64,000 nucleotides of DNA, from assembly GCA_964438515.1 (NCBI GenBank), contig CAYTLK010000003.1, positions 20,195 to 84,194 on the forward strand. The letters run 5' to 3'. Origin of the DNA: an uncultured Planctomycetaceae bacterium (lineage in GTDB: Bacteria > Planctomycetota > Planctomycetia > Pirellulales > Thermoguttaceae). Under the pieces are notes generated by a model. That model was given only the letters and a program-made list of their open reading frames with translations. It did no database searches and had not been told where the DNA came from. Shown here piece after piece: positions 1-64,000 of this stretch. How positions within the stretch are numbered: the stretch's first letter is position 1; each line of letters starts with the position of its first letter. Made by a program: the position numbers and the translations under genes.

Positions 1-1
1 C

Positions 2-280
2 TTTTACCACATGAGCGTGGAGGAAACCGACATGATGGGAGCGTTCATTTCCGGCGGAAAATACTTGCAGCACGTTCATCTTGCGGGCGGTCTTTCCGAC
101 CCGAAACGTTCGATTCCCGGACAGAATCAGAGTCGTTTTGTTGAAGGTTTTCGCGGCTTAAAATACATCGGGTACGACCATTTTTGCTCTTTTGAGTGCG
201 GAATCCAAGGTGAACGGGAAATTGAAATCCCAAAATCCATCGAATTTCTGAAAAAAGAATGGAAACTGGCAATTGTTTAA
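2..280 (+). CDS. sugar phosphate isomerase/epimerase (xylose-isomerase-like TIM barrel), C-terminal fragment; 5' end lies outside the window
   Basis: The frame is open to the window edge. The 89 aa listed (MSVEETDMMGAFISGGKYLQHVHLAGG...FLKKEWKLAIV) align position for position with the C-terminus of the complete 314-aa paralog at 3119..4063 (MSIEETDMMGAFISGGKLLKHVHLAGG...FLKKEYELAVI). Confidence 0.75.
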   Translation, partial: FYHMSVEETDMMGAFISGGKYLQHVHLAGGLSDPKRSIPGQNQSRFVEGFRGLKYIGYDHFCSFECGIQGEREIEIPKSIEFLKKEWKLAIV

Positions 281-330
281 TGTGCAGTTTCATTAACGAG
301 ATTCACCACTTCTTTTTAAGAAAGAATACT

Positions 331-2073
331 ATGAAAATTAAACTTTTATTCATTCCAGCACTGATTCAGGCACTGACGCTGATACTGACGCTGACGTTTA
401 CCGTTCCGACTGCGGCAGAAGATGCGGTTCCAATTTCCATCAACAACGGCGCCAGGATTTTGTTCCGCCATCCGCTTCCTGCAATGCACGTTGAAGGTCG
501 AAAAAATGGGTCGTACAACAACGAAGAAATGGGACTTCCGTGCATTCTGACCACGCAGGATTTTGAGCTTGGTGAGATGATTCATCAATTGCGAAACACG
601 ATTTTTGACGATCGCCGTCTCGTGTTTATTGATGGAAAAGTCCTCATGTGCAGCAAAAACTGGATTCGCGACCACGTTCATGAAATGAAAGCCTTCTGCC
701 ACTGGGAATACGATTTGGGTTCCTTCCTCAATTTCATCATCGAAACGCAGCGCGAAGACGGCTGTTTTTACGAACTCATCAAGCAGATGGATGATTTCCA
801 TTGGAAAATGGTCGACGAAGACTGCCGCATTTTGTATCCCGACGACAGTCTGTCCCTCGTGCGGCTCGAAATCGAAGCGGACATCGAGTATCTTGTTGTG
901 GAAGGCGCGATGGATTACTACCGCGTGACTGGCGACGATGCGTGGCTCCGCCGCGTTTTGCCGAGACTTGAAAAAGGAATCGAGTACATCACTTCCGACC
1001 CCAAACGCTGGGATGCGGACCACGGACTCGTAAAACGTGCGTTCACAATCGATACGTGGGACTTTACGTACCGTCCCGATGCAGGGACGAATCGGCGAAT
1101 CAACGCCGAAACTCCGATGGGAATCATGCACGGCGACAATTCGGGCGTTTTTCAGGCGATGAATCAGCTCGCGTGGATGAACGAACGTCTCGGACAAAAA
1201 GAGAAAGCCGATGCGTGGAGAAAACGCGCCGAAGTGCTGAAAACAAACCTTTTTAAATATCTCTGGAACGGAAATTTCTTTATTCATCAACTGCCTCTTG
1301 AGGGGGCGGGAATCGACGATTTGGAAAATGTACGACTTTCACTCTCCAATGCGTACGCCCTGAATCGAGACCTGCTTTCCCTCGAACAATCGCGTTCCAT
1401 CATCGAAGAATACATGAAGCGCCGCGAAACCGTCCGCACGTTTGCAGAGTGGTATTCAATCGACCCTCCATACGCCCAGTTCGGATCGTACGGACCGGGA
1501 AAATACGTGAACGGAGCGATTTCGCCCTTCACGGCCGGGGAACTCGCAAAAGGAGCGTTCCGCCGCGGTTACGAAAAATACGGCTGGGATATTGTGTGCC
1601 GATTCGAAGAAATGATGAAACGAGACGGGAAAATTTACTTCCTTTACTCGCCCGACGACAGCACTCCTCAAGGAGGCGGACCGAGTGCCTGGGGGGCGGC
1701 GGCGCTGCTGTCGGCCATTGATGAAGGTTTGGCCGGCGTCCGAGATTTGGGCTGCGGATACGATGTTCTCGAATTCTCTCCCCGTTTTCCCGTCACGAAT
1801 TACACGGAATTGCGATACATCACCGGATACGAAAAAACGGCAAAAATCGTTGATATTCGTTACATTTTAACCAATGCCGGGATGCGTTATTATGTGATTT
1901 CCCCCGCACATGAGATTCAGGCGCACGTGCTGCTTCCAGAAGGAAAAAGATGTGCGCATTTGTACATTAATGGGACGGAAACCCCGTTTGAAATCTCGAT
2001 GATTGGAGAAAGTCGTTACGTCGATTGCACCATTCACAGCGATGGAAACGTCAATATTGAAATTCTTTTCTAA
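331..2073 (+). CDS. secreted six-hairpin (alpha/alpha)6 glycoside-hydrolase-like protein, family unassigned
   Basis: The ATG at 331 gives MKIKLLFIPALIQALTLILTLTFTVPTAAEDA, a Sec signal. The 24 upstream codons of the tracked ORF overlap the preceding gene. The helical-repeat body ends in GGGPSAWGAAALLSAIDEGLAGV, which is typical of six-hairpin glycosidases. A hairpin terminator follows. Confidence 0.55.
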   Translation: MKIKLLFIPALIQALTLILTLTFTVPTAAEDAVPISINNGARILFRHPLPAMHVEGRKNGSYNNEEMGLPCILTTQDFELGEMIHQLRNTIFDDRRLVFIDGKVLMCSKNWIRDHVHEMKAFCHWEYDLGSFLNFIIETQREDGCFYELIKQMDDFHWKMVDEDCRILYPDDSLSLVRLEIEADIEYLVVEGAMDYYRVTGDDAWLRRVLPRLEKGIEYITSDPKRWDADHGLVKRAFTIDTWDFTYRPDAGTNRRINAETPMGIMHGDNSGVFQAMNQLAWMNERLGQKEKADAWRKRAEVLKTNLFKYLWNGNFFIHQLPLEGAGIDDLENVRLSLSNAYALNRDLLSLEQSRSIIEEYMKRRETVRTFAEWYSIDPPYAQFGSYGPGKYVNGAISPFTAGELAKGAFRRGYEKYGWDIVCRFEEMMKRDGKIYFLYSPDDSTPQGGGPSAWGAAALLSAIDEGLAGVRDLGCGYDVLEFSPRFPVTNYTELRYITGYEKTAKIVDIRYILTNAGMRYYVISPAHEIQAHVLLPEGKRCAHLYINGTETPFEISMIGESRYVDCTIHSDGNVNIEILF

Positions 2074-2088
2074 AATCCAAACATCACT

Positions 2089-2127
2089 CTTTCAGGAACT
2101 CAAACGGATTTTTGACGTTCCTGAAAG
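2089..2127 (+). terminator. hairpin terminator candidate after the GH-like gene
   Basis: 11-bp inverted repeat ctttcaggaac (2089-2099) / gttcctgaaag (2117-2127), followed by the T-rich stretch tctttctgattct. Confidence 0.45.
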
Positions 2128-2253
2128 TCTTTCTGATTCTGTTCCTTGAGTTTTTTCGGAGATACCTTAAGAATATCGTACAAAATTAAGTTGGAGATAT
2201 CTTCTGAATTTTCAATAATTTTGTTTTTTTCTGAATATTTTTCTATTATTTCC

Positions 2254-2282
2254 TTGCAAATAACCCGTATAAATAGTACAAT
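2254..2282 (+). promoter_or_regulatory. sigma70-like promoter candidate for the FHA gene
   Basis: TTGCAA (2254-2259), 17-nt spacer, TACAAT (2277-2282); about 45 nt upstream of the ATG at 2328. Confidence 0.4.
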
Positions 2283-2327
2283 AGAAATAAAGGGATTTAA
2301 TTTCGTTCACTTTCCGGGGGGGAATTT

Positions 2328-2828
2328 ATGAAAGTGGAACTATTTGTACTCGACTGCGACTCCGCCAGCAGCCGCATTGAACTGACGCTGCCAGCCATCG
2401 TCGGACGGGGAGAAAATGCGGATTTAATCATCGCGCACCCGGAAGTAAGCCGCCAGCACTGCCGGCTCTTCTGGTTCCGGAATTCCGTACATATTCAGGA
2501 TTTGAAATCTCTGAACGGAACGAACGTCGCCGGTCGCCTCATCGCAAATGCGGAAAGCGTCATTCAGCCGGAAGAACATTTTACCGTAGGACCGGTACAA
2601 TTCAGAATATCGTACAGCAAGCAAGATGCATCCTGCTCCGACCCTACAGGTTCGACCGCCCGACGCACGCACGGTTCCTCCAACTCCATTCATTCCGCAT
2701 CACAGCCGTCTTTGAACATGCGAAACGACTCGCGCAACGCCATTCGCCGCGACAATTCTTCCAATGGAAACGGGAACGGGAACGGGAACAACAACGGAAA
2801 CGGAAGTCGAAACAACATCAAGAAATAA
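2328..2828 (+). CDS. FHA domain-containing protein with Asn/Gly-repeat tail
   Basis: IVGRGENADLIIAHPEVSRQHCRLFWFRNSVHIQDLKSLNGTNVAG is the core FHA signature (G-R...S-x-x-H...N-G). The C-terminus is NGNGNGNGNNNGNG. A GGGGG Shine-Dalgarno-like run sits 6 nt upstream. Confidence 0.8.
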   Translation: MKVELFVLDCDSASSRIELTLPAIVGRGENADLIIAHPEVSRQHCRLFWFRNSVHIQDLKSLNGTNVAGRLIANAESVIQPEEHFTVGPVQFRISYSKQDASCSDPTGSTARRTHGSSNSIHSASQPSLNMRNDSRNAIRRDNSSNGNGNGNGNNNGNGSRNNIKK

Positions 2829-2831
2829 CAC

Positions 2832-2864
2832 ACAACGAAACTCGGATTTTCCAAGTTTCGTTGT
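2832..2864 (+). terminator. hairpin terminator candidate after the FHA gene
   Basis: 11-bp stem acaacgaaact (2832-2842) / agtttcgttgt (2854-2864), followed by aaatttt. Confidence 0.4.
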
Positions 2865-2958
2865 AAATTTTGAGTTGAATCCAGAAGTTCCCAAAACCTC
2901 AGATTTAAGATTTTGACAAAAGAATTTTGTTGCACAAAAATCGTACAAGGAACGTTTT

Positions 2959-3110
2959 GTTTCCACTCTAACGGGAGGAAACAAAACGCTCCCGTAGAGA
3001 CGTAACTGTCGTGGGGAAAAAACATTTTGAATGTTGTTTTTTCCCCAGTTACTCGCTCCCGGTCGCACCGGGTCAAAAACTTTTTAATATTGTGTTTTAG
3101 GACTTCCTAA
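2959..3110 (-). repeat. R1 structured intergenic repeat, copy A (minus orientation)
   Basis: The reverse complement aligns with copies B (37395..37522) and C (49162..49299). Shared blocks are gtcctaaaacacaatattaaaaagtttttgacccggtgcgaccgggagcgagtaactgggg, the hairpin ggggaaaaaacaacattcaaaatgttttttcccc, and acgtctctacgggagcgttttgtttcctcccgttagagtggaaac. It starts about 9 nt after the stop codon of the 3119..4063 gene. Confidence 0.8.
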
Positions 3111-3118
3111 TCGTTATT

Positions 3119-4063
3119 TCAGATGACTGCCAGTTCGTATTCCTTTTTGAGGAACGCAAGCGCTTTCGGAATTTCCACTTCCCGATCGCCACGCACTCCG
3201 CATTCGAAGGAACATGGGCCGGTGTAACCGATATATTTCAGTCCGCGGAATCCTTCGACGAAACGGCTCTGATTCTGTCCCGGAATCGTACGGCGCGGAT
3301 CGGAAACGCCGCCCGCAAGATGTACGTGTTTCAAAAGTTTTCCGCCGGAGATGAACGCGCCCATCATGTCGGTTTCTTCAATACTCATGTGGTAGAAGTC
3401 GCCCATGACGGACATTCCGCATTTTTTCGAAGAAAGTTCGTTGATGTCGCGAGCGATTGCAGCGCCGTCTGCCACCTGACGCAGGAAGTATGCTTCACCG
3501 CGATTCAGCGGTTCAAAAATGATGGTGGTTCCGCATTCCGCAGCAAAATCGGCGAGCGCCGGGAAATCATCCAGCAACATCTTGCGGATTTCCTGATTCG
3601 TCAGCGGACTCTGACCGTTGAAAGCCGGTACGTAAATCACACCGGTGCAGCCCACAATTCCAGCGCCTTCGAGGACGGCTTTGAGGTCGTCGGTCCCCTT
3701 CTGTTTTCGGTCTTTGTCGAAACTCATGAGGTCGCCGTTGTGCGAGCCCCAGCAAACTGCGGACGGAATCAGTCCCGCGTCGGCGATTGCTTTGCGCGTA
3801 CGTTCAGCTTCGTCTTTATTCGCAACGTTTCCGCCGAGTTCTGCCGCTTCGATTCCCCATTCTTTCATTTTGGCGAGCTTTTCCTCAAGTGAGCCGCCCG
3901 GAATAATTCCGAGCTGAGAACCGAGGCAGAGCCGCGCATTTGTGATCTGATTCGCACTTTTTCCGTCGAAAGTACAGTCGGTTACTTCCGCTTTCACGTT
4001 GATATTCGTCATTGCGACAGCGGCGGCAGCGGCGCCAGCGGCCAAAAATTCACGTCGTTTCAT
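3119..4063 (-). CDS. Tat-exported sugar phosphate isomerase/epimerase (xylose-isomerase-like TIM barrel)
   Basis: The N-terminus MKRREFLAAGAAAAAVAM fits the twin-arginine motif (RREFL). The body has the TIM-barrel pattern (IIFEPLNRGE, HVHLAGG) of the AP-endonuclease-2 / xylose-isomerase-like family. Confidence 0.75.
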   Translation of the reverse strand: MKRREFLAAGAAAAAVAMTNINVKAEVTDCTFDGKSANQITNARLCLGSQLGIIPGGSLEEKLAKMKEWGIEAAELGGNVANKDEAERTRKAIADAGLIPSAVCWGSHNGDLMSFDKDRKQKGTDDLKAVLEGAGIVGCTGVIYVPAFNGQSPLTNQEIRKMLLDDFPALADFAAECGTTIIFEPLNRGEAYFLRQVADGAAIARDINELSSKKCGMSVMGDFYHMSIEETDMMGAFISGGKLLKHVHLAGGVSDPRRTIPGQNQSRFVEGFRGLKYIGYTGPCSFECGVRGDREVEIPKALAFLKKEYELAVI

Positions 4064-4185
4064 TAATTGAATCTCCTGTTTTTCAATAAAAAGGTAGGTG
4101 GTTTCTTTTTTAAACCTGATATTTTTATTGTAACGGGAACGGGAGAAAAAATCAACGGGGGACGGAAGATTTTTTCAAAAAACTC

Positions 4186-7100
4186 TTAAAATTTTTCCTT
4201 TTTGCCGGATTTTCGAACGACACCAACGCCCAAAACGCCCAGAATCAGCAACACCCACGCCGCAGGTTCCGGAATCGCATTCGCGTCGCGGGAAAGCAAA
4301 AGCGCACTGGAAACCGCATCCCAATTCAGGTTCCATTCGTAACGAAAATCAGAGCCGAGCCACGATTCCAGATCCAGGTTTTCAGCGGAACCGCCGGGAT
4401 ACGCATTCGAAACTTTGAACGTTTCGCTCGACCCCAAATTCGCGTCTTCTGCGACCACAAGCTCGATGAAACCATTATTTATGTCGTAGGTCGGCACCGT
4501 GTCGAGCACAAATCGGCTGAATTCTGTCGGAGAATCAATCAAAAGTTCCAGATTGGAGCCTTCGACGAACGCTGCGCCGCTCAGCGACACGTACGTTTCG
4601 TCGGAAGCGGGAGCCGGAGCCAGAGCGCCGCCCGCTTCGACCGTGTACGTGCCGGTTCCAGCCGCACCGGCAGAAAGAATAACGAGTCCGTCTACGATTT
4701 TCATTCCGCCCGCCCAGTTGTTTTGGGTGTTCGTAATTTTGAGCGTTCCTGCGCCAGATTTCACGATTTTGAGTCCTTCGTACCCCGAATGATCCGTAAT
4801 TTTGGATGTAATAGTGAGGTCCGCATTCCCGGCGGTCATCGCCCCTGTGTCTTCGACCGTCAAATCGAGTTCCGTGATGGACGAACCATTTTTCAATAAC
4901 ATGAAAATATTGTTGGAAATGACGGATCCCGTTCCGGTTCCATCGACCGTCAGAATGGGCGAGTCACTCGTCCACCAACCCATACGGAATTCTGTACCGG
5001 AAACATCGGCACCGTCTGTCAGCGTTACACGGTTTGCGTAGTTTGCGCCGGCGATGTACAATTCCGCATTTTCACCCGTCACGTGAACGGGGGTATTTTG
5101 AATGTTCCACGATTCCGCACGCAGGGTTCCGGTTCCGGAAACTTCAATCGTCGTTGAACCGAAATAACCATAACGGCTTCCGGTCGGAGCAAGTCCGCTC
5201 CCCGCCAGTCTGAGCGTCCCTTCCGTCACGGAAACACCTGCAATCGTTCCATTTCCGCCGGATTTTTCAAGCGTCAGCGTTCCTGTACCCGTTTTTTCGA
5301 GCGAAACAGCAGAACTGAAGGTCCCGGAAAACGTGGAATCTCCCGAAAGAACCTGGGAACTGGCGTTCGTGACGCTCCCCACTTTGAGCGTCGCCGCATC
5401 GCCGAGGACGGAAACGGTTCCCAAGCCGGTAAGCTGTTTGAGGTTGTAGGTTCCGACGCCGCCGTTTGCTGTCGAGAGGAGCTGAAGGGCAGAGGATGCA
5501 TCGCTGAGGTTCAGCTGACCGTAACCGAGCGCCTGAGTTGCTGAAATCTGTACGGTTCCCGCTGTCACTTCCATTCCCGTCGTCCATTTATTGGTGCCGT
5601 TCGTCAGACGCAGGACGCCGGCACCCATTTTTTTGAAAGGAATGGAGACGCTGGTCGAATTGTCGTAATCGCGCAGCTGACCGGAAATCGTGAGGTCCAC
5701 GCCCGTTGTGTCGCCCGTCGAATTGACCGTCACATTGAAAACCGAGCTTCCGTGAGTCGTCAAAACGATGTCCGCATCAATGAAAGAGCCGGAAGTTCCC
5801 GAAACGACCAGAACCGGGTTGGTTCCCGTTCCGTAATTATTTCCGACACGAAAACTGTTTCCGTCCGCATGGTCGTTCGAATTCGATTGCGCAGTGATTC
5901 TCGCACCGTTTTTCAATGTTAATTGATTCAAATACATTTGCTCGGCTGCGATGTGTATGGATCCGCCGTCAAGCGTGATGGGACTTCCAGAAACCGCAAA
6001 ACTCGTCGCAAGAATCAATTTTCCTGATGTATTTACAGTAATCGGCGTGTTTTTCAGCGCCGCACTACCGTATTTGTTGTCCCCTGAAAGAGAGAGCGTT
6101 CCTTGGTCGACGACGAGTCCCGCAAAACCATTGCTCTGCAACGCCGTAATTTCAAACGATCCGGCTCCGACTTTCGTCAGTTGGACGGTCGAACCGATGG
6201 AACCTCCGAAAGAGGCCGACACGTCCGCACTGGTGACGCCGACGCCGACATTTATGTTTGCACCCGTTCCGAGCGCCGAAAGCGACGCATTTCCGGAAAG
6301 ATTCTGAACGTTTGCCGAAATTCCTTCCGCCAGAACGATAGACGTTCCGTTCGAAGTGGAGATTGCGCCTTTTCCCGCTGCATTGTCGGCCGCAAGCTGA
6401 ATCGTTCCGGCCGTCAGATTGATTCCGCCCGCCCAAGTGCTTGCGTTGCTGGAAAGTTTCAGAACACCAGCCCCTGCTTTTTTCAAAACGAGACCGGAAA
6501 GTCCGGAATAATCGAAAATTTTTCCCGAAATCGTGAGGTCCACGCCCGATTCGTCGCCGGTAGAGTCGACGGTCACGGTATAATTGTCGCTGGACCCGCT
6601 GCCCCGCACCATGGTGATTCCGGCAGAGATGGCGGACGCAGAGGTTCCCGTGACGTACAACGTCGCATCCGAAACACCTGCATAATTGTATCCGACGCGG
6701 AAACTATTGTCGTCGTTTCCGCCGGAAGTTCCATTAACCGCAGTAACTGTAGCGCCGTTTTTGAGCGTCATATGATTCAGGTACTGCTGCGTTCCGGTCA
6801 GATGAACGTTCCCGCCGTCTGCGGTCAGCATTCCGCTTCCGATACCGAAATTGTGCGACACTAAAAGCTTCGCGCCGGCAAGAATCGTGACGGGCGCGGA
6901 ACTCATGCAGGGTGTACCAAATTCGCCGACCGACAGTTGGAGGGTTCCTTCCTGAACCGTTATACCGTCAAAAGCGGTCTGAATCTGCGTGATGTTCAAC
7001 GTTCCCGCCCCGGTTTTCAGGATGGCGGTTCCTGCGAGCTGGTTTGCGAAATTCAACGTTCCGTCTGCGACTTCAAACGTCTGCGCATCTCCCGTAAAAG

Positions 7101-7386
7101 TAAGGGTTTTCGCCCCGCTGAACGCTGCAGATTCGGAAGAATTCAGCCCCGTAAATGCGATTCCAGTGACGGACGCCGCCGCATCGAGCGTAAACGCATT
7201 GTCCGCCGCAACCGTGATTCCCGCCTGATTCCCATCGACCCAAGACTGATCGGCCGTTCCGTTCACCGTCCACGCCGCATCGGACCAGTTCCCGGTCCCT
7301 ACGCGCGTATAATTCTCCGCAGAGAGAGCCGAGCACCCTAAAACACCGCACAAAAACAGGACTTTACGGAAATTTTTTCGATTCAT
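4186..7386 (-). CDS. autotransporter-associated beta-strand (PATR) repeat protein with PEP-CTERM anchor
   Basis: Signal peptide, then recurring units KTGAGTLNITQ, KKAGAGVLKLSS, KVGAGSFEIT, KMGAGVLRLTNGTNKWTTGMEVTAGTVQI, KTGTGTLTLE and KSGAGTLKITNTQNNWAGGMKIVDGLVIL. The C-terminus IPEPAAWVLLILGVLGVGVVRKSGKK is a PEP-CTERM sorting signal. Confidence 0.8.
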   Translation of the reverse strand: MNRKNFRKVLFLCGVLGCSALSAENYTRVGTGNWSDAAWTVNGTADQSWVDGNQAGITVAADNAFTLDAAASVTGIAFTGLNSSESAAFSGAKTLTFTGDAQTFEVADGTLNFANQLAGTAILKTGAGTLNITQIQTAFDGITVQEGTLQLSVGEFGTPCMSSAPVTILAGAKLLVSHNFGIGSGMLTADGGNVHLTGTQQYLNHMTLKNGATVTAVNGTSGGNDDNSFRVGYNYAGVSDATLYVTGTSASAISAGITMVRGSGSSDNYTVTVDSTGDESGVDLTISGKIFDYSGLSGLVLKKAGAGVLKLSSNASTWAGGINLTAGTIQLAADNAAGKGAISTSNGTSIVLAEGISANVQNLSGNASLSALGTGANINVGVGVTSADVSASFGGSIGSTVQLTKVGAGSFEITALQSNGFAGLVVDQGTLSLSGDNKYGSAALKNTPITVNTSGKLILATSFAVSGSPITLDGGSIHIAAEQMYLNQLTLKNGARITAQSNSNDHADGNSFRVGNNYGTGTNPVLVVSGTSGSFIDADIVLTTHGSSVFNVTVNSTGDTTGVDLTISGQLRDYDNSTSVSIPFKKMGAGVLRLTNGTNKWTTGMEVTAGTVQISATQALGYGQLNLSDASSALQLLSTANGGVGTYNLKQLTGLGTVSVLGDAATLKVGSVTNASSQVLSGDSTFSGTFSSAVSLEKTGTGTLTLEKSGGNGTIAGVSVTEGTLRLAGSGLAPTGSRYGYFGSTTIEVSGTGTLRAESWNIQNTPVHVTGENAELYIAGANYANRVTLTDGADVSGTEFRMGWWTSDSPILTVDGTGTGSVISNNIFMLLKNGSSITELDLTVEDTGAMTAGNADLTITSKITDHSGYEGLKIVKSGAGTLKITNTQNNWAGGMKIVDGLVILSAGAAGTGTYTVEAGGALAPAPASDETYVSLSGAAFVEGSNLELLIDSPTEFSRFVLDTVPTYDINNGFIELVVAEDANLGSSETFKVSNAYPGGSAENLDLESWLGSDFRYEWNLNWDAVSSALLLSRDANAIPEPAAWVLLILGVLGVGVVRKSGKKEKF

Positions 7387-7521
7387 GACAGTTTACCTGA
7401 TTTTTTCATGATACTGTATTTATTCTCAATAATATGAACAGTATATTCCAAAAAAGGAAATGTCAAGGAAATTTTGAAAAAATTTAAAATTATTCAGGAA
7501 AAAGACACCTCTTCCAGCAGT

Positions 7522-10500
7522 TTATTCGTACGGAATCCTTTTTTCCACGCCGAACTGCACCTTTACAGGCCCAATCAGTCCGGAAGGCGTCAGTTTGTCC
7601 GCGGCGAAAAACCCCTGATACCGCTTAAACCCGTTGTCGGTCGGAAGCAAAAAGACGTTCGTACGACTGATTCTTTCCTCTTTTTTGCACGCCGCATCGC
7701 CGATGAGACGATTCGCCCAAACGTTCGTCACGTCGATTTCGACCGTATTTTCCCCTTCTTTAAGAAAATCCGTCAGATCCGCAACCCACGGCGCCGTCCA
7801 CACGATCCCCGCATTTTTCCCGTTGATTCGAATGCTCGCAGTGTGATTCACCTCACCGAGGGACAGACGGACCGAATGTTTCAACGCCTCGTCGGAAACC
7901 GTAAATTTTTTGGTGTACGTGCAGGTTCCAGAGAAAAAACGGATTCCCGGATCTTCATTTTCGTTCCAATACGTCAGAGTGTCGAAATGCACGTCTCCCT
8001 CCGGAGCGCCCAAATTCGGCGCGAATCGCAGCGTCCAATCGCGTGAAAGGTCGATTTCTTCCGGAAATTCCGCCTCCGAAACCTCCAGCAGCTTTTCCTC
8101 TCCCTTTGAGTTTGTTAGAATATACCGAACAGGGGTCCAAAATCGGAATTTCAATCCGTTCTGACCGTTCAGTCCGTTCTGACCGTTCAATCCGTTCGGA
8201 ACTTTCTGACCGTCCGAATCGTCCGAATCCCAGTCAAAAGAAGACGAAATGTCTGCCAAAATGCCGCGAATGGACGTAAAATGTTGGGCCGCGCACAAAC
8301 AGTTCGTTTTGCGGAACGTCACGAATGCGGAACCGTTGACCGCAAGCGGAAGCGTGACGCGTGTGCGGCCGTCCCCCAGCCCCGAATATGCGAGAGCCGG
8401 ACGCGTTTCATCCGTAAGCGGGTCGTAAATCTCCGGAATTCCTGACGCACGAAATACGGCGTCGATCGTTCCGCTTCCCGCCACAAAATATCGGTCTTCC
8501 GACGCATCTTCCAAATGAATATAGTGCGCGTCCCCCTCAAAATCCGGCAGAATTTTCTCCGAATTCAGCACCTCTTCCATCGAAACGTTTCGATAAATAC
8601 GTCCTTTTCCGACCTGAATGAAATTTGTACTTGAATCCGTGTTTTTCCACAGTCTTCCGCACACGTCCGCCAGACGCGCGTCACGCTGGGAAAAGCTGCG
8701 CAGCCCGGGATTCCGTTGGGGAATATTCTCGCCCAGCACCACAACGGCCCCGGCTTCCGCCAGTTTCAGCGCCTTTTCCAGCGCTTCCACCGGAATCGGT
8801 TCGCCCTTCAGAGGGTCGATGACGAGGATTTTGTAACTCATTCCGTGCGGCAAAACGAGCCGACGGTCGCTTTCTCGGAACGCCAGACGATTCACAAGCA
8901 CGTTCGTGTCGAGCAAATCGTACTTCCATCCCGCACCGGGAACGAGTTTCGAATCGGGATTCCACGACTCGCCGTGTCCCCATCCGATGTAATTTTTATC
9001 ACTCGTATAGACGCAGACGTCCGCGACGTACGTTCCCGTCCGCAGGCGTTTCTGACAGAGTTCAATGTACCGGAAAATCCCCGACGATTCGTTCCACCAT
9101 GTAACATTTGTGTTGATGTGCGTTCCGGCAAAATACTCGAATCCGGGACGCCCCAGCTCGGTCGGCGACGCAGTGAAAGTGTGCCAGATGAACATGTTCG
9201 CACCATCCGCAAAGTTTTCGTCTGCCGCCGGCTTCAAATGCGCGGGATACTGCGACCAATGATGCACCATGTGCGTGAAAGATTCCATCGAAACAAGCGT
9301 TTTTCCGTAAATGTGCGCCGCCATGGAGGCGTAACGGGCGTTGCTGCGCGTGAGGGGCCAAACGTACGGCTTCGTCGTCGGTTCTTTCGGCTCGGAGACC
9401 CAAAATTCGCCCTGAATCACATCGTTCTGCCCCCAAAACGTCAGCATGTCGGCTTCCGCAAACAGCTTAAAATTCCCCATCCACGCATTTTTCCCGCGCG
9501 ACCAAGGTCCGCCGTCCTCGGAGTGCCAGACCATTCCATGTTTTTCGCAGAGTTCCCCGATCGTGAGGTAGCAATTTTCCCGAAATGCGTCGCTCACCGT
9601 CCGGAAATAATCCTCACAGAAACGCCGTGACGCCTCCTCACCGCCCAGAATCAGTCCGCGAAGAATCGGAAGTTTCGTCACGAGTTCGTAACCGTTCTGT
9701 TTTTCAAAACGCTCCGCAAAACCCGGCGTCCAGTTCGGGTCGGAACCCTCCCAGCTGACGTTGTAAAAGTGCGTCAGCGTCTTTCCGCGGCCCGCCAAAT
9801 CGCCGACATCGCCGAGAATTTGCCCGCACATGAGTCCAAAATAGCGCGTCACGGCCTCCCGACTCAAAATATCCACACTTCCAACGTCACCAACCACGCG
9901 CGACCCAAACCGCAAAATCTTCCAGGAACCCTCCGGAACATCCCACCGCAGTGTTTTTGTACAGTTTTCATCTGTCTGTACAAAATTCTTCAAATCGACG
10001 ACACTTTGCGCGTCGGCAGTCGGAGCGTCTTCGGCGGGAGTTGCGGCTCGGCCCCACGTCTCGTTGAGTTTCACCGCCTCGCGTCCCTCTGAAACCTGCG
10101 ACGTAATTCTTACTGCCGCAATCGCAACGTCTTCAAAAAACCGTTCTTCGGACGGAATCTCAAGCGGAATTTCGACCGTTTTCGGACCGTTTACGTTTTC
10201 TTCCGTCCAAATCAGTTCTTTCGGCCCGTCTTTTCCCAAATCCCATGGTCCGCGCAGCTGTCCGCCGGTATTTGCGATATTCATACTCACGTGCATCCCC
10301 AGCCGATGCGCTTCTTTCACGAGGTGCGTCACCATCCGCCGCCAGTCGGGACTCATGTATTCGTACTTGATTTCGAGTGGCACCGGCACATGTTTGGTCG
10401 TGTTTACGTCGTCGTAATATCCGCGCGAATCGACGAGCAGAACCCCTCCGATTCCTTTTGAGTGCATTGCTTCGAGGTCGCGCGTAATGAGTTCTTCCGA

Positions 10501-10683
10501 AACATTCCCCTTGAGCCACCAATAATAGACCCACACCCTTGAATCCTCGCCGCTTGCGAGCCGTGAATCACCGTAAATTTTTGAGGATTCCGCGATTTTT
10601 GCATCTTTCGCGCACAAAAAAACGTTCGCAATCATCAAACTGAGGAATGCCGTCCACAAAATAAAAACCTTTTTTCTCCGCAT
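7522..10683 (-). CDS. secreted glycoside hydrolase, GH106-like (rhamnosidase-like) with C-terminal galactose-binding-like module
   Basis: Signal peptide MRRKKVFILWTAFLSLMIANVFLCA. The N-terminal block is YYWWLKGNVSEELITRDLEAMHSKGIGGVLLVDSRGYY. The C-terminal block is FSGTCTYTKKFTV...IRINGKNAGIVWTAPW...NVWANRLIGD. The family call is from memory only. Confidence 0.6.
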   Translation of the reverse strand: MRRKKVFILWTAFLSLMIANVFLCAKDAKIAESSKIYGDSRLASGEDSRVWVYYWWLKGNVSEELITRDLEAMHSKGIGGVLLVDSRGYYDDVNTTKHVPVPLEIKYEYMSPDWRRMVTHLVKEAHRLGMHVSMNIANTGGQLRGPWDLGKDGPKELIWTEENVNGPKTVEIPLEIPSEERFFEDVAIAAVRITSQVSEGREAVKLNETWGRAATPAEDAPTADAQSVVDLKNFVQTDENCTKTLRWDVPEGSWKILRFGSRVVGDVGSVDILSREAVTRYFGLMCGQILGDVGDLAGRGKTLTHFYNVSWEGSDPNWTPGFAERFEKQNGYELVTKLPILRGLILGGEEASRRFCEDYFRTVSDAFRENCYLTIGELCEKHGMVWHSEDGGPWSRGKNAWMGNFKLFAEADMLTFWGQNDVIQGEFWVSEPKEPTTKPYVWPLTRSNARYASMAAHIYGKTLVSMESFTHMVHHWSQYPAHLKPAADENFADGANMFIWHTFTASPTELGRPGFEYFAGTHINTNVTWWNESSGIFRYIELCQKRLRTGTYVADVCVYTSDKNYIGWGHGESWNPDSKLVPGAGWKYDLLDTNVLVNRLAFRESDRRLVLPHGMSYKILVIDPLKGEPIPVEALEKALKLAEAGAVVVLGENIPQRNPGLRSFSQRDARLADVCGRLWKNTDSSTNFIQVGKGRIYRNVSMEEVLNSEKILPDFEGDAHYIHLEDASEDRYFVAGSGTIDAVFRASGIPEIYDPLTDETRPALAYSGLGDGRTRVTLPLAVNGSAFVTFRKTNCLCAAQHFTSIRGILADISSSFDWDSDDSDGQKVPNGLNGQNGLNGQNGLKFRFWTPVRYILTNSKGEEKLLEVSEAEFPEEIDLSRDWTLRFAPNLGAPEGDVHFDTLTYWNENEDPGIRFFSGTCTYTKKFTVSDEALKHSVRLSLGEVNHTASIRINGKNAGIVWTAPWVADLTDFLKEGENTVEIDVTNVWANRLIGDAACKKEERISRTNVFLLPTDNGFKRYQGFFAADKLTPSGLIGPVKVQFGVEKRIPYE
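8152..8200 (-). repeat. in-frame 18-nt tandem repeat (about 2.7 units) inside the GH106-like gene
   Basis: caatccgttctgaccgtt / cagtccgttctgaccgtt / caatccgttcgga encodes PNGLNGQNGLNGQNGLK on the minus strand. Confidence 0.85.
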
Positions 10684-10789
10684 TTTTTTATCTTTCTTTC
10701 CACATTTCGTTTTAAATTCCCTTTACTTTCTCCTTTCTAACACGAACTCTAAAAAATTTCAACCCCCCGCGAGAAAAAAAAGGAACCGC

Positions 10790-10818
10790 TTGACAAATCC
10801 ATCGAGAGAGTTTATATT
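10790..10818 (+). promoter_or_regulatory. sigma70-like promoter candidate for the GHL10-like gene
   Basis: TTGACA (10790-10795), 17-nt spacer, TATATT (10813-10818); about 95 nt upstream of the ATG at 10914. Confidence 0.45.
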
Positions 10819-10913
10819 AAAGGAATTCCGTTGCGGGACCGTACGTTTTTCTTCATGAAACTTTGTGCGTTTTACCTACATCCCCACCCTTTCCCATTTT
10901 ATCGAGGTATACA

Positions 10914-12989
10914 ATGTACCGTTTTCAAAAAACCATCCCTTTATTTGTGTTTCTTCTGGTTTGTTCCATTTTCGGAAACGTCTCGGCAGAAGAAGCGGTT
11001 CAAAAAGCGACAGAAAATTCAGACGCACTCTCCGGACGAATGCTCGTCAGTGATTTTCAGTCGCCCGACGTTCATTGGTACGACGCGAGCGGCGGAAAAA
11101 TGAAGCTCGAAACGATTCCGGAAGGGCTGAAAGTTTCGACCGATTTCGCAAACAATCCCGTCGCCCGTCTGTCCGTCGATGCGCACGTTTCACTCGATCT
11201 CACAAATTGGAACCGATTCGAAATCGAGACGAACATCGATTCGCCCGACGCTTTTTCCAGTTCCTCACTCTACTTCCACAGCGGCGGCGGCTGGTATTCC
11301 TGCGGCTCTTCTGTTCCGGAGGGAAACGGGAAAATCACCTTCCGTAAAAGTGATTTTAATTCCGAAGGCTCGCCGGCCGGATGGGACAAAATCGATACCG
11401 TACGTTTTTCTCTGTGGAGGATGGGTGAAAAAGAAAGCTCCATCGTTTTGAGTTCTTTTTCCTGCGCAATGGAACCCGTTCTGTTCGTTTCCATTCTGAA
11501 TCCGGAAGGTGTGGAACTTTGGATTGGGGCAAATAACGCTTCCATCCTCTCGAAACAACTGAAAAACGTCGGAATCGAGTCCGACCAATGCGTGATGCCG
11601 AAGGAAGCAAGTGCAGAAATGTGGGACAAAATTCTGTCGCGTCGTTTTGCAGTCATCGTGAATCACGTGCGTCATATGAAGCCTGAAACACGTGCGTTGC
11701 TGGAACGCTGGGCGTCAGAAAAACACGCAGTTCTTATGTTCCTTGATGGGGATTTGCGTGAAAACCCGATCGAAACGGACGCACTTCTTACGCAGTTTGC
11801 GCAATCGTCCGCATTGAAGTCGCTCATTGTGAAAAATTGTCTCCGACACGCAAGCACGATGATGGACGCCGAAGTTTCCAATGCGGCCGAAATTGTTGCG
11901 GAAGCTCAGAAAGTCTTTGATGAAGACGGCGTCCCGGCCGGCGTCCAATATTGCGAGGCGATACATGCGCAAAACCTTCAAAAAGCGGCTCTTAAGACGG
12001 ATCCGGACGGTTCGATGAAGTTCCGCGCCTGGTGGAACCACGACGGTCTCGGCGCCTATCCGGGCGACTGGGCCCGAACGGCCAAAGAACTCCGTGCAGC
12101 AGGATTCACCGCCGTCATTCCGAACATGCTGTGGGTTGGAAGCACCCTTTTTCCCAGCAAATACGCCCCGACGAGCGAGCTGTACGAAAAATACGGCGAC
12201 CAGATGAAACAGTGCATCGACGCCTGCCACGCCGAAGGAATCGAGGTTCACGTCTGGCGCGTCTGTTTCAACGGAAAATCTCATATTCAGCCGGAACTGC
12301 TTGAAAAATACCGCACAGAAAACAGACTGCAAAAAGACCGCAACGGCGAAACGATTCCGTGGCTCTGTCCGTCGAATCCCGAAAATATCGAGACGGAAGT
12401 CGGCGCGATGATGGAACTTGCGGATAATTACGACGTGGACGGCGTGCATTTCGATTACATTCGTTACGAAAGCGGCTGCTATTGCGACGGATGCCGCGCA
12501 CGATTCGAAAAAGAAACCGGTGCAAAAATCGAAAATTGGCCGTCAGACGTTCTGAACGGTCCGCAAGAAGAAGCGTTTCATGAGTGGCGAGCGGCACAAA
12601 TTACGAACATCGTAAAGCGCGTCCACGATCAAATGCGCGAAAAACATCCAAACGTCAAACTTTCTGCCGCCGTTTTTTCTTCCTATCCCAGCTGCCGGGA
12701 ATCCGTCGGTCAGGATTGGGCGCTTTGGGCGCGTGAAGGGTACGTCGATTTTCTCTGCCCGATGAATTACACGCAGGACGCCCGCACGTTCCGCACACTT
12801 TCCGCCTTCCAGCAGACGCTCGTTCCGGAAGGATTTCCTCTTTATTTCGGAATCGGCGAGTGGCGGGTCACACCCGACGGGACGGTGCAGCAGATTCAAT
12901 GTGCGGACGAAATCGGAGCAAAAGGATTTACAATTTTCAATCTGACGGAAAGCGCCGCTGGACGAATTCTTCCGTTGTTCACGAAGTAG
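10914..12989 (+). CDS. secreted glycoside-hydrolase-like family 10 (GHL10/DUF187, YngK-type) protein
   Basis: The ATG at 10914 gives MYRFQKTIPLFVFLLVCSIFGNVSAEE, a signal peptide. The TIM-barrel core has GIEVHVWRVCFN, DVDGVHFDYIRYE and DFLCPMNYT, as in PF02638-type proteins. Confidence 0.7.
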   Translation: MYRFQKTIPLFVFLLVCSIFGNVSAEEAVQKATENSDALSGRMLVSDFQSPDVHWYDASGGKMKLETIPEGLKVSTDFANNPVARLSVDAHVSLDLTNWNRFEIETNIDSPDAFSSSSLYFHSGGGWYSCGSSVPEGNGKITFRKSDFNSEGSPAGWDKIDTVRFSLWRMGEKESSIVLSSFSCAMEPVLFVSILNPEGVELWIGANNASILSKQLKNVGIESDQCVMPKEASAEMWDKILSRRFAVIVNHVRHMKPETRALLERWASEKHAVLMFLDGDLRENPIETDALLTQFAQSSALKSLIVKNCLRHASTMMDAEVSNAAEIVAEAQKVFDEDGVPAGVQYCEAIHAQNLQKAALKTDPDGSMKFRAWWNHDGLGAYPGDWARTAKELRAAGFTAVIPNMLWVGSTLFPSKYAPTSELYEKYGDQMKQCIDACHAEGIEVHVWRVCFNGKSHIQPELLEKYRTENRLQKDRNGETIPWLCPSNPENIETEVGAMMELADNYDVDGVHFDYIRYESGCYCDGCRARFEKETGAKIENWPSDVLNGPQEEAFHEWRAAQITNIVKRVHDQMREKHPNVKLSAAVFSSYPSCRESVGQDWALWAREGYVDFLCPMNYTQDARTFRTLSAFQQTLVPEGFPLYFGIGEWRVTPDGTVQQIQCADEIGAKGFTIFNLTESAAGRILPLFTK

Positions 12990-13026
12990 TACACATCGTT
13001 TACGTCATTCGTTGAGAAAAATCACC

Positions 13027-13066
13027 GGGGAAAAAGTTTTCGTGAAAATTTTTTCCCCCTTTTTTT
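13027..13066 (+). terminator. rho-independent terminator after the GHL10-like gene
   Basis: The hairpin ggggaaaaa...ttttttcccc (13027-13058) is followed by a T-run (13060-13066). Confidence 0.7.
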
Positions 13067-13163
13067 GCCCATTTATTCCTAAAATCGAAATGATATCTAA
13101 AAAATTCACGTTTTTCCAAGAGTTTGCCGATAGAATAAAAAATATCGAAATTTCTGGTTCACC

Positions 13164-13192
13164 TTGACGAAACGGAAAGATTGTGGTAAAAT
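13164..13192 (+). promoter_or_regulatory. sigma70-like promoter candidate for the etfBA-acd operon
   Basis: TTGACG (13164-13169), 17-nt spacer, TAAAAT (13187-13192). Confidence 0.5.
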
Positions 13193-13248
13193 ACAGAAAA
13201 TTTCAAGATAGAGAAACTTTAACGAAGATAGAAATGGAGTGAATTTCC

Positions 13249-14112
13249 GTGGGATTTAATTCGATAGTTTGTGTCAAACAGGTTCCGGATACGGCAAATA
13301 TTACTTCAGACGCCATGACTCCGGAAGGAACGGTGAATCGCTCAGCGCTTCCGACCATTTTTAACCCGGAAGACTTGCACGCTCTGGAGACGGCCCTTGA
13401 GATTCGGGATCGATGGGGCGGTAAAGTGACGGTCGTCACGATGGGTCCGCCCAAAGCAGCGGATGTTCTGCGTGCGTGTCTTTTCCGCGGAGCCGATCGG
13501 GCGATTCTTCTTACGGACCGACGCGCGGCCGCCAGCGACACACTCGCGACGAGCTACATTCTCTCTCAGGCTGTAAAGACGATCGGCGATTACGATTTCG
13601 TTTTCTGCGGACGTCAGGCGATTGACGGCGACACAGCACAAACGGGGCCTCAAATCGCTGAAAAACTTTCGATTCCGCAAGTCACGTATCTTGAACAGAT
13701 TCTCAGCGTGAAAGAGGGAACGAAAAAATCCGCCCGTATTCGCCGCAATATCGGAAACGGGTACGAAATCGTCAATGTACAGCTTCCGGCACTCGTTACA
13801 GTCGTCGAAACTGCAAACGAACCGCGTCCACTGGCGGCAAAAAAGGTGATGCGCAACAAACACGCAGCCGTTCCGGCCGAAGTGACTCCCGAAAAGGCGG
13901 AAGAGTTGAAAAACATGGGACTTTTGCTCGAACAGTGGACGCTCAACGACATTCATGCGGACTTGGATCGCTGCGGTCTGGCAGGCTCGCCGACGAAGGT
14001 TTTTCGCGTCGAATCCATCATTTTGACGAAAGAAGGGTTTACGGAAGTCGCGCCGACAGAAGAGGCCGTCACCGATTTGATTCAGGAACTGATTTCAGAA
14101 CGAACACTGTAA
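13249..14112 (+). CDS. etfB: electron transfer flavoprotein, beta subunit
   Basis: GTG start; IVCVKQVPDT; VTVVTMGPPKA; CGRQAIDGDTAQTGPQIAEKLSIPQVTY; GSPTKV. Confidence 0.9.
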   Translation: MGFNSIVCVKQVPDTANITSDAMTPEGTVNRSALPTIFNPEDLHALETALEIRDRWGGKVTVVTMGPPKAADVLRACLFRGADRAILLTDRRAAASDTLATSYILSQAVKTIGDYDFVFCGRQAIDGDTAQTGPQIAEKLSIPQVTYLEQILSVKEGTKKSARIRRNIGNGYEIVNVQLPALVTVVETANEPRPLAAKKVMRNKHAAVPAEVTPEKAEELKNMGLLLEQWTLNDIHADLDRCGLAGSPTKVFRVESIILTKEGFTEVAPTEEAVTDLIQELISERTL

Positions 14113-14210
14113 CATCATGCGTCCTGGAAAAACGAATCCAACAAAACGACAAAACGACAAAACGACAAATCAATAAAACTTTATAGAATATAGAATAACG
14201 AAGAAGAACT

Positions 14211-15251
14211 ATGGGAAAACCAAATCGAAAAGGTGAAGTTTGGGTGTTTGCGGAACAGCAGGACGGTGTACTTGCGGATGTTTCGCTGGAATTGTGCGGA
14301 AAAGCACGCGAGCTGGCGGACCGTCTGGGCGTTCAGGCTGGTGCTGTTCTGCCGGGATACAAACTCGGAAATTTACCGCAGAAACTCATCGCGCAGGGAG
14401 TCGATAACGTCTATTGTGTTGATGAACCCTGCTTGAAATTTTTCACTTCCAGTCCGTACGCAAACATCATTTGCACACTCGTTCAGAAGTACGAGCCGCA
14501 GATTTTGCTGTTCGGCGCATCTCCGCTGGGACGCGATCTTGCACCGCGTGTTGCGAGCGAAATTCGGTCCGGACTCACGGCCGACTGCACCGACCTCGAC
14601 ATCAGTAACGTAACGGATAATCGTACGAAAGAAGAACACGAAAATCTTCTGTTGCAGATTCGACCTGCTTTCGGCGGAAACATCATCGCAACGATCGTGA
14701 ATTACGACTCTTGGCCGCAAATGGCGACGGTTCGTGAAGGTGTGATGAGTATGAAAGAACCCGATGCGTCCCGAACAGGAAACGTCCTTACGGAAAAGGT
14801 CGACGGACTCGATGAACTGGCGGAACTCGTGCAGGTGATTGAGCGTCACGTCGAAGAACGAAAGGTGAATCTCAAAGCCGCTCGAATCATCGTAGCAGGC
14901 GGAGGCGGCGTCGGAAGCAAGGAAAATTTCGAACTGATTCGTGAACTGGCGGGCGCAATCGGCGGCGTCGTGGGTGCGAGCCGTGCGGCAGTCGACAGCG
15001 GGTTCATCAGCAAAGACTATCAAATCGGACAGACGGGAACGACCGTTCGACCGGCGCTCTACATCGCAGTCGGAATCAGCGGCGCAGTCCAGCACCGAGC
15101 CGGAATGGAAGAATCCGCGAAAATCATCGCAATCAACAGCGACCCGCAGGCTCCGATTTTCTCGGTGGCTCACTATGGAATCGTCGGCGACCTCAATAAA
15201 GTCGTGCCGATGCTCACCAAGGCGCTGAGAAACCGTCGGCGTGAAGATTAA
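14211..15251 (+). CDS. etfA: electron transfer flavoprotein, alpha subunit
   Basis: EVWVFAEQQDG at the N-terminus. The C-terminal FAD-binding block is VGASRAAVDSGF...QIGQTGTTVRPALYIAVGISGAVQHRAGM...IIAINSDPQAPIF. There is no N-terminal ferredoxin domain. Confidence 0.9.
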   Translation: MGKPNRKGEVWVFAEQQDGVLADVSLELCGKARELADRLGVQAGAVLPGYKLGNLPQKLIAQGVDNVYCVDEPCLKFFTSSPYANIICTLVQKYEPQILLFGASPLGRDLAPRVASEIRSGLTADCTDLDISNVTDNRTKEEHENLLLQIRPAFGGNIIATIVNYDSWPQMATVREGVMSMKEPDASRTGNVLTEKVDGLDELAELVQVIERHVEERKVNLKAARIIVAGGGGVGSKENFELIRELAGAIGGVVGASRAAVDSGFISKDYQIGQTGTTVRPALYIAVGISGAVQHRAGMEESAKIIAINSDPQAPIFSVAHYGIVGDLNKVVPMLTKALRNRRRED

Positions 15252-15312
15252 AAAGCGTTGAATCGTTGATAAATAGAACAAAAAATCAAACCTTTTACCA
15301 AAATAATAAATT

Positions 15313-17058
15313 ATGGGAAACTTTTATCTCGATAACGAAGACATTCCGTTTTACTTCAAGGCGATTGATGTAAAAAAACTCGCTGAAATTCAGGAAGATT
15401 ACGCCGAAAACGGGGATGCGGATTACGTTCCTTGCGACTTGGACGATGCGATCGACAATTATCGCCGAATTTTGGAAATCGCGGGTCAAATCTCGGCCGA
15501 CACGCTTGCGAAAAATGCCGGACAGGTCGACGAAGAGGGAAACAAGCTCAACGAGGACGGCACCGTGACGCTTCATCCTCTGGTTCGCGAAAACCTCGAC
15601 AAAATGGGCGCGGCAGACCTTATGGGTTTCACGCTTCCGCGTCGTTACGGCGGGTTGAACTGTCCGACGCTCATTTACACGATGGCGACCGAAATCGTCG
15701 CGCGCGGCGACGTCTCCTTCATGAATATGTTCGGTTTGCAAGGAATCGCCGAAACGATTAACGCTTTCGCAAATCAGGAAATCAAAGACGAAAATCTGCC
15801 GCGTTTTTGCTGCGGTGAAGTGACGGGCGCAATGGTTTTGACCGAACCGGACGCGGGTTCCGACCTTCAGGCCGTCCGTCTGCGCGCCGACTACGACGAA
15901 GCAACAGGTCAGTGGCTCCTCAACGGTGTAAAACGCTTCATCACGAATGGCTGCGGTGAGATTCTTCTGACTCTCGCGCGCAGCGAGCACGAAATCGAAG
16001 ACGGCCGCGGTCTGAGTCTCTTCATTTCCGAACGAAACGAACACGTGAAAGTTCGTCACCTCGAACACAAACTCGGAATCCACGGTTCCCCCACGTGCGA
16101 ACTCGTTTTCACGAACTGTCCTGCAAAACTCATCGGCGACCGTCAGCGCGGACTCATTACGTACGTAATGGCGCTCATGAACGGTGCTCGACTGGGAATT
16201 GCGGCTCAGTCGCTCGGAGTTGCGGAGGCGGCATTCCGTCTCGCACGGTCTTACGCGAATTCACGCTGTCAGTTTGGCGGTCCGATTGAAAATCTTCCGC
16301 CCGTTGCGGAGCTTCTGACTGATTCCCGCGTTTCGATTGAGGCGGCGCGCGCCCTTACGTACGAAACAGCGGCGGTTTGCGACCAGGAACACAACGCGCA
16401 GCGCGTCACGGAAACCGTTTCCGACCTCCCGAAAGAGAAATCTTTGCCGCTCAAAAAGCTGATGAAGTCGCTGAAACGTCTCAACGCGATGCTTACGCCG
16501 ATGTCGAAGCTGTATGCGTCGGAAATGTGCAATAAAGTGACGTACGACGCGATTCAGGTCCTCGGCGGGTCCGGTTACATGCGCGACTATGCGGCCGAAC
16601 GGTACGCTCGCGACGCACGAATCACGAACATTTACGAAGGAACGAGCCAGCTGCAGGTCGTGGCGGCCATCAAAGGAATTACGAGCGGGATTTTTCAGGG
16701 ATACGTCGAAGAATTGGAAACCAAAACGTTCGATGACGCGGAACTGGAAGTCTGCAAACAGCAGCTGATCGCCGCAAAAGAGAAAGTGATTCAGGGCGCT
16801 GAATTCGTAAAATCCAAATCCGTGACGTACACGGACCTGAATGCGCGGCGTCTCGTGGAAATGGCGTGCGATGTGATTATCGGACATTATTTCCTGAAAC
16901 AGGCGGCTCTCTGCGACCGGAAAAAGACGATTCTGAAGTACTTCCTCGCACGTGAGATTCCGATGATGGAGAAAAATCTCCTCCAAATCCTCGGCGGCAG
17001 TCAGCTGGCGGTCGACGCGTACTTGGAAATCGTCGGTCCCGTTCCGGCGGCAGAATAG
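15313..17058 (+). CDS. long-form acyl-CoA dehydrogenase (581 aa, with N- and C-terminal extensions)
   Basis: GAMVLTEPDAGSDL, the FITNG motif and ARITNIYEGTSQLQ (catalytic-Glu motif) identify the ACAD core. It sits directly downstream of etfBA. Confidence 0.85.
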   Translation: MGNFYLDNEDIPFYFKAIDVKKLAEIQEDYAENGDADYVPCDLDDAIDNYRRILEIAGQISADTLAKNAGQVDEEGNKLNEDGTVTLHPLVRENLDKMGAADLMGFTLPRRYGGLNCPTLIYTMATEIVARGDVSFMNMFGLQGIAETINAFANQEIKDENLPRFCCGEVTGAMVLTEPDAGSDLQAVRLRADYDEATGQWLLNGVKRFITNGCGEILLTLARSEHEIEDGRGLSLFISERNEHVKVRHLEHKLGIHGSPTCELVFTNCPAKLIGDRQRGLITYVMALMNGARLGIAAQSLGVAEAAFRLARSYANSRCQFGGPIENLPPVAELLTDSRVSIEAARALTYETAAVCDQEHNAQRVTETVSDLPKEKSLPLKKLMKSLKRLNAMLTPMSKLYASEMCNKVTYDAIQVLGGSGYMRDYAAERYARDARITNIYEGTSQLQVVAAIKGITSGIFQGYVEELETKTFDDAELEVCKQQLIAAKEKVIQGAEFVKSKSVTYTDLNARRLVEMACDVIIGHYFLKQAALCDRKKTILKYFLAREIPMMEKNLLQILGGSQLAVDAYLEIVGPVPAAE

Positions 17059-17076
17059 AATTTATCTTATTTGAGA

Positions 17077-17164
17077 CTTGGGAGCGCGGGCTTCCGGCCT
17101 GCATAATTCCTCAATGGAACGTTTCTCCATGAGATTTTGCGGGCGAGACGCCCGCGTTCCCAGG
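17077..17164. other. 88-nt nested inverted-repeat element between convergent genes
   Basis: Outer arms cttgggagcgcgggc (17077-17091) / gcccgcgttcccagg (17150-17164), with 13 Watson-Crick pairs and 2 G-T pairs. Inner hairpin atgga..tccat (17114-17130). A competing local hairpin is gcgggc gagac gcccgc (17139-17155). Confidence 0.6.
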
Positions 17165-17218
17165 TTCTGTTCAAACTTTTACAAAAAGGTCTTATTGAGT
17201 CGACCGTTTCTCGGTCTT

Positions 17219-18172
17219 TTATTCCAGTCTCGCAACGTTTCCGTCGTTTCGCGCTCCCAAATAACTGAAAATCGTCGTGTCGATACTGTACGAAACGTTC
17301 TGGACGGACCCGTCGCACATCACGACTCCGAAACCGCCTGCGTGACAGCTTCCGAAGTTGTTGCTTGCATCCATATAACCTGCACGGTCCTGAATCGCCG
17401 GGTAGGACGTCGTGGTTAAACGGTACGCATCCCAGTCCGCGGCAGTGTAAATCGGTTCGTTGTCGGAACCAGCGCTTCCGGTTTCGTAACTGTTCGGATT
17501 CAGGTACTTTTCGCCGATGAGAAACGTATTGGACGTTCCGTCGCGCACCTCACCCACCGTAATTTCACTGCGCGCGAAAATGACGCCCGTGGAGGTCGAC
17601 GTGGGCCAATTGTACGTTTTTGACGCACTGTAAGACCCAGGATTGACGCTGCTGTACGTGTTGGAACTGTTGCAAGCGTAGTCGGTTTTTCCCGCCTGGC
17701 TGGCGCCGTCCGAATTGGTGACGCCGGTTCCTGAGGGGTACGTCTTGCACGCACGGCGCGAGGGACACGTAAAAAGCGGAATGGGAGACTCCGCACGCGT
17801 TTTCGCTCCCTTTTTCTGATCCGCAGATTCCGTTCCGGGGTCGCCGTCCGCACCGAGCTGATAGAGTGCGTTCTGTTCCACAAACGGAAGAAGCGAGTAC
17901 GTCCAGCCCCCCATCTGCGTCTGTCCGAACCCTGCGTCCGGGTCGCCCGTCCAGTTCCAGTTCCATCCGCCGCCGGGATATTTTTTCGACTGACTCTCAT
18001 GATTGAGTGCCGCAAGACCCATCTGTTTTAGATTATTGTTGCACTGCATTCGACGCGCCGCCTCGCGAGCCTGCTGAACCGCCGGCAAAAGCAGACCGAC
18101 GAGCATTCCAATAATCGCAATCACAACCAAAAGCTCCACCAACGTGAACGCCGACCTGTGTATTTTACCCAT
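17219..18172 (-). CDS. DUF1559 protein with prepilin-type N-terminal cleavage/methylation domain
   Basis: MGKIHRSAFTLVELLVVIAIIGMLVGLLLPAVQQAREAARRMQCNNNLKQ, plus the C-terminal H-X9-DG motif (HAGGFGVVMCDG). An alternative start 15 codons upstream at 18217 is possible. Confidence 0.85.
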   Translation of the reverse strand: MGKIHRSAFTLVELLVVIAIIGMLVGLLLPAVQQAREAARRMQCNNNLKQMGLAALNHESQSKKYPGGGWNWNWTGDPDAGFGQTQMGGWTYSLLPFVEQNALYQLGADGDPGTESADQKKGAKTRAESPIPLFTCPSRRACKTYPSGTGVTNSDGASQAGKTDYACNSSNTYSSVNPGSYSASKTYNWPTSTSTGVIFARSEITVGEVRDGTSNTFLIGEKYLNPNSYETGSAGSDNEPIYTAADWDAYRLTTTSYPAIQDRAGYMDASNNFGSCHAGGFGVVMCDGSVQNVSYSIDTTIFSYLGARNDGNVARLE

Positions 18173-18396
18173 TTTATACACGCCCCCCAATTTGTTGTTA
18201 CTGAGTGTTCGACGCATTTTAAAACCCCAATTTTAAAATACGACAAATTTTTGATTTTGATTTTATTATAAAACGAAAAGAACGTTCTGTCAAGCAAATT
18301 ATTGCAGAAGAATCGAAAATTTTCGAAAAAAAGAGGTTCTCGTTTCAAAGAACCTCCACAATTGAAAAACCCACTTTAATCAAAACTATTTTTCAT

Positions 18397-19740
18397 TCAT
18401 TCTACCCCTTCGAACCATTCCGGACCGATGTACTTTCCAAGAAGATAGAATTTCTGGTCGTTGTACCAAAGGACGCACTTCCCGCCGACTTGCGTGCAGC
18501 TCGTGTAAAACGAGTTTCCGCTCGGACGGTCGATGAAGAGTTTCGGTTCTGCCGTAAACCAAATCGGCTGATGCGCGTCCGGCTGGAATTTACCCGCAAT
18601 CAGGTACAGAGGTCCGCGATTCTGCCACGGATTTTTGTTATTAAAATCAAATTTATTGTGAATGAGCGCAAAATAGTAACCGCTGCCGGCCTCGCAGCCT
18701 TTCCAGTCGTACAACGGGCAGGGGGACACGGGGTGAAGGAACGGTTTTCCGCCGTCTTTATCGAGAAGCGGTTCCGGCGCCGTCCACGTAACGCCAAAAT
18801 CGGAACTGACCGACCAGCACGGATAGCCCGTCCCGGTGCGCATGAGGGCAAAAAGACGTCCGTCCGGAAGTTTCACGATTCCCGGTTCCTCACAGTGCAC
18901 GCCCGTGTGGAGGCACGCATCGTTCGTCATGTACCATCCCAAATCGATGTTTTTCGGCTCCGGATTTTCATCAATATTTTTAAACTCGATGAATTCAGTT
19001 ACTGTACGATATTTCGCATGATGTTCGGGAGCCGCATAACGCGTGACGCCGACGAGGTAGTTTCCGTCTTTTCCGAGCCGCAGCGGTCTCTGCCACACGA
19101 CCCATTCCGGAGGAATCGAGACGTCCGACGAATCGTTGTTCGTACGCGGAACATTCGGAACCAGCTGCGGTTCGGACCACGTTTCGCCTTTATCGTCCGA
19201 ATAAATGCCGGTCATCAACCCTGTATGCTGACGATTCGTCGAGACTTTTCCGGGAACGTACTGATTGTAAATCACGTAAATTCGCCCCGTTTTGCTCACC
19301 ATGGCGAAACCCCAGCTTGCAATCGGAATGTCGTCGTGCATCGTCGGCGGTCCCGCAAGAACTTTCGGTTTCGACCAGGTTTTCCCCTGATCGTCGCTGC
19401 GGTAAAATGCGACGTGCTGGTCGAGCGCGCCCTCGCAAGTCGCTTGGCAGTCGGTCGCAAACATCGTGCCGTCGATTCCGTCGAACACCTGAAAATGATC
19501 GTTGTAGCAGTCCCCAAGCACGTTTTCTTCAACGGCGGGTCGAAATACGATAAAATCCGGTTTCGAGTAGTACAAATCTTCCGGATGTTCCGCTTTTTGC
19601 ACCTTTCGGGCGTTCAGCGTTCCTTCGATCCGCTTTTGGTACTCCGCTCTCCACGCATCCTGACTGGCGCTCTGCTGCGCAAAAACTGCGATCGGAAGCA
19701 ACAGTAAGATACTGAAAATTCCCAATACGATTCTTTTCAT
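18397..19740 (-). CDS. secreted BNR/Asp-box repeat glycosidase (sialidase-like)
   Basis: The ATG at 19740 gives MKRIVLGIFSILLLLPIAVFAQQ, a signal peptide. Three Asp-box motifs are present: SDDQGKTWSKP, SDDKGETWSEP and SSDFGVTWTAP. Confidence 0.8.
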   Translation of the reverse strand: MKRIVLGIFSILLLLPIAVFAQQSASQDAWRAEYQKRIEGTLNARKVQKAEHPEDLYYSKPDFIVFRPAVEENVLGDCYNDHFQVFDGIDGTMFATDCQATCEGALDQHVAFYRSDDQGKTWSKPKVLAGPPTMHDDIPIASWGFAMVSKTGRIYVIYNQYVPGKVSTNRQHTGLMTGIYSDDKGETWSEPQLVPNVPRTNNDSSDVSIPPEWVVWQRPLRLGKDGNYLVGVTRYAAPEHHAKYRTVTEFIEFKNIDENPEPKNIDLGWYMTNDACLHTGVHCEEPGIVKLPDGRLFALMRTGTGYPCWSVSSDFGVTWTAPEPLLDKDGGKPFLHPVSPCPLYDWKGCEAGSGYYFALIHNKFDFNNKNPWQNRGPLYLIAGKFQPDAHQPIWFTAEPKLFIDRPSGNSFYTSCTQVGGKCVLWYNDQKFYLLGKYIGPEWFEGVE

Positions 19741-19799
19741 AAAGACTCCTTTGTATTTTCGATTATCGTTTGATAAAAAATGAAATAAATTGAATTCGT

Positions 19800-20506
19800 T
19801 TAATGCGTATTTAGACCGTTCATCCGAAACGTCTTCGGAGCGGGGGGTTCCGCGAACGCTTCCCGAACGCGAACTGTTAACGTACGTTTTTCTCCCGTTT
19901 CGAGGCTGAAAAAATTGTCGGAACTGCAAAACGTCGTATTCGGCGCGTCGAGTTCCAACCAAACAATCGGCGCAAACGCGTTTCCCGCATTCGTGACGCG
20001 CAGTGTGCAGGTCGTCAGCAAGTACGACGCATCACGGTCCGTCGTCGTTTCAGGCGTTTCAACCGTCACGATGTACGGTCGTTCCCAATGCGTTTTCGGC
20101 ACACAATCCATCCGCGCTCCGCGCCAAAAACCAAGCGTGAAAAAGGGTTCCGTTCCCGGCCCGCCGAACATTCCTTCGTGACGTCCAAGAGCGTCCCGTT
20201 CACCCACACACGGCTGTAATAATCCAAACCGTCGAATGAAAGAAAAGTGTACGCATTCTTTTTCTCTGTCGGAAGCTGAAACTTTTTTTTGAAGTACCAG
20301 ACTTTTTGTTCGACCCATTCATGTTTTTGGGCGTTCAGACCGACAAACGGGTCCGGAAGCTCCCCATCATAGAACAGCGCCTTCTGAACCGTCATAGGAT
20401 ACTTCTTCGTAAGCCATTTTGAAATTTGTTCGATTTCCTGAATAGACCGTGCCGAAGTGTCTCGCGCCGCAAATTCCCAGTGACGACTTCGGCGGGAAAA
20501 CCTCAT
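19800..20506 (-). pseudogene. decayed GH2 (beta-mannosidase-like) gene remnant
   Basis: The N-terminal GH2 sugar-binding pattern (HWEF...ELPDPFVGLNAQKHEWVEQKVWYFKKKF...LSFDGLDYYSRVWVNGTLL) breaks by a 1-nt frameshift near 20185. It continues in the other listed frame (GRHEGMFGG...) and jumps straight to a C-terminal Ig-like tail (VWLELD...SDNFFSLETGEKRTLTV). About 235 codons remain, against roughly 800+ for intact GH2 enzymes. Confidence 0.6.
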
Positions 20507-20603
20507 TATAAATTCCCGACGGACTTTTTTCAAGGGAGTGTCGGAAAAAATCTCGGAAAAACAAGAAATTTTGAGGGATTGAGCGGAAAACTTTCGGGTC
20601 CTG

Positions 20604-20632
20604 CTTGACTTTTTTCGATTTTGATTTATGAT
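20604..20632 (+). promoter_or_regulatory. sigma70-like promoter of rnpB
   Basis: TTGACT (20604-20609), 17-nt spacer, TATGAT (20627-20632). This places the start about 7 nt downstream, where the P1 helix of RNase P RNA begins. Confidence 0.6.
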
Positions 20633-20638
20633 GATGAA

Positions 20639-21050
20639 CGAGAGACGGATAGTCGCGGAGACAGTCTGATTTTTGAAGACGTCAATGAGGAAAGTCCGGA
20701 CACCGCAGGACACAGTGATGGATAACGTCCACCGGCCGCAAGGTCAGGGAAAGTGCAGCAGAAAAGAAACCGCCTAAGTCGGACCCTTTTTTTATGAGTT
20801 CGGCCGGTAAGGGTGAAATGGCGAGGTAAAAGCTCACCGCGGCGCAAGCGATTGTCGTCGGCACGGCAAACCCCACTGGGTGCAATGCCAAACAGAGAGG
20901 AGTCGGATGGGCCATCGCGTTCGTCCGCCCGTACTCGTCCGGTACGGAGACTTTCGGGTAGGCAGCTTGAGGCTCACAGCAATGTGCGTCCTAGATAAAT
21001 GACTATCGTTCGGGTCCGCCCGATCACAGAATCCGGCTTACACTCTCTCC
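20639..21050 (+). ncRNA. rnpB: RNase P RNA, bacterial type A
   Basis: Universal P4 strands GAGGAAAGTCCGGAC (about 20687) and ACAGAATCCGGCTTAC (about 21026). It also has GGGAAAGTGCAGCAGAAAAGAAACCGCC and GGTAAGGGTGAAA blocks like those of E. coli M1 RNA. The 5' gagaga pairs with the 3' tctctc (P1). A short hairpin agc-ttcg-gct plus a T-rich tail follows. Confidence 0.92.
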
Positions 21051-21138
21051 AGCTTCGGCTGTTTTCTCCTGTTTTTCCCTTATTTTCACTTATTTTTTTC
21101 TTTTTTTGGAAATTTTACGTTTTTTTTCTGTTTTTTTC

Positions 21139-21166
21139 TTGCAAAATCCAAATCTCTGAATATAAT
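21139..21166 (+). promoter_or_regulatory. sigma70-like promoter candidate for the LamG/PEP-CTERM gene
   Basis: TTGCAA (21139-21144), 16-nt spacer, TATAAT (21161-21166). Confidence 0.5.
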
Positions 21167-21208
21167 ATTCTACTATAATGATGTTGAATTATGTTTAAAG
21201 GTGTATAA

Positions 21209-22744
21209 ATGAGAATTTTTAGAAACGTCTTTCTTGCAGCTTTCGTAATCCTTTCGTGCGTCAGTTTGTCGCGTGCGGAGCTTGTGGGATACTGGTCGTT
21301 CGACGACGCCGCTGGAAGCCTCACGTCCGCAGATGCCGTTCATGGAAGCATCGCAGCCGCTTACAAAACTGGAAGCGCCACGACCGACACGTCTGCCGTT
21401 TCGTTCGGAAATGCCGGAGCTTTTGGAACGTCCGCGAAGCTGAACGGCGGATACCTTCAGATGACCGGCAACGAGATTCCAGTCACTTTTTCCTGTCTGT
21501 ATTCGGGAGATTACACTATTAATATGTGGGTGAATCTCGACAGTTTCAAGAGTGGAAGTGCTTGGACCCCCATTTTCGGCGACTGGAACGATCCGTGGTC
21601 GATGATGATGTACACCAATTCATCTGGGACACTCATTTCCTACGTAGATCCGGGATCTAGAAAAACGCTGTCCGGCGGAACCGTCAAAGCGGGCGAATGG
21701 ACGATGCTGACGTTTACTCGCGACTATGCGGCCGGCACGATTTCCCAGTACATCAACGGGACGAAAACCGCCGTAATGACTGCGGACGCGCTGAAATCCA
21801 AACCGTACTTTGCGTACACTGCTTTGCAGTTTGGCGTCAAGGGCGACGACAAAAACAGCGCGAACGGATCGTTCGATGAATCCCGAATTTACAGCAATCT
21901 GCTGAGTCAGTCGCAGCTTCAATCTTTATATGTGTATAACGATACGAATCACGTCAAACTGTACCTCAACAATCTCATCGGAAACAACAGCTTCCAGAAC
22001 GCGCTCGACGCCAACACCACCACAGGTGCCATTGCCAATTCGGCCGGCGGATACGCCGTCGAAAAGGCGCTGAACGGCGGAATGACCGGACGATTCAACC
22101 TCACAAACGATGCGGAGAACGGAGTCTATCTCGATTTAACCACAGCAACCGCCCTCCACGGAGGATTGGGAGGTTGGAGCTATATCAAAAACAACGTCTG
22201 TGGACACGACAATACCGTCCTCACCGCCCCGACAGGCTACACGTTCAACGGCGCGATTGGAATGCACGCAAACGCCATGCTGACGTACGACTTGAACGCT
22301 ATTCGTACAGGATTTCTACTCGATGACGATGCAATGATGCAGTTTTCAACCACGGCCGCCATGGCGACTTGTACGTCTGGAACGGGAGCCGTTTACTCTC
22401 TCATTCTTCTTTCGAGCGAGGAAGACGGGATTCTGAGTGCGTGGCTCCAAGGGGAAGAAATTGGCGTCAGTTATGACGAAGCCACAGATTCCTGGCTGCT
22501 GGACCTTCCGGAAACGATGCCGACCCAGATCTCGAGAAATTCTCCAATTGATATTGATTTTTACATTCCCAGTGAAGCCGATTTTCTTTCGCTCATGATG
22601 TTCACAGGAACGAGTAGCACCAGCGATCATGCGATGTACCTGAACGCCTCCATCATTCCGAGCGTTCCGGAACCTTCCACATGCGTATTGATGCTTCTCG
22701 GCGTCTGCGGCGGAGTGTTCTGTCTGCGTCGAAAACGTCATTAA
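21209..22744 (+). CDS. LamG (concanavalin-A-like lectin) domain protein with PEP-CTERM anchor
   Basis: Signal peptide. LVGYWSFDD...NGGYLQM...YTINMWVNLDSF...GEWTMLTFTRD...FDESRIYSNLLSQSQLQSLY is a Laminin_G_3-type pattern. The C-terminus VPEPSTCVLMLLGVCGGVFCLRRKRH is a PEP-CTERM signal. Confidence 0.75.
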   Translation: MRIFRNVFLAAFVILSCVSLSRAELVGYWSFDDAAGSLTSADAVHGSIAAAYKTGSATTDTSAVSFGNAGAFGTSAKLNGGYLQMTGNEIPVTFSCLYSGDYTINMWVNLDSFKSGSAWTPIFGDWNDPWSMMMYTNSSGTLISYVDPGSRKTLSGGTVKAGEWTMLTFTRDYAAGTISQYINGTKTAVMTADALKSKPYFAYTALQFGVKGDDKNSANGSFDESRIYSNLLSQSQLQSLYVYNDTNHVKLYLNNLIGNNSFQNALDANTTTGAIANSAGGYAVEKALNGGMTGRFNLTNDAENGVYLDLTTATALHGGLGGWSYIKNNVCGHDNTVLTAPTGYTFNGAIGMHANAMLTYDLNAIRTGFLLDDDAMMQFSTTAAMATCTSGTGAVYSLILLSSEEDGILSAWLQGEEIGVSYDEATDSWLLDLPETMPTQISRNSPIDIDFYIPSEADFLSLMMFTGTSSTSDHAMYLNASIIPSVPEPSTCVLMLLGVCGGVFCLRRKRH

Positions 22745-22783
22745 ACTTAAAAGAGACCGAACGTTTACTCGAATCCGAGACGT

Positions 22784-23962
22784 TTACTTTTCCATCAAGG
22801 AATCGTAAATATCTCGGATTTTTTTCATACGTACGCCGAAGCTGTACTGCCGCATAATCGTATAATTTCCGTTCTCGCCGAGCATCCGACGGTATTCCGC
22901 ATCCGCAAGAAGCGTCTCAATCCGGAGTTTCAGCTCCTCATCGTTCTTCATCGCAACGAGAATTCCATCGTAACCGTTCGTAATCAGGCGCGGCACACCC
23001 GCCACGCGAGTCGAAAGGACCGGAACTTCGTACGCCATCGCTTCAAGCACCACGTTCGGAAGCCCCTCACGCAAGCTGTTCAGCACAAAAAGATCGAGAC
23101 CCTGGTAAAACGTCATAATATCGTCACGAAAACCTAAAAGATGAATCCGATCTCCGTGTCCCGACGCATCAATCTGATGCTGAAGCGTCTCACGAATGGG
23201 ACCGTCGCCCGCAATGAAAAGCGAAACATTCCGTCCCTCTTCGAGAAGCTCCGAAACGACACGAATGAGGCCCGCAAAGTTTTTTTCCGGAGACAGACGC
23301 CCGCAAGCGCCGATCACGAATTGATCTTTGGGAAAACCAAGCTTCGTTTTCGCTTCCTCGACCTTCATCGTACGCGTGTACTGCAACGTATCGATGGCGT
23401 TCTCGATGAGCGAGCAGCGTTCCCGACGCACCCCAAGCCGCAAACATTGTTCGTAAAGGTCGTGCGAGACGCAAATTACGTGATCGTAATGCTTCAAACA
23501 CCAGCGGTCAATTCCATAGTAAATCGGCGTCTTCCACGTATTCCGAACCCACCCGTGAACCGTCGTGACGAGTTTCATCGGATGTTTCTTTCGCAGCCGC
23601 AGCCCGAACCAGTTGCTTTTGTAGTCGTGACCGTGCCAGAGACCGATATTTTTTTCCTCACAAATTTCCAGCAGCTTACGTCCCACGGTACGGTCAAAAA
23701 TTCCGCGGTCCTCAACCCCCACCATCGGACAGTTCTGCTTTTCCGCCCGACGCAAAATCACGTCAAACCCCGGATCTTTCGGAGGGTGCATATAGGCGCA
23801 GAGCGTCGGATAGCCGTAACTGTTCATGTAGCGCGGAGTATTAATAATCGTTTTGTCCGGACCGCCGCCCTCCCCCGTAACGACGCGAGTCTCCAACACC
23901 GCAGCTTTCACCTCGGCAGAACGCTTTTCCGAACGAATCGGCACAATCTCATTCATCATCAT
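22784..23962 (-). CDS. glycosyltransferase family 4 (GT-B, GT1-type C-terminal domain)
   Basis: SLREGLPNVVLEAMAYEVPVLSTRVAGVPRLITNGYDGILV (E-x7-E region). The start ATG at 23962-23960 overlaps the upstream stop TGA at 23961-23959 (ATGA overlap). Confidence 0.85.
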   Translation of the reverse strand: MMMNEIVPIRSEKRSAEVKAAVLETRVVTGEGGGPDKTIINTPRYMNSYGYPTLCAYMHPPKDPGFDVILRRAEKQNCPMVGVEDRGIFDRTVGRKLLEICEEKNIGLWHGHDYKSNWFGLRLRKKHPMKLVTTVHGWVRNTWKTPIYYGIDRWCLKHYDHVICVSHDLYEQCLRLGVRRERCSLIENAIDTLQYTRTMKVEEAKTKLGFPKDQFVIGACGRLSPEKNFAGLIRVVSELLEEGRNVSLFIAGDGPIRETLQHQIDASGHGDRIHLLGFRDDIMTFYQGLDLFVLNSLREGLPNVVLEAMAYEVPVLSTRVAGVPRLITNGYDGILVAMKNDEELKLRIETLLADAEYRRMLGENGNYTIMRQYSFGVRMKKIRDIYDSLMEK

Positions 23963-25140
23963 TTTGACAGAAAAGTCTCCAATTGATTCGTCTTTTCTTC
24001 CCACGTTTCCTTTTTCAGCCTCTCTCGAGCAGCAGTCTGCGTCTCTGGAAGCCCCGTTTTCACCCGAAGTTTTACGGTTTCAACGAATTCTTCCGCCGTT
24101 TCCGTCACATCCAGCGCGTCCTTCCACTCCTCAGCCGCCTGCAGATTCGTGACCACCGCTGGTTTTCCGCTCGCCAGATATTCCGTCATTTTCAACGGCT
24201 GAATCTGTTCCGTCGCCTCATTCTTCCGATACGGCATCAAAAGCACATCCGCCATCGACGCGAGCTGCGGAAGCGCCTCGTAAGGAACCGCCCCGGGAAG
24301 AACTATATTTGAAAAACGTTTCATTTTTTCAACCACATCCTGCGCCGCAACAGGTCCCGCTAAAATGAGGGTTCCTTCTGGAATTTCTGTCGCCAGACGC
24401 GTAATCATTTCCGGTTCAAGACGCTCATCAATCAACCCCCAAAACACGAAAACGGGTTTTGAAAGTTCTTTCCGCAGCACTTCCGGCAAAATTGCCGCAA
24501 CAGGTGCATCTTTCGGCAATTTTGCCGCAACACGCCAGAAGTCCAAATCCACTCCATGCGTCAGAAGCATCGAATCTCGACCCATCCGACGAATCCGCGC
24601 CCTCAGCGCCTCGCCGACCGTTACGATTTTATCGACCTTTTGAACCAGTTTCGCCTCCATCTCCGCCAAAGGTTTCGCGTCCATTCCGGGCCAGCGGCTC
24701 CAATCGTCCACGCAATAATACACCCACTGACGCACGTTCGGAAGAATCCCGACGAGGTCTGCCGCGATGGGAAGCGTCGTAATTACCGTAACGTCCTTCT
24801 CGCGATCGAGTCGGCGGGCCAAAGCGTGAAACAACAGTTTCCGATTCAGAACCCGATCGAACGCACTCCGAAACCACGGCCACATCCTGGGATGAAGCAC
24901 CTCCGGTTCACGATTGCAACTTGATTTTTTGCCGTGATTTCTGCGTACCGAGAGCCACACCCGGAGTTTTTCTGCCGCGCGCCGAAACGTCAGAACGTTC
25001 CAACCCGGCGGCCGGGTCCCAATGGTATTCACCCAAATGACGGAATTTGCGTCGTTTGCGAGTAAACAGTGCGCCAGATGCTGCGAGCTGGACGGATGCC
25101 GCCCCCAGTCGTCGCTGAAAAACAAAAAAACGGCCATCAA
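23959..25140 (-). CDS. glycosyltransferase, TuaH-like
   Basis: The N-terminus MMAVFLFFSDDWGRHPSSSQHLAHCLL is the pattern I recognise from TuaH-type glycosyltransferases. The C-terminal half is GT-B-like (LLMPYRKNEATEQIQPLKMTEYLASGKPAV). Confidence 0.65.
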   Translation of the reverse strand: MMAVFLFFSDDWGRHPSSSQHLAHCLLANDANSVIWVNTIGTRPPGWNVLTFRRAAEKLRVWLSVRRNHGKKSSCNREPEVLHPRMWPWFRSAFDRVLNRKLLFHALARRLDREKDVTVITTLPIAADLVGILPNVRQWVYYCVDDWSRWPGMDAKPLAEMEAKLVQKVDKIVTVGEALRARIRRMGRDSMLLTHGVDLDFWRVAAKLPKDAPVAAILPEVLRKELSKPVFVFWGLIDERLEPEMITRLATEIPEGTLILAGPVAAQDVVEKMKRFSNIVLPGAVPYEALPQLASMADVLLMPYRKNEATEQIQPLKMTEYLASGKPAVVTNLQAAEEWKDALDVTETAEEFVETVKLRVKTGLPETQTAARERLKKETWEEKTNQLETFLSK

Positions 25141-25152
25141 AAAAACTTCTTC

Positions 25153-28100
25153 TTACTTTTCACTCTCAACGACATGATGATAGTGTTCCTCCAGAAAACG
25201 TACGAAATCCGCTTTCTTCCAGTCGTTCAAGTCGCGAAAACGAAAACGGAGACAGTCGAAACCGGGGTAGCGGCTGTCGATTTCCGGCTCAAAACCGTAC
25301 ATTCCAATGTGGTCAAACGGATACATATTCTTCGGATTGAAAAGTTCGAAATAAATCGCATCTCCCTTTTTCGTCGTGATTCGCGCCCACGAAGACGAAA
25401 ATCCCGGCGGCGTCACAGGAACCACGACCTTATTCTGCCATCCCCAGACCGCCTCAGGCGCAATGCGTTCAACCGCTTCAACAATCGTCTCGAACAACTC
25501 CAACTTCCACTGACGCTGCACTCCTCCCAGAAAACCGTTCGGCGATTCGTGCCACTTTCGCCCTTGCGTCTTCCATGGTTTCAAATCTTCCGGCGAATCT
25601 TCCGCCAGACGTACGAGTGCTCGAAAACCTTCCTGCGCCTCCTCAAAAAACTTCCACATTTCCGGCGTATTGAATTCTGACCAAAAATGAACCCTCATTT
25701 CCACATCCTGAAAACCGTCCTTATTGTCGGTCACTCGCACACGCGGCGATGTTCCGTACACCGGCAGTTCCGGAAATTCATTGAGCGGACGAAGATTCAG
25801 ACGTTTTACGAGGTCGGCCGTTTTAAAAGTCTCTTTCGCAACCCGAAAACTGAGTTTCAAAAGCCACTCATCGTTCGTGTACATGTGCAGAAATTTGGTG
25901 TTCGAACGCAGAATCGAAACGGCCCGAATCACATTTCGATCGTTCCAATCGACATCCACATCGTCCATCATTTCGAGACGGTCCAGCAGCGCGTCAAAAA
26001 TTCGGACGTCCCAGTGAGCCGGATTTCGAAGCGGAATCGGCGAGGTGGGAGGCAGAATTTCCCCGTGCGCCGGCACCGCCGCGCGGCACCGAGTGCTTCG
26101 AGCCTGCGAATGCCAGCGGATTCCATCCACTTCCCACGGCATCTTCACAGGCGACTGAAACTCTTCGGACGCAGCGTCTTCCAAATCGTTCGATTTTGAG
26201 ATTTCCGTCTTCCGAAACGCATCCACATCAAAGATTTTCCGTTCTTCGTGCGGATCGTTCTTCAAAATAGGCGCCAAAAACTCCCCCGTATAGGAACGAG
26301 GAAGCGGATTTTTTGTTTTCAGCGACTTTTTTGCTCTCAGTGCGTACATTACGACGTCTTCCGGCGTCCCTTCCACCACAAGCTGTCCGCCGTTGGTTCC
26401 CGCTTCCGGTCCCAGTTCGATGAGCCAGTCCGCACTTTTTATCACATCCAAATTGTGTTCAATCACGACGACCGTATTTCCCATGTCGACCAGCCGATGC
26501 AGCACATCCAGGAGTTTCACGAGGTCCGAAAAATGCAGTCCCGTCGTCGGTTCATCAAGAATATAAAGCGTTTTTCCCGTGTCGGGGCGCGACAGTTCCG
26601 ACGCGAGTTTCACCCGCTGCGCCTCTCCGCCCGAAAGCGTCGGCGCCGGCTGTCCGAGCGTAATATAATCGAGTCCCACATCGCAGAGCGTCTGTAAAAT
26701 ACGCCGAATATTCGGAATTCCCCGAAACAGTTCGAGCGCCTCCGCACACGTGAGATTCAGAACGTCCGAGATGGAATAACCTTTATACCGCACCATGAGC
26801 GTTTCCGGTTCGTAGCGCTGTCCTTTGCATTCGTCGCACGTCACCCAAACATCGGGCAAAAAGTGCATTTCTATCTTAATCTGACCGTTTCCCTCGCACT
26901 TTTCGCAGCGTCCTCCCGGAACGTTAAAACTGAAACGCCGAGCCGTAAAACCCCGCATTTTCGAGTCCGGAAGCTGTGCAAAAAGTTCCCGAATGCAGTC
27001 GAAAACACCCGTATAAGTCGCAGGATTGGAACTGGGGGTCGTTCCGATCGGACGCTGATCGACCTCAATCACCTTATTTACATTATGGATTCCGCGAATG
27101 ACCGTATGCAGACCGGGAATCGTTCCGGCACGATGCAGCTGACGGGCGAGCGTGTTGTACAGAATATCCTCCACAAGCGAGCTTTTCCCCGAACCGCTTA
27201 CACCCGAAACCACCGTAAACGTTCCCAGCGGAATTCGAACATTGATGTTTTTCAAATTGTTCTGACGCGCGCCGAGAATTTCGATCCACTGCTGCGCAAC
27301 CGTTCCGGAGGAGGCGGAAAGACGGTCTGACGCATCCGTATATTCTTCGTCGTCCCAATATTCCGAGCCGCCGCTTTCATCGGAAGCAAAATCCGATGCT
27401 GAACCCAAAGTTGAACCCGAAACGAAGTTCGAAGCGGAACCCAAAGTTGAATCCAAAACGGAGTCCGACGTCAGAGCCGGCAGCAAATGACGATTCGAAG
27501 GAATCGGAATCGCACGCGTCCCGGAAAGATAGTTTCCCGTAAGTGAGTTTGGATTGCGTTTGATTTCCGCAGGCGTCCCCTCACCCATAATTTCGCCGCC
27601 CCAGCGTCCTGCATTCGGCCCAAAATCAATCAGTTTGTCCGCATTTTCAAGCACGTCTCGATCGTGTTCGACGACCAAAAGCGTGTTTCCCAAATCCCGC
27701 AGTTTACGCAGAGTCTTTATAAGCCGCATATTATCGCGAGGATGAAGGCCGATCGTAGGTTCGTCGAGGACGTACAGCACGCCGCACAGCCCGCTTCCGA
27801 CCTGCGCCGCAAGCCGAATCCGCTGCATCTCGCCGCCCGAAAGCGTGGGTGCGGGACGGGAAAGCGTCAAGTATTCGAGGCCCACATCGAGAAGAAACTG
27901 GGTCCGATTCTTGATTTCACGCAAAATTTCCCCGGCGATTTTACGTTCCGAAGCCGTAAGTTTCCATCCCGAAAGCTCTTCGAGAAGGCGCGAAAGGGGC
28001 AGTTCACAGATTTCATCAATCGTTTTTCCCCTCAAACGCACGGCGGCCGCATCGTCACGCAAACGGCTTCCGCCGCATTCCGCACAAGGAACATCATCAA

Positions 28101-31100
28101 TATTCGACTCTAATTTATGCCGCAGCGCAGGAACGAGCCGGGAAGTTTCCTCCACAACCGACATCAATCCTTTGAACTGAAAGCGAAACTGAAACGCCTC
28201 CGCATCGACCTGGAACCAGCGCTCTCCCGTTCCTCTCTGCAAAATTTTCCGAAAACGCGGCGCAAGATCCTCGTACGGCACATCCATCGGGACTTCCATT
28301 TCCGTACAAAAAGATTTCATCATTTCAGCCGCTATCGGTCCGGCAGACGGCGTCCAAATGGCGATTGCACCTTCGGAAAGCGTCCATTTCGGATTCCTCA
28401 GGAGTAAATTTGGGTTTACACCATTCTGCACCCCCAGCCCCTCGCACGTCGGACACCAACCCAAAGCGGTATTAAACGAAAAATTATTGGGCGCAAGCGT
28501 CTCGAAACTGCGTCCGCACTGGTCGCACACATTATGTAGACTGTGCGTTTTCGACTTCCACCGCGTCTGCGGCTTGAAATCGTCCACTTCGAGCACAATC
28601 ATCGTTCCGTTTCCCATATCGAGCGTCTGCTCGATGCTTTCCGCAATCCGACTTCGGTTCTTTTTATCGTTGCGTATTTCAATTCGATCCACCACGACTT
28701 CCACGTCGTGCTTCCTCAAACGATCGATTTCCGGCACATCATCCAGATTGTAAATCATCCCGTCGATACGCACACGCACGAATCCGCTGCGCCGAAGCTC
28801 CTCCCAAAGCGTTTCGTAACGATGACCGATCGTGATTTCGCGCGACGCCAAAAGCATGAGCCGAGTTCCTGCCGGATGCTTCATCACACGCGCCACAATT
28901 TCGTCCGTCGTCTGCGAACCGATGGGAATCTGACAGTCCGGACAGTACGGCGTCCCGAGACGCGCCATCAGAATGCGCAAATAATCGTAAATTTCCGTCA
29001 CCGTCCCGACCGTCGAACGCGGACTCTGACTCATACGTTTCTGTTCGATTGCAATCGCAGGCGCAAGACCTTCAATCCGTTCCACATGAGGCTTCTGCAT
29101 CTGACCGACGAACTGACGCGCGTAACTCGAAAGACTCTCGACGTAGCGCCTCTGTCCCTCTGCATACACGGTATCCATCGCGAGTGAACTCTTTCCAGAA
29201 CCGCTCGGACCGCAGCAAACCGTCAAAGCGTCACGCGGAATATCGAGTGAAATGTGCTTCAAATTGTGCTGGCTCGCATCTTCCACATGAATACAGTTCG
29301 GATGTTTTTCCTCATTTTCGGCCTCCGATGCGGCTGCGGAAGCGAGCGACGTCGGAACGGAACCCTTTTTCCCCTTCGAATCTTGATTTTCGTCCGAATT
29401 TTCTTTTGAGATTGAAAGCATTCTTTCCACCTCAAGTTTCTGAGCCTCAATCGCCTCTTCCGTGTTGCGCTGCGCCGGAGGAATCAACATTTTTTTGAGA
29501 GCGGCGGCCGTGTAGGAACGTTTGTTTTTCACCACGTCTTTGGGTGTGCCGCACACGACGACTTCACCGCCGGCGTTTCCTCCTTCAAGCCCCAAATCAA
29601 TAATCCAGTCGGCCGTTTTCACGACATCGAGATTGTGTTCGACGACCACCACCGTATTTCCAGCGTCCGCGAAATTGTGCAGCACCTTCAGCAGCTGTTC
29701 AATATCGGCAAAATGCAGCCCCGTAGTGGGTTCGTCGAGGATGTACATCGTGCGTCCCGTACTGATTTTTACGAGTTCCCGCGCGAGTTTCACCCGCTGC
29801 GCCTCACCCCCGGAAAGAGTCGGCGAGGGCTGACCGATTTTCATATAATCGAGACCGACGGAATGAAGCGTCAGAAGTTTCTGATAGACGCGCGGCACAT
29901 TTTCGAACAACTCCATCGCCTGCTGAACGTCCATTTCCAAGACGTCCGCAATGGAATGTCCCTTAAAAAGAACCTGGAGCGTTTCGTAATTGAAGCGTTT
30001 TCCGCCGCAAACGGGACACGTGACCCACACGTCGGCAAGAAAATCCATCTCGAGCTTCGTCGCGCCGTATCCCTGACACGCCTCGCAGCGTCCGCCGTCC
30101 ACATTAAAGCTGAATCGTCCCGGTTTAAACCCTCTTTGTTTGGATTCCGGAAGTTCCGCAAACATCATCCGAATTTCATCGAAAAGTTTGATGTACGTTG
30201 CGGGATTGCTCCTCGGCGTCCGTCCAATGGGCGACTGGTCGATGGAAATCATCTTGTTCAAATGTTCCAGCCCCTCAATCGAATCGTACGCGCCGGGCGT
30301 TCCGATACCGTGATTCAAGTCGCGATGAAGAATCTCCTTCAAAACTCCATTGATGAGCGAGCTTTTTCCCGACCCGCTCACTCCCGTGACGCAGATGAAT
30401 TTTCCGAGCGGAAATTCCACATCAATGTGCTTCAAATTATGATGGGCCGCACCGCGAATTACGAGTTTTTCACCCGTTCCTTCCCGCGGAGTTTTCACCA
30501 CAGGAATGCTGCGCCTTCCGGAGAGAAACTGTCCCGTAAGACTCTCTTCCGAGTTCAAAATATCCTGAATCGAGCCTTCCACAACGACGTTTCCGCCGTG
30601 AACGCCTGCGCCGGGACCGAAATCAATGATTTTGTCCGCAAAACGCATCGTATCCTCATCGTGTTCCACTACAACGACAGTATTTCCGAGGTCCCGCAGG
30701 TGCTTGAGAGTTCCGAGAAGCCGATTATTGTCGCGCGGATGCAGCCCAATGGAAGGTTCATCCAAAATATACAGCACGCCGACCAAACCGCTTCCGATCT
30801 GGCTCGCGAGCCGAATCCGCTGCAGCTCACCGCCTGAAAGCGTCGGTGCCGTCCGGGAAAGCGAGAGGTATTCAAGCCCCACATCCGCCAGAAAACCAAG
30901 CCGATTTCGAATTTCGTGCAAAATATCTTTCGCGATGAATTTTCCAGTGGCGTCCAAATCCAGTTCCCGGAAGAACTGTATAACTTCCGAAATTGGAAGC
31001 CAACCGAGTTCCGGGAGAGAAAGCTCTTTTTTGTCGGAACAACTCCTGATTTTGACCGATCGCGCCTGCGGATTGAGCCTCTCCCCCTTGCAGAAACCGC

Positions 31101-32382
31101 ATGTACAAACGTTCATGAATTTCTCAAGATAGCGCTTCTGAATTCGGCTGTTTGTCGTCCGATAGGTGGAAAGGAGCTGCGGAATAATTCCCTCAAACGT
31201 TCCTCCCAGATTCGACCCCGCAGTCGTGTTGCGCCACGAAAAAGCGATATTCGCGTTTCCGGTTCCGTACAGCAGTCCCTCCTGCATCTCTTCGGGGAGC
31301 TTGCGCCACTGCGTGTCCAAAACGGATTTGTACGTCATCTGATACTGCGGGTAGGTCCGCGCGAGATACTCGGCGACGCAGCGATATTGTACGTGTTTCC
31401 AGCGTCCCAAATCATCCCAAAGCCCCACCGTCGCAACGGCTCCGCGCCGAAAAGATTTTTGCGGATTGGGAATGAGCCGTTCCGGGTCGAACGTGTAAAT
31501 TTCCCCCAAACCGTTGCATTCCAAGCACATTCCCTGCGGCGAATTGAAACTGAAAAGCTGCGGCGAGGGCGGTTCAAACCCCAGCTGACACTCCGTACAG
31601 GCGTACTCGCTCGAAAGCATCATCTCCTCGAACGGTTCCTGCTCCGCCTCCAGATCGGGCGCAACGATGAGCGAGTTGTTTCCAATGTGCAGCGCCGACT
31701 CCACCGCCTCCGCAAGACGCGACTGTACTTCGGGATGAAGCGTAATTCGATCCACCACAATGTCGATGTTGTGCCGCAGCTGCCGATCCAGACGCAGTTC
31801 CTCTGTAAGTTTTACCACCTGACCGTCCACGCGGGCACGCAAAAACCCCTGACGAAGAAGGTCGCGAAACAAATCTTTAAACTCCCCCTTCTGTCCCCGA
31901 ACCCGCGGCGCCAGCAGAAGCAGCTTCGTTTCCTCCGGAAGCATCTGAATTTGTGCAAGAATCTGAGGGCGCGTCTGTGCCGTAATTTTCCGACCGCAAT
32001 GAGGACAGTAACCCGTTCCGACCCGCGAATACAACACTCGAAGATAGTCGTAAATTTCCGTAATGGTCCCCACCGTCGAACGCGGATTTTGCCCGGTCGT
32101 CTTCTGCGCGATGGAAATCGCCGGCCGTAAATGCGTTATAAAATCAACGTCCGGCTTCGGCATCTGACCCAAAAATTGACGTGCGTAACTCGAAAGACTC
32201 TCGACGTAGCGCCTCTGCCCCTCCGCATACAGTGTATCGAATGCAAGCGAGCTTTTTCCACTGCCGCTCACGCCCGTAAAACAAATGAGTTGGTTGCACG
32301 GAAGCTCAACCTCTACATTTTGAAGGTTGTGCTCCCTGGCCCCTTTGATATGAATATCCTGTATCGACATGAATTTGAACAA
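25153..32382 (-). CDS. uvrA: tandem-fused double UvrA (excinuclease ABC subunit A x2) with an additional C-terminal domain, 2,409 aa
   Basis: Four Walker-A loops (GVSGSGKSS x3, GPSGSGKSS) and four ABC signatures ([52 protein letters not shown]). There are two UvrA N-terminal starts ([14 protein letters not shown] and [13 protein letters not shown], each followed by [18 protein letters not shown]). Cys4 zinc modules occur in both halves. An alternative start is at 32370 (MSIQDI). Confidence 0.9.
   Translation of the reverse strand: [2409 protein letters not shown]
25156..26259 (-). other. unassigned C-terminal domain of the UvrA fusion (about 368 aa)
   Basis: [10 protein letters not shown]...[13 protein letters not shown]...[15 protein letters not shown]...[11 protein letters not shown]...[14 protein letters not shown]. 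It is Trp-rich and carries no ABC or zinc-finger motif. Confidence 0.6.
26260..29307 (-). other. UvrA unit 2 (about aa 1026-2041), with a low-complexity insert at 27289..27492
   Basis: Second complete UvrA architecture from [15 protein letters not shown] to [27 protein letters not shown]. It is preceded by a ~60-aa E/K/S-rich linker (29308..29484). Confidence 0.8.
29485..32370 (-). other. UvrA unit 1 (about aa 5-966 of the fusion)
   Basis: Complete UvrA architecture from GAREHNL to [27 protein letters not shown]. Coordinates were derived by counting residues and are good to within a few codons. Confidence 0.8.
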
Positions 32383-32553
32383 ATTCTCTTTGATTGCATA
32401 CGTATTTAAAATAATGTATATTATACGGAGAAAAGTACCTCACGTCAACGTTAGAACAGGAAAATTCTGTAAATTTTATAAGAAGTTTTCGAAAATATTT
32501 TAAAATAAGCGAAATACACACTTTTGGCAAAGTATGATTCTCGCAACTTATTT

Positions 32554-33360
32554 TCAGAGAATCAGAGGTTCGTGTGTCCGTAAAATTTCTACCCCTGCGT
32601 CCGTCAGCTGCCGCGAGACTCGCCGCGTTGCATCGTCTCGGCTCATTCCCGGATTTTCATCGCACAGAGTCTGCAAAAAACCTTTTCTGGAATGTCCCAC
32701 AAGAATCGGAAGACCCAGCGCATGAAACCGTGAAATATTCCGCACGAGCGTCCAATTTTGTTCCTTCGTTTTTCCAAACCCCACCCCCGGGTCGGCCAAA
32801 AGTTTCTGACGATCAATCCCCGCCGCCAAAAGTGCGTCCCTCCGAGCGGCTAAATACGCAAAAACTTCTTCCGTTACATCTTCATACTGCGGGTTTTTCT
32901 GCATCGTTTTGGGCGTTCCCTGCATGTGCATAAAACAGAGCGCCGCTCCCGATTTCACCGCCGCTTCAATCATTCTCGGATCTTCAGCCCCTGAAATATC
33001 GTTGAGGATTTCCACCCCCAGCGCCGCTGCAAATTCCGCCGTTTCCGGATGGTACGTATCCACCGACAGAAGCGGTTTCGCACGTCCTTCCGACGCACAA
33101 CGCGCATAAATTCCTCGAATGACCGGCTCGATCCGACGAATTTCCTCTTCATACGACACCGGGTCGCATCCCGGACGCGTACTTTCGCCCCCTACATCCA
33201 GAATATCCGCACCTTTCGCAAGAAGCGTCATCGCGTGACCCACGACGTCTTTGCGCCCTCCGTCTGAAAACGAGTCCGGCGTCGCGTTCACAATCCCCAT
33301 CCAAAGTGTACGAGAAACAAAAACTGTACGGTAATTTGTTTTTAATTCAAAATTTATCAT
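32554..33360 (-). CDS. folP: dihydropteroate synthase
   Basis: GIVNATPDSFSDGG, ILDVGGESTRPG and DPGVGFGKT. The start ATG overlaps the stop of the upstream gene (ATGA at 33357-33360). Confidence 0.9.
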   Translation of the reverse strand: MINFELKTNYRTVFVSRTLWMGIVNATPDSFSDGGRKDVVGHAMTLLAKGADILDVGGESTRPGCDPVSYEEEIRRIEPVIRGIYARCASEGRAKPLLSVDTYHPETAEFAAALGVEILNDISGAEDPRMIEAAVKSGAALCFMHMQGTPKTMQKNPQYEDVTEEVFAYLAARRDALLAAGIDRQKLLADPGVGFGKTKEQNWTLVRNISRFHALGLPILVGHSRKGFLQTLCDENPGMSRDDATRRVSRQLTDAGVEILRTHEPLIL

Positions 33361-34082
33361 TTCTTTTTTTTGTTCACCATTTTCCCGACCTGTCGTCCCG
33401 CCACCCGGCTCAACGCACGAAACATCACATTTTTCGCTTGAGGTCCGCGCACGTCCGACTTCGACTTTTCCGAGGTTTTCTGTTCCGTTTTCGCCTCTTT
33501 CTTTGGCGCATCGTCTTTTTGCGATTCTTCCTTTTGCGCATCGTCATTTTGCGCCGCGTTTTGAGATTTTTCCTCTTTTTCGGTTTTTTCAGTTTTTTCA
33601 GTTTTTTTGCCGAACGCCGTCTCTTTCGATTCCTCTTCCTGCGTATTTTCGCGCAAGTTTTCACGCACAGCGTCACTCACGGTCTCAATCACCGTTTCCC
33701 GCACCGCATCGCGTACAGATTTCATATTTTTCAGGCTCGAATGAAGCACCCGCCACGATTTGGGACGATACTTTCCCCGGGCAAATGGAGAATTCAAAAA
33801 CATCAGCAGCACCGAAGCGGGAACCGCAAATTTCAGCAGGAACGGTCTCCACGCAACTACAGCCGCCGCCAGCGGAAGCCAGCCGATGTACGTCCAGCGC
33901 GGAAGCTTAACGATGCGTTTCCAAAAACACCAGAAAAAAAACAGCATGAACGAAGTGCGCCAGCAAATCGTTGCGTAAATCGTAATTTTCAGATGATTCT
34001 GGAAATAAATATACATTCCGATCATCAGAATCAGAATGCTGCAAATACCAAAAACAAAACGGAGGATTCGGGAATATTTCAT
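33357..34082 (-). CDS. hypothetical membrane protein with Lys/Glu-rich tail
   Basis: Hydrophobic N-terminal half with about 4 predicted TM segments (ILRFVFGICSILILMIGMYIYF...), then KTEKTEKTEKEEK-type low complexity. It is translationally coupled to folP. Confidence 0.5.
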   Translation of the reverse strand: MKYSRILRFVFGICSILILMIGMYIYFQNHLKITIYATICWRTSFMLFFFWCFWKRIVKLPRWTYIGWLPLAAAVVAWRPFLLKFAVPASVLLMFLNSPFARGKYRPKSWRVLHSSLKNMKSVRDAVRETVIETVSDAVRENLRENTQEEESKETAFGKKTEKTEKTEKEEKSQNAAQNDDAQKEESQKDDAPKKEAKTEQKTSEKSKSDVRGPQAKNVMFRALSRVAGRQVGKMVNKKKK

Positions 34083-34207
34083 AGTACAACCATCTTAAAA
34101 AACATACGTTATTCTATTTTTTCAAATTTATTTTCTATTTAAACCGTCAAAAATTCATATGAATTCATCTGAATTCAATCTGCAATCATTTCAACATCAT
34201 TTCAACA

Positions 34208-37200
34208 TTATTTTAAAGGTCGAATCTGGACGTCATCCACGAAAGCCGTCCCGTAACCATTCATTGAAATTGTAATATACACCGGTTTTTCATTTTTTAC
34301 AATACGTTGGAACGAAATTTTTTGCCATCCGTTCGTCTGCAGGACCCGTTCGGCCAAAACATCGCCGGAATTGGAGTCGGTAATTTTCAGTCCGTCGATG
34401 GAATTCACGAGTCTCGCAGGAATATTCACCCACGCTTCCACTTCGTACACCGTCCCGGACGGTCCCGCAAAGACGGGGGGACTCTGAAGCATAATGGGCG
34501 GCGAATCAAACATCATCGGCGCCGTTTTTCGATCGATCGGACGAATTTCAAATTTTACACCCAAATTTCCGCTGTGCGCCGCCTCTGGAAGCACATCCGT
34601 GCGCGTTGTAATTCCCGCATACGCATTGATTTTCTGGAAGTGGCGCCATCCAAAACGCGGAATCTGTTCGAGATCCTCAAACCCTCCCATCGGCAAAATA
34701 TTTTCGGAGGGCTGCATCCCGTCCAGCGCGCGGAGCCATTTTTCCTGCAGACGCAGCGTCCGAAACGAGACGCCGGAAGGCTGAAAATTCGGCGAGGGAA
34801 AACGTGTGGTCCGTTCCTTCCAAAGACGGCGTTCCATGTACGCAATGGGACGCATCGCCCGCTGCGCAAGCACAAACGCATCCGCATATTCATGATTGTA
34901 CAACGCTTTTCCCGCACCCTCCAAATAGATTTTCGCACGTTCGTACCACATCGCTTCGTTTCCTTTCAGATCGCTCGTTCCGTGAAACTGGAGGTACGAA
35001 CGGAGCCGCATTTCCGCAAGTTCTTTCATCAATTGCGCCAGTCGCGGTGCATATCGGGCCGCACGCGCTGAAATGCTATTAATAATGAGCGAGTTCTGCG
35101 TCATTACAATCGTCGTCACGAGCGGAAGTTCGTCGAGTTCCACCTTCACGCCTCCTGCGGTGCGTCGGTTCGGAATCGGCGAGAGTCCGTTGAGCGAGTA
35201 CTGCCAGCACTGGTACGTTTCCGGAAGTCCGCGAATCAGAAACTCAATTTTCCGTTCCGCACCCGCGCCGCAGACGTACTGCGCCCCCTGTTCGAGCATC
35301 AAGGGAATTAAAATTCGTACATGATTCGTAACGAGCAGCGCGCCCGCAACATCAGGATGGTTCGACGGAAGCGTCGTAAATTTGTCGCCCTGCGAAATCC
35401 ACTGTTCGAGAATCAAAAGTTCCAAATTCACGAGCGTGAGCGACTTTGCGCGAAAAACCGTTTCTTCATCCGAAGCGTCCAAACGGGAGGAACTTTCGTA
35501 CAAAATTCCTCGACTCCCCGCCATCACGACGTTGTACGTAAAAAGCCGAATCTGTTCCAGCGGGAGTGAATCCGGTACAAAATTCACATCATCGGGTGCC
35601 GCACCATAATCCGTCTTTGAATTCTTCACGCCGGCCGCCATTTGCCGCCACTGGTCGCGCAGAAGAGGGTCGAACTGCGTCGGAACGCGTGCAAAAATCG
35701 ATTGTCGGGCGCGGACCATATTCAGCATTTCACGAAACCAAAGTCCGTACGAAACGAAACTCATCGTGGAATTCAAAGGACTGCGTTCGAACATCATCAC
35801 ATCGTAAATCGAGTCGTAAAGATTGAAATCTTTGTCGGGAATCACAATGTTGGGGCGCAGCGGAAGCTGATTTTCCGGAATCTGATGCAGGAGCGACATT
35901 TGCTGACGCGCAAAATCGACGGGCGTGCGCAGCGTCGGTTCCAGCGTTTTGTTTTGCCGCAGCTCTCCCAGCGTCGGCGTCCGACCCATATCCCACAGCA
36001 AAACGCGGTTAAAAAGCCGGTTTAAGGTGCGCGCCCCATCCACGATTTGCGACGGATCCGCATTCAAATTCGTCAGATTTACCGGAGGAGGACAAATAAA
36101 CCACATTTTCAAAAGCGCCGCCTCCGCCTCCATCGTACGCGTTGGGGGTTCTTCAAGCCAAACGGTATTAAATCCCAAAGAATGCAAGAATTCCAGCGAC
36201 TCACCATGATGACGAATCGCACGAACGAAAATCGGTTTTTTATCGACGGTGATGATGGAGTGCTGCATCTCAACCTGATGACGCGCCGGCTGATACTGCG
36301 CCACCGCTGCAGGATTCAGTGAAACCGCCTCCGGATTGAATTCGGAATCCGCGTCTGCATTTTCAGCTCCGGAACCACTGAACGTTCCGCTTCCGCCCGT
36401 ACTCGTTCCACCAGCACCCGTTCCACCCGCATTCGTTCCATTCGTACTTGATTCATTCAGAACCGCTTCGACGTCATTCGGACGGTCGGAACCCGCAGAA
36501 AAATCCCGCCCCGCAGCGGGTGCGTACTGCTGCGCGACGTCCCTCGGAACGGACGCCGCAGGAGCGTTTCCGACCGGATTTTGCCGTTCCTGATTCAACG
36601 CAGGAAAATCGCGCGGAATCGAAGAATTCTGTTCGATATTCGTTAAAGGAGCCTGAGTTCTCGTCATTTCTACCGCCCCGGAGATTTCAAGCAGATCCAT
36701 GTACACATCCACTTTTCCCGCCCCGGTAAAAACATTCAGCACAATATGGTCTAAAAACGCGTCCCGGACATCGAATTTTACCCGATCCCCAAGTTCGTAC
36801 TGACGGCGCGTCACCTCCCGATTCAAAATTTGGTCGATATTTTCGATTCGGAGTTTCTGCCACCGATTGACCGACGAATACGTTCCGCCAGCCACAAGCA
36901 GCGCGATCGGCTTTCCCGTTTCCGGGTCGATAGAATACGGAAGCACCACTCTCGCCAGCATTTGGATGCCGCTGCGATTGGAACGCACCCCCATTCCAAT
37001 CTGAAGCGACGAAGAAATTCGGAGAATTTTGGTAGGATACGCAATATACGCAGAGTCTCCGGCACTTTGACATTCCACCCTGCAATGCTCGCAACCCGTT
37101 CCCGACAGCGCGTTTTCCTTTTCACGCGCCCTCACCGTGAGTGTATGGGTGCAATTTCCTCCGAAATCGCGCCACATCGGCATTTCGGTCTCAAAATCGT

Positions 37201-37372
37201 CCGCCACATGCTGCGGTTCCGGCACAGCGACAGACTGCGAAGCGGCGTAAGAAACAAGGAACAAAAAACAAACCAAAAATCCCATTCCCCTCAAGAAAAC
37301 CCAAAAGTTCCAAAATGCGAGCTGTCGCATTGGGTTCCAAACGTTCGGAAAGTGAAAATGGGAAAATTTCAT
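34208..37372 (-). CDS. large conserved-looking hypothetical protein (about 1,050 aa), N-terminal membrane/signal segment
   Basis: Long uninterrupted frame. The start is uncertain (37372 MKFSHF or 37330 MRQLAF). The first 26 codons of the tracked ORF lie inside repeat R1-B and are not credible. A hydrophobic segment FLVCFLFLVSYAASQS is present, with a central G/T/S/N-rich linker. No catalytic motif was recognised. Confidence 0.55.
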   Translation of the reverse strand: MKFSHFHFPNVWNPMRQLAFWNFWVFLRGMGFLVCFLFLVSYAASQSVAVPEPQHVADDFETEMPMWRDFGGNCTHTLTVRAREKENALSGTGCEHCRVECQSAGDSAYIAYPTKILRISSSLQIGMGVRSNRSGIQMLARVVLPYSIDPETGKPIALLVAGGTYSSVNRWQKLRIENIDQILNREVTRRQYELGDRVKFDVRDAFLDHIVLNVFTGAGKVDVYMDLLEISGAVEMTRTQAPLTNIEQNSSIPRDFPALNQERQNPVGNAPAASVPRDVAQQYAPAAGRDFSAGSDRPNDVEAVLNESSTNGTNAGGTGAGGTSTGGSGTFSGSGAENADADSEFNPEAVSLNPAAVAQYQPARHQVEMQHSIITVDKKPIFVRAIRHHGESLEFLHSLGFNTVWLEEPPTRTMEAEAALLKMWFICPPPVNLTNLNADPSQIVDGARTLNRLFNRVLLWDMGRTPTLGELRQNKTLEPTLRTPVDFARQQMSLLHQIPENQLPLRPNIVIPDKDFNLYDSIYDVMMFERSPLNSTMSFVSYGLWFREMLNMVRARQSIFARVPTQFDPLLRDQWRQMAAGVKNSKTDYGAAPDDVNFVPDSLPLEQIRLFTYNVVMAGSRGILYESSSRLDASDEETVFRAKSLTLVNLELLILEQWISQGDKFTTLPSNHPDVAGALLVTNHVRILIPLMLEQGAQYVCGAGAERKIEFLIRGLPETYQCWQYSLNGLSPIPNRRTAGGVKVELDELPLVTTIVMTQNSLIINSISARAARYAPRLAQLMKELAEMRLRSYLQFHGTSDLKGNEAMWYERAKIYLEGAGKALYNHEYADAFVLAQRAMRPIAYMERRLWKERTTRFPSPNFQPSGVSFRTLRLQEKWLRALDGMQPSENILPMGGFEDLEQIPRFGWRHFQKINAYAGITTRTDVLPEAAHSGNLGVKFEIRPIDRKTAPMMFDSPPIMLQSPPVFAGPSGTVYEVEAWVNIPARLVNSIDGLKITDSNSGDVLAERVLQTNGWQKISFQRIVKNEKPVYITISMNGYGTAFVDDVQIRPLK

Positions 37373-37394
37373 TCTGCTGAAAAAACAAAAAACC

Positions 37395-37522
37395 GGGGAA
37401 AAAACGAAATACCAAGAAGTTTTTGAAAAAGGGGTCTGGGGGAAAAACATTCAAAATGTTGTTCCCCCACGACCGTAACGTCTTTACGGGAGCGTTCTGT
37501 TTCCTCCCGTTAGGGTGGAAAC
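37395..37522 (+). repeat. R1 structured intergenic repeat, copy B
   Basis: aaaaacgaaataccaagaagtttttga...gggggaaaaacattcaaaatgttgttcccccacgaccgtaacgtctttacgggagcgttctgtttcctcccgttagggtggaaac. It lacks the cccggt..ccggg module found in copies A and C. Confidence 0.8.
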
Positions 37523-37796
37523 ACCGCTGCGGTACTGAAAAATCAAAACATACAAAATTCAACATCCATTTTACACACGCATCAAATGGAATCCTCATCG
37601 AAATTATGAGGCTTTTGGAAAATTTCTTCCGTTCTTTTTGTAAAACTTTAATAAATTTTGGGATTTTTTAAAAGTTTTTCTCGACTTTTCTTAAAATATC
37701 GGTTATAATATAAATATGGAACGAATATAATGTTTGTAACGTTTCCACTATTATAAACGAAAATCACATTTTAGAAAATATCATTCAGCGAATATT

Positions 37797-38075
37797 ATGA
37801 AAACTTTTGAAACCTCAACGAAAAATAATTCCGTCCAGACGATACATCTGCCGCAGGATGTGCGTACGCTGGCCGAAAAAATCGAGGAATTACCCGAAAC
37901 CTATCGGGAAATGCTTCGGCCTTACGTGGAAAATATGCTGCGCGGAACCCAGCGCCGTCATGAAATTTTCACGGAATTTCAAGAATCTGTCGCTCAGCTG
38001 AGACTCGATATGAAATATTTGATTTTCGATCTCGAAGCGACGCGCCGGGAACGCGACTCCAACACCCCCAGCTGA
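37797..38075 (+). CDS. small hypothetical protein (92 aa, predicted helical)
   Basis: ATG start with TATAAT-like boxes upstream (about 37700-37730). The sequence is charged and helical-looking (LAEKIEELPETYREMLRPYVENMLRG...). No homology was recognised. Confidence 0.4.
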   Translation: MKTFETSTKNNSVQTIHLPQDVRTLAEKIEELPETYREMLRPYVENMLRGTQRRHEIFTEFQESVAQLRLDMKYLIFDLEATRRERDSNTPS

Positions 38076-38162
38076 AATTCCCGAAACGCATCTTTCGAAC
38101 GATGCTGGAGGAAACCTTTTCAACCGCAAACTTTCCTCCAGACGGCCCCAACAGCACTGTAT

Positions 38163-39095
38163 TCAGTGGTGCATTCTCCGAATAACGTCCCGAATATCTG
38201 TCGTATTGAGCTGCGCCACAGCGTCCGGCAAAGCCTTCAAAATTTTCTGCGTGCACGTCGGATTGAAGAAATTGGCGGTCCCGATCTGCACCGCCGTTGC
38301 GCCCGCCACGAGAAATTCCATCACATCATCAATGGTCTCGATTCCTCCAATTCCCACAATAGGAATCGTAACGGCTTTTGCTGTCTGATAAACCATCCGC
38401 AACGCAATCGGTTTGACGGCGGGACCGCTCAATCCTCCCATTCCGTTTCCCAGACGCGGGACGCATTTCTTCCAGTCGATCGCCATTCCAAGAACCGTAT
38501 TAATGAGTGAAACTGCGTCGGAACCTCCTTGTTCCGCAGCTTTGGCGACAATCGCAATATCCCCTACATTCGGCGTAAGTTTCGTAAAAAACGGAAGTTT
38601 CGTCGCTCGACGCACCCCCGCAACGAGTTTTTCGCACTCCGCAGGATTTTTCCCAAAGTCGGTTCCATGCGCCACGTTCGGACACGAAATATTGAGTTCC
38701 AACGCATCCACCCCTTCCGCATCGTCCAGAACCGCCGCCATTTCCGCATATTCTTCGGCAGTTCTTCCCGCAATCGAAACGATGATTTTTGTACCGATAC
38801 TGCGCAAATACGGGAGTTTTTTGGCGATGAATTCCTCCAAACCGTCGTTGTCGAGTCCGATCGCGTTCAGCAGACCGGCCGTTGTTTCACAGGTTCTCGG
38901 CGGCGGATTCCCCAGACGCGGCATTTTTGTGATGGTTTTGGGAAGAATTCCTCCAAGCTCCGCCAGCGAAAACGGGCCGGACGGCGAAACAAGTCCCGAA
39001 ACGTCTTTGGCGTACCCAAACGTCCCGGACGCAACAAGAATCGGATTTGCAAGACGCAAAGTTCCAATCGAAACGGACAGCGAAATGGTATTCAT
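38163..39095 (-). CDS. pyrD: dihydroorotate dehydrogenase (class 1)
   Basis: LANPILVASGTFGY, GLDNDG, ELNISCPNV, GGLSGPAVKPIAL and IVGIGGI. Confidence 0.9.
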   Translation of the reverse strand: MNTISLSVSIGTLRLANPILVASGTFGYAKDVSGLVSPSGPFSLAELGGILPKTITKMPRLGNPPPRTCETTAGLLNAIGLDNDGLEEFIAKKLPYLRSIGTKIIVSIAGRTAEEYAEMAAVLDDAEGVDALELNISCPNVAHGTDFGKNPAECEKLVAGVRRATKLPFFTKLTPNVGDIAIVAKAAEQGGSDAVSLINTVLGMAIDWKKCVPRLGNGMGGLSGPAVKPIALRMVYQTAKAVTIPIVGIGGIETIDDVMEFLVAGATAVQIGTANFFNPTCTQKILKALPDAVAQLNTTDIRDVIRRMHH

Positions 39096-39132
39096 TTTTT
39101 ATTATCTCTGTTTTTTTGATTTTTACGAATGT

Positions 39133-39221
39133 TTATGATTATTTATGATTATTTCCGAATCACTTTGAATCACTTTTCTACGCAGAATGAATCCGAATAA
39201 ATGAAAACGAAATGAAAACGA
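39133..39221. repeat. three consecutive perfect 10-11-nt tandem duplications upstream of pyrD
   Basis: ttatgattat x2 (39133-39152), gaatcacttt x2 (39157-39176), aatgaaaacga x2 (39200-39221). Confidence 0.9.
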
Positions 39222-39478
39222 AAAAAGGGAAGTACGTTTCTTCAACATACCTCCCTGATTGTACTCCGGATTCCCATGAATTTCAATGGACCCCGGCGAG
39301 AAATTTCGCGCATAGGAGGAGCAACGCACAACATCCTCACACAGTGTTGTCCACCAACTCCATACGACCCCGGAGCATACGCTGTCACAAACGCATCTCG
39401 TGTTTTTTTAGGGATTTTCCGTTCACAATGAGAAAAATCGAATTTGAGATCCAATTTTCTATTTTCTTCGATTCCCAT

Positions 39479-39742
39479 TTAAGAATCCACTGCCGCCGTC
39501 CTTGGCCGCATTTCTTCTTTTGGCGAAATCTCAAAAATATCTATTGGGAATTTCCTCTTTTTTCTTTTTTTCCCTTGATTTTCAGGAACGGACGCACCTT
39601 TCACGCAGACGCACAATGGCTCAGCGATGTGTACCCTTTCCGATGGAAACTTTCGTGTCGGCACATTCGTTCCAACTGGCGATTCTTCCTGAAAAACGAT
39701 TCCTGAAAGCTCAGACGTTTCGTTTTCCGATGAATTCTCCAT
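39479..39742 (-). CDS. possible small protein (87 aa), acidic N-terminus and KKRKKRK patch
   Basis: The ATG is preceded by a GGGGGAC Shine-Dalgarno-like run, as at several confident genes here. It is co-directional with the flanking genes. No homology was recognised and coding status is uncertain. Confidence 0.25.
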   Translation of the reverse strand: MENSSENETSELSGIVFQEESPVGTNVPTRKFPSERVHIAEPLCVCVKGASVPENQGKKRKKRKFPIDIFEISPKEEMRPRTAAVDS

Positions 39743-39786
39743 GAAAGTCCCCCATTCGGCGGAACATCACGATGATGCGCGGTTGC

Positions 39787-40005
39787 TCAAATCATGCCGC
39801 CATGATTGCGCCACGGTGTTCCATGGTCCGGCTGGTCCAAGAACCAAAATCGTTCCCAGTCGTCCCGAATCATTCGAAGGTTTTCCGATGTATTCAGCTG
39901 CTGCTGCGTTCGTCTCCCTGTATCTCCGTCATACATCGGGATCAGGCAGCCAACGGATTGAAAAACAAACAATGACAAAATAAGTGCGATCAATACTTTG
40001 CGCAT
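39787..40005 (-). CDS. small putative lipoprotein (72 aa)
   Basis: MRKVLIALILSLFVFQSVGC has a signal peptide with a lipobox-like SVGC. Confidence 0.5.
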   Translation of the reverse strand: MRKVLIALILSLFVFQSVGCLIPMYDGDTGRRTQQQLNTSENLRMIRDDWERFWFLDQPDHGTPWRNHGGMI

Positions 40006-40179
40006 TTCAAATACTCCTCCTTGAATATGTGCTCTCTTCCTCTGAGCGTCTCACAAGTACTAGTTATATCGTCCAGTTAAACCTTGTTCATTAACACGAA
40101 TACACAAAATTTAACGATTTTTCCGAAAATAACGAAAAATCTGCCGCAAATCACCAACCACGCCGTACTTTGTTTTTCG

Positions 40180-41217
40180 TTACGAATGTTGGAACCCCCG
40201 AATGGGCAGAATTTCCGGCGTCTCGCCCTTTCGAGAACCATAAATCGTATCGCCTTCAAGAATTCTTCCGATTCGATAAACAGGAATTCCCAGCGTGTTG
40301 TGCGTCAGTGCGTCCGAAATTTCCCAAGGAGCGGTAAAAAGAATCTCGAAATCCTCTCCGTCTCCCAACGCGTGTTCCAAGGGGGTTCCCGACGCAAAAT
40401 CCGCAGGAATCCAATCGTAAATTTCCGATTCAGAAGGTTTCAAACGCGACAAAAGTTCCGCATCCTGCGCAATCGGAATTTCTTCCAGGAACAACTCCGC
40501 CCCGCATCGGCTGGAACGGCACAGACGGCTGAGATCGAGCGTCAGACCGTCACTCACGTCCATCCCCGCATGAAGCTCAAAAGAGGCGTTCAGCGCCAGC
40601 ATTTCGCGAATTCGAGGCGTAAATGTGAATTGATGCCGCAAGATGCTTCCTCCCAGCGCCCCGGTCACAAAAATTCCATCACCGATTCGCGCGTTGCGCC
40701 GACACAGAGGCTTTCCCGCCGCGCGTCCAATAACCGTTACGGAAATCACAAGAGGGCCGTCCCACGTATTCGTATCGCCGCCCGCAATCGCAATCGGAAC
40801 GCCGTCGGGGAGTTCGACCGCATCCAGAAACCCGTCGCAAAGCCGTTCCATCAGTTCCGCAACGCTTTTCGATGAGGCGTTCTGATTCTTGCACGAAATA
40901 ATACCGTTCGAATTTTCTTCAAAATCCGGGAATTCCGGCTGTTTTGGGAGCGCCACAGAAATCACTGCCGCCGTTGGTTCGGACGCCATCGCGGCCAAAT
41001 CACTAAGATTCACGCACATTGATTTTCGTCCAATTTTCCTCGGATTCATTCTTTTGAGCAAAAAATCGACGCCTTCCGTCAAAAGATCGGTACTCACGAC
41101 GATTTGGGGCGAAGAACCGACGATTTCCAGAATGGCGGCGTCGTCTCCCGGCCCCAGTTTCATGCAGGGATGATTCGGAAAACGCCGACAGAGTCTCTCC
41201 ACGATTTCGAGTTCCAT
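40180..41217 (-). CDS. thiL: thiamine-monophosphate kinase
   Basis: GPGDDAAILE...VVSTDLLTEGVDF...AIAGGDTN... is the AIR-synthase-related fold pattern of ThiL. It carries a ~35-aa insert (PKQPEFPDFEENSNGIISCKNQNASSKS). Confidence 0.8.
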   Translation of the reverse strand: MELEIVERLCRRFPNHPCMKLGPGDDAAILEIVGSSPQIVVSTDLLTEGVDFLLKRMNPRKIGRKSMCVNLSDLAAMASEPTAAVISVALPKQPEFPDFEENSNGIISCKNQNASSKSVAELMERLCDGFLDAVELPDGVPIAIAGGDTNTWDGPLVISVTVIGRAAGKPLCRRNARIGDGIFVTGALGGSILRHQFTFTPRIREMLALNASFELHAGMDVSDGLTLDLSRLCRSSRCGAELFLEEIPIAQDAELLSRLKPSESEIYDWIPADFASGTPLEHALGDGEDFEILFTAPWEISDALTHNTLGIPVYRIGRILEGDTIYGSRKGETPEILPIRGFQHS

Positions 41218-41245
41218 AAAACCCTTCTTCCTTCAAGAACGTCCT

Positions 41246-41275
41246 AAAAAAAGAGCGCCGACACGCAGCGCTCTC
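41246..41275 (-). terminator. rho-independent terminator after the htrA-like gene
   Basis: The minus strand reads gagagcgc tgcgtgtcg gcgctct followed by TTTTTTT. Confidence 0.6.
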
Positions 41276-41312
41276 AAATGAATAACCACCCATATTTTCG
41301 AGTCGCCAGCGA

Positions 41313-43352
41313 TTATTTTCGAGTCGTCAGCGCCGCCGAAGCGGTCTGCGCCGCAGGTTCGAGGTTGGAAAGAGGCGGAATTTCATTGGAGACGAAATGT
41401 CCCAAATGCACCTTCCCGCCGCGAGCAATGAGGAATTTCACCTCGGAAACTTCCTGAAACTCGGGCTGATTCAAAATGAACACCACATTGTCGAGCGACA
41501 GCGTTTCCCAACGCAAAATCCCGAGCAAAACGTCGCCGTTCCGAATTCCCTGACGCGCAGCAGGACTGTTTTTCCGCACATTCTGCACCAGAAGTCCGCC
41601 GTTGTACTGCCGCGATCCCTGTACAGGAATCGTAGTCCCCGCCACAGGCGTCACCAGCATCCCCAGCTGCTTCCAAATGATTTCTTCAATCGTCAGTTTT
41701 TCCACATGAAACTGCGGATTCGTCCCCATTTCCGGCGTGTATTCCGACACAAGATGGTTTTGTGACGACACAACGCCCATCGCGAGACGGACGCTCGCCG
41801 TCTTTTCGTTCCTGGAAACCGCCAGCCGAACCGTTTCGCCCGCCTTTAGTTCCAAAATGGCGCACGCAAAATCCAGCTCGTTCGTGATTTTACGCCGATT
41901 GACCTCCACAATTCGGTCGCCGGCGCGCAGTCCAATCGCCTCCGCCGGACTGTTCGGCTCCACGCTTTCCACGATGGCGCCCGTAAAATTCCCGGCTGGA
42001 AGATTTACGAACTGAATTCCGTGCCAGTTTTTCTCCGCACTGAACGCCTCCATCATTCGAGTCACAACGTCCATCGCCCGATTGACGGGAATCGCGAATC
42101 CGATTCCCTGCGCGCCTGCACGAACCGCCACATTAATTCCGATCATATTTCCTTCGATGTTGAGCAGCGGACCGCCGGAATTTCCCGGATTAATACTCGC
42201 ATCCGTCTGAATGAGGTCCTCATAAAACTGGACGTCACTCACCTGAACCGACCGATGAAGCGCGCTGACGATTCCTCGCGTCACCGTATGTTCGTAACCG
42301 AACGCATTCCCGACCGCAATCACCGTTTCACCGCTCATCAAATCCGTCGATTCGCCGAGCGGAATCGTGTCGAAAACCTCCCCCGCCAGTGCGTCGATTT
42401 TGATGATCGCGAGGTCCGTCTCTTTATCCCGCGCCAAAACACGCGCCACATACGTCTTTGTATCGACGGTCGTCACGTGAATTTCCTGAATTCCGTCCAC
42501 CACATGAAAGTTTGTTACAATGTATCCGCGAGAGTCGAAAAGAACCCCCGTTCCCATCCCGTTCACGTGCTGCGATTCCGGAACGGAGCCGCTTGTTTCA
42601 GCCGAAGCCGCATCATAAGGGGTGGTTTTCAGCGTTTTTTCTCCCCGAATATTCACGACCGCAGGCCTCGCGCGACGAATCGCCCGAACAATCGCGTTTT
42701 CACGCAAATTATTCCCATCTTCCGCAATCCCATTCGAGCCCGCAAAAGACGGCGCAGAAACCAAAGACCCAACATTTCCCGCAGTTCCTACAGTTCCCGC
42801 GGTTCCTTCTATTTCAGCAGTCCCGACAGTTCCAGCATTTCCACCAGTTCCTGTACCTTCTGCCGTTTTTGCATTCCTCGCAGACTCTGTATCCTTTGCA
42901 TTTTCTATTTTTTTTGCAGTCTCTGTATTCTTAGCAGATTCAGGAACAACGACGGAATCTTCACTTTTCACAGGCGCGGAAGGCTTCGTATTTTCTTCAA
43001 GCTCCGCATCTTTTCTATTCAATGCACTCGTTTTGGATTCTGTATTTTCACTCGTTTCCTCATTTTTCACCGACGGCGGCGCTTTTTCGGAAGATTCTGC
43101 AGCTGCGGATTCTGAAACAGGCTCCGAAACATCTTCCAAAATCAGCTCAAAATCCGTTTCCGTCGACGCTTCCGTTGAAACTTCAGCCGACTCGGAACTC
43201 TTTTTTTGTTCGAGAGCGGCGGCATTCGCAACCAAATTATCCGCAAAAGCACCCGTTGCAATGCGCATAACGCACATAAAAGCAAAAATTTTCAAAAATT
43301 TTCGCCAAAAACAGCCGCTTTTTCTTAATTCTACTGGACTCATGTTCGTCAT
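41313..43352 (-). CDS. HtrA/DegP-family trypsin-like serine protease with PDZ domains and a long low-complexity N-terminal region
   Basis: GTGVLFDSRGYIVTNFHVV (His), DLAIIKI (Asp) and TDASINPGNSGGPLLN (Ser). Two PDZ-like segments are present. The N-terminal ~230 aa are E/S/T/A/G-rich with TAGTVGTAEIEGTAGTVGTAGNVG repeats. Confidence 0.85.
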   Translation of the reverse strand: MTNMSPVELRKSGCFWRKFLKIFAFMCVMRIATGAFADNLVANAAALEQKKSSESAEVSTEASTETDFELILEDVSEPVSESAAAESSEKAPPSVKNEETSENTESKTSALNRKDAELEENTKPSAPVKSEDSVVVPESAKNTETAKKIENAKDTESARNAKTAEGTGTGGNAGTVGTAEIEGTAGTVGTAGNVGSLVSAPSFAGSNGIAEDGNNLRENAIVRAIRRARPAVVNIRGEKTLKTTPYDAASAETSGSVPESQHVNGMGTGVLFDSRGYIVTNFHVVDGIQEIHVTTVDTKTYVARVLARDKETDLAIIKIDALAGEVFDTIPLGESTDLMSGETVIAVGNAFGYEHTVTRGIVSALHRSVQVSDVQFYEDLIQTDASINPGNSGGPLLNIEGNMIGINVAVRAGAQGIGFAIPVNRAMDVVTRMMEAFSAEKNWHGIQFVNLPAGNFTGAIVESVEPNSPAEAIGLRAGDRIVEVNRRKITNELDFACAILELKAGETVRLAVSRNEKTASVRLAMGVVSSQNHLVSEYTPEMGTNPQFHVEKLTIEEIIWKQLGMLVTPVAGTTIPVQGSRQYNGGLLVQNVRKNSPAARQGIRNGDVLLGILRWETLSLDNVVFILNQPEFQEVSEVKFLIARGGKVHLGHFVSNEIPPLSNLEPAAQTASAALTTRK

Positions 43353-43580
43353 TCGCTATACTATAAATGATGACCGGGGGGAGAAACCACTGCCCCGAGG
43401 TTCCCCCCTCGGACGAATAACTCGAATCACGGAAGTTAAACCATCGGCATAAAAAACACTTGAATAAAAAACAAATATCATTTATAACGATTGTAACGAT
43501 TCTTCCGTCAATTCAGTTTTATCATCGACAGATAAACAGAAAACCTTAAGAGTTTTTATGGATTTTAAGGATGTATCTTC

Positions 43581-44510
43581 ATGTATGACGGATTTTTAAA
43601 TATTCACAAACCCGCTGGAATCAGTTCGTTCGATGCCGTTAAAATGATTCTTGGCGAAATTCTCGAAGGAAAGCGTCCCGAAAAACGTCTGAAAATCGGA
43701 CACGCAGGAACTCTCGACCCTCTCGCAGACGGCGTGCTCGTCCTTGCAATTGATCGGGCGTCTCGTTTGATTACGAGAGTTCAAAATCAGAAAAAAACTT
43801 ACGTCGCCACTTTCGAACTCGGCGTCTCCAGCCCGTCAGAAGATACAGAAACCGCAGCAATTCCCGTCGAAAACGCGCCGATTCCAGAACGTACAGAAAT
43901 CGAAAGCGTCTTTCCTGAATTTTTGGGAAAAATTTTGCAGCGTCCGCCGATTTACTCCGCGCTGAAAGTAAATGGAAAAAAAGCGTACGATTTGGCTCGA
44001 AAGGGAAAAGAGGTGGAACTTGCGCCGCGTCCGATAATGATTTACAGCCTAAAAATCATCAACTATTCGTACCCATTTCTAAAACTGGAGATTGTGTGCG
44101 GAAGCGGAACCTACATCCGTTCTTTGGGGCGCGACCTCGGCGCACGACTCGGGTCGGCCGCCATCATGACGGCGCTCACGCGCACTGCAATCGGGGTTTT
44201 TCATCTTGAAGACGCCCTCGAACTCCGCCTTCGTGACGACCCGAAACCGTTAAATCGGGCAAAATGCACAGAATATATAAGACCTTTTTTAGACGCGGTC
44301 CCCGATCTTCCTCGTTTGACGTACGGTTCGGAGGATGTTTACCGTTTGAAAAATGGAATACCCGTGATTCATCCGGACGCCGCAGATTTTCCGAAACACA
44401 CAGAGGCGGTAGTGCTTAATGAAGAAGGAAAGTTTCTTAGAATCGTACAGAAAACGAAAAATGGCGCAGAAGGGGAGTTGCGGAGTGTTTTAAATTTCGC
44501 AAATGAATAA
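43581..44510 (+). CDS. truB: tRNA pseudouridine(55) synthase
   Basis: GFLNIHKPAGISSFD, KIGHAGTLDPLADGVLVLAI (catalytic Asp) and GTYIRSLGRDLG. Confidence 0.9.
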   Translation: MYDGFLNIHKPAGISSFDAVKMILGEILEGKRPEKRLKIGHAGTLDPLADGVLVLAIDRASRLITRVQNQKKTYVATFELGVSSPSEDTETAAIPVENAPIPERTEIESVFPEFLGKILQRPPIYSALKVNGKKAYDLARKGKEVELAPRPIMIYSLKIINYSYPFLKLEIVCGSGTYIRSLGRDLGARLGSAAIMTALTRTAIGVFHLEDALELRLRDDPKPLNRAKCTEYIRPFLDAVPDLPRLTYGSEDVYRLKNGIPVIHPDAADFPKHTEAVVLNEEGKFLRIVQKTKNGAEGELRSVLNFANE

Positions 44511-44599
44511 AAACACAATATTAAAAAGTTTTTAAAACAGGAGTTTTACTGTACAATCTTCGCAAAATACTGTTTTCAAAAAATTTAATATTGTGTTTT
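44508..44599. terminator. bidirectional terminator candidate: nested perfect inverted repeats between truB and trpS
   Basis: 17-bp perfect arms aaaaacacaatattaaa (44508-44524) / tttaatattgtgttttt (44583-44599). Inner 7-bp arms aaaacag (44533-44539) / ctgtttt (44569-44575). Confidence 0.5.
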
Positions 44600-44615
44600 T
44601 AGAAATTTTTTTATT

Positions 44616-45590
44616 TTATTTCGGGATTCCGACACCGCAATTGCTTTGCGCACGTTCCAACACCTGAGCGGCTTTCGACCGAGCACGTTTCGCCCCTTCC
44701 GCCAGCACGTCGCGCACGTACGACGGATCGGCGATGTACTGCGCGTAACGTTCCCGAATCGGTGCAAAATATTCTTCCGAAATGCGCGCCAGTTCCTTTT
44801 TTACCTGTCCGTATCCGAACCCGCCGCGGCGATACATCGCTTCCATCTCGGCCCGCTGTTCCTCGGACGCAAAGAGTTTGTACAGTAAATACAGACTGTC
44901 CGTTTCGGGGTCTTTCGAATCCTCCATCGGACGGCAATCGGTCTCGATACGCATAATTTTCTTTTTCTGCGCTTTGGCGTCGTCGATGACCTCCAGCGTA
45001 TTGTTGTAGCTCTTCGACATTTTGTCGCCGTCGATACCAGGAACTTTTCCAGCTGCTGGAACGACGTACGCTTTGGGCAAAATGAACGTTTCACCGAAAT
45101 TATGGTTGAACGTCTGCGCCAAATCGCGCGCCACTTCAAGATGCTGCTGCTGATCCTCACCGACCGGCACGAGGTCCGAGTCGTACGCCAAAATGTCGGC
45201 CGCCATCAGTACCGGATACGTAAACAGTCCCGCGTCGGCCGTAAGCCCTTTCGCGAGTTTTTCTTTATAGGCGTGACAGCGCTCCAACAGCCCCATCGGC
45301 GTGCATGTAAGCAGGAGCCACGTGAGCTGAGTCACTTCCGGAATATCCGACTGCACAAACAAAGTCGATTTTTCCGGATCCAAACCAATTGCGAGAAAAT
45401 AGACGGCCATTTGAAACGTCTGCTGACTGAGCCGTTCCCGATCGCGTACCGTTGTGAGGGCGTGAAGATTTGCGATAAAATAAAACGCATCCTCTTTTTT
45501 CCCTTGCAGAGTGACGTACTGCAGATTGGCGCCAAAATAATTGCCCCAGTGGGGATTGCCTGTCGGCTGGATTCCGGATAAAATTCTCAT
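44616..45590 (-). CDS. trpS: tryptophan--tRNA ligase
   Basis: The ATG at 45590 gives MRILSGIQPTGNPHWGNYFGA (HIGH-type motif), and the KMSKS motif is present. The 26 upstream codons of the tracked ORF are not needed. Confidence 0.9.
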   Translation of the reverse strand: MRILSGIQPTGNPHWGNYFGANLQYVTLQGKKEDAFYFIANLHALTTVRDRERLSQQTFQMAVYFLAIGLDPEKSTLFVQSDIPEVTQLTWLLLTCTPMGLLERCHAYKEKLAKGLTADAGLFTYPVLMAADILAYDSDLVPVGEDQQQHLEVARDLAQTFNHNFGETFILPKAYVVPAAGKVPGIDGDKMSKSYNNTLEVIDDAKAQKKKIMRIETDCRPMEDSKDPETDSLYLLYKLFASEEQRAEMEAMYRRGGFGYGQVKKELARISEEYFAPIRERYAQYIADPSYVRDVLAEGAKRARSKAAQVLERAQSNCGVGIPK

Positions 45591-45873
45591 GGATTCGTCC
45601 CGATTTGAGTGAAAAAGGATTGATGAAAAGACTTTCATTTCTTTCATTAATATTAATGTCTCTTTCATCTTATATTAATGTGCGTTTTATTATACCTCTT
45701 TTTGAAAATTTGTAAAGAATCCGCCCCAAAAAAATTTTTTTTGAAGGAACCGTCGGCACGGATTGACTTTCTTGCCGTTTGGTGTTACAATAAGGGAAAG
45801 AGGGGGAAAATTTCCCCTGTAATTTGTGTTTTTAGTCCTTTTATATACTTTGTACTCGATACAAATTTTACTC

Positions 45874-46785
45874 ATGGCCAATTTACTCATCGTCGGTTCG
45901 TTCGCTTACGATACGATCAACACTCACACCGCCCGCCGCGAAAACGTCCTCGGCGGCACCGGCTCGCACGCTGCGTACGGAGCCTCCTTTTACACGAACG
46001 TTTACGCTTCCGGAATCGTCGGCGGCCTCGATTGGCGCCAGGAAGACTCGGACGCACTCGAAGCGCACAATATCAATCTCGAAAATCTTCAGATTGTTCC
46101 CGGCCAAAAAACCACTGCGTGGGAAGCCGTGTATGAAATCGATATGAATAATCGACAGACGCTTGATTTTCAGGCGAATTGTTCCATGAATTTTCATCCC
46201 AATCTCTCCGAAGAAGCGCGAAAATGCCCGTACATTTTTCTCGCAAACAACTCGCCGGAGTCCCAGATGGAAGTCATTTCCGAGTGCAAAGAACCAAAAC
46301 TCATTGTGGCCGACACGATGGATTTTTACATTAACGGGTCCAAAGATGCGTTGATGAAACTCCTCAAACAGGTGGACGGACTCATTCTCAACGACAGCGA
46401 AGCACAGCTTCTGACGGGAAAATCCGACCTTTTTGAATGCGGTGACGTTATTCGAACCATGGGACCGCGATTCGTCATCATTAAAAAGGGCGCGCACGGC
46501 TGCATCTTCATGGGAGAAGATGGGGAAATTTGCGTCTTTCCCGCGTTTCCGTCCCGAAATGTCGTGGAACCGACCGGTGCTGGAGACTGTTTCGCGGGCG
46601 CGTTCATGGGATACATCGCCTCGAAGGACTGCGCCGACCTGAAAACGATCAAAGAAGCGCTGATTTACGCAACCGTCACCGCAAGTTTTACGATCGAAGA
46701 TTTCAGTTTCGACGCCCTGAAACGCAGCACTCGCGCCGACATCGACGCACGATTCGAGAAGATGCGTAAGATGCTGAATTTTTAA
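45874..46785 (+). CDS. PfkB-family carbohydrate/nucleoside kinase
   Basis: The ATG at 45874 gives MANLLIVGSFAYDTI...LGGTGSHAAY. The C-terminal signature is VVEPTGAGDCFAGAFMGY. Confidence 0.8.
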   Translation: MANLLIVGSFAYDTINTHTARRENVLGGTGSHAAYGASFYTNVYASGIVGGLDWRQEDSDALEAHNINLENLQIVPGQKTTAWEAVYEIDMNNRQTLDFQANCSMNFHPNLSEEARKCPYIFLANNSPESQMEVISECKEPKLIVADTMDFYINGSKDALMKLLKQVDGLILNDSEAQLLTGKSDLFECGDVIRTMGPRFVIIKKGAHGCIFMGEDGEICVFPAFPSRNVVEPTGAGDCFAGAFMGYIASKDCADLKTIKEALIYATVTASFTIEDFSFDALKRSTRADIDARFEKMRKMLNF

Positions 46786-46794
46786 TATACTCGT

Positions 46795-46896
46795 TCCACT
46801 TGAAAATTTCGCATTGGGCGGCGACTGCGGCAGTCGTTTCTCGATAGAGTAACGACGGAGAAGCGAAAATTCAAAATGCATCGGGTATAATAAATC
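46795..46896 (+). promoter_or_regulatory. R2 conserved 102-nt structured element, copy 1 (upstream of M42 peptidase gene)
   Basis: tccacttgaaaatttcgcattgggcggc...aacgacggagaagcgaaaattcaaaatgcatcgggtataataaatc. The outer arms ttgaaaatttcgc / gcgaaaattcaa can pair around internal hairpins. The element ends 16 nt before the ATG at 46913 and contains TATAAT at 46886-46891. Confidence 0.7.
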
Positions 46897-46912
46897 AAAA
46901 AGAAAGAACTGA

Positions 46913-47977
46913 ATGGAAGTCAAAGCACGAAAATTTTTTGATGATTTGCTCAGTACGCCGGGACCGACGGGACACGAACAGCGTGTGCAGGAAGTCGTGC
47001 GGCAGTACGCCGCCGATTTTGCAGATTCCGTCACAACCGACGTGATGGGAAACGTCATCGCCGTTCGAAACGCAGACGCACCGCTGCGCGTGATGCTTGC
47101 GGGACACTGCGACCAAATCGGTTTGGGCGTTCGTTTTATCGACTCGAACGGATTCATTTACGTCCACACGCTGGGCGGATGGGACATTCAAAACCTCATC
47201 GGTCAGCACGTCACCATCTGGTCGGAAAACGGTCCAGTGGGGGGCGTTATTGGACGTAAACCCATCCATCTTCTGGAACCGGAAGAACGAGGAAAAGCTG
47301 CAAAACTCTGCGATATTTGGGTCGATATCGGCGCAAAATCGAAAGAAGAAGCCGAAAAACGCGTGAGGCTCGGCGACTGCATCACCCTCCGAACGACCTG
47401 CACGGAACTCTCCAACAACTGCGTGGCCGCAAGCGCAACGGATGACCGTTCCGGCGTGTGGGTCATTTTGGAAGCACTGAGACGAATCGACGCAAGTAAG
47501 TTAAAATGCGCAGTTTACGCAGTTTCAACCACCCAAGAAGAGGAAGGATACCGCGGCGCACAACCGGGTGCGTTCGGCGTCCATCCGCACGTTGGAATCG
47601 CGGTAGATGTAACGTTTGCGAGCGACTGTCCCTCCATTGAAGCCAAAAAAACCGGCGAAATCCATCTCGGCGGCGGTCCCGTCATCGAACGGGGACCCAA
47701 TTTCAGTCCCATCGTCGTGGATCGTTTTTGTGAAATTGCAGAATCCAACGAAATTTCCTATCAGCTTTGCGCCAACGGACGGCCCGGCGGAACGGACACG
47801 TATGTTATTCAAATGACACGCGAAGGTGTGGCGGCCGGACTCATCAGCATTCCGAACCGTTACATGCACTCGCCCGTCGAAATCGTTTCGCTCGACGACA
47901 TGGACGCCGCAGCCGACCTCATCGCAAGATTTATCGAAAATTTGGATGAAAATTACAGTTTTATTCCTCATATTTAA
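46913..47977 (+). CDS. M42-family metallopeptidase (glutamyl aminopeptidase / FrvX-like), copy 1
   Basis: FFDDLLSTPGPTGHEQRVQEVV, RVMLAGHCDQIGL, ATDDRSGVW, TTQEEEGYRGA and IPNRYMHSPVEIV. Confidence 0.85.
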   Translation: MEVKARKFFDDLLSTPGPTGHEQRVQEVVRQYAADFADSVTTDVMGNVIAVRNADAPLRVMLAGHCDQIGLGVRFIDSNGFIYVHTLGGWDIQNLIGQHVTIWSENGPVGGVIGRKPIHLLEPEERGKAAKLCDIWVDIGAKSKEEAEKRVRLGDCITLRTTCTELSNNCVAASATDDRSGVWVILEALRRIDASKLKCAVYAVSTTQEEEGYRGAQPGAFGVHPHVGIAVDVTFASDCPSIEAKKTGEIHLGGGPVIERGPNFSPIVVDRFCEIAESNEISYQLCANGRPGGTDTYVIQMTREGVAAGLISIPNRYMHSPVEIVSLDDMDAAADLIARFIENLDENYSFIPHI

Positions 47978-48097
47978 ATCAGACAAAACCTATCAAATCA
48001 AACATAAATCACATCAAAATCACACATAAATCGTTTTAATATCATAAAACACTTGAACAGTATTCAATTAGAATTCAACAAAAATCGGAGATTTTCT

Positions 48098-49156
48098 ATG
48101 GAACCTAAGGAATTTTTGAAAAAGATCCTAACGACGCCGAGTCCGACGGGGTTTGAACAGCCCGTGCAGGAAATCGTGCGCGAATACGCAAAAGATTTTG
48201 CCGACACGGTGGAAACCGACGTGATGGGAAACGTGATCGTCGGTCGAAATGTGGACGCGCCGTTCCGCGTGATGCTTACGGGGCACTGCGACCAAATCGG
48301 TTTGAGCGTTCAGTACATCGACCCGGATGGTTTCCTGTACGTTATTCCGCTCGGAGGTTGGGACATTCAGAACCTCATCGGTCAGCACGTCACCATTTGG
48401 ACGAAAAACGGTCCTCTTCCCGGCGTCATCGGCCGCAAACCAATACATCTTCTGGATGCGGGAGAACGGAAAATCGTTCCGAAAATCAGCGATATTTGGG
48501 TCGATATTGGAGCCTTCAGCAAAGAAGAAGCAGCGTCTTTGGTGCGCGTTGGGGACGCAATAACCGTTCAAATGACGTATTCGGAACTGCGAAACAACAA
48601 TATTGCGTCGAGCGCGACCGACGACAAATCGGGAATGTGGGTCGTGATGGAAGCACTGCGCCGCGTCGATTCCTCCAAACTGAAATGCGCAGCGTTCTCA
48701 GTCTCCACGACGCAGGAAGAGGTCGGTCTTCGAGGTGCCACAACCGCTGCGTATCACGTAAATCCGCACGTTGGAATTGCAGTGGACGTCACTTTTACGA
48801 GCGACTGTCCCACCATTGAAGCGAAAAAAATCAGTGAAATCAAACTCGGAAAAGGTCCCGCAATCGGCCGCGGCCCGAACTTTAATCCGGGTGTGGTGGA
48901 AAGCCTCGTCGCACTTGCAGAACAGAACGAAATTCCGTATCAGCTCAATCCCAGCGGGACCCCTCCAGGAACGGATGCGCGCATCATTCAAATGACGCGT
49001 TCCGGAATCGCGACGGGACTCGTAAGCGTTCCGAACCGTTACATGCACTCTCCGGTGGAAGTGGTTTCGTACGACGACATGAACGCCTGCGCCGATTTAC
49101 TCGCGCGATTCATTGAAAGTCTCGACGAAAATTCCGATTTTATACCTCACGTTTGA
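48098..49156 (+). CDS. M42-family metallopeptidase, copy 2 (tandem paralog)
   Basis: The ATG at 48098 gives MEPKEFLKKILTTPSPTGFEQPVQEIV. It is collinear with copy 1 throughout (RVMLTGHCDQIGL, ATDDKSGMW, TTQEEVGLRGA, VPNRYMHSPVEVV). Confidence 0.85.
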   Translation: MEPKEFLKKILTTPSPTGFEQPVQEIVREYAKDFADTVETDVMGNVIVGRNVDAPFRVMLTGHCDQIGLSVQYIDPDGFLYVIPLGGWDIQNLIGQHVTIWTKNGPLPGVIGRKPIHLLDAGERKIVPKISDIWVDIGAFSKEEAASLVRVGDAITVQMTYSELRNNNIASSATDDKSGMWVVMEALRRVDSSKLKCAAFSVSTTQEEVGLRGATTAAYHVNPHVGIAVDVTFTSDCPTIEAKKISEIKLGKGPAIGRGPNFNPGVVESLVALAEQNEIPYQLNPSGTPPGTDARIIQMTRSGIATGLVSVPNRYMHSPVEVVSYDDMNACADLLARFIESLDENSDFIPHV

Positions 49157-49161
49157 ATATA

Positions 49162-49299
49162 AGGGTCCTAAAAACTAAATATCAAAAAGTTTTTGACCCG
49201 GTACAACTGGAAGCGAGGAACTGGGGGAAAACAATATTCAAAATGTTGCTCCCCCACGACCGCGAGCGACTTGCAGGCAGAGATTCTCCCGCAGGATGA
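49162..49299 (+). repeat. R1 structured intergenic repeat, copy C
   Basis: It starts about 6 nt after the stop of M42 copy 2: gtcctaaaaactaaatatcaaaaagtttttgacccggtacaactggaagcgaggaactgggggaaaacaatattcaaaatgttgctcccccacgacc, plus a diverged tail ...gattctcccgcaggatgaa. Confidence 0.75.
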
Positions 49300-49372
49300 A
49301 TCGTGTAATTTTAAAACACAACGAATGTACGTTTTTCATTTATGAGGCGGCAAAAACGTAGAGGAACAAAAA

Positions 49373-50125
49373 ATGGCGATTTTGATACTGGGTGCAACGT
49401 CGGAAATTGCCGAACAAAACGTTGAAATTTTTGCGTCACGCGGTGAACACCTGATTCTGGCGGCTCGCCGTGTGGAAAGTCTGCCGAATTTGCCCGAAAA
49501 TTCTGCGCAGAATGTGTATTATGACGCGGAAGAAACGTTTCAGGACTTTCTTTCTGCGGAGTTATTTTGGCTCCAATGTGCGGAAATTGCACGCATTAAT
49601 TGGGATGAAGAGATTGAGGGGATTTACATCGCGCAAGGTTTCCTCCCTTCGTCCGACCGAATGCGGTGGGGGGATGAAATTGGGGAAACGATTTTTTTGA
49701 ATTTTACATCCATTACGTTTTTTCTTGAAGCCGCCGCCCACTGGTTCGAGTCGCACACCTTTAAGCCGGAGACGTGGATTGCGGTCATTTCGTCTGTCGC
49801 AGGAGATCGCGGACGTTTTTCAAACTATCCCTACGGAGCGGCAAAAGCGGGTTTGACGGCCTACCTTTCCGGACTGCGCGCCCGGCTGTATCCCTTGGGA
49901 ATTCACGTACTCACAATCAAACCGGGACTCGTAAAAACTCGGATGATTTACGGACGTCCTCAGGAAAAATCCCTGACGGCGGCGTCTCCCCAAAAGATTG
50001 CGCGGCAAATCGACACGGCAATCTCCCTTCGGCAAAACGTTTTGTACACCCCCCATTACTGGCGCTGGGTGATGGCGCTTGTTTGTTCCATTCCTGAGTG
50101 GATCTTTAAAAAAATCAAATTTTAA
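49373..50125 (+). CDS. short-chain dehydrogenase/reductase (SDR) family oxidoreductase
   Basis: MAILILGATSEIAEQ (glycine-rich NAD(P)-binding turn variant) and YGAAKAGLTAYLSGLR (YxxxK). Confidence 0.8.
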   Translation: MAILILGATSEIAEQNVEIFASRGEHLILAARRVESLPNLPENSAQNVYYDAEETFQDFLSAELFWLQCAEIARINWDEEIEGIYIAQGFLPSSDRMRWGDEIGETIFLNFTSITFFLEAAAHWFESHTFKPETWIAVISSVAGDRGRFSNYPYGAAKAGLTAYLSGLRARLYPLGIHVLTIKPGLVKTRMIYGRPQEKSLTAASPQKIARQIDTAISLRQNVLYTPHYWRWVMALVCSIPEWIFKKIKF

Positions 50126-50212
50126 CAATAAGTATTCATCATCAAATCAGAATAAACAGTTCACAAATCAAATAAATCAAATCACAGAATCATAAAACCC
50201 AGGAGAAAATTC

Positions 50213-50716
50213 ATGTTTTATGCGAAACTTGCAGACGTGACCCCCGAAACTCCGGAACTCGCCCGTTTCCCCGAAACCGTTGCTCGCGCTATTGCGTATC
50301 TGAAAACACACGATTACGCATCCCTCCCCCTCGGCAAAACGGCGATCGAAGGAGACGATATTTACATCAGTATGGCGGAATATTCCACAAAATCTGCCGA
50401 AAAAGCGGTGCTGGAATCGCATCGGAATTACATCGATATTCAACTCATGGTTGTAGGTGAGGAATGGATGGGTTACGCAAAATGTACGCCCGATCTGCCG
50501 GTGCTCGACGGCGGTTACAATTCGGAAAAAGACGTCGTTTTTTACCCGAAAAGCGTTATGCCGTTCTGGGCGCCCGGAGCCGAATCCCCTCAAAAACGTC
50601 TGGTAAAAGCTGGGGAGTTCTGCATTTTTACGCCTGAAGACGTGCATGCGAGTCAGATTTTCGCAACAGAATCCGCTTATGCAAAAAAAATCGTCGTGAA
50701 GTGCCGCGTCCAATAA
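50213..50716 (+). CDS. YhcH/YjgK/YiaL (DUF386, EbgC-like) family protein
   Basis: The length of 167 aa and the pattern GKTAIEGDDIYISMAEYSTK...ESHRNYIDIQLMVVGEEWMGY...FCIFTPEDVH are typical of this cupin-like family. Confidence 0.7.
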   Translation: MFYAKLADVTPETPELARFPETVARAIAYLKTHDYASLPLGKTAIEGDDIYISMAEYSTKSAEKAVLESHRNYIDIQLMVVGEEWMGYAKCTPDLPVLDGGYNSEKDVVFYPKSVMPFWAPGAESPQKRLVKAGEFCIFTPEDVHASQIFATESAYAKKIVVKCRVQ

Positions 50717-50849
50717 AAAGTTTCATCCCCAAAATAAAAAAGAATCAAAGGGAAACCGAATTTTTTCGTTTCCCTCGGACTCTTTGTCTTTATTTGATTT
50801 TTATTTGATTTTGTTATTGATTTTAATCATCAATTTTGAATAAAGATTT

Positions 50850-53234
50850 TTATTCTGTAAAGACCCGCGTGCTTTCCTCTTTCACAATCGGCGTCTGGAA
50901 TTCTCGACTGGAAAGTTTCACCGCGACGCGCTGGTCGCCGCTCGCAACACCACGTAAAGTAAATCGGTACGTTTTCGTCGCTTTCGGTCCCAAAGTCGGA
51001 ATCGCATTGAACAACAACTGTTTTCCATCGGCAGCATTTGCAGTTCTTGCGTTTTCATCGCACGTCACCACCTGCAATCCCACTGGAATATCCACCGCAA
51101 CCTGCACATTTTCCGCCTGTTTCGACCCTTGGTTCATCACTTCTACGGTGTAAGTCGTTTCCTCGCCGACCTGAATCGGATCGTTCGAATCCACCACCTG
51201 GAACATCAGAGCCGCAATTCCTTCTACAGAAACGTTCTTTTGACCGTTGATTGCAGGACAAATTTCAGCTGAAGCATTATAATTCATGGAAAACGCGCCG
51301 ATTTCGACTGGAGTGACGACGACCTCCGCCGTTGCGGTTTCGGTTGCGCCGAGTTCTTCCAGTTTCCACATCACACGTCGGGATTCTTTCAAAAATGCGC
51401 CAAAATTATTCGCCCGATTGAACGTCCATCCCGGCGGAAGCGTGACCGTCATTTCGACATTTTTTGCGGAAGCCGTTCCGGAGTTTTTCAAAACGAGCCG
51501 ATACGTTCCTTCTTTTTCCAAAAATCGTTTTCCAGGCCCTTCCAGACTCAGAGCAAGTTGGGGAGCCGTCACTTCCATTTCCAAAACGTTTTCGACGGTG
51601 AGATTGGGAGCCGATTTTGCAACGATTTTATTGGAAAACCGTCCGGGACGCACCGCCGTCAGAGGAAGTTTGGTCGTTTTCGACTCGCCCGGCTGCAAGT
51701 CTCCCACTTTATACAAGAGTTCCGCTCCCCCTTCAAACTGCAGTTCGGAAGGAACGGTCTCACTCAACACCACGTCGCGCGTCACGCCGGTTCCGGGATT
51801 CGAAACTACAATACTGAGTTCGGTCGAAGTTCCGAGTAAAATCGACGCGTCCCCAAACGTTTCGACTTTCAGCAAAGGCCGCGTCGCCACAGTTTTTGCC
51901 GACGCAACCGAACGCGTTGTAACCGTTGCGACACTTCCAATTTCGCCTTCCTGCGTCGGAATCAGTTCCATTTTTACGGTCGCCATCGTTCCGGACGGCA
52001 TCGTTCCGACATTCCACGTAATTTCACCATTCGGCGCGACTTGAGCTGCGGGATACGTATTCAGAAGCTGCGTTCCTTGCGGAATTTCATCGTGAATTTG
52101 TACACCCACGGCATCCGTTTTTCCTTCATTTTTCACCGTAATTTCCCACACGGACGCTTTTCCGACCTGAATTTCAACGGGCGCTTTTTTCTGAATGGAG
52201 ACGCGAGTCAGTTGCGCCCCTTCAAGCGACGCGTCGCCCGGTTTCCCGCTCCCCTGTGAAGTTGCGGAGGACGGGGAAGATGTAGAAGGTGCGGAAGATA
52301 CAGAAACAGGATTTTCGTTCATCGTATGACCGGAATTGGCCGCCGGATGCATCTCGACGGGAGGATTCGAGTCGGAAAAAGCAGCGGAAGGTGCTGGAAC
52401 CTGCGTTTCCACGGCAGGAAGTTCAGAAACGGGAGTTTCCGGAGGGAGTTCCTTAAGCTCTGCCGGCGCTTGAACCGGCGACGCCTGCTGACCGATGGAA
52501 GAATTTGCAGGAACCACTTCCGAAACGACTTCCGGAACCGTTTCAGAAAAATTTTCGGGAATGTTTTCCGGAATACTTTCAGAAAAATTTTCAGAAAAGT
52601 TTTCAGGAATCACCTCGGAAACTGTTCCGGGTGCGGCAGAATCAGGGGTCGGTATTGGAGCAGGGCGGTTCTCCGGCAAATTTGCCGCAATATCCACACT
52701 TTCCGGCAAATTTGCCGTTACTGTATTTTCATCCCCAATTTCTTTCTTCCCCGAACCATTCATCTCAGCTGGCGACGACATTTCCGGCAGTTCGGACATT
52801 TCCGGCAAACTCATCGGAATTTCCGTTGGAATCTCCATCGGAATCTCTTTTTGAGTTTTATTTTTATTTTCAGTCGAAAGGGGAATTTCCCCCTCACCCG
52901 CCGCCGCAAACGGGTCGCTCGCGACAGGCTGTTCCGCCGTCGTTTGAATCACTTTTTGGTCCGTCGGTTTTTCGGAAAGTGAAGCGGGAATGGAAGTCGC
53001 ACGATGCGTCTGCGTCTGCATTTGCGGCCCGACGGTTTCCTCACTCCGCTCGTTCTTCCGCAGATTCATGGATTTCAGGAGCGAATCGGGAATCGAAACC
53101 CCCATTTCCCGCGCAAGTCCCGACACAATGGAACCTTTTTCCGGCGGATTGGCGGACAGAACCAACGCAGCTGCGCCGTTCCAAACGAGAATTCCTGCCG
53201 CTAGACTCATAATGAAGGTTGTATGCTTTTTCAT
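50850..53234 (-). CDS. secreted DUF11 (conserved repeat domain) surface protein with a long low-complexity N-terminal half
   Basis: Signal peptide. The C-terminal ~450 aa consist of Ig-like DUF11-type units (VWEITVKNEGKTDAVGVQIHDEIPQGTQLL; TYTVEVMNQGSKQAENVQVAVDIPVGLQVV). The N-terminal half is rich in P/E/S/N with IPENFSENFSESIPENIPENFSE repeats. Confidence 0.65.
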   Translation of the reverse strand: MKKHTTFIMSLAAGILVWNGAAALVLSANPPEKGSIVSGLAREMGVSIPDSLLKSMNLRKNERSEETVGPQMQTQTHRATSIPASLSEKPTDQKVIQTTAEQPVASDPFAAAGEGEIPLSTENKNKTQKEIPMEIPTEIPMSLPEMSELPEMSSPAEMNGSGKKEIGDENTVTANLPESVDIAANLPENRPAPIPTPDSAAPGTVSEVIPENFSENFSESIPENIPENFSETVPEVVSEVVPANSSIGQQASPVQAPAELKELPPETPVSELPAVETQVPAPSAAFSDSNPPVEMHPAANSGHTMNENPVSVSSAPSTSSPSSATSQGSGKPGDASLEGAQLTRVSIQKKAPVEIQVGKASVWEITVKNEGKTDAVGVQIHDEIPQGTQLLNTYPAAQVAPNGEITWNVGTMPSGTMATVKMELIPTQEGEIGSVATVTTRSVASAKTVATRPLLKVETFGDASILLGTSTELSIVVSNPGTGVTRDVVLSETVPSELQFEGGAELLYKVGDLQPGESKTTKLPLTAVRPGRFSNKIVAKSAPNLTVENVLEMEVTAPQLALSLEGPGKRFLEKEGTYRLVLKNSGTASAKNVEMTVTLPPGWTFNRANNFGAFLKESRRVMWKLEELGATETATAEVVVTPVEIGAFSMNYNASAEICPAINGQKNVSVEGIAALMFQVVDSNDPIQVGEETTYTVEVMNQGSKQAENVQVAVDIPVGLQVVTCDENARTANAADGKQLLFNAIPTLGPKATKTYRFTLRGVASGDQRVAVKLSSREFQTPIVKEESTRVFTE

Positions 53235-53504
53235 GACCCGTTCCTAAATACAATATTACACATTTACGCATTGAAATGCGGATTTTTATTCGTTCGTTCG
53301 AAAACCAGAATCTCTGACATTTATTTATAGCGCAAAAGAGAAACTTTGGAAAGAGCAATTTCCTCATTTTTTAGTCGGAATGGAACCATTTGAAAAGATT
53401 TCCTGAAATTCCCTTCTTTTCTACGGGAAACAAGTTGACAGTTCCTCCTATTTTATGTATAATGACGCTTTCAGGATGAACCCCCCCTGAATACCTATTC
53501 TGAC

Positions 53505-53606
53505 TCCACTTGAAAATTTCGCTTTGGGGCGGCTGCAAGAGCACTCGTTTTGCGAGAGCGCGAACGACGGAGAAGCGGAAACTCAAAATGCGTCGGTATA
53601 AAAATC
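53505..53606 (+). promoter_or_regulatory. R2 conserved 102-nt structured element, copy 2 (upstream of M16 peptidase gene)
   Basis: tccacttgaaaatttcgctttggggcggc...aacgacggagaagcggaaactcaaaatgcgtcggtataaaaatc. It has the same length as copy 1 and ends 16 nt before the first in-frame ATG at 53623. Confidence 0.7.
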
Positions 53607-53622
53607 TCCCATTAGGAAAGGA

Positions 53623-56355
53623 ATGATAATGTCGGGATGTCGAAAACTGTTTCAGCTCGGAAGCATCGCTCTTCTGGGTTCCATATTCATTTTTACTCCT
53701 CTCTGCCGTGCAGAAGAAAATAACACAATGAATTCCACACAAATTTCAGATTCAGCGCCAGCTGCACCGCAAAAAATCGTTTCTCGTCAAGCGTATCCGA
53801 ACGATATTACGGTCGCAAAACTTGAAAATGGGCTAACGATTATCGTACAGGAAAATCATACCGCGCCGGTTGCGACCGTTCGATGTTCTGTGAAAAATAC
53901 AGGAAGCATCAACGAATCGCAGTATCTCGGCGCAGGTCTGAGCCACGTTTTGGAACACGTCGTTGCGGGAGGTTCCACCACCAAACGCACGGAAGATGAA
54001 ATACGTACACTCATCGATACTTTCGGCGGGGTTTCCAACGCGTACACCTCGCTCGACGTCACGTCGTATTTTATCGACTGTCCCGTGAAAAATGTCGAAA
54101 TGTGCATCGAACTGATTTCCGACCAGATGCAGCACGCCGCTTTCGTTCCGAAAGAATTCGATCGAGAGCTTGAAGTTGTGCAGCGCGAACTTGCGGACGG
54201 TGAGGAAAGCCGGGCGCGCGTCATGTGGAAAATGATGCAGCAAACTTTTTATCAGGTGCATCCCGCTTCCGTTCCCATCATCGGATATCTCGACGTTTTA
54301 CGCCAGGTGAAACGCGAACAGATTATCGATTTTTATCGTACGAGATACATTCCCAACAACATGTGCTTTGTGGTTGCGGGGGACGTCGAGACGGAAAAAG
54401 TTCTGACGCAATTGGCGCAGGAATTTGCGGGGACGCCTCGCGGATTTGAGTCGAACGTCGTTTTGGCCCCGGAACCCGCTCAGATTGCGCCTCGTGAAGC
54501 CGAACGGGAAATGGACGGAAAGATGACCGACATTCTGCTTGCGTTTCCGACGGTTGATTTGTATCAAAAAGACCTGTTCACGCTGGATCTGCTTTCGTAC
54601 ATTTTGAGCGAAGGCGACAGTTCCCGCATGGTACGCGATATGCAGTACGACAGAAGCCTCGTCCTCAGCGTCGGAACGACCAGCAGCACACCGAGTTACG
54701 CAACCGGTTATTTTGCCGTTCGAATGTCTGTGGAGCCGAAAAACGAAAAAGCCGCCATAGATGCAGCGCTCGAACACCTGTATCGTTTGAAAACGGAACT
54801 GGTTTCCGACGAGGAACTGGAAAAAGCCAAAAAACAAAAAGCGTCCGAACTCATTTTTGACCGTCAGACGGTTCAGCAGCAGGCGGAATCGCTCACGCAG
54901 AGTTATATGTCGACCGGCTCGCCGATGTTTGATGAATTGTACGTTGAAGGACTGCAAAAAGTGACTGCACAGCAGATTCAGGACGCCGCTGTTCGTTATT
55001 TCCGTCCCGAAGTCCTCACGACCATCAAAATTGTACCGAAAGAAACGATTTCAAAACAAGAATCAAAGTCCGAAACGGAAACCGAAGAAGCGCAAAAAAC
55101 CGTTCAGGTTGTGACTCTCGAAAACGGTCTGCGGGTTCTGGTGAAGCGGGACACGCACCTTCCGATTGTGGATGTGAAAATCTGCACACTGGGCGGAAAT
55201 TTGTACGATACTACTGAAACGGCCGGACGTTCGTTATTCGTGTCCGCAATGCTTGATAAAGGAACGCCGACGCGCAGCGCCGAGGAAATCACGAACTGGT
55301 TCGACTCGGTTGGAGGATATTTCGCGTTCAGTTCGGGCCGCAACACTTTGAGCGGCGGTTTTGCGGTTCTTTCGGACGATTACAGTCAGGCGCTCGAAAT
55401 CCTTTCCGACTGCTGGAAAAACGCTTCATTTCCCGAAGAAAAATTCGAACAAGTTCGAACCATAATCCTCGGCGGAATCGCGCAGCGCTCCTCCAATCCG
55501 CAGACCGAGCTGTTCGACGAGTTGTGCAAAGCGCTTCCGGAAACGACTCCGTACCATATTCAAGGCGACGGCACCGTGGAAAGCATTACGTCGATGACGC
55601 CGGAAGCTCTTCGAGACTTCTATCGCAGTTCCATTTTGGACCCGGAAAATATGATTTTGACGATTTACGGCGACATGAATGAGGAAGAAGCGATCAATCT
55701 CGCGAAGCGTTACTTTGGAGATATTGCGAAATCCGCAAACCATCAGCCGACGAATTTCGCACGGCCCAACACGATTCCTGAAAATCTGGCGATTCACAAA
55801 GTGACGCAGAAGGAAACCGGGATGGTTCTGATTTGCTACGCGGCTCCGTCGCTCATTCTGGGCGACAAAGAACTGCCGGCTATGACCCTCCTCAACGCGG
55901 TCGTCGGCGGCTACGGCTATCCGGGCGGCTGGCTCCATGAAGAGCTGCGCGGCGAGGGACTCGTTTATTCCGTTCACTGTCTCACGCGCAGCGGCATCGT
56001 TCCGGGATACATGTTTTTCATTGCACAGACGTCGCCCGACAAAGTGGATGAAGTGACGGCCCGACTTTTCAAAAACATCGCCAAAGCGCGTGACGGTCAG
56101 ATTACGCAGGAAGAGTTCGACATTGCGAAGCAGAAACTCATTGCGATTCATGCGCAGGAAAACACGACGATCGGCGAACAAGCGTCTCAGCAGGCGACGA
56201 ACGTGCTGTACGATTTGGGGATTGATTACGACAAGACGTACGAAGAACGCATCGGGCGAGTGACTCTGGAAGACGTCCAGGCGGCCGCAAAGAAGTATCT
56301 CGGAGGAAACTGCATTCAGGTGACGACTTCCAACCTGGAGAAACCTACGAAATAA
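53623..56355 (+). CDS. M16-family (pitrilysin/insulinase-type) zinc peptidase, double-length
   Basis: Signal peptide. It has the inverted zinc motif HVLEH in GLSHVLEHVVAGGS and a downstream Glu region. The second half repeats the M16 fold without the motif. An alternative ATG is at 53629. Confidence 0.85.
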   Translation: MIMSGCRKLFQLGSIALLGSIFIFTPLCRAEENNTMNSTQISDSAPAAPQKIVSRQAYPNDITVAKLENGLTIIVQENHTAPVATVRCSVKNTGSINESQYLGAGLSHVLEHVVAGGSTTKRTEDEIRTLIDTFGGVSNAYTSLDVTSYFIDCPVKNVEMCIELISDQMQHAAFVPKEFDRELEVVQRELADGEESRARVMWKMMQQTFYQVHPASVPIIGYLDVLRQVKREQIIDFYRTRYIPNNMCFVVAGDVETEKVLTQLAQEFAGTPRGFESNVVLAPEPAQIAPREAEREMDGKMTDILLAFPTVDLYQKDLFTLDLLSYILSEGDSSRMVRDMQYDRSLVLSVGTTSSTPSYATGYFAVRMSVEPKNEKAAIDAALEHLYRLKTELVSDEELEKAKKQKASELIFDRQTVQQQAESLTQSYMSTGSPMFDELYVEGLQKVTAQQIQDAAVRYFRPEVLTTIKIVPKETISKQESKSETETEEAQKTVQVVTLENGLRVLVKRDTHLPIVDVKICTLGGNLYDTTETAGRSLFVSAMLDKGTPTRSAEEITNWFDSVGGYFAFSSGRNTLSGGFAVLSDDYSQALEILSDCWKNASFPEEKFEQVRTIILGGIAQRSSNPQTELFDELCKALPETTPYHIQGDGTVESITSMTPEALRDFYRSSILDPENMILTIYGDMNEEEAINLAKRYFGDIAKSANHQPTNFARPNTIPENLAIHKVTQKETGMVLICYAAPSLILGDKELPAMTLLNAVVGGYGYPGGWLHEELRGEGLVYSVHCLTRSGIVPGYMFFIAQTSPDKVDEVTARLFKNIAKARDGQITQEEFDIAKQKLIAIHAQENTTIGEQASQQATNVLYDLGIDYDKTYEERIGRVTLEDVQAAAKKYLGGNCIQVTTSNLEKPTK

Positions 56356-56408
56356 GTACAGAAATAATCTTTTAGGAACTTTTAGATTTTTCAAAAATTT
56401 CAGGATTT

Positions 56409-56450
56409 TCGGATTTCCTCTGGCACATTCAGAGGGAATCCGATTTTTTT
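56409..56450 (+). terminator. rho-independent terminator after the M16 peptidase gene
   Basis: tcggatttcctctg (56409-56422) / cagagggaatccga (56430-56443), followed by TTTTTTT (56444-56450). Confidence 0.75.
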
Positions 56451-57027
56451 ATGGGTTCCGTTTCGCCTCTCTTGCGGATTCAACTCTGTTCATTTTCTTC
56501 ATTTTTGTTAATTATGGGGTAAAAAAGACTTTCAGACTTTTAAAACAGTAATACAAAAAGAAAAAGTGGAAAAAATTAAAGTTTGCCGCCGAAAAACACG
56601 AAAATGTAAATACAGTTGGTAAAAGAAGTTAAATTCACATTATCAGCTTAATCCAAACGGTTGTTACAACTGCAACAGCAGTCGCAATCGGTGCGGGTCG
56701 TTTGTCCCGCTGGAACTTAATAGGTGTATCACAGAAAGTCCGAAAACACAAATTTTAACACAAATTTGAAAAATTCAGATTTTCCCTTAACCTAAACGGT
56801 TTCTATGCCGATGTTAAAACAAGCATAGGTGTTAAACCTGTAAAAGCTAAAAAGATTTGAAGCAGTTACAGTTCAGACCCTCAACCCAAACTGTATTTCA
56901 GTAACCTTGGAGTTTTTTGCCTCTCCATGGAAAATTGAATGTCAGGGGGGATCTGAGTCCTGGAAAGCCCAAGGGGGGCGATTCGGGTAATTGAGTCGAG
57001 GCGAGTTGTAAAATCGGAGAGCCTACC

Positions 57028-57600
57028 ATGAAGGTCTTCACAACTGGTCAGGTTGCCAAAATTTGTAAGGTGGCCCCGCGTACCGTTAGCAAGTGGTTTG
57101 ATTCAGGCCGACTTAAAGGGTATCGTATTCCAGGATCACAAGATCGTCGTATTCCGCGTGAATACCTGATCAAGTTCCTTAAAGAACACGGAATGCCCAC
57201 GACGGAACTAGAGGACGAAGCCGTTGCCAAAGTTTTGGTAGTCGCACAGGACCAAGTTCTTATCGAGAATCTTCGGCGTGAACTTCCTATTGAACGTCAG
57301 TTCAAGGTTGAAGTCGCCGCAAGCGGTTTTGATGCGGGCATCCAGGCGGAAAGTTTCCATCCTGACTGCATTATTGTCGATTTTTCGATCGGCAGAACAG
57401 AAGCGTTGCAGATTTGTCAAAATCTGCGCCGCAACGACGAATTCACTGACATTATTCTTATTGCTCTCCTGCCGGACGATGGCAGCGCAAACAATTTCGA
57501 TCGTTCCACCATCAATGAAACGTTCCGAAAACCGTTTGATGCTTCCTTGCTGGCCGAGCGTTTGAAAACCTTGGTTGGTGTCAGAAAAGAGTTGGTCTGA
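57028..57600 (+). CDS. DNA-binding regulator: N-terminal excisionase/MerR-type HTH plus C-terminal (degenerate) receiver domain
   Basis: FTTGQVAKICKVAPRTVSKWFDSGRLKGYRIPGSQDRRIPREYLIKFL is an HTH_17/excisionase-like pattern. The C-terminal (beta-alpha)5 receiver pattern is KVLVVAQDQ...DCIIVDFSIG...IILIALL...FRKPF. Confidence 0.7.
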   Translation: MKVFTTGQVAKICKVAPRTVSKWFDSGRLKGYRIPGSQDRRIPREYLIKFLKEHGMPTTELEDEAVAKVLVVAQDQVLIENLRRELPIERQFKVEVAASGFDAGIQAESFHPDCIIVDFSIGRTEALQICQNLRRNDEFTDIILIALLPDDGSANNFDRSTINETFRKPFDASLLAERLKTLVGVRKELV

Positions 57601-57680
57601 TCCGCTCGAAACAAACACATCAAAGGGATATAAGAGATTGAAGCAATTCTTTCTCTTATAACCATGATGGTTTTAAACCT

Positions 57681-57710
57681 AAAAGTCGGCTTGTCCGACT
57701 TTTTCTTTTT
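57681..57710 (+). terminator. rho-independent terminator after the HTH-receiver gene
   Basis: aaaagtcgg (57681-57689) / ccgactttt (57695-57703), running into tttttcttttt. Confidence 0.7.
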
Positions 57711-57925
57711 CTTGACACAATTCACTACAAAAGACACTTTTAGTATAAACCGAATAATCCAACCAAACCGAACTATTTCCGCAAAAAGACGGGAACTTTC
57801 CTGCTCGAATTGAATAATCCTTGCAGAAAAGACGTTCGAATAACGATAATTCCTATAAGATGTATTATCCTTATGTCCCTTTTTGAGATAATCAGGGGTT
57901 TTTTTGAAAAAAAGCTGTTTAGAAC

Positions 57926-57953
57926 TTGATTATTTCAAAAAATGACATATACT
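57926..57953 (+). promoter_or_regulatory. sigma70-like promoter candidate for the coiled-coil module
   Basis: TTGATT (57926-57931), 16-nt spacer, TATACT (57948-57953); about 125 nt upstream of the ATG at 58080. Confidence 0.35.
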
Positions 57954-58079
57954 ATAAGTAGTGATTCCGCGAAAACGGAAGTCTAGGACCTTCGAATGCA
58001 TCCGGTCCCATTCGTAACACAGCTCCGCATTTCCTCTGTCCGGTCCGGGCAGGATTGACATATATTGGAGAACGGCTCA

Positions 58080-58634
58080 ATGAAGAACCTGTTTGGCAAG
58101 ACGTTAGTCGTGTTGATTTTTACCTTTAGCCTCGCGCTGCTTTCCATGTCGGGAATCGTCTACATGACGCACACAGACTGGCGTGCCCGTGCGGAAGCGC
58201 TGGAAAAAGACGTTCAGGCGGCAAGCAAAAAGATTGAAGGCGACGGAACCCAGGTCGGTTACAGAGCACAAAACATCCAGCTCAAGCACGCTGTCGAAGA
58301 CGAAGAAGCCCTGCGTCTCCAAGTCGTCGGCGCTCTTGAATCAGAGGTCAAAAATCGACAGGCGGAATACGACGGCTATCAGGAACTGGTTCAGAAACAG
58401 GACAAAGAACTGCGTACGCATGTGAACGAAATGACGCGCTACACTCTGGCGCTGCTGAAACTCCGTGTGACTGCGGACGACACGCTGATTCGTATGCAGA
58501 ACGAAAGAAACGAAAGAATCCGTTCCGTACATGAATATGTTCGAAACATGAATCAAATCGAAGATTTGTCGCAGCAAATTCAAACACTCGAAAAACGTGC
58601 GCGAGGCCTGACGCTAAGCCGTACCAAACAGTAA
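58080..58634 (+). CDS. N-terminally membrane-anchored coiled-coil protein (paralog 1)
   Basis: The ATG at 58080 has GGAG 9 nt upstream. MKNLFGKTLVVLIFTFSLALLSMSGIVYMTHTDW is a single TM segment. The remainder is heptad-like and E/K/Q/R-rich. Confidence 0.55.
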   Translation: MKNLFGKTLVVLIFTFSLALLSMSGIVYMTHTDWRARAEALEKDVQAASKKIEGDGTQVGYRAQNIQLKHAVEDEEALRLQVVGALESEVKNRQAEYDGYQELVQKQDKELRTHVNEMTRYTLALLKLRVTADDTLIRMQNERNERIRSVHEYVRNMNQIEDLSQQIQTLEKRARGLTLSRTKQ

Positions 58635-58719
58635 TCGTTCCCGCGTTTTCCCAAATATCGAACTTTCGCCAATCGGCGCTTTCGGGCGCATAAAGATTTA
58701 AAGTATAAAAAGGACTCCC

Positions 58720-59586
58720 ATGAATCTGGTTGGAAAAATTTTTGTCGTACTCATATTCGTTTTGAGTCTGGTTTTGATGACACTTACGGTGGCCGTCTAT
58801 ATGACTCAAAATAACTGGCGTATTATGGTTGATAATACGGACACGAGTAAAGGGTATCCCAAAGGTCTGCGCCAGCAGAACGAAGATCTTCAAAAAGAAA
58901 ATCAGGAACTTCGAAACGCCTATGCGGTCTTGGTCGGCAACTACGAGGTTGCTTTCCAGAAAAGTACGAACGCACAGTCGGAAGTACTGGTCGTCAGAGA
59001 CACTCAAAATACGCAGGTCTCCACATTGAAGGAAACCATCGAAACCACCTACGCCGACACGAACACGCGTCTGGATGCAACCCATCAGGCTCTCGTAACC
59101 ATCGTGAGCGGCCACTCGCTCCTGAGGGACGCCGTTAAGGGCCTTCAGCGCGAAATTACCGACATCTCCGACAAACTGGCGGATAAAACGGACTATATGA
59201 ACCAGATTACGCAGCTGGAACGCCGCAACAAAGAACTGGAAGCCCGAAATAACGACCTGAAAAACGAAAACGTCCTGGCAAACGAAGTTCTTACGTATAA
59301 TAATATGATGAACAATCTCGATTATTATCGTACGCAGTCCGCACCAGTCGGTCTTCAGGGCCGCGTCCTCGATCAAGCCGGTCGGAAAATCGTCGTGAAC
59401 GTCGGAAGCGACGACGGAGTGCGAATCGGTCATAAATTCAAACTCCTCTCGAAAGATGGAAGTACGTATCTCTGCGATGTCGAAGTGGAACAAGTGACGC
59501 CCGACACTGCAACCTGCGTATTTTCCAATCTGCGGAGTGAACAGAGTATTAATGTAATTCCGGGCTGTGTTGTAAAACCTTTGTAA
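58720..59586 (+). CDS. N-terminally membrane-anchored coiled-coil protein (paralog 2) with small C-terminal beta-rich domain
   Basis: MNLVGKIFVVLIFVLSLVLMTLTVAVYMTQNNW is homologous to the N-terminus of the preceding gene. A long coiled coil follows. The C-terminus is GRVLDQAGRKIVVNVGSDDGVRIGHKFKLL...VEVEQVTPDTATCVF. Confidence 0.55.
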   Translation: MNLVGKIFVVLIFVLSLVLMTLTVAVYMTQNNWRIMVDNTDTSKGYPKGLRQQNEDLQKENQELRNAYAVLVGNYEVAFQKSTNAQSEVLVVRDTQNTQVSTLKETIETTYADTNTRLDATHQALVTIVSGHSLLRDAVKGLQREITDISDKLADKTDYMNQITQLERRNKELEARNNDLKNENVLANEVLTYNNMMNNLDYYRTQSAPVGLQGRVLDQAGRKIVVNVGSDDGVRIGHKFKLLSKDGSTYLCDVEVEQVTPDTATCVFSNLRSEQSINVIPGCVVKPL

Positions 59587-59599
59587 GCGGGGGGAAACT

Positions 59600-60028
59600 A
59601 TGAGCAACGAAAATGATGACCTCCTTCCGGATGACGACATGATGAACATGGAGCCGATCGACGACGGCAACGACTCGGACGACCCTTTTGCACAGCCTGC
59701 AGAAGAAAGTCTCGAAGGGGCGGAATCTTCCGATGAATCTGCGCAGACGGACGAGAACGCCGTTGCGGATGGTGAGGAAGCGCCGGAAGAAAGTTCCGAA
59801 GAACCTGAATTTCAGGGAAATGAGGGAGACGCAGAAGACGTTGAGGAAACGAAAGAAATCGTTTATCGTCCTCCTCATATGGATTTGTACACGGTTTTGC
59901 TCGTTTTGGCGCTCATTTTTGTGAGTTTGGCGGCCACGCTGCACTATCTGGAAGTTCCCGCTTCGGAATACGGAAACGTTCCCTTCAAAAAAGGAAGTCC
60001 GCGCGTTACCGCACCGGCAAACCCATAG
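59600..60028 (+). CDS. acidic intrinsically-disordered protein with C-terminal transmembrane segment (tail-anchored)
   Basis: The ATG is 13 nt after the previous stop and is preceded by GGGGGG. About 90 aa are D/E-rich, followed by LYTVLLVLALIFVSLAATLHYL. Confidence 0.45.
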   Translation: MSNENDDLLPDDDMMNMEPIDDGNDSDDPFAQPAEESLEGAESSDESAQTDENAVADGEEAPEESSEEPEFQGNEGDAEDVEETKEIVYRPPHMDLYTVLLVLALIFVSLAATLHYLEVPASEYGNVPFKKGSPRVTAPANP

Positions 60029-60063
60029 TTCTTACAGAAATTTGAAACCGAAAAAAACAGCGG

Positions 60064-60100
60064 CTTGTGAAATGTCCTCGTTCACAAGTCGTTGTTTTTT
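60064..60100. terminator. terminator hairpin between convergent genes
   Basis: cttgtgaa (60064-60071) / ttcacaag (60081-60088), followed by gttgtttttt. Confidence 0.6.
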
Positions 60101-60126
60101 ATTCTTTGGGAGACTTTCCGAACGTT

Positions 60127-62880
60127 TTACCGCCTCACCCCTTCGAGTTTCCGCTGATATTGCGCCTTTTCATATTCGTCGCCCGTAAATTCCATGAGTT
60201 CAATCATATTTTTGTACGGAATTTCTAACTGAAATTTGTCTTCCGGGTGCGCGTCCGCATGATGTTCCAAACAGAAAATCCCCGTCTTCAATAATGTAAT
60301 CGCCCGTTTCGTGTTTCCGATCTCCGCATACGAAACGCTCATTCCGTTGACGATGACTCCCAACTGCAGTAGATCACGAAGCTGCTTGCTTTTAATCACC
60401 GTCATCAAATGCGGAATAGATTTTTCGTACCATTTTACCGCCTCTTTATGGGCTTCGAGCGATGCGTTCGCGTCCGATTTTTCGCTTTCCTGTTCCGCTT
60501 GCAGCGCATAAATCTGACCAAAATGGTAGTAAAGCTGCGCAAGAAGGAAGGTTTCATCTGAAGAAACGTCTTTCTTTTTCGTTTGAACAAGTTCCATCAT
60601 GGAAATCGCCCGCTGCAAAAAACGGTTTGCAGCGTCAAATTTCCCCGAAAGCATACAAAGACTCGCCGCATCGTCCAAAACGGAAGCGGATTTTGTGCAT
60701 ATTTCATAATATCGTGCGGCACTTTTCACCGTTTTGAGCATTTCCATTGAGGCGCTTAAAAAAGAATCCGCATATGGAACGATTTTCTCCTGATTTTTCA
60801 GCGTAATTTCAATAGCCGTAACTCGGTACAATATTCGATATTTCAAAATCGTACAGGTATCCGCCCCCCCGGCGTCTTCTTTTGTTGCTTCCGTCAGCTC
60901 GGTCATTACTTTTTGGAGCCATTTTTCCGTATTTTCTTCTTTTTTATCCCACGGTCCCGACGCGATGTCGGCCGCGATTCCCAGCCAGGCGTCCATTCTC
61001 AGCTCTTTTACACGCTGTTTTTCGCCGACTATCAAAGAATATTTACGGCCGCCGATAAATTTTCCTGCTTCCAAAAGCGCGTCCGCCTGCTGCGCCGCAC
61101 GACGGTGGCACTGAAACGCGTGAGCCGCATCCGGAGTCGGAAGAATCATCTGAATATCCCCCTCTACGATATTTGCACGAAATGCAATCATCGGATTATC
61201 GAGAAATTTCTTCCGAACTTCTTCGAGGAGTTCCGACGCCTGTTCGAAATTCCCGCGACGTGCGAGATATTCAATCTTTTCGAATAAATCGTCCTGAAAC
61301 GAAAGCTCCAACGGCAAACTTTCCTCATTTTGTCCCTCTGATTCCTCTTTAACGTCCGGATTCACAGGTTCCTGCAGCGTTTCCATTTCATCTTCCAACG
61401 ATTCTGGAATCTCCAGCGCCGGCTCGCGCTCAACCGATTCCGCAGTCGGTTCCGTTTCATCGAGTTCCTCGGAACTCAACGACGGCGGCAAAACGTTCGA
61501 ACCTTCTTCAACGTCAGAATCGATTTTCGTCCCAGTTTCTGACGTACGCTGCATCTCAGCCGCAAGATCCGCCACACCATCCTCCGCAGCCGTTTCTGTA
61601 TCCGTCCCGCTTTCCGGTTCCGCAACCGGTTCCGCAGCCGATTCCGCAGCCGGTTCCACAGCCGATTCCGACTCTTTTTCCTCTGTTTTTTCCTCTACAT
61701 TTTCAGGAAGTTCCTCCGACGAAGCACCCGCGTCCGAAGACGAAGACGGTGAATCATCCGCAAAAGAATCAATCATCGGAGCGTCCAAATGCGTCACATC
61801 CGTTTCGTCGTCCTCTGATTTCGGCTCCATTTCCGGCGCTGCGTCTTGCATACTCGATACATTTTCTTCATTTTGTGCAATTTCTTCAGATTCTTCCGAC
61901 ACAGACTCCCCAGACGTCCCAGATTCTCCACTTTTTCCCTTCACGAGTTCTGGAACGGCTTCCTCCAGCACTTTTTTATACGCCAAAGCCTGTTCATTTT
62001 TGGGGTCGAGTTTCAAAGCCTGCAAAATGTCCGCATGCGAGCGAGCCGGATCGACATCGACCCACGTTTCCGCACGCTGCAAAAAGGGTTCAGGACCCAC
62101 AGGCTGAAAAATAATTTGAACCACATTCATCGGAATGGCTTCCGGATTTTTCTCGAAATCCGACGCGTTTCCCAATTTGTCCTTGGGGTCGTACGCGAAC
62201 GCCACTCCGATTTCCGGAAAAATCTCCCCGTGAATCGTACCCTTTTCATCCGTCAAAAAAACGGACTGAATATGTGCAATTTCGAGCTGCGTTGCGAGTT
62301 CCCGAGCGTTGAGGCTCTTCTGAAGCTCCGCAATCACCGCAAAAACCGTCTTTTTCATAATATGAAAAGCGACTCCGTTGAACCCTTCCAACGAATATTC
62401 TTCAACATCAATTCCCTCGCCGCCCGCATTTTTTTGCACGTTTGCTGGCTTTCCGAAGGCCTTGTGCAATTCCTCAATTGAAGTTTTTCCCGGAATAATT
62501 CCATTGAATGCTGCTGTTTCTACCGGAATCACCATCTCCGCCGCCGCTGCAGGGGATTCCGATGAAGCGCCGTTAGATGAAGATGCAGGAACTGAAGCTG
62601 AAAGGGCTGGTGAATCTGCGGAAGTTGAAGAATCTGTGGGTTTTGAGGCGGCGGGGCGAGTTGAGGGCGCTGCGGAAGTTTCTTCGGCGCCCGCGATACG
62701 AATTGGCGGGAGTTTTTCCTCACTTTGCGCCTGAGCGCGTACCGCAAACAAAAAAATGACGGAAAAAAGGACCAAAACAAGAAAAATACCGCCCCACGTC
62801 CAAGCGTCGTTTTCGCTGGAGGACTCCATTTCAAACTGACTGTATTTTCGATTAAGACTCATTTTACACACCATTTCCAT
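60127..62880 (-). CDS. membrane-anchored hypothetical protein with acidic low-complexity centre and TPR-like helical-repeat C-terminal region
   Basis: TM segment WGGIFLVLVLFSVIFLFAV. The central region is E/S/A/P-rich (AAESAAEPVAEPESGTDTE). The C-terminal ~380 aa have paired-helix repeats (AQLYYHFGQIYALQAE..., KAVKWYEKSIP...). The start is ambiguous (62880, 62874 or 62862). Confidence 0.5.
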   Translation of the reverse strand: MEMVCKMSLNRKYSQFEMESSSENDAWTWGGIFLVLVLFSVIFLFAVRAQAQSEEKLPPIRIAGAEETSAAPSTRPAASKPTDSSTSADSPALSASVPASSSNGASSESPAAAAEMVIPVETAAFNGIIPGKTSIEELHKAFGKPANVQKNAGGEGIDVEEYSLEGFNGVAFHIMKKTVFAVIAELQKSLNARELATQLEIAHIQSVFLTDEKGTIHGEIFPEIGVAFAYDPKDKLGNASDFEKNPEAIPMNVVQIIFQPVGPEPFLQRAETWVDVDPARSHADILQALKLDPKNEQALAYKKVLEEAVPELVKGKSGESGTSGESVSEESEEIAQNEENVSSMQDAAPEMEPKSEDDETDVTHLDAPMIDSFADDSPSSSSDAGASSEELPENVEEKTEEKESESAVEPAAESAAEPVAEPESGTDTETAAEDGVADLAAEMQRTSETGTKIDSDVEEGSNVLPPSLSSEELDETEPTAESVEREPALEIPESLEDEMETLQEPVNPDVKEESEGQNEESLPLELSFQDDLFEKIEYLARRGNFEQASELLEEVRKKFLDNPMIAFRANIVEGDIQMILPTPDAAHAFQCHRRAAQQADALLEAGKFIGGRKYSLIVGEKQRVKELRMDAWLGIAADIASGPWDKKEENTEKWLQKVMTELTEATKEDAGGADTCTILKYRILYRVTAIEITLKNQEKIVPYADSFLSASMEMLKTVKSAARYYEICTKSASVLDDAASLCMLSGKFDAANRFLQRAISMMELVQTKKKDVSSDETFLLAQLYYHFGQIYALQAEQESEKSDANASLEAHKEAVKWYEKSIPHLMTVIKSKQLRDLLQLGVIVNGMSVSYAEIGNTKRAITLLKTGIFCLEHHADAHPEDKFQLEIPYKNMIELMEFTGDEYEKAQYQRKLEGVRR

Positions 62881-63232
62881 TTTTCGAGAAAATTATACAT
62901 TCCTTTATATCGGCAAAAACGACTGCGCAATTTAGAAAAAATTTAACGATCATTCTGATTAAAGAGATTATTCTGTCTGCAGAGTGCCAAAAATAGGGGT
63001 GATTTCAGAAAAAAAAGATCGGCTTAATCGAAAAAACATTCATGAAAGATCGAAAATCAACATTCAAAAATTTTTTTCCTTACGACCGAGAGCGGCATTA
63101 CAGAAACTCCGCCACAGTGCAAAACGCCCCCTCAAAGCGCAACGTTCACAGTACGATTTTCGCACAATATCGTTTTTTTACAAAAAAAGTTCTGACTTGA
63201 GTTTTTTAGTACTTCCTTTTAATATTGTTTCC

Positions 63233-64000
63233 TCAATGGAACACGCGCACCTCCACCCCCGTCCGATTCCGAATTCTGTCTGCAAAATCATTCAGTATTT
63301 CCACTTCGAGCGGCTGACACTCGGAAACCTGCGGCGGCCGGCACACCGTATGAAGCTGAATGTGCTGGATTTTTCCGCCTTCATCATGAATTTTCAGAAC
63401 GCGGGCGATATACGCATCCACCTCTTTCAAACTCGGTGCCTCGCCGCCCATTCGGGAAAAAAGGGTCTGAAGAATAATCGGGTCGCGCCGCGCAAACTTC
63501 GAAATTCCCGCCAGAACCGTTTCCAGTGGAACCGCCGAACGATTGATTTTTTTGTAATATTCCTCCGTTCCAGCATCGAGTTTCGCCCAAATTTCGCCGT
63601 GATTCGCAAGCAGCGTCTCCAACGTTGGTAAAAGCGATTCGTTCCCTAACCGCGTCGCGTTCGTTATAAGTACAATTTTCATTTCTTTTGCGGCGGCTCG
63701 AAACGCCTCGTCGGGACCGTTTTTTATGCGAGAACTCCGAATTTCAACAGCGAGCGCCGCCGTTTGCGCAAAAAACGGCGACATCGTCGGCTCCCCGTTT
63801 CCGCTGAACGCAATATCGTTTACGCGCCGTTGCGAGACGGGAACGTCGAGAAAATAAGGATGTTTGAAAATCGCACCAGAAAGCGCAAAATCCGCACAAG
63901 TTTCTAGTTCCGCCTTCAATTTTGAAAAACAAACGGTAGTTCCGGGATGAATCTGTTCGGGAATTACCTGACAGTAAACGCAATGAAAATTGCATTCGTT
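63233..64000 (-). CDS. radical SAM protein, N-terminus truncated by the window edge
   Basis: Translating the same frame upstream of the tracked TTG gives NECNFHCVYCQVIPEQ, the CxxxCxxC radical-SAM cluster motif. FSGNGEPT (the GGEP-type SAM-binding motif) lies downstream. The frame is open to position 64000. Confidence 0.8.
   Translation of the reverse strand, partial: NECNFHCVYCQVIPEQIHPGTTVCFSKLKAELETCADFALSGAIFKHPYFLDVPVSQRRVNDIAFSGNGEPTMSPFFAQTAALAVEIRSSRIKNGPDEAFRAAAKEMKIVLITNATRLGNESLLPTLETLLANHGEIWAKLDAGTEEYYKKINRSAVPLETVLAGISKFARRDPIILQTLFSRMGGEAPSLKEVDAYIARVLKIHDEGGKIQHIQLHTVCRPPQVSECQPLEVEILNDFADRIRNRTGVEVRVFH

Follow-up and report, generated by a model that had tools for sequence, protein, structure and literature searches.

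A tandem UvrA-UvrA protein with a lineage-specific C-terminal domain encoded in an uncultured planctomycete

The gene described here lies in a window of 64,000 nt, the whole stretch of DNA that was analyzed, where a single uninterrupted reading frame on the minus strand (25153..32382, with the stop codon at 25153-25155) encodes 2,409 aa from a TTG and comprises two UvrA units followed by a C-terminal domain (CTD). This frame had been described as unbroken in an earlier note on the same DNA, and we confirmed it with one small correction concerning the start: an identical database protein (P0003) begins four codons later, at the ATG at position 32370, and this ATG is probably the true start, giving a protein of 2,405 aa. 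Within the window the tandem uvrA gene has folP and glycosyltransferase genes as neighbors, and no conserved neighbor gene that could be regarded as a partner emerged, none being shared by more than 11 of the 54 loci. The window also contains a DUF1559 gene, which we take to be typical of planctomycetes, and the closest relatives of the tandem UvrA come from the Thermoguttaceae (Pirellulales, Planctomycetia). The absence of a normal-length uvrA, also remarked on in the note, holds for the window at its full length, across which no other uvrA-like sequence was found.

Based on its profile score, its motifs and its mapping onto E. coli UvrA, unit 1 (aa 5-966; 29485..32370, minus strand) is a complete class I UvrA, with an NBD-I at aa 7-618, a UvrB-binding domain at approximately aa 124-265, an insertion domain at approximately aa 296-420, and an NBD-II at aa 641-956 that includes the Zn3 module (aa 766-792). 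A low-complexity linker rich in E, K, S and A (aa 967-1025; 29308..29484, minus strand) leads into unit 2 (aa 1026-2040; 26263..29307, minus strand), again a complete class I UvrA by score and motifs, in which NBD-I spans aa 1029-1617 (UvrB-binding domain approximately aa 1145-1289, insertion domain approximately aa 1320-1425) and NBD-II spans aa 1701-2030 (Zn3 module aa 1826-1852), the two being joined by a linker with an acidic, Ser-rich insertion (aa 1633-1698; 27289..27486, minus strand). Walker A motifs were located at aa 37, 667, 1058 and 1727 and Walker B motifs at aa 539, 881, 1538 and 1941; the LSGGE signatures lie at aa 515, 856, 1514 and 1916, and the H-loops at aa 571, 913, 1570 and 1973. 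Unit 1 has its CxxC pairs at aa 126/262, 286/428 and 766/789, unit 2 at aa 1147/1286, 1310/1433 and 1826/1849, and every UvrA motif quoted previously is present in the translation.

Scoring each unit alone against UvrA models, as had been proposed, placed both above the curated equivalog cutoffs of NF001503 (1350.8 bits for unit 1 and 1260.3 bits for unit 2; cutoff 1147) and TIGR00630 (1300.4 and 1232.7 bits, respectively; cutoff 729.8). Among Pfam and NCBIfam models, UvrA_inter and UvrA_DNA-bind each matched the protein twice and ABC_tran four times, and the UvrB-binding domain (PF17760) and the insertion domain (PF17755) were each recovered as two stretches. The motif scan and the family models agree on what the note had claimed, namely two complete UvrA units in one gene with four intact nucleotide-binding sites. 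By the curated equivalog cutoff, the domains, the ATPase motifs and the zinc modules, both units are class I UvrA at the level of sequence, each being 52-54% identical to E. coli UvrA (b4058, 940 aa).

The same UvrA-UvrA-CTD frame was found in at least 120 protein clusters of 2,275-2,477 aa, with the CTD present in 120 of 120, and in about 50 Planctomycetota genome loci, where the CTD closes a frame of 2,300-2,600 aa holding four Walker A motifs; at the level of genome loci, the frame is conserved in nearly all of those with sufficient upstream sequence. The CTD-bearing gene occurs in cultured planctomycetes such as Planctopirus, Aeoliella, Bythopirellula and Anatilimnocola. In all 120 relatives, the Walker A, Walker B and H-loop motifs are identical or near-identical in both units and the tested zinc-module CxxC cysteines are kept in both; the signature is also conserved, with 29 unit-1 NBD-I copies reading LAGGE, and none of the four ATPase sites is degenerate across these relatives. 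Family-wide, the linker between the units (equivalent to aa 967-1030) ranges from 21 to 90 aa with a median of 32 aa, and the linker between NBD-I and NBD-II is expanded in unit 2, where its median is 66 aa; in unit 1 the corresponding figure is 35 aa, and in E. coli it is 36 aa.

The two units share 42.8% identity across 1,036 BLAST columns, and their DNA has patches that are at most 65-74% identical, which excludes a collapsed repeat. In phmmer comparisons, each unit scored 957-1107 bits against canonical UvrAs of other phyla versus 902 bits against its partner. The tree recovered a monophyletic unit-1 clade in 200 of 200 bootstraps and a unit-2 clade in 182 of 200, and the NJ bootstrap for the two as sister copies was 15 of 200. 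A CTD-less tandem protein (L105), when added, joined each of the two unit clades, in both cases with 200 of 200; this CTD-less form, about 2,000 aa in length, descends from the same ancestral fusion as the CTD-bearing form. The proposal that the gene is an old fusion and not an assembly artefact is upheld by the frame in its many clusters and adequate loci together with the separate unit clades, and on these comparisons the fusion is demonstrably ancient and its architecture conserved. One lineage (L133) carries genuinely split genes, and in this form the CTD stays with the unit-2 NBD-II and one copy of each unit type is retained. In some relatives the gene is broken in two at the linker between NBD-I and NBD-II of unit 2 (27289..27486 in the window), and this naturally split variant marks where the chain can be cut.

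The CTD (aa 2041-2409; 25156..26262, minus strand) has no classification and is specific to planctomycete UvrA; it is conserved in 120 of 120 relatives and always follows a unit-2-type NBD-II, including in the split genes. Its alignment has a mean column identity of 58% with 37 invariant columns. The claim that the last 368 or so residues have no similarity to UvrA proved accurate, as blastp gave no match and hhalign a probability below 1%, which also led us to reject the CTD as a degenerate UvrA domain; the domain is real and conserved. A first motif, MPWEVDGIRWHSQAR (PW-x3-G-x2-WH; 26098..26142, minus strand), whose P, W, W, H and R do not vary across 40 sequences, precedes lobe A (aa 2122-2265; 25588..26019, minus strand), an alpha/beta module containing the highly conserved loop LNLRPLNEFPELPVYGTSPR (25741-25800, minus strand). 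The second PW-x3-G-x2-WH motif, KPWKTQGRKWHESPNGF (25531..25581, minus strand), sits between the lobes in a linker that is strongly basic (median charge +4.8), ahead of lobe B (aa 2290-2409; 25156..25515, minus strand), an alpha/beta module with homology to lobe A (hhalign E=5.7e-5, probability 66%, 103 columns). Both lobes are mildly acidic, with a pI of about 6. The AF2 model of the CTD is confident (pLDDT 86.3), and an earlier model built from a three-sequence alignment (pLDDT 42) was set aside. As modeled and aligned, the CTD consists of two alpha/beta lobes in internal tandem, with a basic PW-x3-G-x2-WH motif before each.

For the CTD of the window protein there was no Pfam, NCBIfam or PADLOC match, a profile search of the PDB with the CTD returned nothing at E<=10, Foldseek with the CTD model gave no match at E<=1e-3 in PDB or BFVD, and no description of the domain was found in the searched databases and literature. 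We rejected an HTH assignment: HTH_32 matched 21 of 40 members, but those examined individually reached 12-15 bits, below the cutoff of 33.7, across a short basic motif; the lowest E-value was 3.1e-5, in one member, and these matches were judged not significant. DUF1801 had a single match among the CTD relatives. LAGLIDADG, ARPC2 and T3SS-chaperone folds were likewise set aside as topological resemblances only (Foldseek E of 3e-3 or worse, TM-scores of 0.1-0.4, rmsd of 10-22 A), as were the BFVD matches, which are small uncharacterised phage proteins with a target-normalised TM of 0.55 or less. Four candidate standalone CTD genes that start at a conserved MPWE all turned out to be artefacts upon inspection of their contigs: P0134/L129 shows a scaffold N gap with uvrA NBD-II immediately upstream, together with an antisense gene call that is spurious; the assembly of P0135/L131 is frameshifted, and pieces of uvrA lie upstream; P0157/L132 comes after a short edge ORF on a contig of approximately 1x coverage; and P0169/L130 is at a contig edge.

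A division of labor between the units had been suggested from divergence around the UvrB-binding domain, and this part of the earlier reading was not supported. Both units have diverged from E. coli to a similar degree in this domain, with an identity of 36% in unit 1 versus 39% in unit 2 in this protein and family means of 41% versus 36%. The local divergence itself is genuine and includes two fixed differences (at Eco R158 and K159), but it is not unusual for this protein. Across the family, 72 unit-diagnostic positions are fixed and evenly spread over all domains, 9% of them in the UvrB-binding domain; the E. coli residue is matched at 33 of the 72 by unit 1 and at 21 by unit 2, and the insertion domain of unit 2 is the most divergent region, at 22% identity to E. 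coli. A division of labor at the domain level is not supported by these alignments.

Dimer contact residues have been defined for C. thermocellum UvrA (PMC12796330). At the positions corresponding to Eco R52, Y53, S56, F64, L79, P81, I83, L505 and V508, the contact residues are invariant or nearly so in both units, and the contact positions Eco L65 and V506 carry fixed unit-specific changes (L vs V/I and V vs C, respectively). The covalent pseudo-dimer that had been envisaged is consistent with both units keeping these experimentally defined interface residues. We consider it likely that this planctomycete uvrA, of the type found in Thermoguttaceae-like Pirellulales, encodes fused class I units that act as a single-chain pseudo-dimer in nucleotide excision repair (NER), together with a lineage-specific CTD. 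In this protein, units 1 and 2 would fold back on each other via the canonical ATP-binding-I dimer interface, and one chain would reproduce the UvrA2 damage sensor with its four ATPase sites, its pair of UvrB-binding domains and its pair of Zn3 hairpins. The single chain would scan DNA and presumably load UvrB for repair; the CTD is tied mechanically to the NBD-II of unit 2 and would sit at one end of the pseudo-dimer. Because the two halves are covalently distinct, fixed differences have accumulated between them and leave the pair mildly but permanently asymmetric. In Tuwongella immobilis, mass spectrometry detected the homologue along with UvrB, UvrC and UvrD (PMC8567305), which shows that a homologue is expressed; its co-fractionation with these three proteins is the one indirect hint that the tandem UvrA would recognise damage and load UvrB.

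A different pairing is conceivable although we regard it as unlikely, in which the fused units pair with those of a second chain to form a domain-swapped dimer or a higher oligomer with eight ATPase sites. Since both units carry the same canonical interface, unit 1:unit 1 and unit 2:unit 2 contacts are chemically possible, and the shortest inter-unit linkers of the family, at only about 16-21 aa, may or may not be sufficient for the distance required in pairing. On the other hand, the fixed unit-specific changes at Eco L65 and V506 fit a stable heterotypic contact, the naturally split form keeps one copy of each unit type, and the covalent tether would be expected to strongly favor intramolecular contact. 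Much less probable is that one unit is a functionally diverged paralogue, class II-like (acting, for example, in drug or intercalator resistance) or with some other non-NER role, that became fused to an NER UvrA. Such an origin could account for the 72 positions fixed differently, the somewhat less canonical unit 2 (21 vs 33 E. coli matches), its insertion domain at 22% identity and its expanded inter-NBD linker; however, both units possess the UvrB-binding domain and Zn1 that class II proteins lack (PMC9328131), both score above the class I equivalog cutoff, and all DNA-wedge and interface residues are retained. An assembly or sequencing artefact, in which two neighboring uvrA genes were run together with a downstream gene through a missed stop or frameshift, can be dismissed. 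No support for it was found, although a few MAG loci with broken frames (e.g., L008, L010, L014 and L057) and the genuinely split L133 show that breaks can occur, and it is contradicted by the independent deposition of the identical P0003, the recurrence of the same continuous frame in many assemblies, and the 43% identity between units, which rules out collapse.

As to the part that the CTD might play in the single-chain pseudo-dimer, any assignment of function is weak because the lobes are mildly acidic and have no recognisable fold relatives; the domain may be an accessory interaction or regulatory module, with protein binding a more probable role than catalysis. A more specific idea, which we put forward as speculative and rather doubtful, is that the CTD, as a previously unrecognised domain serving partner docking or regulation, renders the planctomycete damage sensor inherently asymmetric, its four ATPase sites playing non-equivalent roles. 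If so, UvrB might, for example, be loaded or handed off at one end only, or NER might be tethered to another cellular machine or structure, and the fusion, the CTD and the split form would together represent a natural single-chain UvrA heterodimer. Conserved, confidently folding, without known relatives and present class-wide on a core repair enzyme, the CTD is a candidate for a new accessory function in NER. UvrA acts as a symmetric homodimer, and the separate roles of its four ATPase sites and the equivalence of its two UvrB loadings are hard to probe because a mutation in a homodimer affects both protomers. A natural single-chain UvrA-UvrA would make each ATPase site, UvrB-binding domain and zinc hairpin individually mutable.

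The planctomycete UvrA has already been stated to be two uvrA genes fused together (PMC8567305, Front Microbiol 2021, Fig. 13), in a single sentence and a figure based on Pfam that leave the CTD unmentioned and give no biochemistry. That fusion and the window protein belong to the same family, with two units in one ORF and shared unit-1 and unit-2 clades; the window protein differs in being the CTD-bearing sub-form, which is set apart here from the CTD-less form of approximately 2,000 aa. Double-length UvrA is the form typical of planctomycetes. On the question, raised in the note, of whether this architecture has been described, the fusion is in the literature and catalogued simply as UvrA, the protein is uncharacterised, and no description of its CTD was found. 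Given that the fusion was already published and is routinely annotated as UvrA, our results are a refinement and not a newly discovered system.

The long UvrA of chlamydiae (C. trachomatis ct333, 1,786 aa) is also double-length and comes from a lineage of the PVC group. The model NF001885/PRK00635, with 1,809 positions, is presumably that of the chlamydial protein, with which its length agrees. The window protein scored 1355.2 bits against a cutoff of 3054 and is not collinear with the model, both units aligning to its N-terminal half (unit 2 best at profile positions 33-595), and is thus placed outside NF001885; chlamydial UvrA is also about 600 aa shorter, which leaves no room for the CTD. 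Class II UvrA proteins (D. radiodurans UvrA2, DrrC and Ecm16) share the UvrA-family ABC ATPase, yet the UvrB-binding domain and Zn1 absent from them (PMC9328131) are carried by both window units, which places these outside class II. Matches of the UvrA part to PADLOC mad3 and mad8 were read as generic UvrA-like ATPase similarity and not as a defence system. With canonical class I UvrA (E. coli b4058; PDB 2R6F, 3PIH, 3ZQJ and 9GXK), each unit shares every domain, motif, zinc module and interface residue; the canonical protein is a single unit of approximately 940-1,000 aa that forms a homodimer, whereas the window protein holds two units in one chain, has a CTD of 369 aa in addition, and shows an expansion of the inter-NBD linker of unit 2.

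The tandem uvrA gene occupies an uninterrupted minus-strand frame of 2,409 codons from a TTG (25153..32382), and the identical database protein P0003, from a 142-kb NCBI contig, is 2,405 aa long from an ATG at 32370, four codons 3′ of that TTG. Each motif quoted in the earlier note was recovered in its place: the Walker A motif, LSGGE signature, Walker B motif and H-loop each occur four times, and there are six CxxC pairs. Pfam finds two UvrB-interaction domains, two insertion (DNA-binding) domains and four ABC_tran domains. NCBIfam UvrA equivalog models match the protein in several stretches; scanned separately, each unit alone exceeds the curated cutoffs of NF001503 (1147 bits; unit 1, aa 1-970, 1350.8 bits; unit 2, aa 1025-2045, 1260.3 bits) and TIGR00630 (730 bits; 1300 and 1233 bits), bearing out the claim of two complete UvrAs in one polypeptide. 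Unit 1 is 54% and unit 2 52% identical to E. coli UvrA, and the two are 50% identical to one another over the same columns. The sequence cannot be a collapsed repeat, or near-identical copies wrongly joined, because the halves share 42.8% identity over 1,036 aligned columns and their DNA similarity is merely patchy (65-74%). No further uvrA-like sequence was found in the 64-kb window, in line with the reported absence of a normal-length uvrA there, and none of uvrB, uvrC and mfd appeared among the window ORFs scanned.

The window gene is an ordinary planctomycete uvrA in the form bearing a C-terminal domain (CTD). Searching the full-length protein against 5.8 billion proteins returned at least 120 clusters (2,275-2,477 aa, 55-80% identity, ~100% coverage), the named ones being 'excinuclease ABC subunit UvrA' from Thermoguttaceae, Pirellulales, Planctomycetia or Planctomycetota; the extra domain (aa 2041-2409) is real, being present in 120/120 of these relatives. 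Scanning one genome per species gave 86 CTD-encoding loci covering Pirellulales, Planctomycetales (Schlesneria, Planctopirus, Planctomyces) and Gemmataceae, with Anatilimnocola sp. NA78, Aeoliella, Bythopirellula polymerisocia and Planctopirus hydrillae as cultured carriers; among the best 80 of the 86, which were retained, all but one have Planctomycetota in the title. That one (locus L052, CAYYJM010000090.1) is a MAG titled 'uncultured Alcaligenaceae bacterium', probably through a binning or labelling error. Where enough upstream sequence was available, the CTD almost always terminates a 2,300-2,600-aa frame with four Walker A motifs, and the few loci lacking such a frame look like broken MAG frames.

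The UvrA-UvrA fusion is ancient and, as the earlier note had held, no assembly artefact, with the same frame in at least 120 clusters and unit-1 and unit-2 sequences forming separate clades. In a tree with eleven single-unit UvrAs from IMG/VR contigs and that of E. coli, bootstraps were 200/200 for the unit-1 clade and 182/200 for the unit-2 clade; the two units came out as sister copies in 15/200, and may be either sister copies or descendants of two genes that had diverged beforehand. By phmmer, each unit scored 957-1107 bits against canonical UvrAs of other phyla (PDB entries), and 1044 and 989 bits against E. coli UvrA, compared with 902 bits against its partner unit.

Sister architectures were found alongside this form. 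An IMG/VR contig (L105:3486-9368) encodes two full UvrA units of class I, without a CTD, in an open frame of 1,996 codons (1,961 aa counted from Met); these units group with the planctomycete unit-1 and unit-2 clades (200/200 each), outside every CTD-bearing protein. The CTD-less family comprises at least 120 clusters (P0274-P0393; 1,961-2,149 aa; named ones Planctomycetes or Planctomycetia), and the CTD profile matched 0/120 of them, with a positive control of 120/120. Since CTD-less units fall in the same two clades beside CTD-bearing forms, one ancestral fusion is indicated, and the CTD was either gained later or lost in the CTD-less branch. A split form was found at locus L133:1-5807, where gene A (1-2844) stops exactly where the first ATPase domain (NBD-I) of unit 2 ends and gene B (2970-5807; P0127, 945 aa) begins 125 nt later in a different frame, encoding a 251-aa Lys-rich tail, the second ATPase domain (NBD-II) and the CTD. 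The same layout of tail, one NBD and CTD is seen in P0126 (L134:554-2884), P0136, P0138 and a gene at L129:2743-4942; the loci L134 and L129 have no uvrA directly upstream of gene B. The tail, gene B's own, is histone-H1-like and spans 17-265 aa across relatives. The split site is unit 2's expanded inter-NBD linker, and the CTD stays with unit-2 NBD-II even in the cut chain, because the split-form NBD is of unit-2 type (61-69% identity, compared with 54-56% to unit 1; 9-14/15 diagnostic residues).

Both halves are under full canonical UvrA constraint. At all four sites the 120 relatives keep Walker A, Walker B and the H-loop, each zinc-module cysteine tested is kept in both units, and the signature is LSGGE except for a conservative LAGGE in 29 unit-1 NBD-I copies. 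Contacts in the Clostridium thermocellum UvrA dimer include R54-L507, Y55-Y55, F66-F66 and P83-L507 (PMC12796330); converted to E. coli numbering (+2 offset), the interface positions R52, Y53, S56, F64, L79, P81, I83, L505 and V508 are invariant or nearly so in both units. At two further contact positions, L65 and V506, the units are fixed differently: unit 1 has L and V there, unit 2 V/I and C. Both units also retain Y60, Q63 and F64, the residues of the DNA wedge. Read from sequence, the interface would look like what is expected of a stable heterotypic contact between unit 1 and unit 2, without being proof of intramolecular pairing. We consider it fairly probable that the two halves pair inside the chain to form a single-chain UvrA2 equivalent, which would load UvrB.

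The division of labour hinted at in the UvrB-binding segment finds no support beyond two fixed differences, at E. coli R158 and K159: the UvrB-binding domains of units 1 and 2 have drifted from E. coli to a similar extent (identities of 36% and 39% here; family means 41% and 36%). The 72 positions fixed inside each unit and differing between them are evenly spread (3-13% of each domain, 9% of the UvrB-binding domain), and the E. coli residue is found at 33/72 in unit 1 and 21/72 in unit 2. Unit 2 stands apart most clearly in two respects: its insertion domain is more divergent (22% identity to E. coli, versus 32% for unit 1), and its NBD-I/NBD-II linker is expanded to a median of 66 aa (35 aa for unit 1, 36 aa for E. 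coli) and here holds a 58-aa insertion that is acidic and Ser-rich (aa 1633-1698).

The CTD has no match in Pfam or PADLOC, and none among PDB sequences at E<=10 even with a 40-sequence profile; its relatives yield in Pfam only HTH_32 matches below threshold and a single DUF1801 match. A degenerate copy of some UvrA domain was ruled out, consistent with the earlier reading of these final residues as lacking UvrA similarity. Searched exhaustively with HMMER across 1.84 billion representatives, the CTD turned up in 397 proteins at E<=1e-3, and none of the best 150 of these joins it to a non-UvrA partner; four apparent standalone copies were all assembly artefacts. AlphaFold2, given the 40-sequence alignment, returned a confident model (pLDDT 86.3, pTM 0.69) in which two alpha/beta lobes, at about CTD residues 86-222 and 254-368, are accompanied by an N-terminal helix and a loop that is variable and disordered. 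Foldseek found nothing at E<=1e-3 in PDB and BFVD; the weak matches, at TM-scores of 0.1-0.55, have two lobes or an alpha-beta3-alpha-beta2-alpha layout and comprise LAGLIDADG pseudo-dimers, ARPC2, chaperones of type III secretion and small, uncharacterised proteins of phages. The lobes are homologous to one another (hhalign E=5.7e-5), and ahead of each stands a conserved PW-x3-G-x2-WH motif (MPWEVDGIRWH and KPWKTQGRKWH). The lobes have a mildly acidic pI of about 6, and the linker between them, with a charge of +4.8, is strongly basic. A Pro-rich loop in lobe A, LNLRPLNEFPELPVYGTSPR, is highly conserved. Mean column identity is 58%, and 37 columns are invariant, most of them W, F, P, G, R and K. 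The CTD may serve as an accessory module for interaction or regulation at one end of the pseudo-dimer, which would make the complex intrinsically asymmetric.

No neighbour of the long uvrA is conserved in more than 11/54 loci. Upstream on the same strand, folP (32554-33360, minus) ends about 170-180 nt from uvrA, and its start overlaps by 4 nt a 241-aa ORF (33357-34082, minus) with a Lys/Glu-rich tail and no Pfam match; given the shared strand, overlap and short gap, the three may be co-transcribed. Directly downstream lie two GT4-type glycosyltransferase genes (22784-25140, minus), the first with a TTG start 13 nt past the uvrA stop; counting the window, the pair is found downstream of uvrA at just 6 loci, and so appears lineage-local rather than functionally linked. 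Elsewhere in the window are a bacterial class A RNase P RNA (20639-21056, plus; RF00010, 257 bits), which is the only Rfam match, and three long minus-strand ORFs without a Pfam match at E<=1e-5 (1,080 aa, 34208-37450; 917 aa, 60127-62880; 440 aa, 58348-59670). A DUF1559 (SBP_bac_10) protein (17219-18217, minus), of a family typical of planctomycete genomes, agrees with the planctomycete placement. The PADLOC models mad3 (543 bits, aa 1706-2008) and mad8 (228 bits, aa 646-921) strongly match the UvrA NBDs; our reading is that the models of the MADS defence system include UvrA-like ATPases, a feature that could lead automated defence annotation astray at uvrA genes.

Whether this architecture had been described was a question of the earlier note, and the answer is divided: tandem UvrA, two fused uvrA genes, is already recorded for Planctomycetes (PMC8567305, Fig. 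13), and the CTD is not mentioned there. Our literature search found no other description of planctomycete tandem UvrA. A homologue of the window protein is expressed, UvrA, B, C and D of Tuwongella immobilis having been seen by LC-MS/MS, all in the SDS-soluble fraction (PMC8567305). New here are the delineation of the CTD as an unclassified, internally duplicated domain, the common descent of CTD-less and split forms from one ancestral fusion, and residue-level evidence, from alignments, that both halves retain catalytic, zinc, DNA-wedge and dimer-interface residues. Chlamydia ct333 encodes a comparable double-length UvrA (5,361 bp, 1,786 aa; PMC6686042). Close to it in length are double UvrAs of 1,844 aa on two IMG/VR contigs (L114 and L115, frame opening at 3468), which have no CTD and whose second unit is missing the insertion domain (about residues 286-405 in E. 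coli). The window protein shares the double length of the chlamydial UvrA, yet falls outside the family of NCBIfam model NF001885 (1,809 positions), because it scores 1355 bits, below the cutoff of 3054 bits, and both of its units align to the N-terminal half of that model.

Follow-up and report, generated by a model that had tools for sequence, protein, structure and literature searches.

Two uncharacterised planctomycete membrane protein families, linked to mreBCD and retained in a gut lineage without MreB

By what means planctomycetes, which have no FtsZ, manage to grow, bud and maintain their shape is still an open question; Pirellulales, Gemmatales and Isosphaerales also lack most of the peptidoglycan-synthesis genes. 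A cluster of three genes in an uncultured Planctomycetaceae bacterium brings this question down to a single locus: what are its proteins, and could they belong to the envelope or shape machinery of such cells? The cluster lies in a stretch of 64,000 nucleotides (hereafter, the window), and the original prediction, made from the sequence alone, described it as two paralogous membrane-anchored coiled-coil proteins followed by an acidic tail-anchored one, possibly forming an envelope-spanning structural assembly.

The genes were recovered as predicted, as three closely packed ORFs on the + strand: g1 (58080-58634; ATG start, 184 aa), g2 (58720-59586; 288 aa) and g3 (59600-60028; 142 aa), with gaps of 85 nt between g1 and g2 and 13 nt between g2 and g3. 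The Shine-Dalgarno-like box called for each gene corresponds to a purine-rich box (GGAGAA, AAGGA and GGGGGA for g1, g2 and g3) located 6-9 nt 5' of the ATG. The terminator downstream of g3 is also real: a bidirectional hairpin of intrinsic-terminator type (A-run, 20-bp stem, U-run) at about 60052..60101 (-32.3 kcal/mol, z -4.4), common to the module and to the convergent gene for a 917-aa protein. A promoter had been proposed as well. The site, TTGATT-16-TATACT, is present at 57926..57953 (+ strand, 9/12 matches), but it is weak evidence, because the count of promoter-like sites in the region does not rise above chance (6 found versus 4.7 expected from shuffles). Further upstream, a gene for a response regulator with HTH_17 and receiver domains (57028..57600, + strand; Response_reg 44.7 bits, cut-off 30.2; HTH_17 39.9 bits, cut-off 27) is followed by a terminator-like hairpin with a T-run (57681..57703, + strand), which splits it from the transcription unit of the module.

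The protein g2 consists of an N-terminal anchor, a coiled-coil stalk and a C-terminal beta-barrel. The anchor, MNLVGKIFVVL...Y.T..NW (58720..58821, + strand), is the densest invariant run of the family: the first 33 residues contain most of the invariant positions, with M1, N2, L3, V4, G5, F8, V10, N32 and W33 unchanged across 24 sequences whose overall identity goes down to 20%. The model predicted by AlphaFold2 (mean pLDDT 86) has a helix at residues 3-38, one helix at 50-193 and a beta domain at 214-287. The second helix is the stalk (58867..59298, + strand; pLDDT 90-97), of ~145 residues, which would measure ~21 nm if it is a single helix; its hydrophobic periodicity peaks at 3.55 residues, a value reached by 14/2000 shuffles. 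The beta domain, which had been noticed as a small beta-rich C-terminus, is modelled by AlphaFold2 and recognised by Foldseek as a six-stranded barrel (59359..59583, + strand) with the motif GSDDGV, and its G229, D231 and G233 are invariant in the same 24 sequences. The g2 of the window has all the invariant columns (MNLVG.F.V ... NW, G.DDG) and scores 340 bits against the family profile. The family is made of uniform proteins of 273-301 aa (770 clusters at E<=1e-30), and some homologs carry the precomputed Pfam label PF28533.1. There is also a 502-aa paralog (L035), with an extra C-terminal domain; a BRCT identity for this domain, hinted at by sequence with E 0.23, found no support in a fold search of its model.

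The match of g1 to the profile of the g2 family (E 6.6e-17, profile positions 2-182) makes the two paralogs, with a common N-terminal anchor, as proposed. Behind its membrane anchor (aa 1-35), g1 has a heptad coiled coil (aa 36-184) equal in length to the g2 stalk, with a hydrophobic periodicity peak of 3.50 residues that none of 2000 shuffles reached; the coiled coils attributed to both proteins are thus borne out by their periods. In the tree, the g1 clade is sister to the g2 clade of its own genus (support 95/92). By these criteria g1 is evidently a lineage-specific tandem duplicate of g2 minus the beta-barrel, and barrel-less duplicates arose independently in other lineages too. The equal length of coil and stalk suggests that g1 and g2 may form a mixed coiled coil.

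The third protein, g3, opens with an acidic extension (59600..59884, + strand; 36 D/E and 2 K/R in the first 95 residues), after which come one hydrophobic helix and a tail of 25-28 aa, in agreement with the ~90 D/E-rich residues and single C-terminal TM helix first described. Its conserved core, YRPPHMDLYTVLL...LHYLEVPASEYG (59864..60028, + strand), comprises a juxtamembrane basic motif, the TM helix and a short outer tail. The g3 of the window, YRPPHMDLYTVLL...LHYLEVPASEY, fits the pattern YR(K/P)P..D.YT.LL ... L(Y/H)YLE...Y, which encloses a single TM helix, and the family consensus over 65 loci is yRKPraDlYTvLLviaLlAil.gilfLyLEm..Y, with YRKPRxDxYTxLL...LYLE..Y as the motif. The g3 family was gathered locus by locus with a script, a word-based homolog search having returned only four close relatives; a g3 ORF lies directly behind g2 or overlaps it in about 75/80 loci, often covering the g2 stop by 22-28 nt. 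We predict g3 to be a small N-in single-pass protein. The acidic extension is lineage-specific and would be cytoplasmic. It is confined to gut lineages without MreB; in mreB-bearing loci it is missing, and the N-tails of g3 there reach up to about 55 aa with a net charge of 0 to +9 (mostly 16-35 aa, +1 to +4).

In Pfam, NCBIfam, PADLOC and PHROGs, g1, g2 and g3 matched nothing beyond coiled-coil noise or models below threshold, and the three fall below every Pfam and NCBIfam cut-off, in line with the earlier statement that they show no enzymatic motif and no known family. The cautious core of the original prediction, that these are membrane-anchored, non-enzymatic, coiled-coil proteins, holds up. 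Judging from sequence comparison, g2 and g3 constitute two new uncharacterised families, membership in MreC, RodZ, TolA and FlgT having failed throughout, and we found no published description of the pair in the literature.

We observed g2 in 257/301 sampled Planctomycetota genomes and in 39/41 relatives (28/28 among the high-quality ones); four genomes missed by the profile have divergent g2 copies, still upstream of mreB. Orthologs occur throughout the sampled class Planctomycetia, including complete genomes of one of its families (f3). All named matches are planctomycetes, in a DNA-pattern search that was seeded on MNLVGKIF and hence biased. The idea of a conserved structural module in PVC-type bacteria stands for g2 and g3 in Planctomycetota and falls for the three-gene unit: g1 is lineage-specific, and the order kept across the sampled phylum is that of g2 and g3 only. 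At loci L001 and L038 the pair opens the series lnt-g2-g3-mreB-mreC-mreD-pbp2, and the order g2-g3-mreB is found at loci L036 and P0033; lnt is often just upstream of g2. Downstream of the pair, mreB is present in 41/80 named loci; the two are adjacent in 12/12 relatives having both, and in about 68/80 phylum genomes with both positions listed g2 adjoins mreB, the two genes sharing a strand and standing 150-1420 nt apart. Because of this synteny with the mreBCD-pbp2 operon, the module is a candidate for cell biology. In family f3 g2 lies megabases from mreB, and in family f34 lnt immediately precedes mreB with no g2-g3. Plim_2618 and Plim_2619, beside Planctopirus mreB (Plim_2620), have no entry in the essentiality data consulted, and g2 is in any case not beside mreB in the family of Planctopirus. 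Since mreB is itself non-essential in Planctopirus limnophila (PMC6952346, PMC10632474), the role of the elongasome in the phylum is unclear.

In the lineage of the window, tblastn found no MreB, MreC, MreD or PBP2, and there were no Pfam matches at MreB level or to MreC, Transpeptidase, SEDS, MurG or MraY; MreB or PBP occurs in 0/14 genomes of its genus. This ruminant-gut Thermoguttaceae genus appears, on gene content, to have lost the shape genes mreBCD while keeping and partly duplicating g2-g3. The pair is present in 27/28 relatives without MreB and, as noted, lies far from mreB in one family, so that its function cannot depend on MreB. In the same gut lineages (loci L039-L047 and L049), tblastn places the response regulator upstream of g1 or g2, at a distance of 450-1100 nt; these loci do not share the genes further out (M16 peptidase, 917-aa protein), and conservation of the block of regulator, g1, g2 and g3 is restricted to gut Thermoguttaceae-like lineages. 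As a neighbour, the HTH-receiver gene is limited to gut lineages without MreB. It is possibly the regulator of the g1-g2-g3 module.

We therefore favor, with a probability of roughly 0.45 for the model as a whole, the reading that g2 and g3 form a planctomycete membrane complex, ancestrally an elongasome scaffold or adaptor, that was remodelled in the MreB-less gut genus. An envelope scaffold or adaptor, originally of the elongasome, is the function that would best fit what we observe. The two proteins would constitute a complex specific to planctomycetes, in which g2 is held by its conserved N-terminal helix and raises a small barrel head on its stalk, and g3 packs against the g2 anchor. Neighbours in an operon need not be physical partners. 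In the ancestral state the pair would head the operon g2-g3-mreB-mreC-mreD-pbp2, beside lnt, and serve the elongasome of a phylum that lacks RodZ; the g3 tail would be cytoplasmic, and the g2 stalk would span the periplasmic gap toward the wall and outer membrane. Stalk and head most likely, although with considerable doubt, lie in the periplasm: the charges of g2 (one K before the helix; behind it, a mean of 1.8 K/R and 1.9 D/E over 15 residues) leave the topology ambiguous. In the gut genus, MreBCD and the lipid II/peptidoglycan machinery have been lost and the pair retained under purifying selection, to which the third-position bias of its substitutions points. There, tandem duplication of g2 gave rise to the barrel-less g1, g3 acquired its long acidic tail, predicted to be cytoplasmic, and the HTH-receiver regulator became a fixed neighbour. 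Architecture, paralogy, conservation, synteny and gene losses are thus demonstrated, whereas the contact of g2 with g3, the orientation of g2 and any part in morphogenesis are deduced. Because MreBCD is lost and the pair kept, the complex in this genus would have to be an MreB-independent scaffold of envelope, shape or division. The g1-g3 proteins may make up an envelope-spanning assembly, as first supposed.

Among the nearest known systems is RodZ, a bitopic, MreB-tied protein composed of HTH_25, a TM segment and RodZ_C; g3, with its cytoplasmic tail and TM helix, and g2, with its TM helix and outer domain, would together cover the same compartments. Planctomycetes are reported to lack RodZ (PMC5147048), and RodZ_C (PF13464) matched 0/151 phylum genomes, while control genomes were matched; the niche of a RodZ-type adaptor would be open because the phylum is without RodZ. 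Unlike RodZ, the pair has neither HTH nor RodZ_C (no match to HTH families or to RodZ_C in g1, g2 or g3 with Pfam and NCBIfam), is made of two polypeptides instead of one and is kept without MreB. A bolder version, which we consider rather unlikely, would see g2-g3, together with barrel-less copies of the g1 type, as a core part of the FtsZ- and peptidoglycan-independent machinery of planctomycete morphogenesis and division, which began as the phylum's replacement of RodZ at the head of mreBCD and persists and diversifies after the loss of MreB and wall synthesis.

The pair could also be a stand-alone tether or ruler that crosses the periplasm in the manner of TolA or Lpp and sets envelope spacing or integrity; it would then have no functional tie to MreB, and the synteny would reflect a shared envelope neighbourhood (lnt, mreBCD). 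This would account for the retention of the pair in lineages without MreB or peptidoglycan genes, for its separation from mreB in family f3, for the very constant length of the stalk, and for the frequent presence upstream of lnt, a lipoprotein-maturation gene. TolA resembles g2 in its N-terminal anchor with conserved polar residues, its long helical domain, able to cross the periplasm, and its small globular C-terminal head. The barrel likewise suggests a periplasmic setting, as its best fold match is the C-terminal domain (PF16538) of FlgT, a periplasmic ring protein of the Vibrio flagellar H-ring (Foldseek of the g2 model: 8z5n and 3w1e, E 4e-4 to 9e-4). Pfam FlgT_C reaches 20.6 bits on g2 (cut-off 27) and aligns with its first 47/77 model positions, and several members of the family show sub-threshold matches to it. 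However, only the ~75-residue barrel matches (TM-score 0.22), and neither the N and M domains that FlgT has nor a flagellar context is present. Nor does g2 show a TolA_C match or the SHLS motif spacing, and tolQ, tolR, tolB and pal are not found at the loci, where the genes nearby are instead lnt and mreBCD or that of the response regulator. Moreover, the stalk is only probably periplasmic, and the same-strand spot directly upstream of mreB is kept down to about 25% identity, so that the link between the pair and mreB exceeds a loose neighbourhood. We regard such a tether as a minority possibility.

Another alternative keeps the proteins and turns g2 around. Inserted N-out and C-in, it would be an anchored cytoplasmic coiled-coil scaffold and a direct binder of MreB or of some other cytoskeletal or division protein, with g3 as a small membrane partner. 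EzrA, ZipA and YhcB (ZapG) have the same very short N-terminus, single anchor helix, long coiled coil and link to the cytoskeleton or envelope synthesis, but they face the cytoplasm, lack a beta-barrel head and have no sequence relation to g2. K/R residues are slightly more frequent behind the helix (3.2 in 25 residues) than in front of it (1), and the 502-aa paralog has KK right behind its anchor; the g2 gene adjoins that of a cytoplasmic filament protein, and the Foldseek matches of the barrel include the N-terminal barrels (cytoplasmic crown domain) of the F1 and V1 ATPases. Against this orientation, the K6 that precedes the helix is almost invariant, the net charge behind the helix is about zero, and some members have no K/R at all in the 15 residues after it. 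The sub-threshold sequence likeness is to periplasmic domains, those of MreC and FlgT_C, and persistence without MreB disfavors a dedicated MreB binder. We consider the reversed topology doubtful.

It is improbable that g2 is a very divergent extra MreC, activating PBP2 with one barrel instead of two. The domain order is identical, since MreC (PF04085), also a gene of the mreB operon, has an N-terminal anchor, then a coiled coil, then a small beta-barrel that bears a GxxDGV-type motif; NCBIfam MreC models match g2 at E 4e-8 to 1e-4, and when PDB sequences were searched with the profile of the family, the Listeria MreC chain 2j5u came up at E 0.011 besides coiled-coil proteins. Nevertheless the sequence signal is weak: the best NCBIfam MreC score is 32.8 bits versus a cut-off of 385, Pfam MreC gives nothing, and g2 fails all family cut-offs as well as the profile-profile test, in which hhalign against 15 planctomycete MreCs aligned only 33 coiled-coil columns (probability 48.7%). 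MreC structures are absent from the top 50 fold matches, and the g2 stalk is much longer than that of MreC. Furthermore, g2 stands before mreB in the same operons in which a genuine, Pfam-positive MreC stands behind it, and it is retained where PBP2 is lost.

Finally, a non-functional module (chance ORFs, decaying duplicates or, as the original prediction allowed, a 440-aa antisense ORF at 58348-59670 as the real gene) has that long ORF in its favor and next to no credibility, being refuted by the conserved motifs of the proteins, the span of the g2 family across the phylum and the substitutions, which between g2 and eight orthologs fall mostly on the third position of + frame codons (e.g., 47/35/158); given this bias and the variable length of the antisense stretch (161 to 431 aa open across relatives, not conserved, and cut down to 161-184 aa in two of the close ones), the + strand genes are the real ones.

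Recent papers call for an "alternative" set of proteins in planctomycete growth and division (PMC12283558, PMC12288469). In g2 and g3 we have two nearly phylum-wide candidate genes, with a defined architecture and a fixed place before mreBCD-pbp2 in a RodZ-less phylum, which persisted and were reshaped precisely where the canonical machinery vanished. With such short genes, and with orthologs all through the sampled Planctomycetia, it may be feasible to study deletion, localisation and interaction in genetically tractable planctomycetes. Should the link to morphogenesis fail, g2-g3 would still be a large uncharacterised family of envelope proteins that deserves description.

The module consists of three co-directional genes on the + strand, g1 (58080-58634, an ATG ORF of 184 aa), g2 (58720-59586, 288 aa) and g3 (59600-60028, 142 aa), found where the original prediction had placed them, with intergenic gaps of 85 and 13 nt and a purine-rich, Shine-Dalgarno-like box ahead of every ATG. 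A TTG start for g1 at 58065 is less likely, since MKNLFGK mirrors the N-terminus of the family. The proposed terminator 3' of g3 is a strong bidirectional hairpin flanked by A- and U-runs (~60052-60101, z -4.4); the promoter-like site at 57926-57953 is present, but sites of this kind are not enriched here over shuffled sequence. It had also been considered that a 440-aa antisense ORF (58348-59670) might be the real gene. In comparisons with eight orthologs, g2 differs mostly at third codon positions of the + frame (e.g., 47/35/158), and the antisense ORF is shortened to 161-184 aa in two of the eight. The genes on the + strand are thus the real ones, and purifying selection acts on them.

The AlphaFold2 model of g2, built from a 24-sequence alignment (mean pLDDT 86), comprises an anchor helix (residues 3-38), a single uninterrupted helix (50-193) that would extend ~21 nm if straight, and a six-stranded beta-barrel (214-287), which corresponds to the small C-terminal beta domain first noticed in the sequence. 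In fold searches the barrel most closely matches the C-terminal domain of FlgT, a flagellar H-ring protein, and the N-terminal "crown" barrel of F1/V1 ATPases (E 4e-4 to 4e-3); the former match agrees with sub-threshold FlgT_C matches in several family members. A hydrophobic periodicity of 3.50-3.55 residues across ~145-150 residues bears out the predicted heptad-like coiled coil in both g1 and g2. Of 13 invariant positions in the g2 family alignment, 9 lie within the N-terminal anchor (M1 N2 L3 V4 G5 F8 V10 ... N32 W33) and stay so although overall identity drops to 20%; the barrel motif G-x-D-D-G is conserved too. No Pfam or NCBIfam model attained its cut-off for any of the three proteins, in keeping with the original reading that no known family was recognizable, and our literature search found no publication mentioning the g2 family. 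Some homologs are labelled with a newer Pfam entry, PF28533, and a bare family entry may thus already exist.

Conservation of g2 is phylum-wide. A search of 1.8 billion representatives with its profile retrieved 770 clusters at E<=1e-30, every one 273-301 aa long, and the named matches are Planctomycetota throughout, the phylum within which genomes were sampled. By profile search, g2 occurs in 257 of 301 sampled Planctomycetota genomes (158 of the 191 high-quality ones) and in 39 of 41 close relatives (28/28 high-quality), the closest being ruminant-gut Thermoguttaceae MAGs. The true prevalence exceeds the profile count, because the profile missed four genomes in which a divergent anchor-coil protein and a small TM protein still lie ahead of mreB.

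The coupling of g3 to g2 is tight: in about 75 of 80 loci g2 is succeeded by a short ORF, often overlapping the g2 stop codon by 22-28 nt, with the consensus yRKPraD-lYTvLLvi(A/S)LlA...LyLEm..Y (65 loci). Basic residues precede the helix, so the N-terminus is predicted to be cytoplasmic. In the window, the acidic region and single C-terminal TM helix described earlier were recovered, residues 1-95 holding 36 acidic and 2 basic residues. At mreB-carrying loci the N-tail usually has 16-35 residues and a net charge of +1 to +4 (at the extremes, a length of up to ~55 residues and a charge of 0 to +9). Long acidic extensions, with net charges of -8 to -39, are confined to gut lineages without adjacent mreB; these lineages are related, and the extension thus represents one or a few evolutionary events rather than a statistic.

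The pair's position as the first genes of the mre operon is conserved. Metagenome loci L001 and L038 show the order lnt - (g1-like) - g2 - g3 - mreB - mreC - mreD - pbp2, others g2 - g3 - mreB. Among 80 named genome loci, mreB lies immediately 3' of the pair in 41, many with mreC, mreD and pbp2 following and lnt ahead of g2. All 12 genomes with both genes among the 41 relatives have the two on the same strand, g2 lying 320-730 nt before mreB. In the 301-genome sample, by-eye comparison of listed places gave adjacency in ~68 of ~80 genomes with both places listed; in the remainder the genes are mostly split over different contigs. Family f3, of the same class, is an exception, with g1-like and g2 genes megabases from mreB. 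RodZ_C was found in 0 of 151 Planctomycetota genomes, while control genomes did score, the same absence from the phylum as in PMC5147048. A second exception is f34, a family of small, complete planctomycete genomes (loci L122-L125; G087, G112, G062 and G169) in which lnt lies directly upstream of mreB without g2-g3 between; the proximity of lnt and mreB thus either predates the pair or is independent of it.

The pair persists where MreB and wall synthesis have been lost. In the window's genome (90% complete), tblastn found no MreB, MreC, MreD or PBP2; Pfam searches gave no true MreB match (Hsp70-level scores only) and no match to MreC, a transpeptidase domain, class B PBP, SEDS (FtsW/RodA), MurG or MraY, and only two Mur-ligase-type domains. 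MreB or a PBP occurs in 0 of 14 genomes of the genus. With those genes missing, the lineage is apparently unable to synthesize lipid II and peptidoglycan; lipid II gene loss in Pirellulales has been published (PMC12283558). Nevertheless, g2-g3 is retained in 27 of 28 MreB-less relatives.

Conservation of the three-gene order with the neighbouring HTH-receiver gene, originally suggested as a check across PVC genomes, holds for the genus and nearest kin (regulator - g1 - g2 - g3); somewhat more distant gut MAGs keep regulator - g2 - g3 but lack g1. Even relatives whose g2 is 78% identical do not share the flanking genes, for an M16 peptidase and a 917-aa protein. The regulator (HTH_17 plus receiver, 57028-57600) adjoins the module in every close relative and in several of the more distant gut MAGs, outer genes varying on both sides, and has a 37% identical paralog on contig C10 of the window's genome. 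The 917-aa protein (60127-62880, - strand), encoded beside the module in no relative, has an N-terminus resembling a signal anchor, long low-complexity stretches rich in Ser, Ala and Glu, and a C-terminal half of weak TPR-like character. In the gut Thermoguttaceae MAG EPI_MAG_00019, which lacks an mreB next to the pair, the gene after g2-g3 encodes a 1170-aa FtsX-domain permease-like protein (L037/L051:8362-11874) with no homolog in the window's genome.

The suspected paralogy of g1 and g2 is confirmed by a match of g1 to the g2 profile (E 6.6e-17, positions 2-182). In a tree of the anchor and coil regions, the genus's g1 clade is sister to its own g2 clade (support 95/92), the barrel-less copies of loci L108 (100/99) and L038 (91/96) group with their own g2, and a further barrel-less clade, from f3, sits on a long branch. 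Since barrel-less copies pair with their own g2 in separate lineages, truncated upstream copies arose repeatedly. The g1 coil (149 aa) is about as long as the g2 stalk (144 aa), as expected if such a copy joined full-length g2 in a mixed coiled coil. A distant 502-aa paralog (L035:1054-2562; contig C17 of the window's genome, ~9070-10578), conserved in Thermoguttaceae and other Planctomycetia, follows the same plan, with an N-terminal anchor, a long coiled coil containing an insert rich in Ala, Glu and Pro, a FlgT-like barrel and an extra ~100-aa alpha/beta domain of no confirmed fold (an unconfirmed BRCT hint, E 0.23).

In some architectural feature g2 or the pair resembles each of MreC, RodZ, TolA and FlgT, but each assignment fails its defining tests (hhalign against 15 planctomycete MreCs aligns the coiled coil only), so the pair would work at most "like" one of them and is a member of none. 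We infer that the conserved membrane helices of g2 and g3 pack against each other, which would account for the anchors being conserved most strongly; if both are N-in, their conserved juxtamembrane motifs would lie on the same face. Charges around the g2 anchor (one conserved Lys ahead of the helix versus ~1.8 K/R and 1.9 D/E within 15 residues beyond it) leave a periplasmic stalk modestly favored, and the stalk would hold the barrel head ~21 nm away from the membrane. In this phylum, which lacks RodZ, the complex may provide envelope growth with a scaffold or adaptor. The window's lineage has no MreB for it to work with, and the remodelling in that lineage (addition of g1, an acidic tail on g3 and a dedicated regulator as neighbour) fits a changed set of partners. 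The three genes thus form a real, conserved and uncharacterised envelope module; what is new is that g2 is near-universal in Planctomycetota, that the ancestral place of the pair is ahead of mreBCD-pbp2, and that the pair survives and is elaborated in a lineage that lost this machinery.
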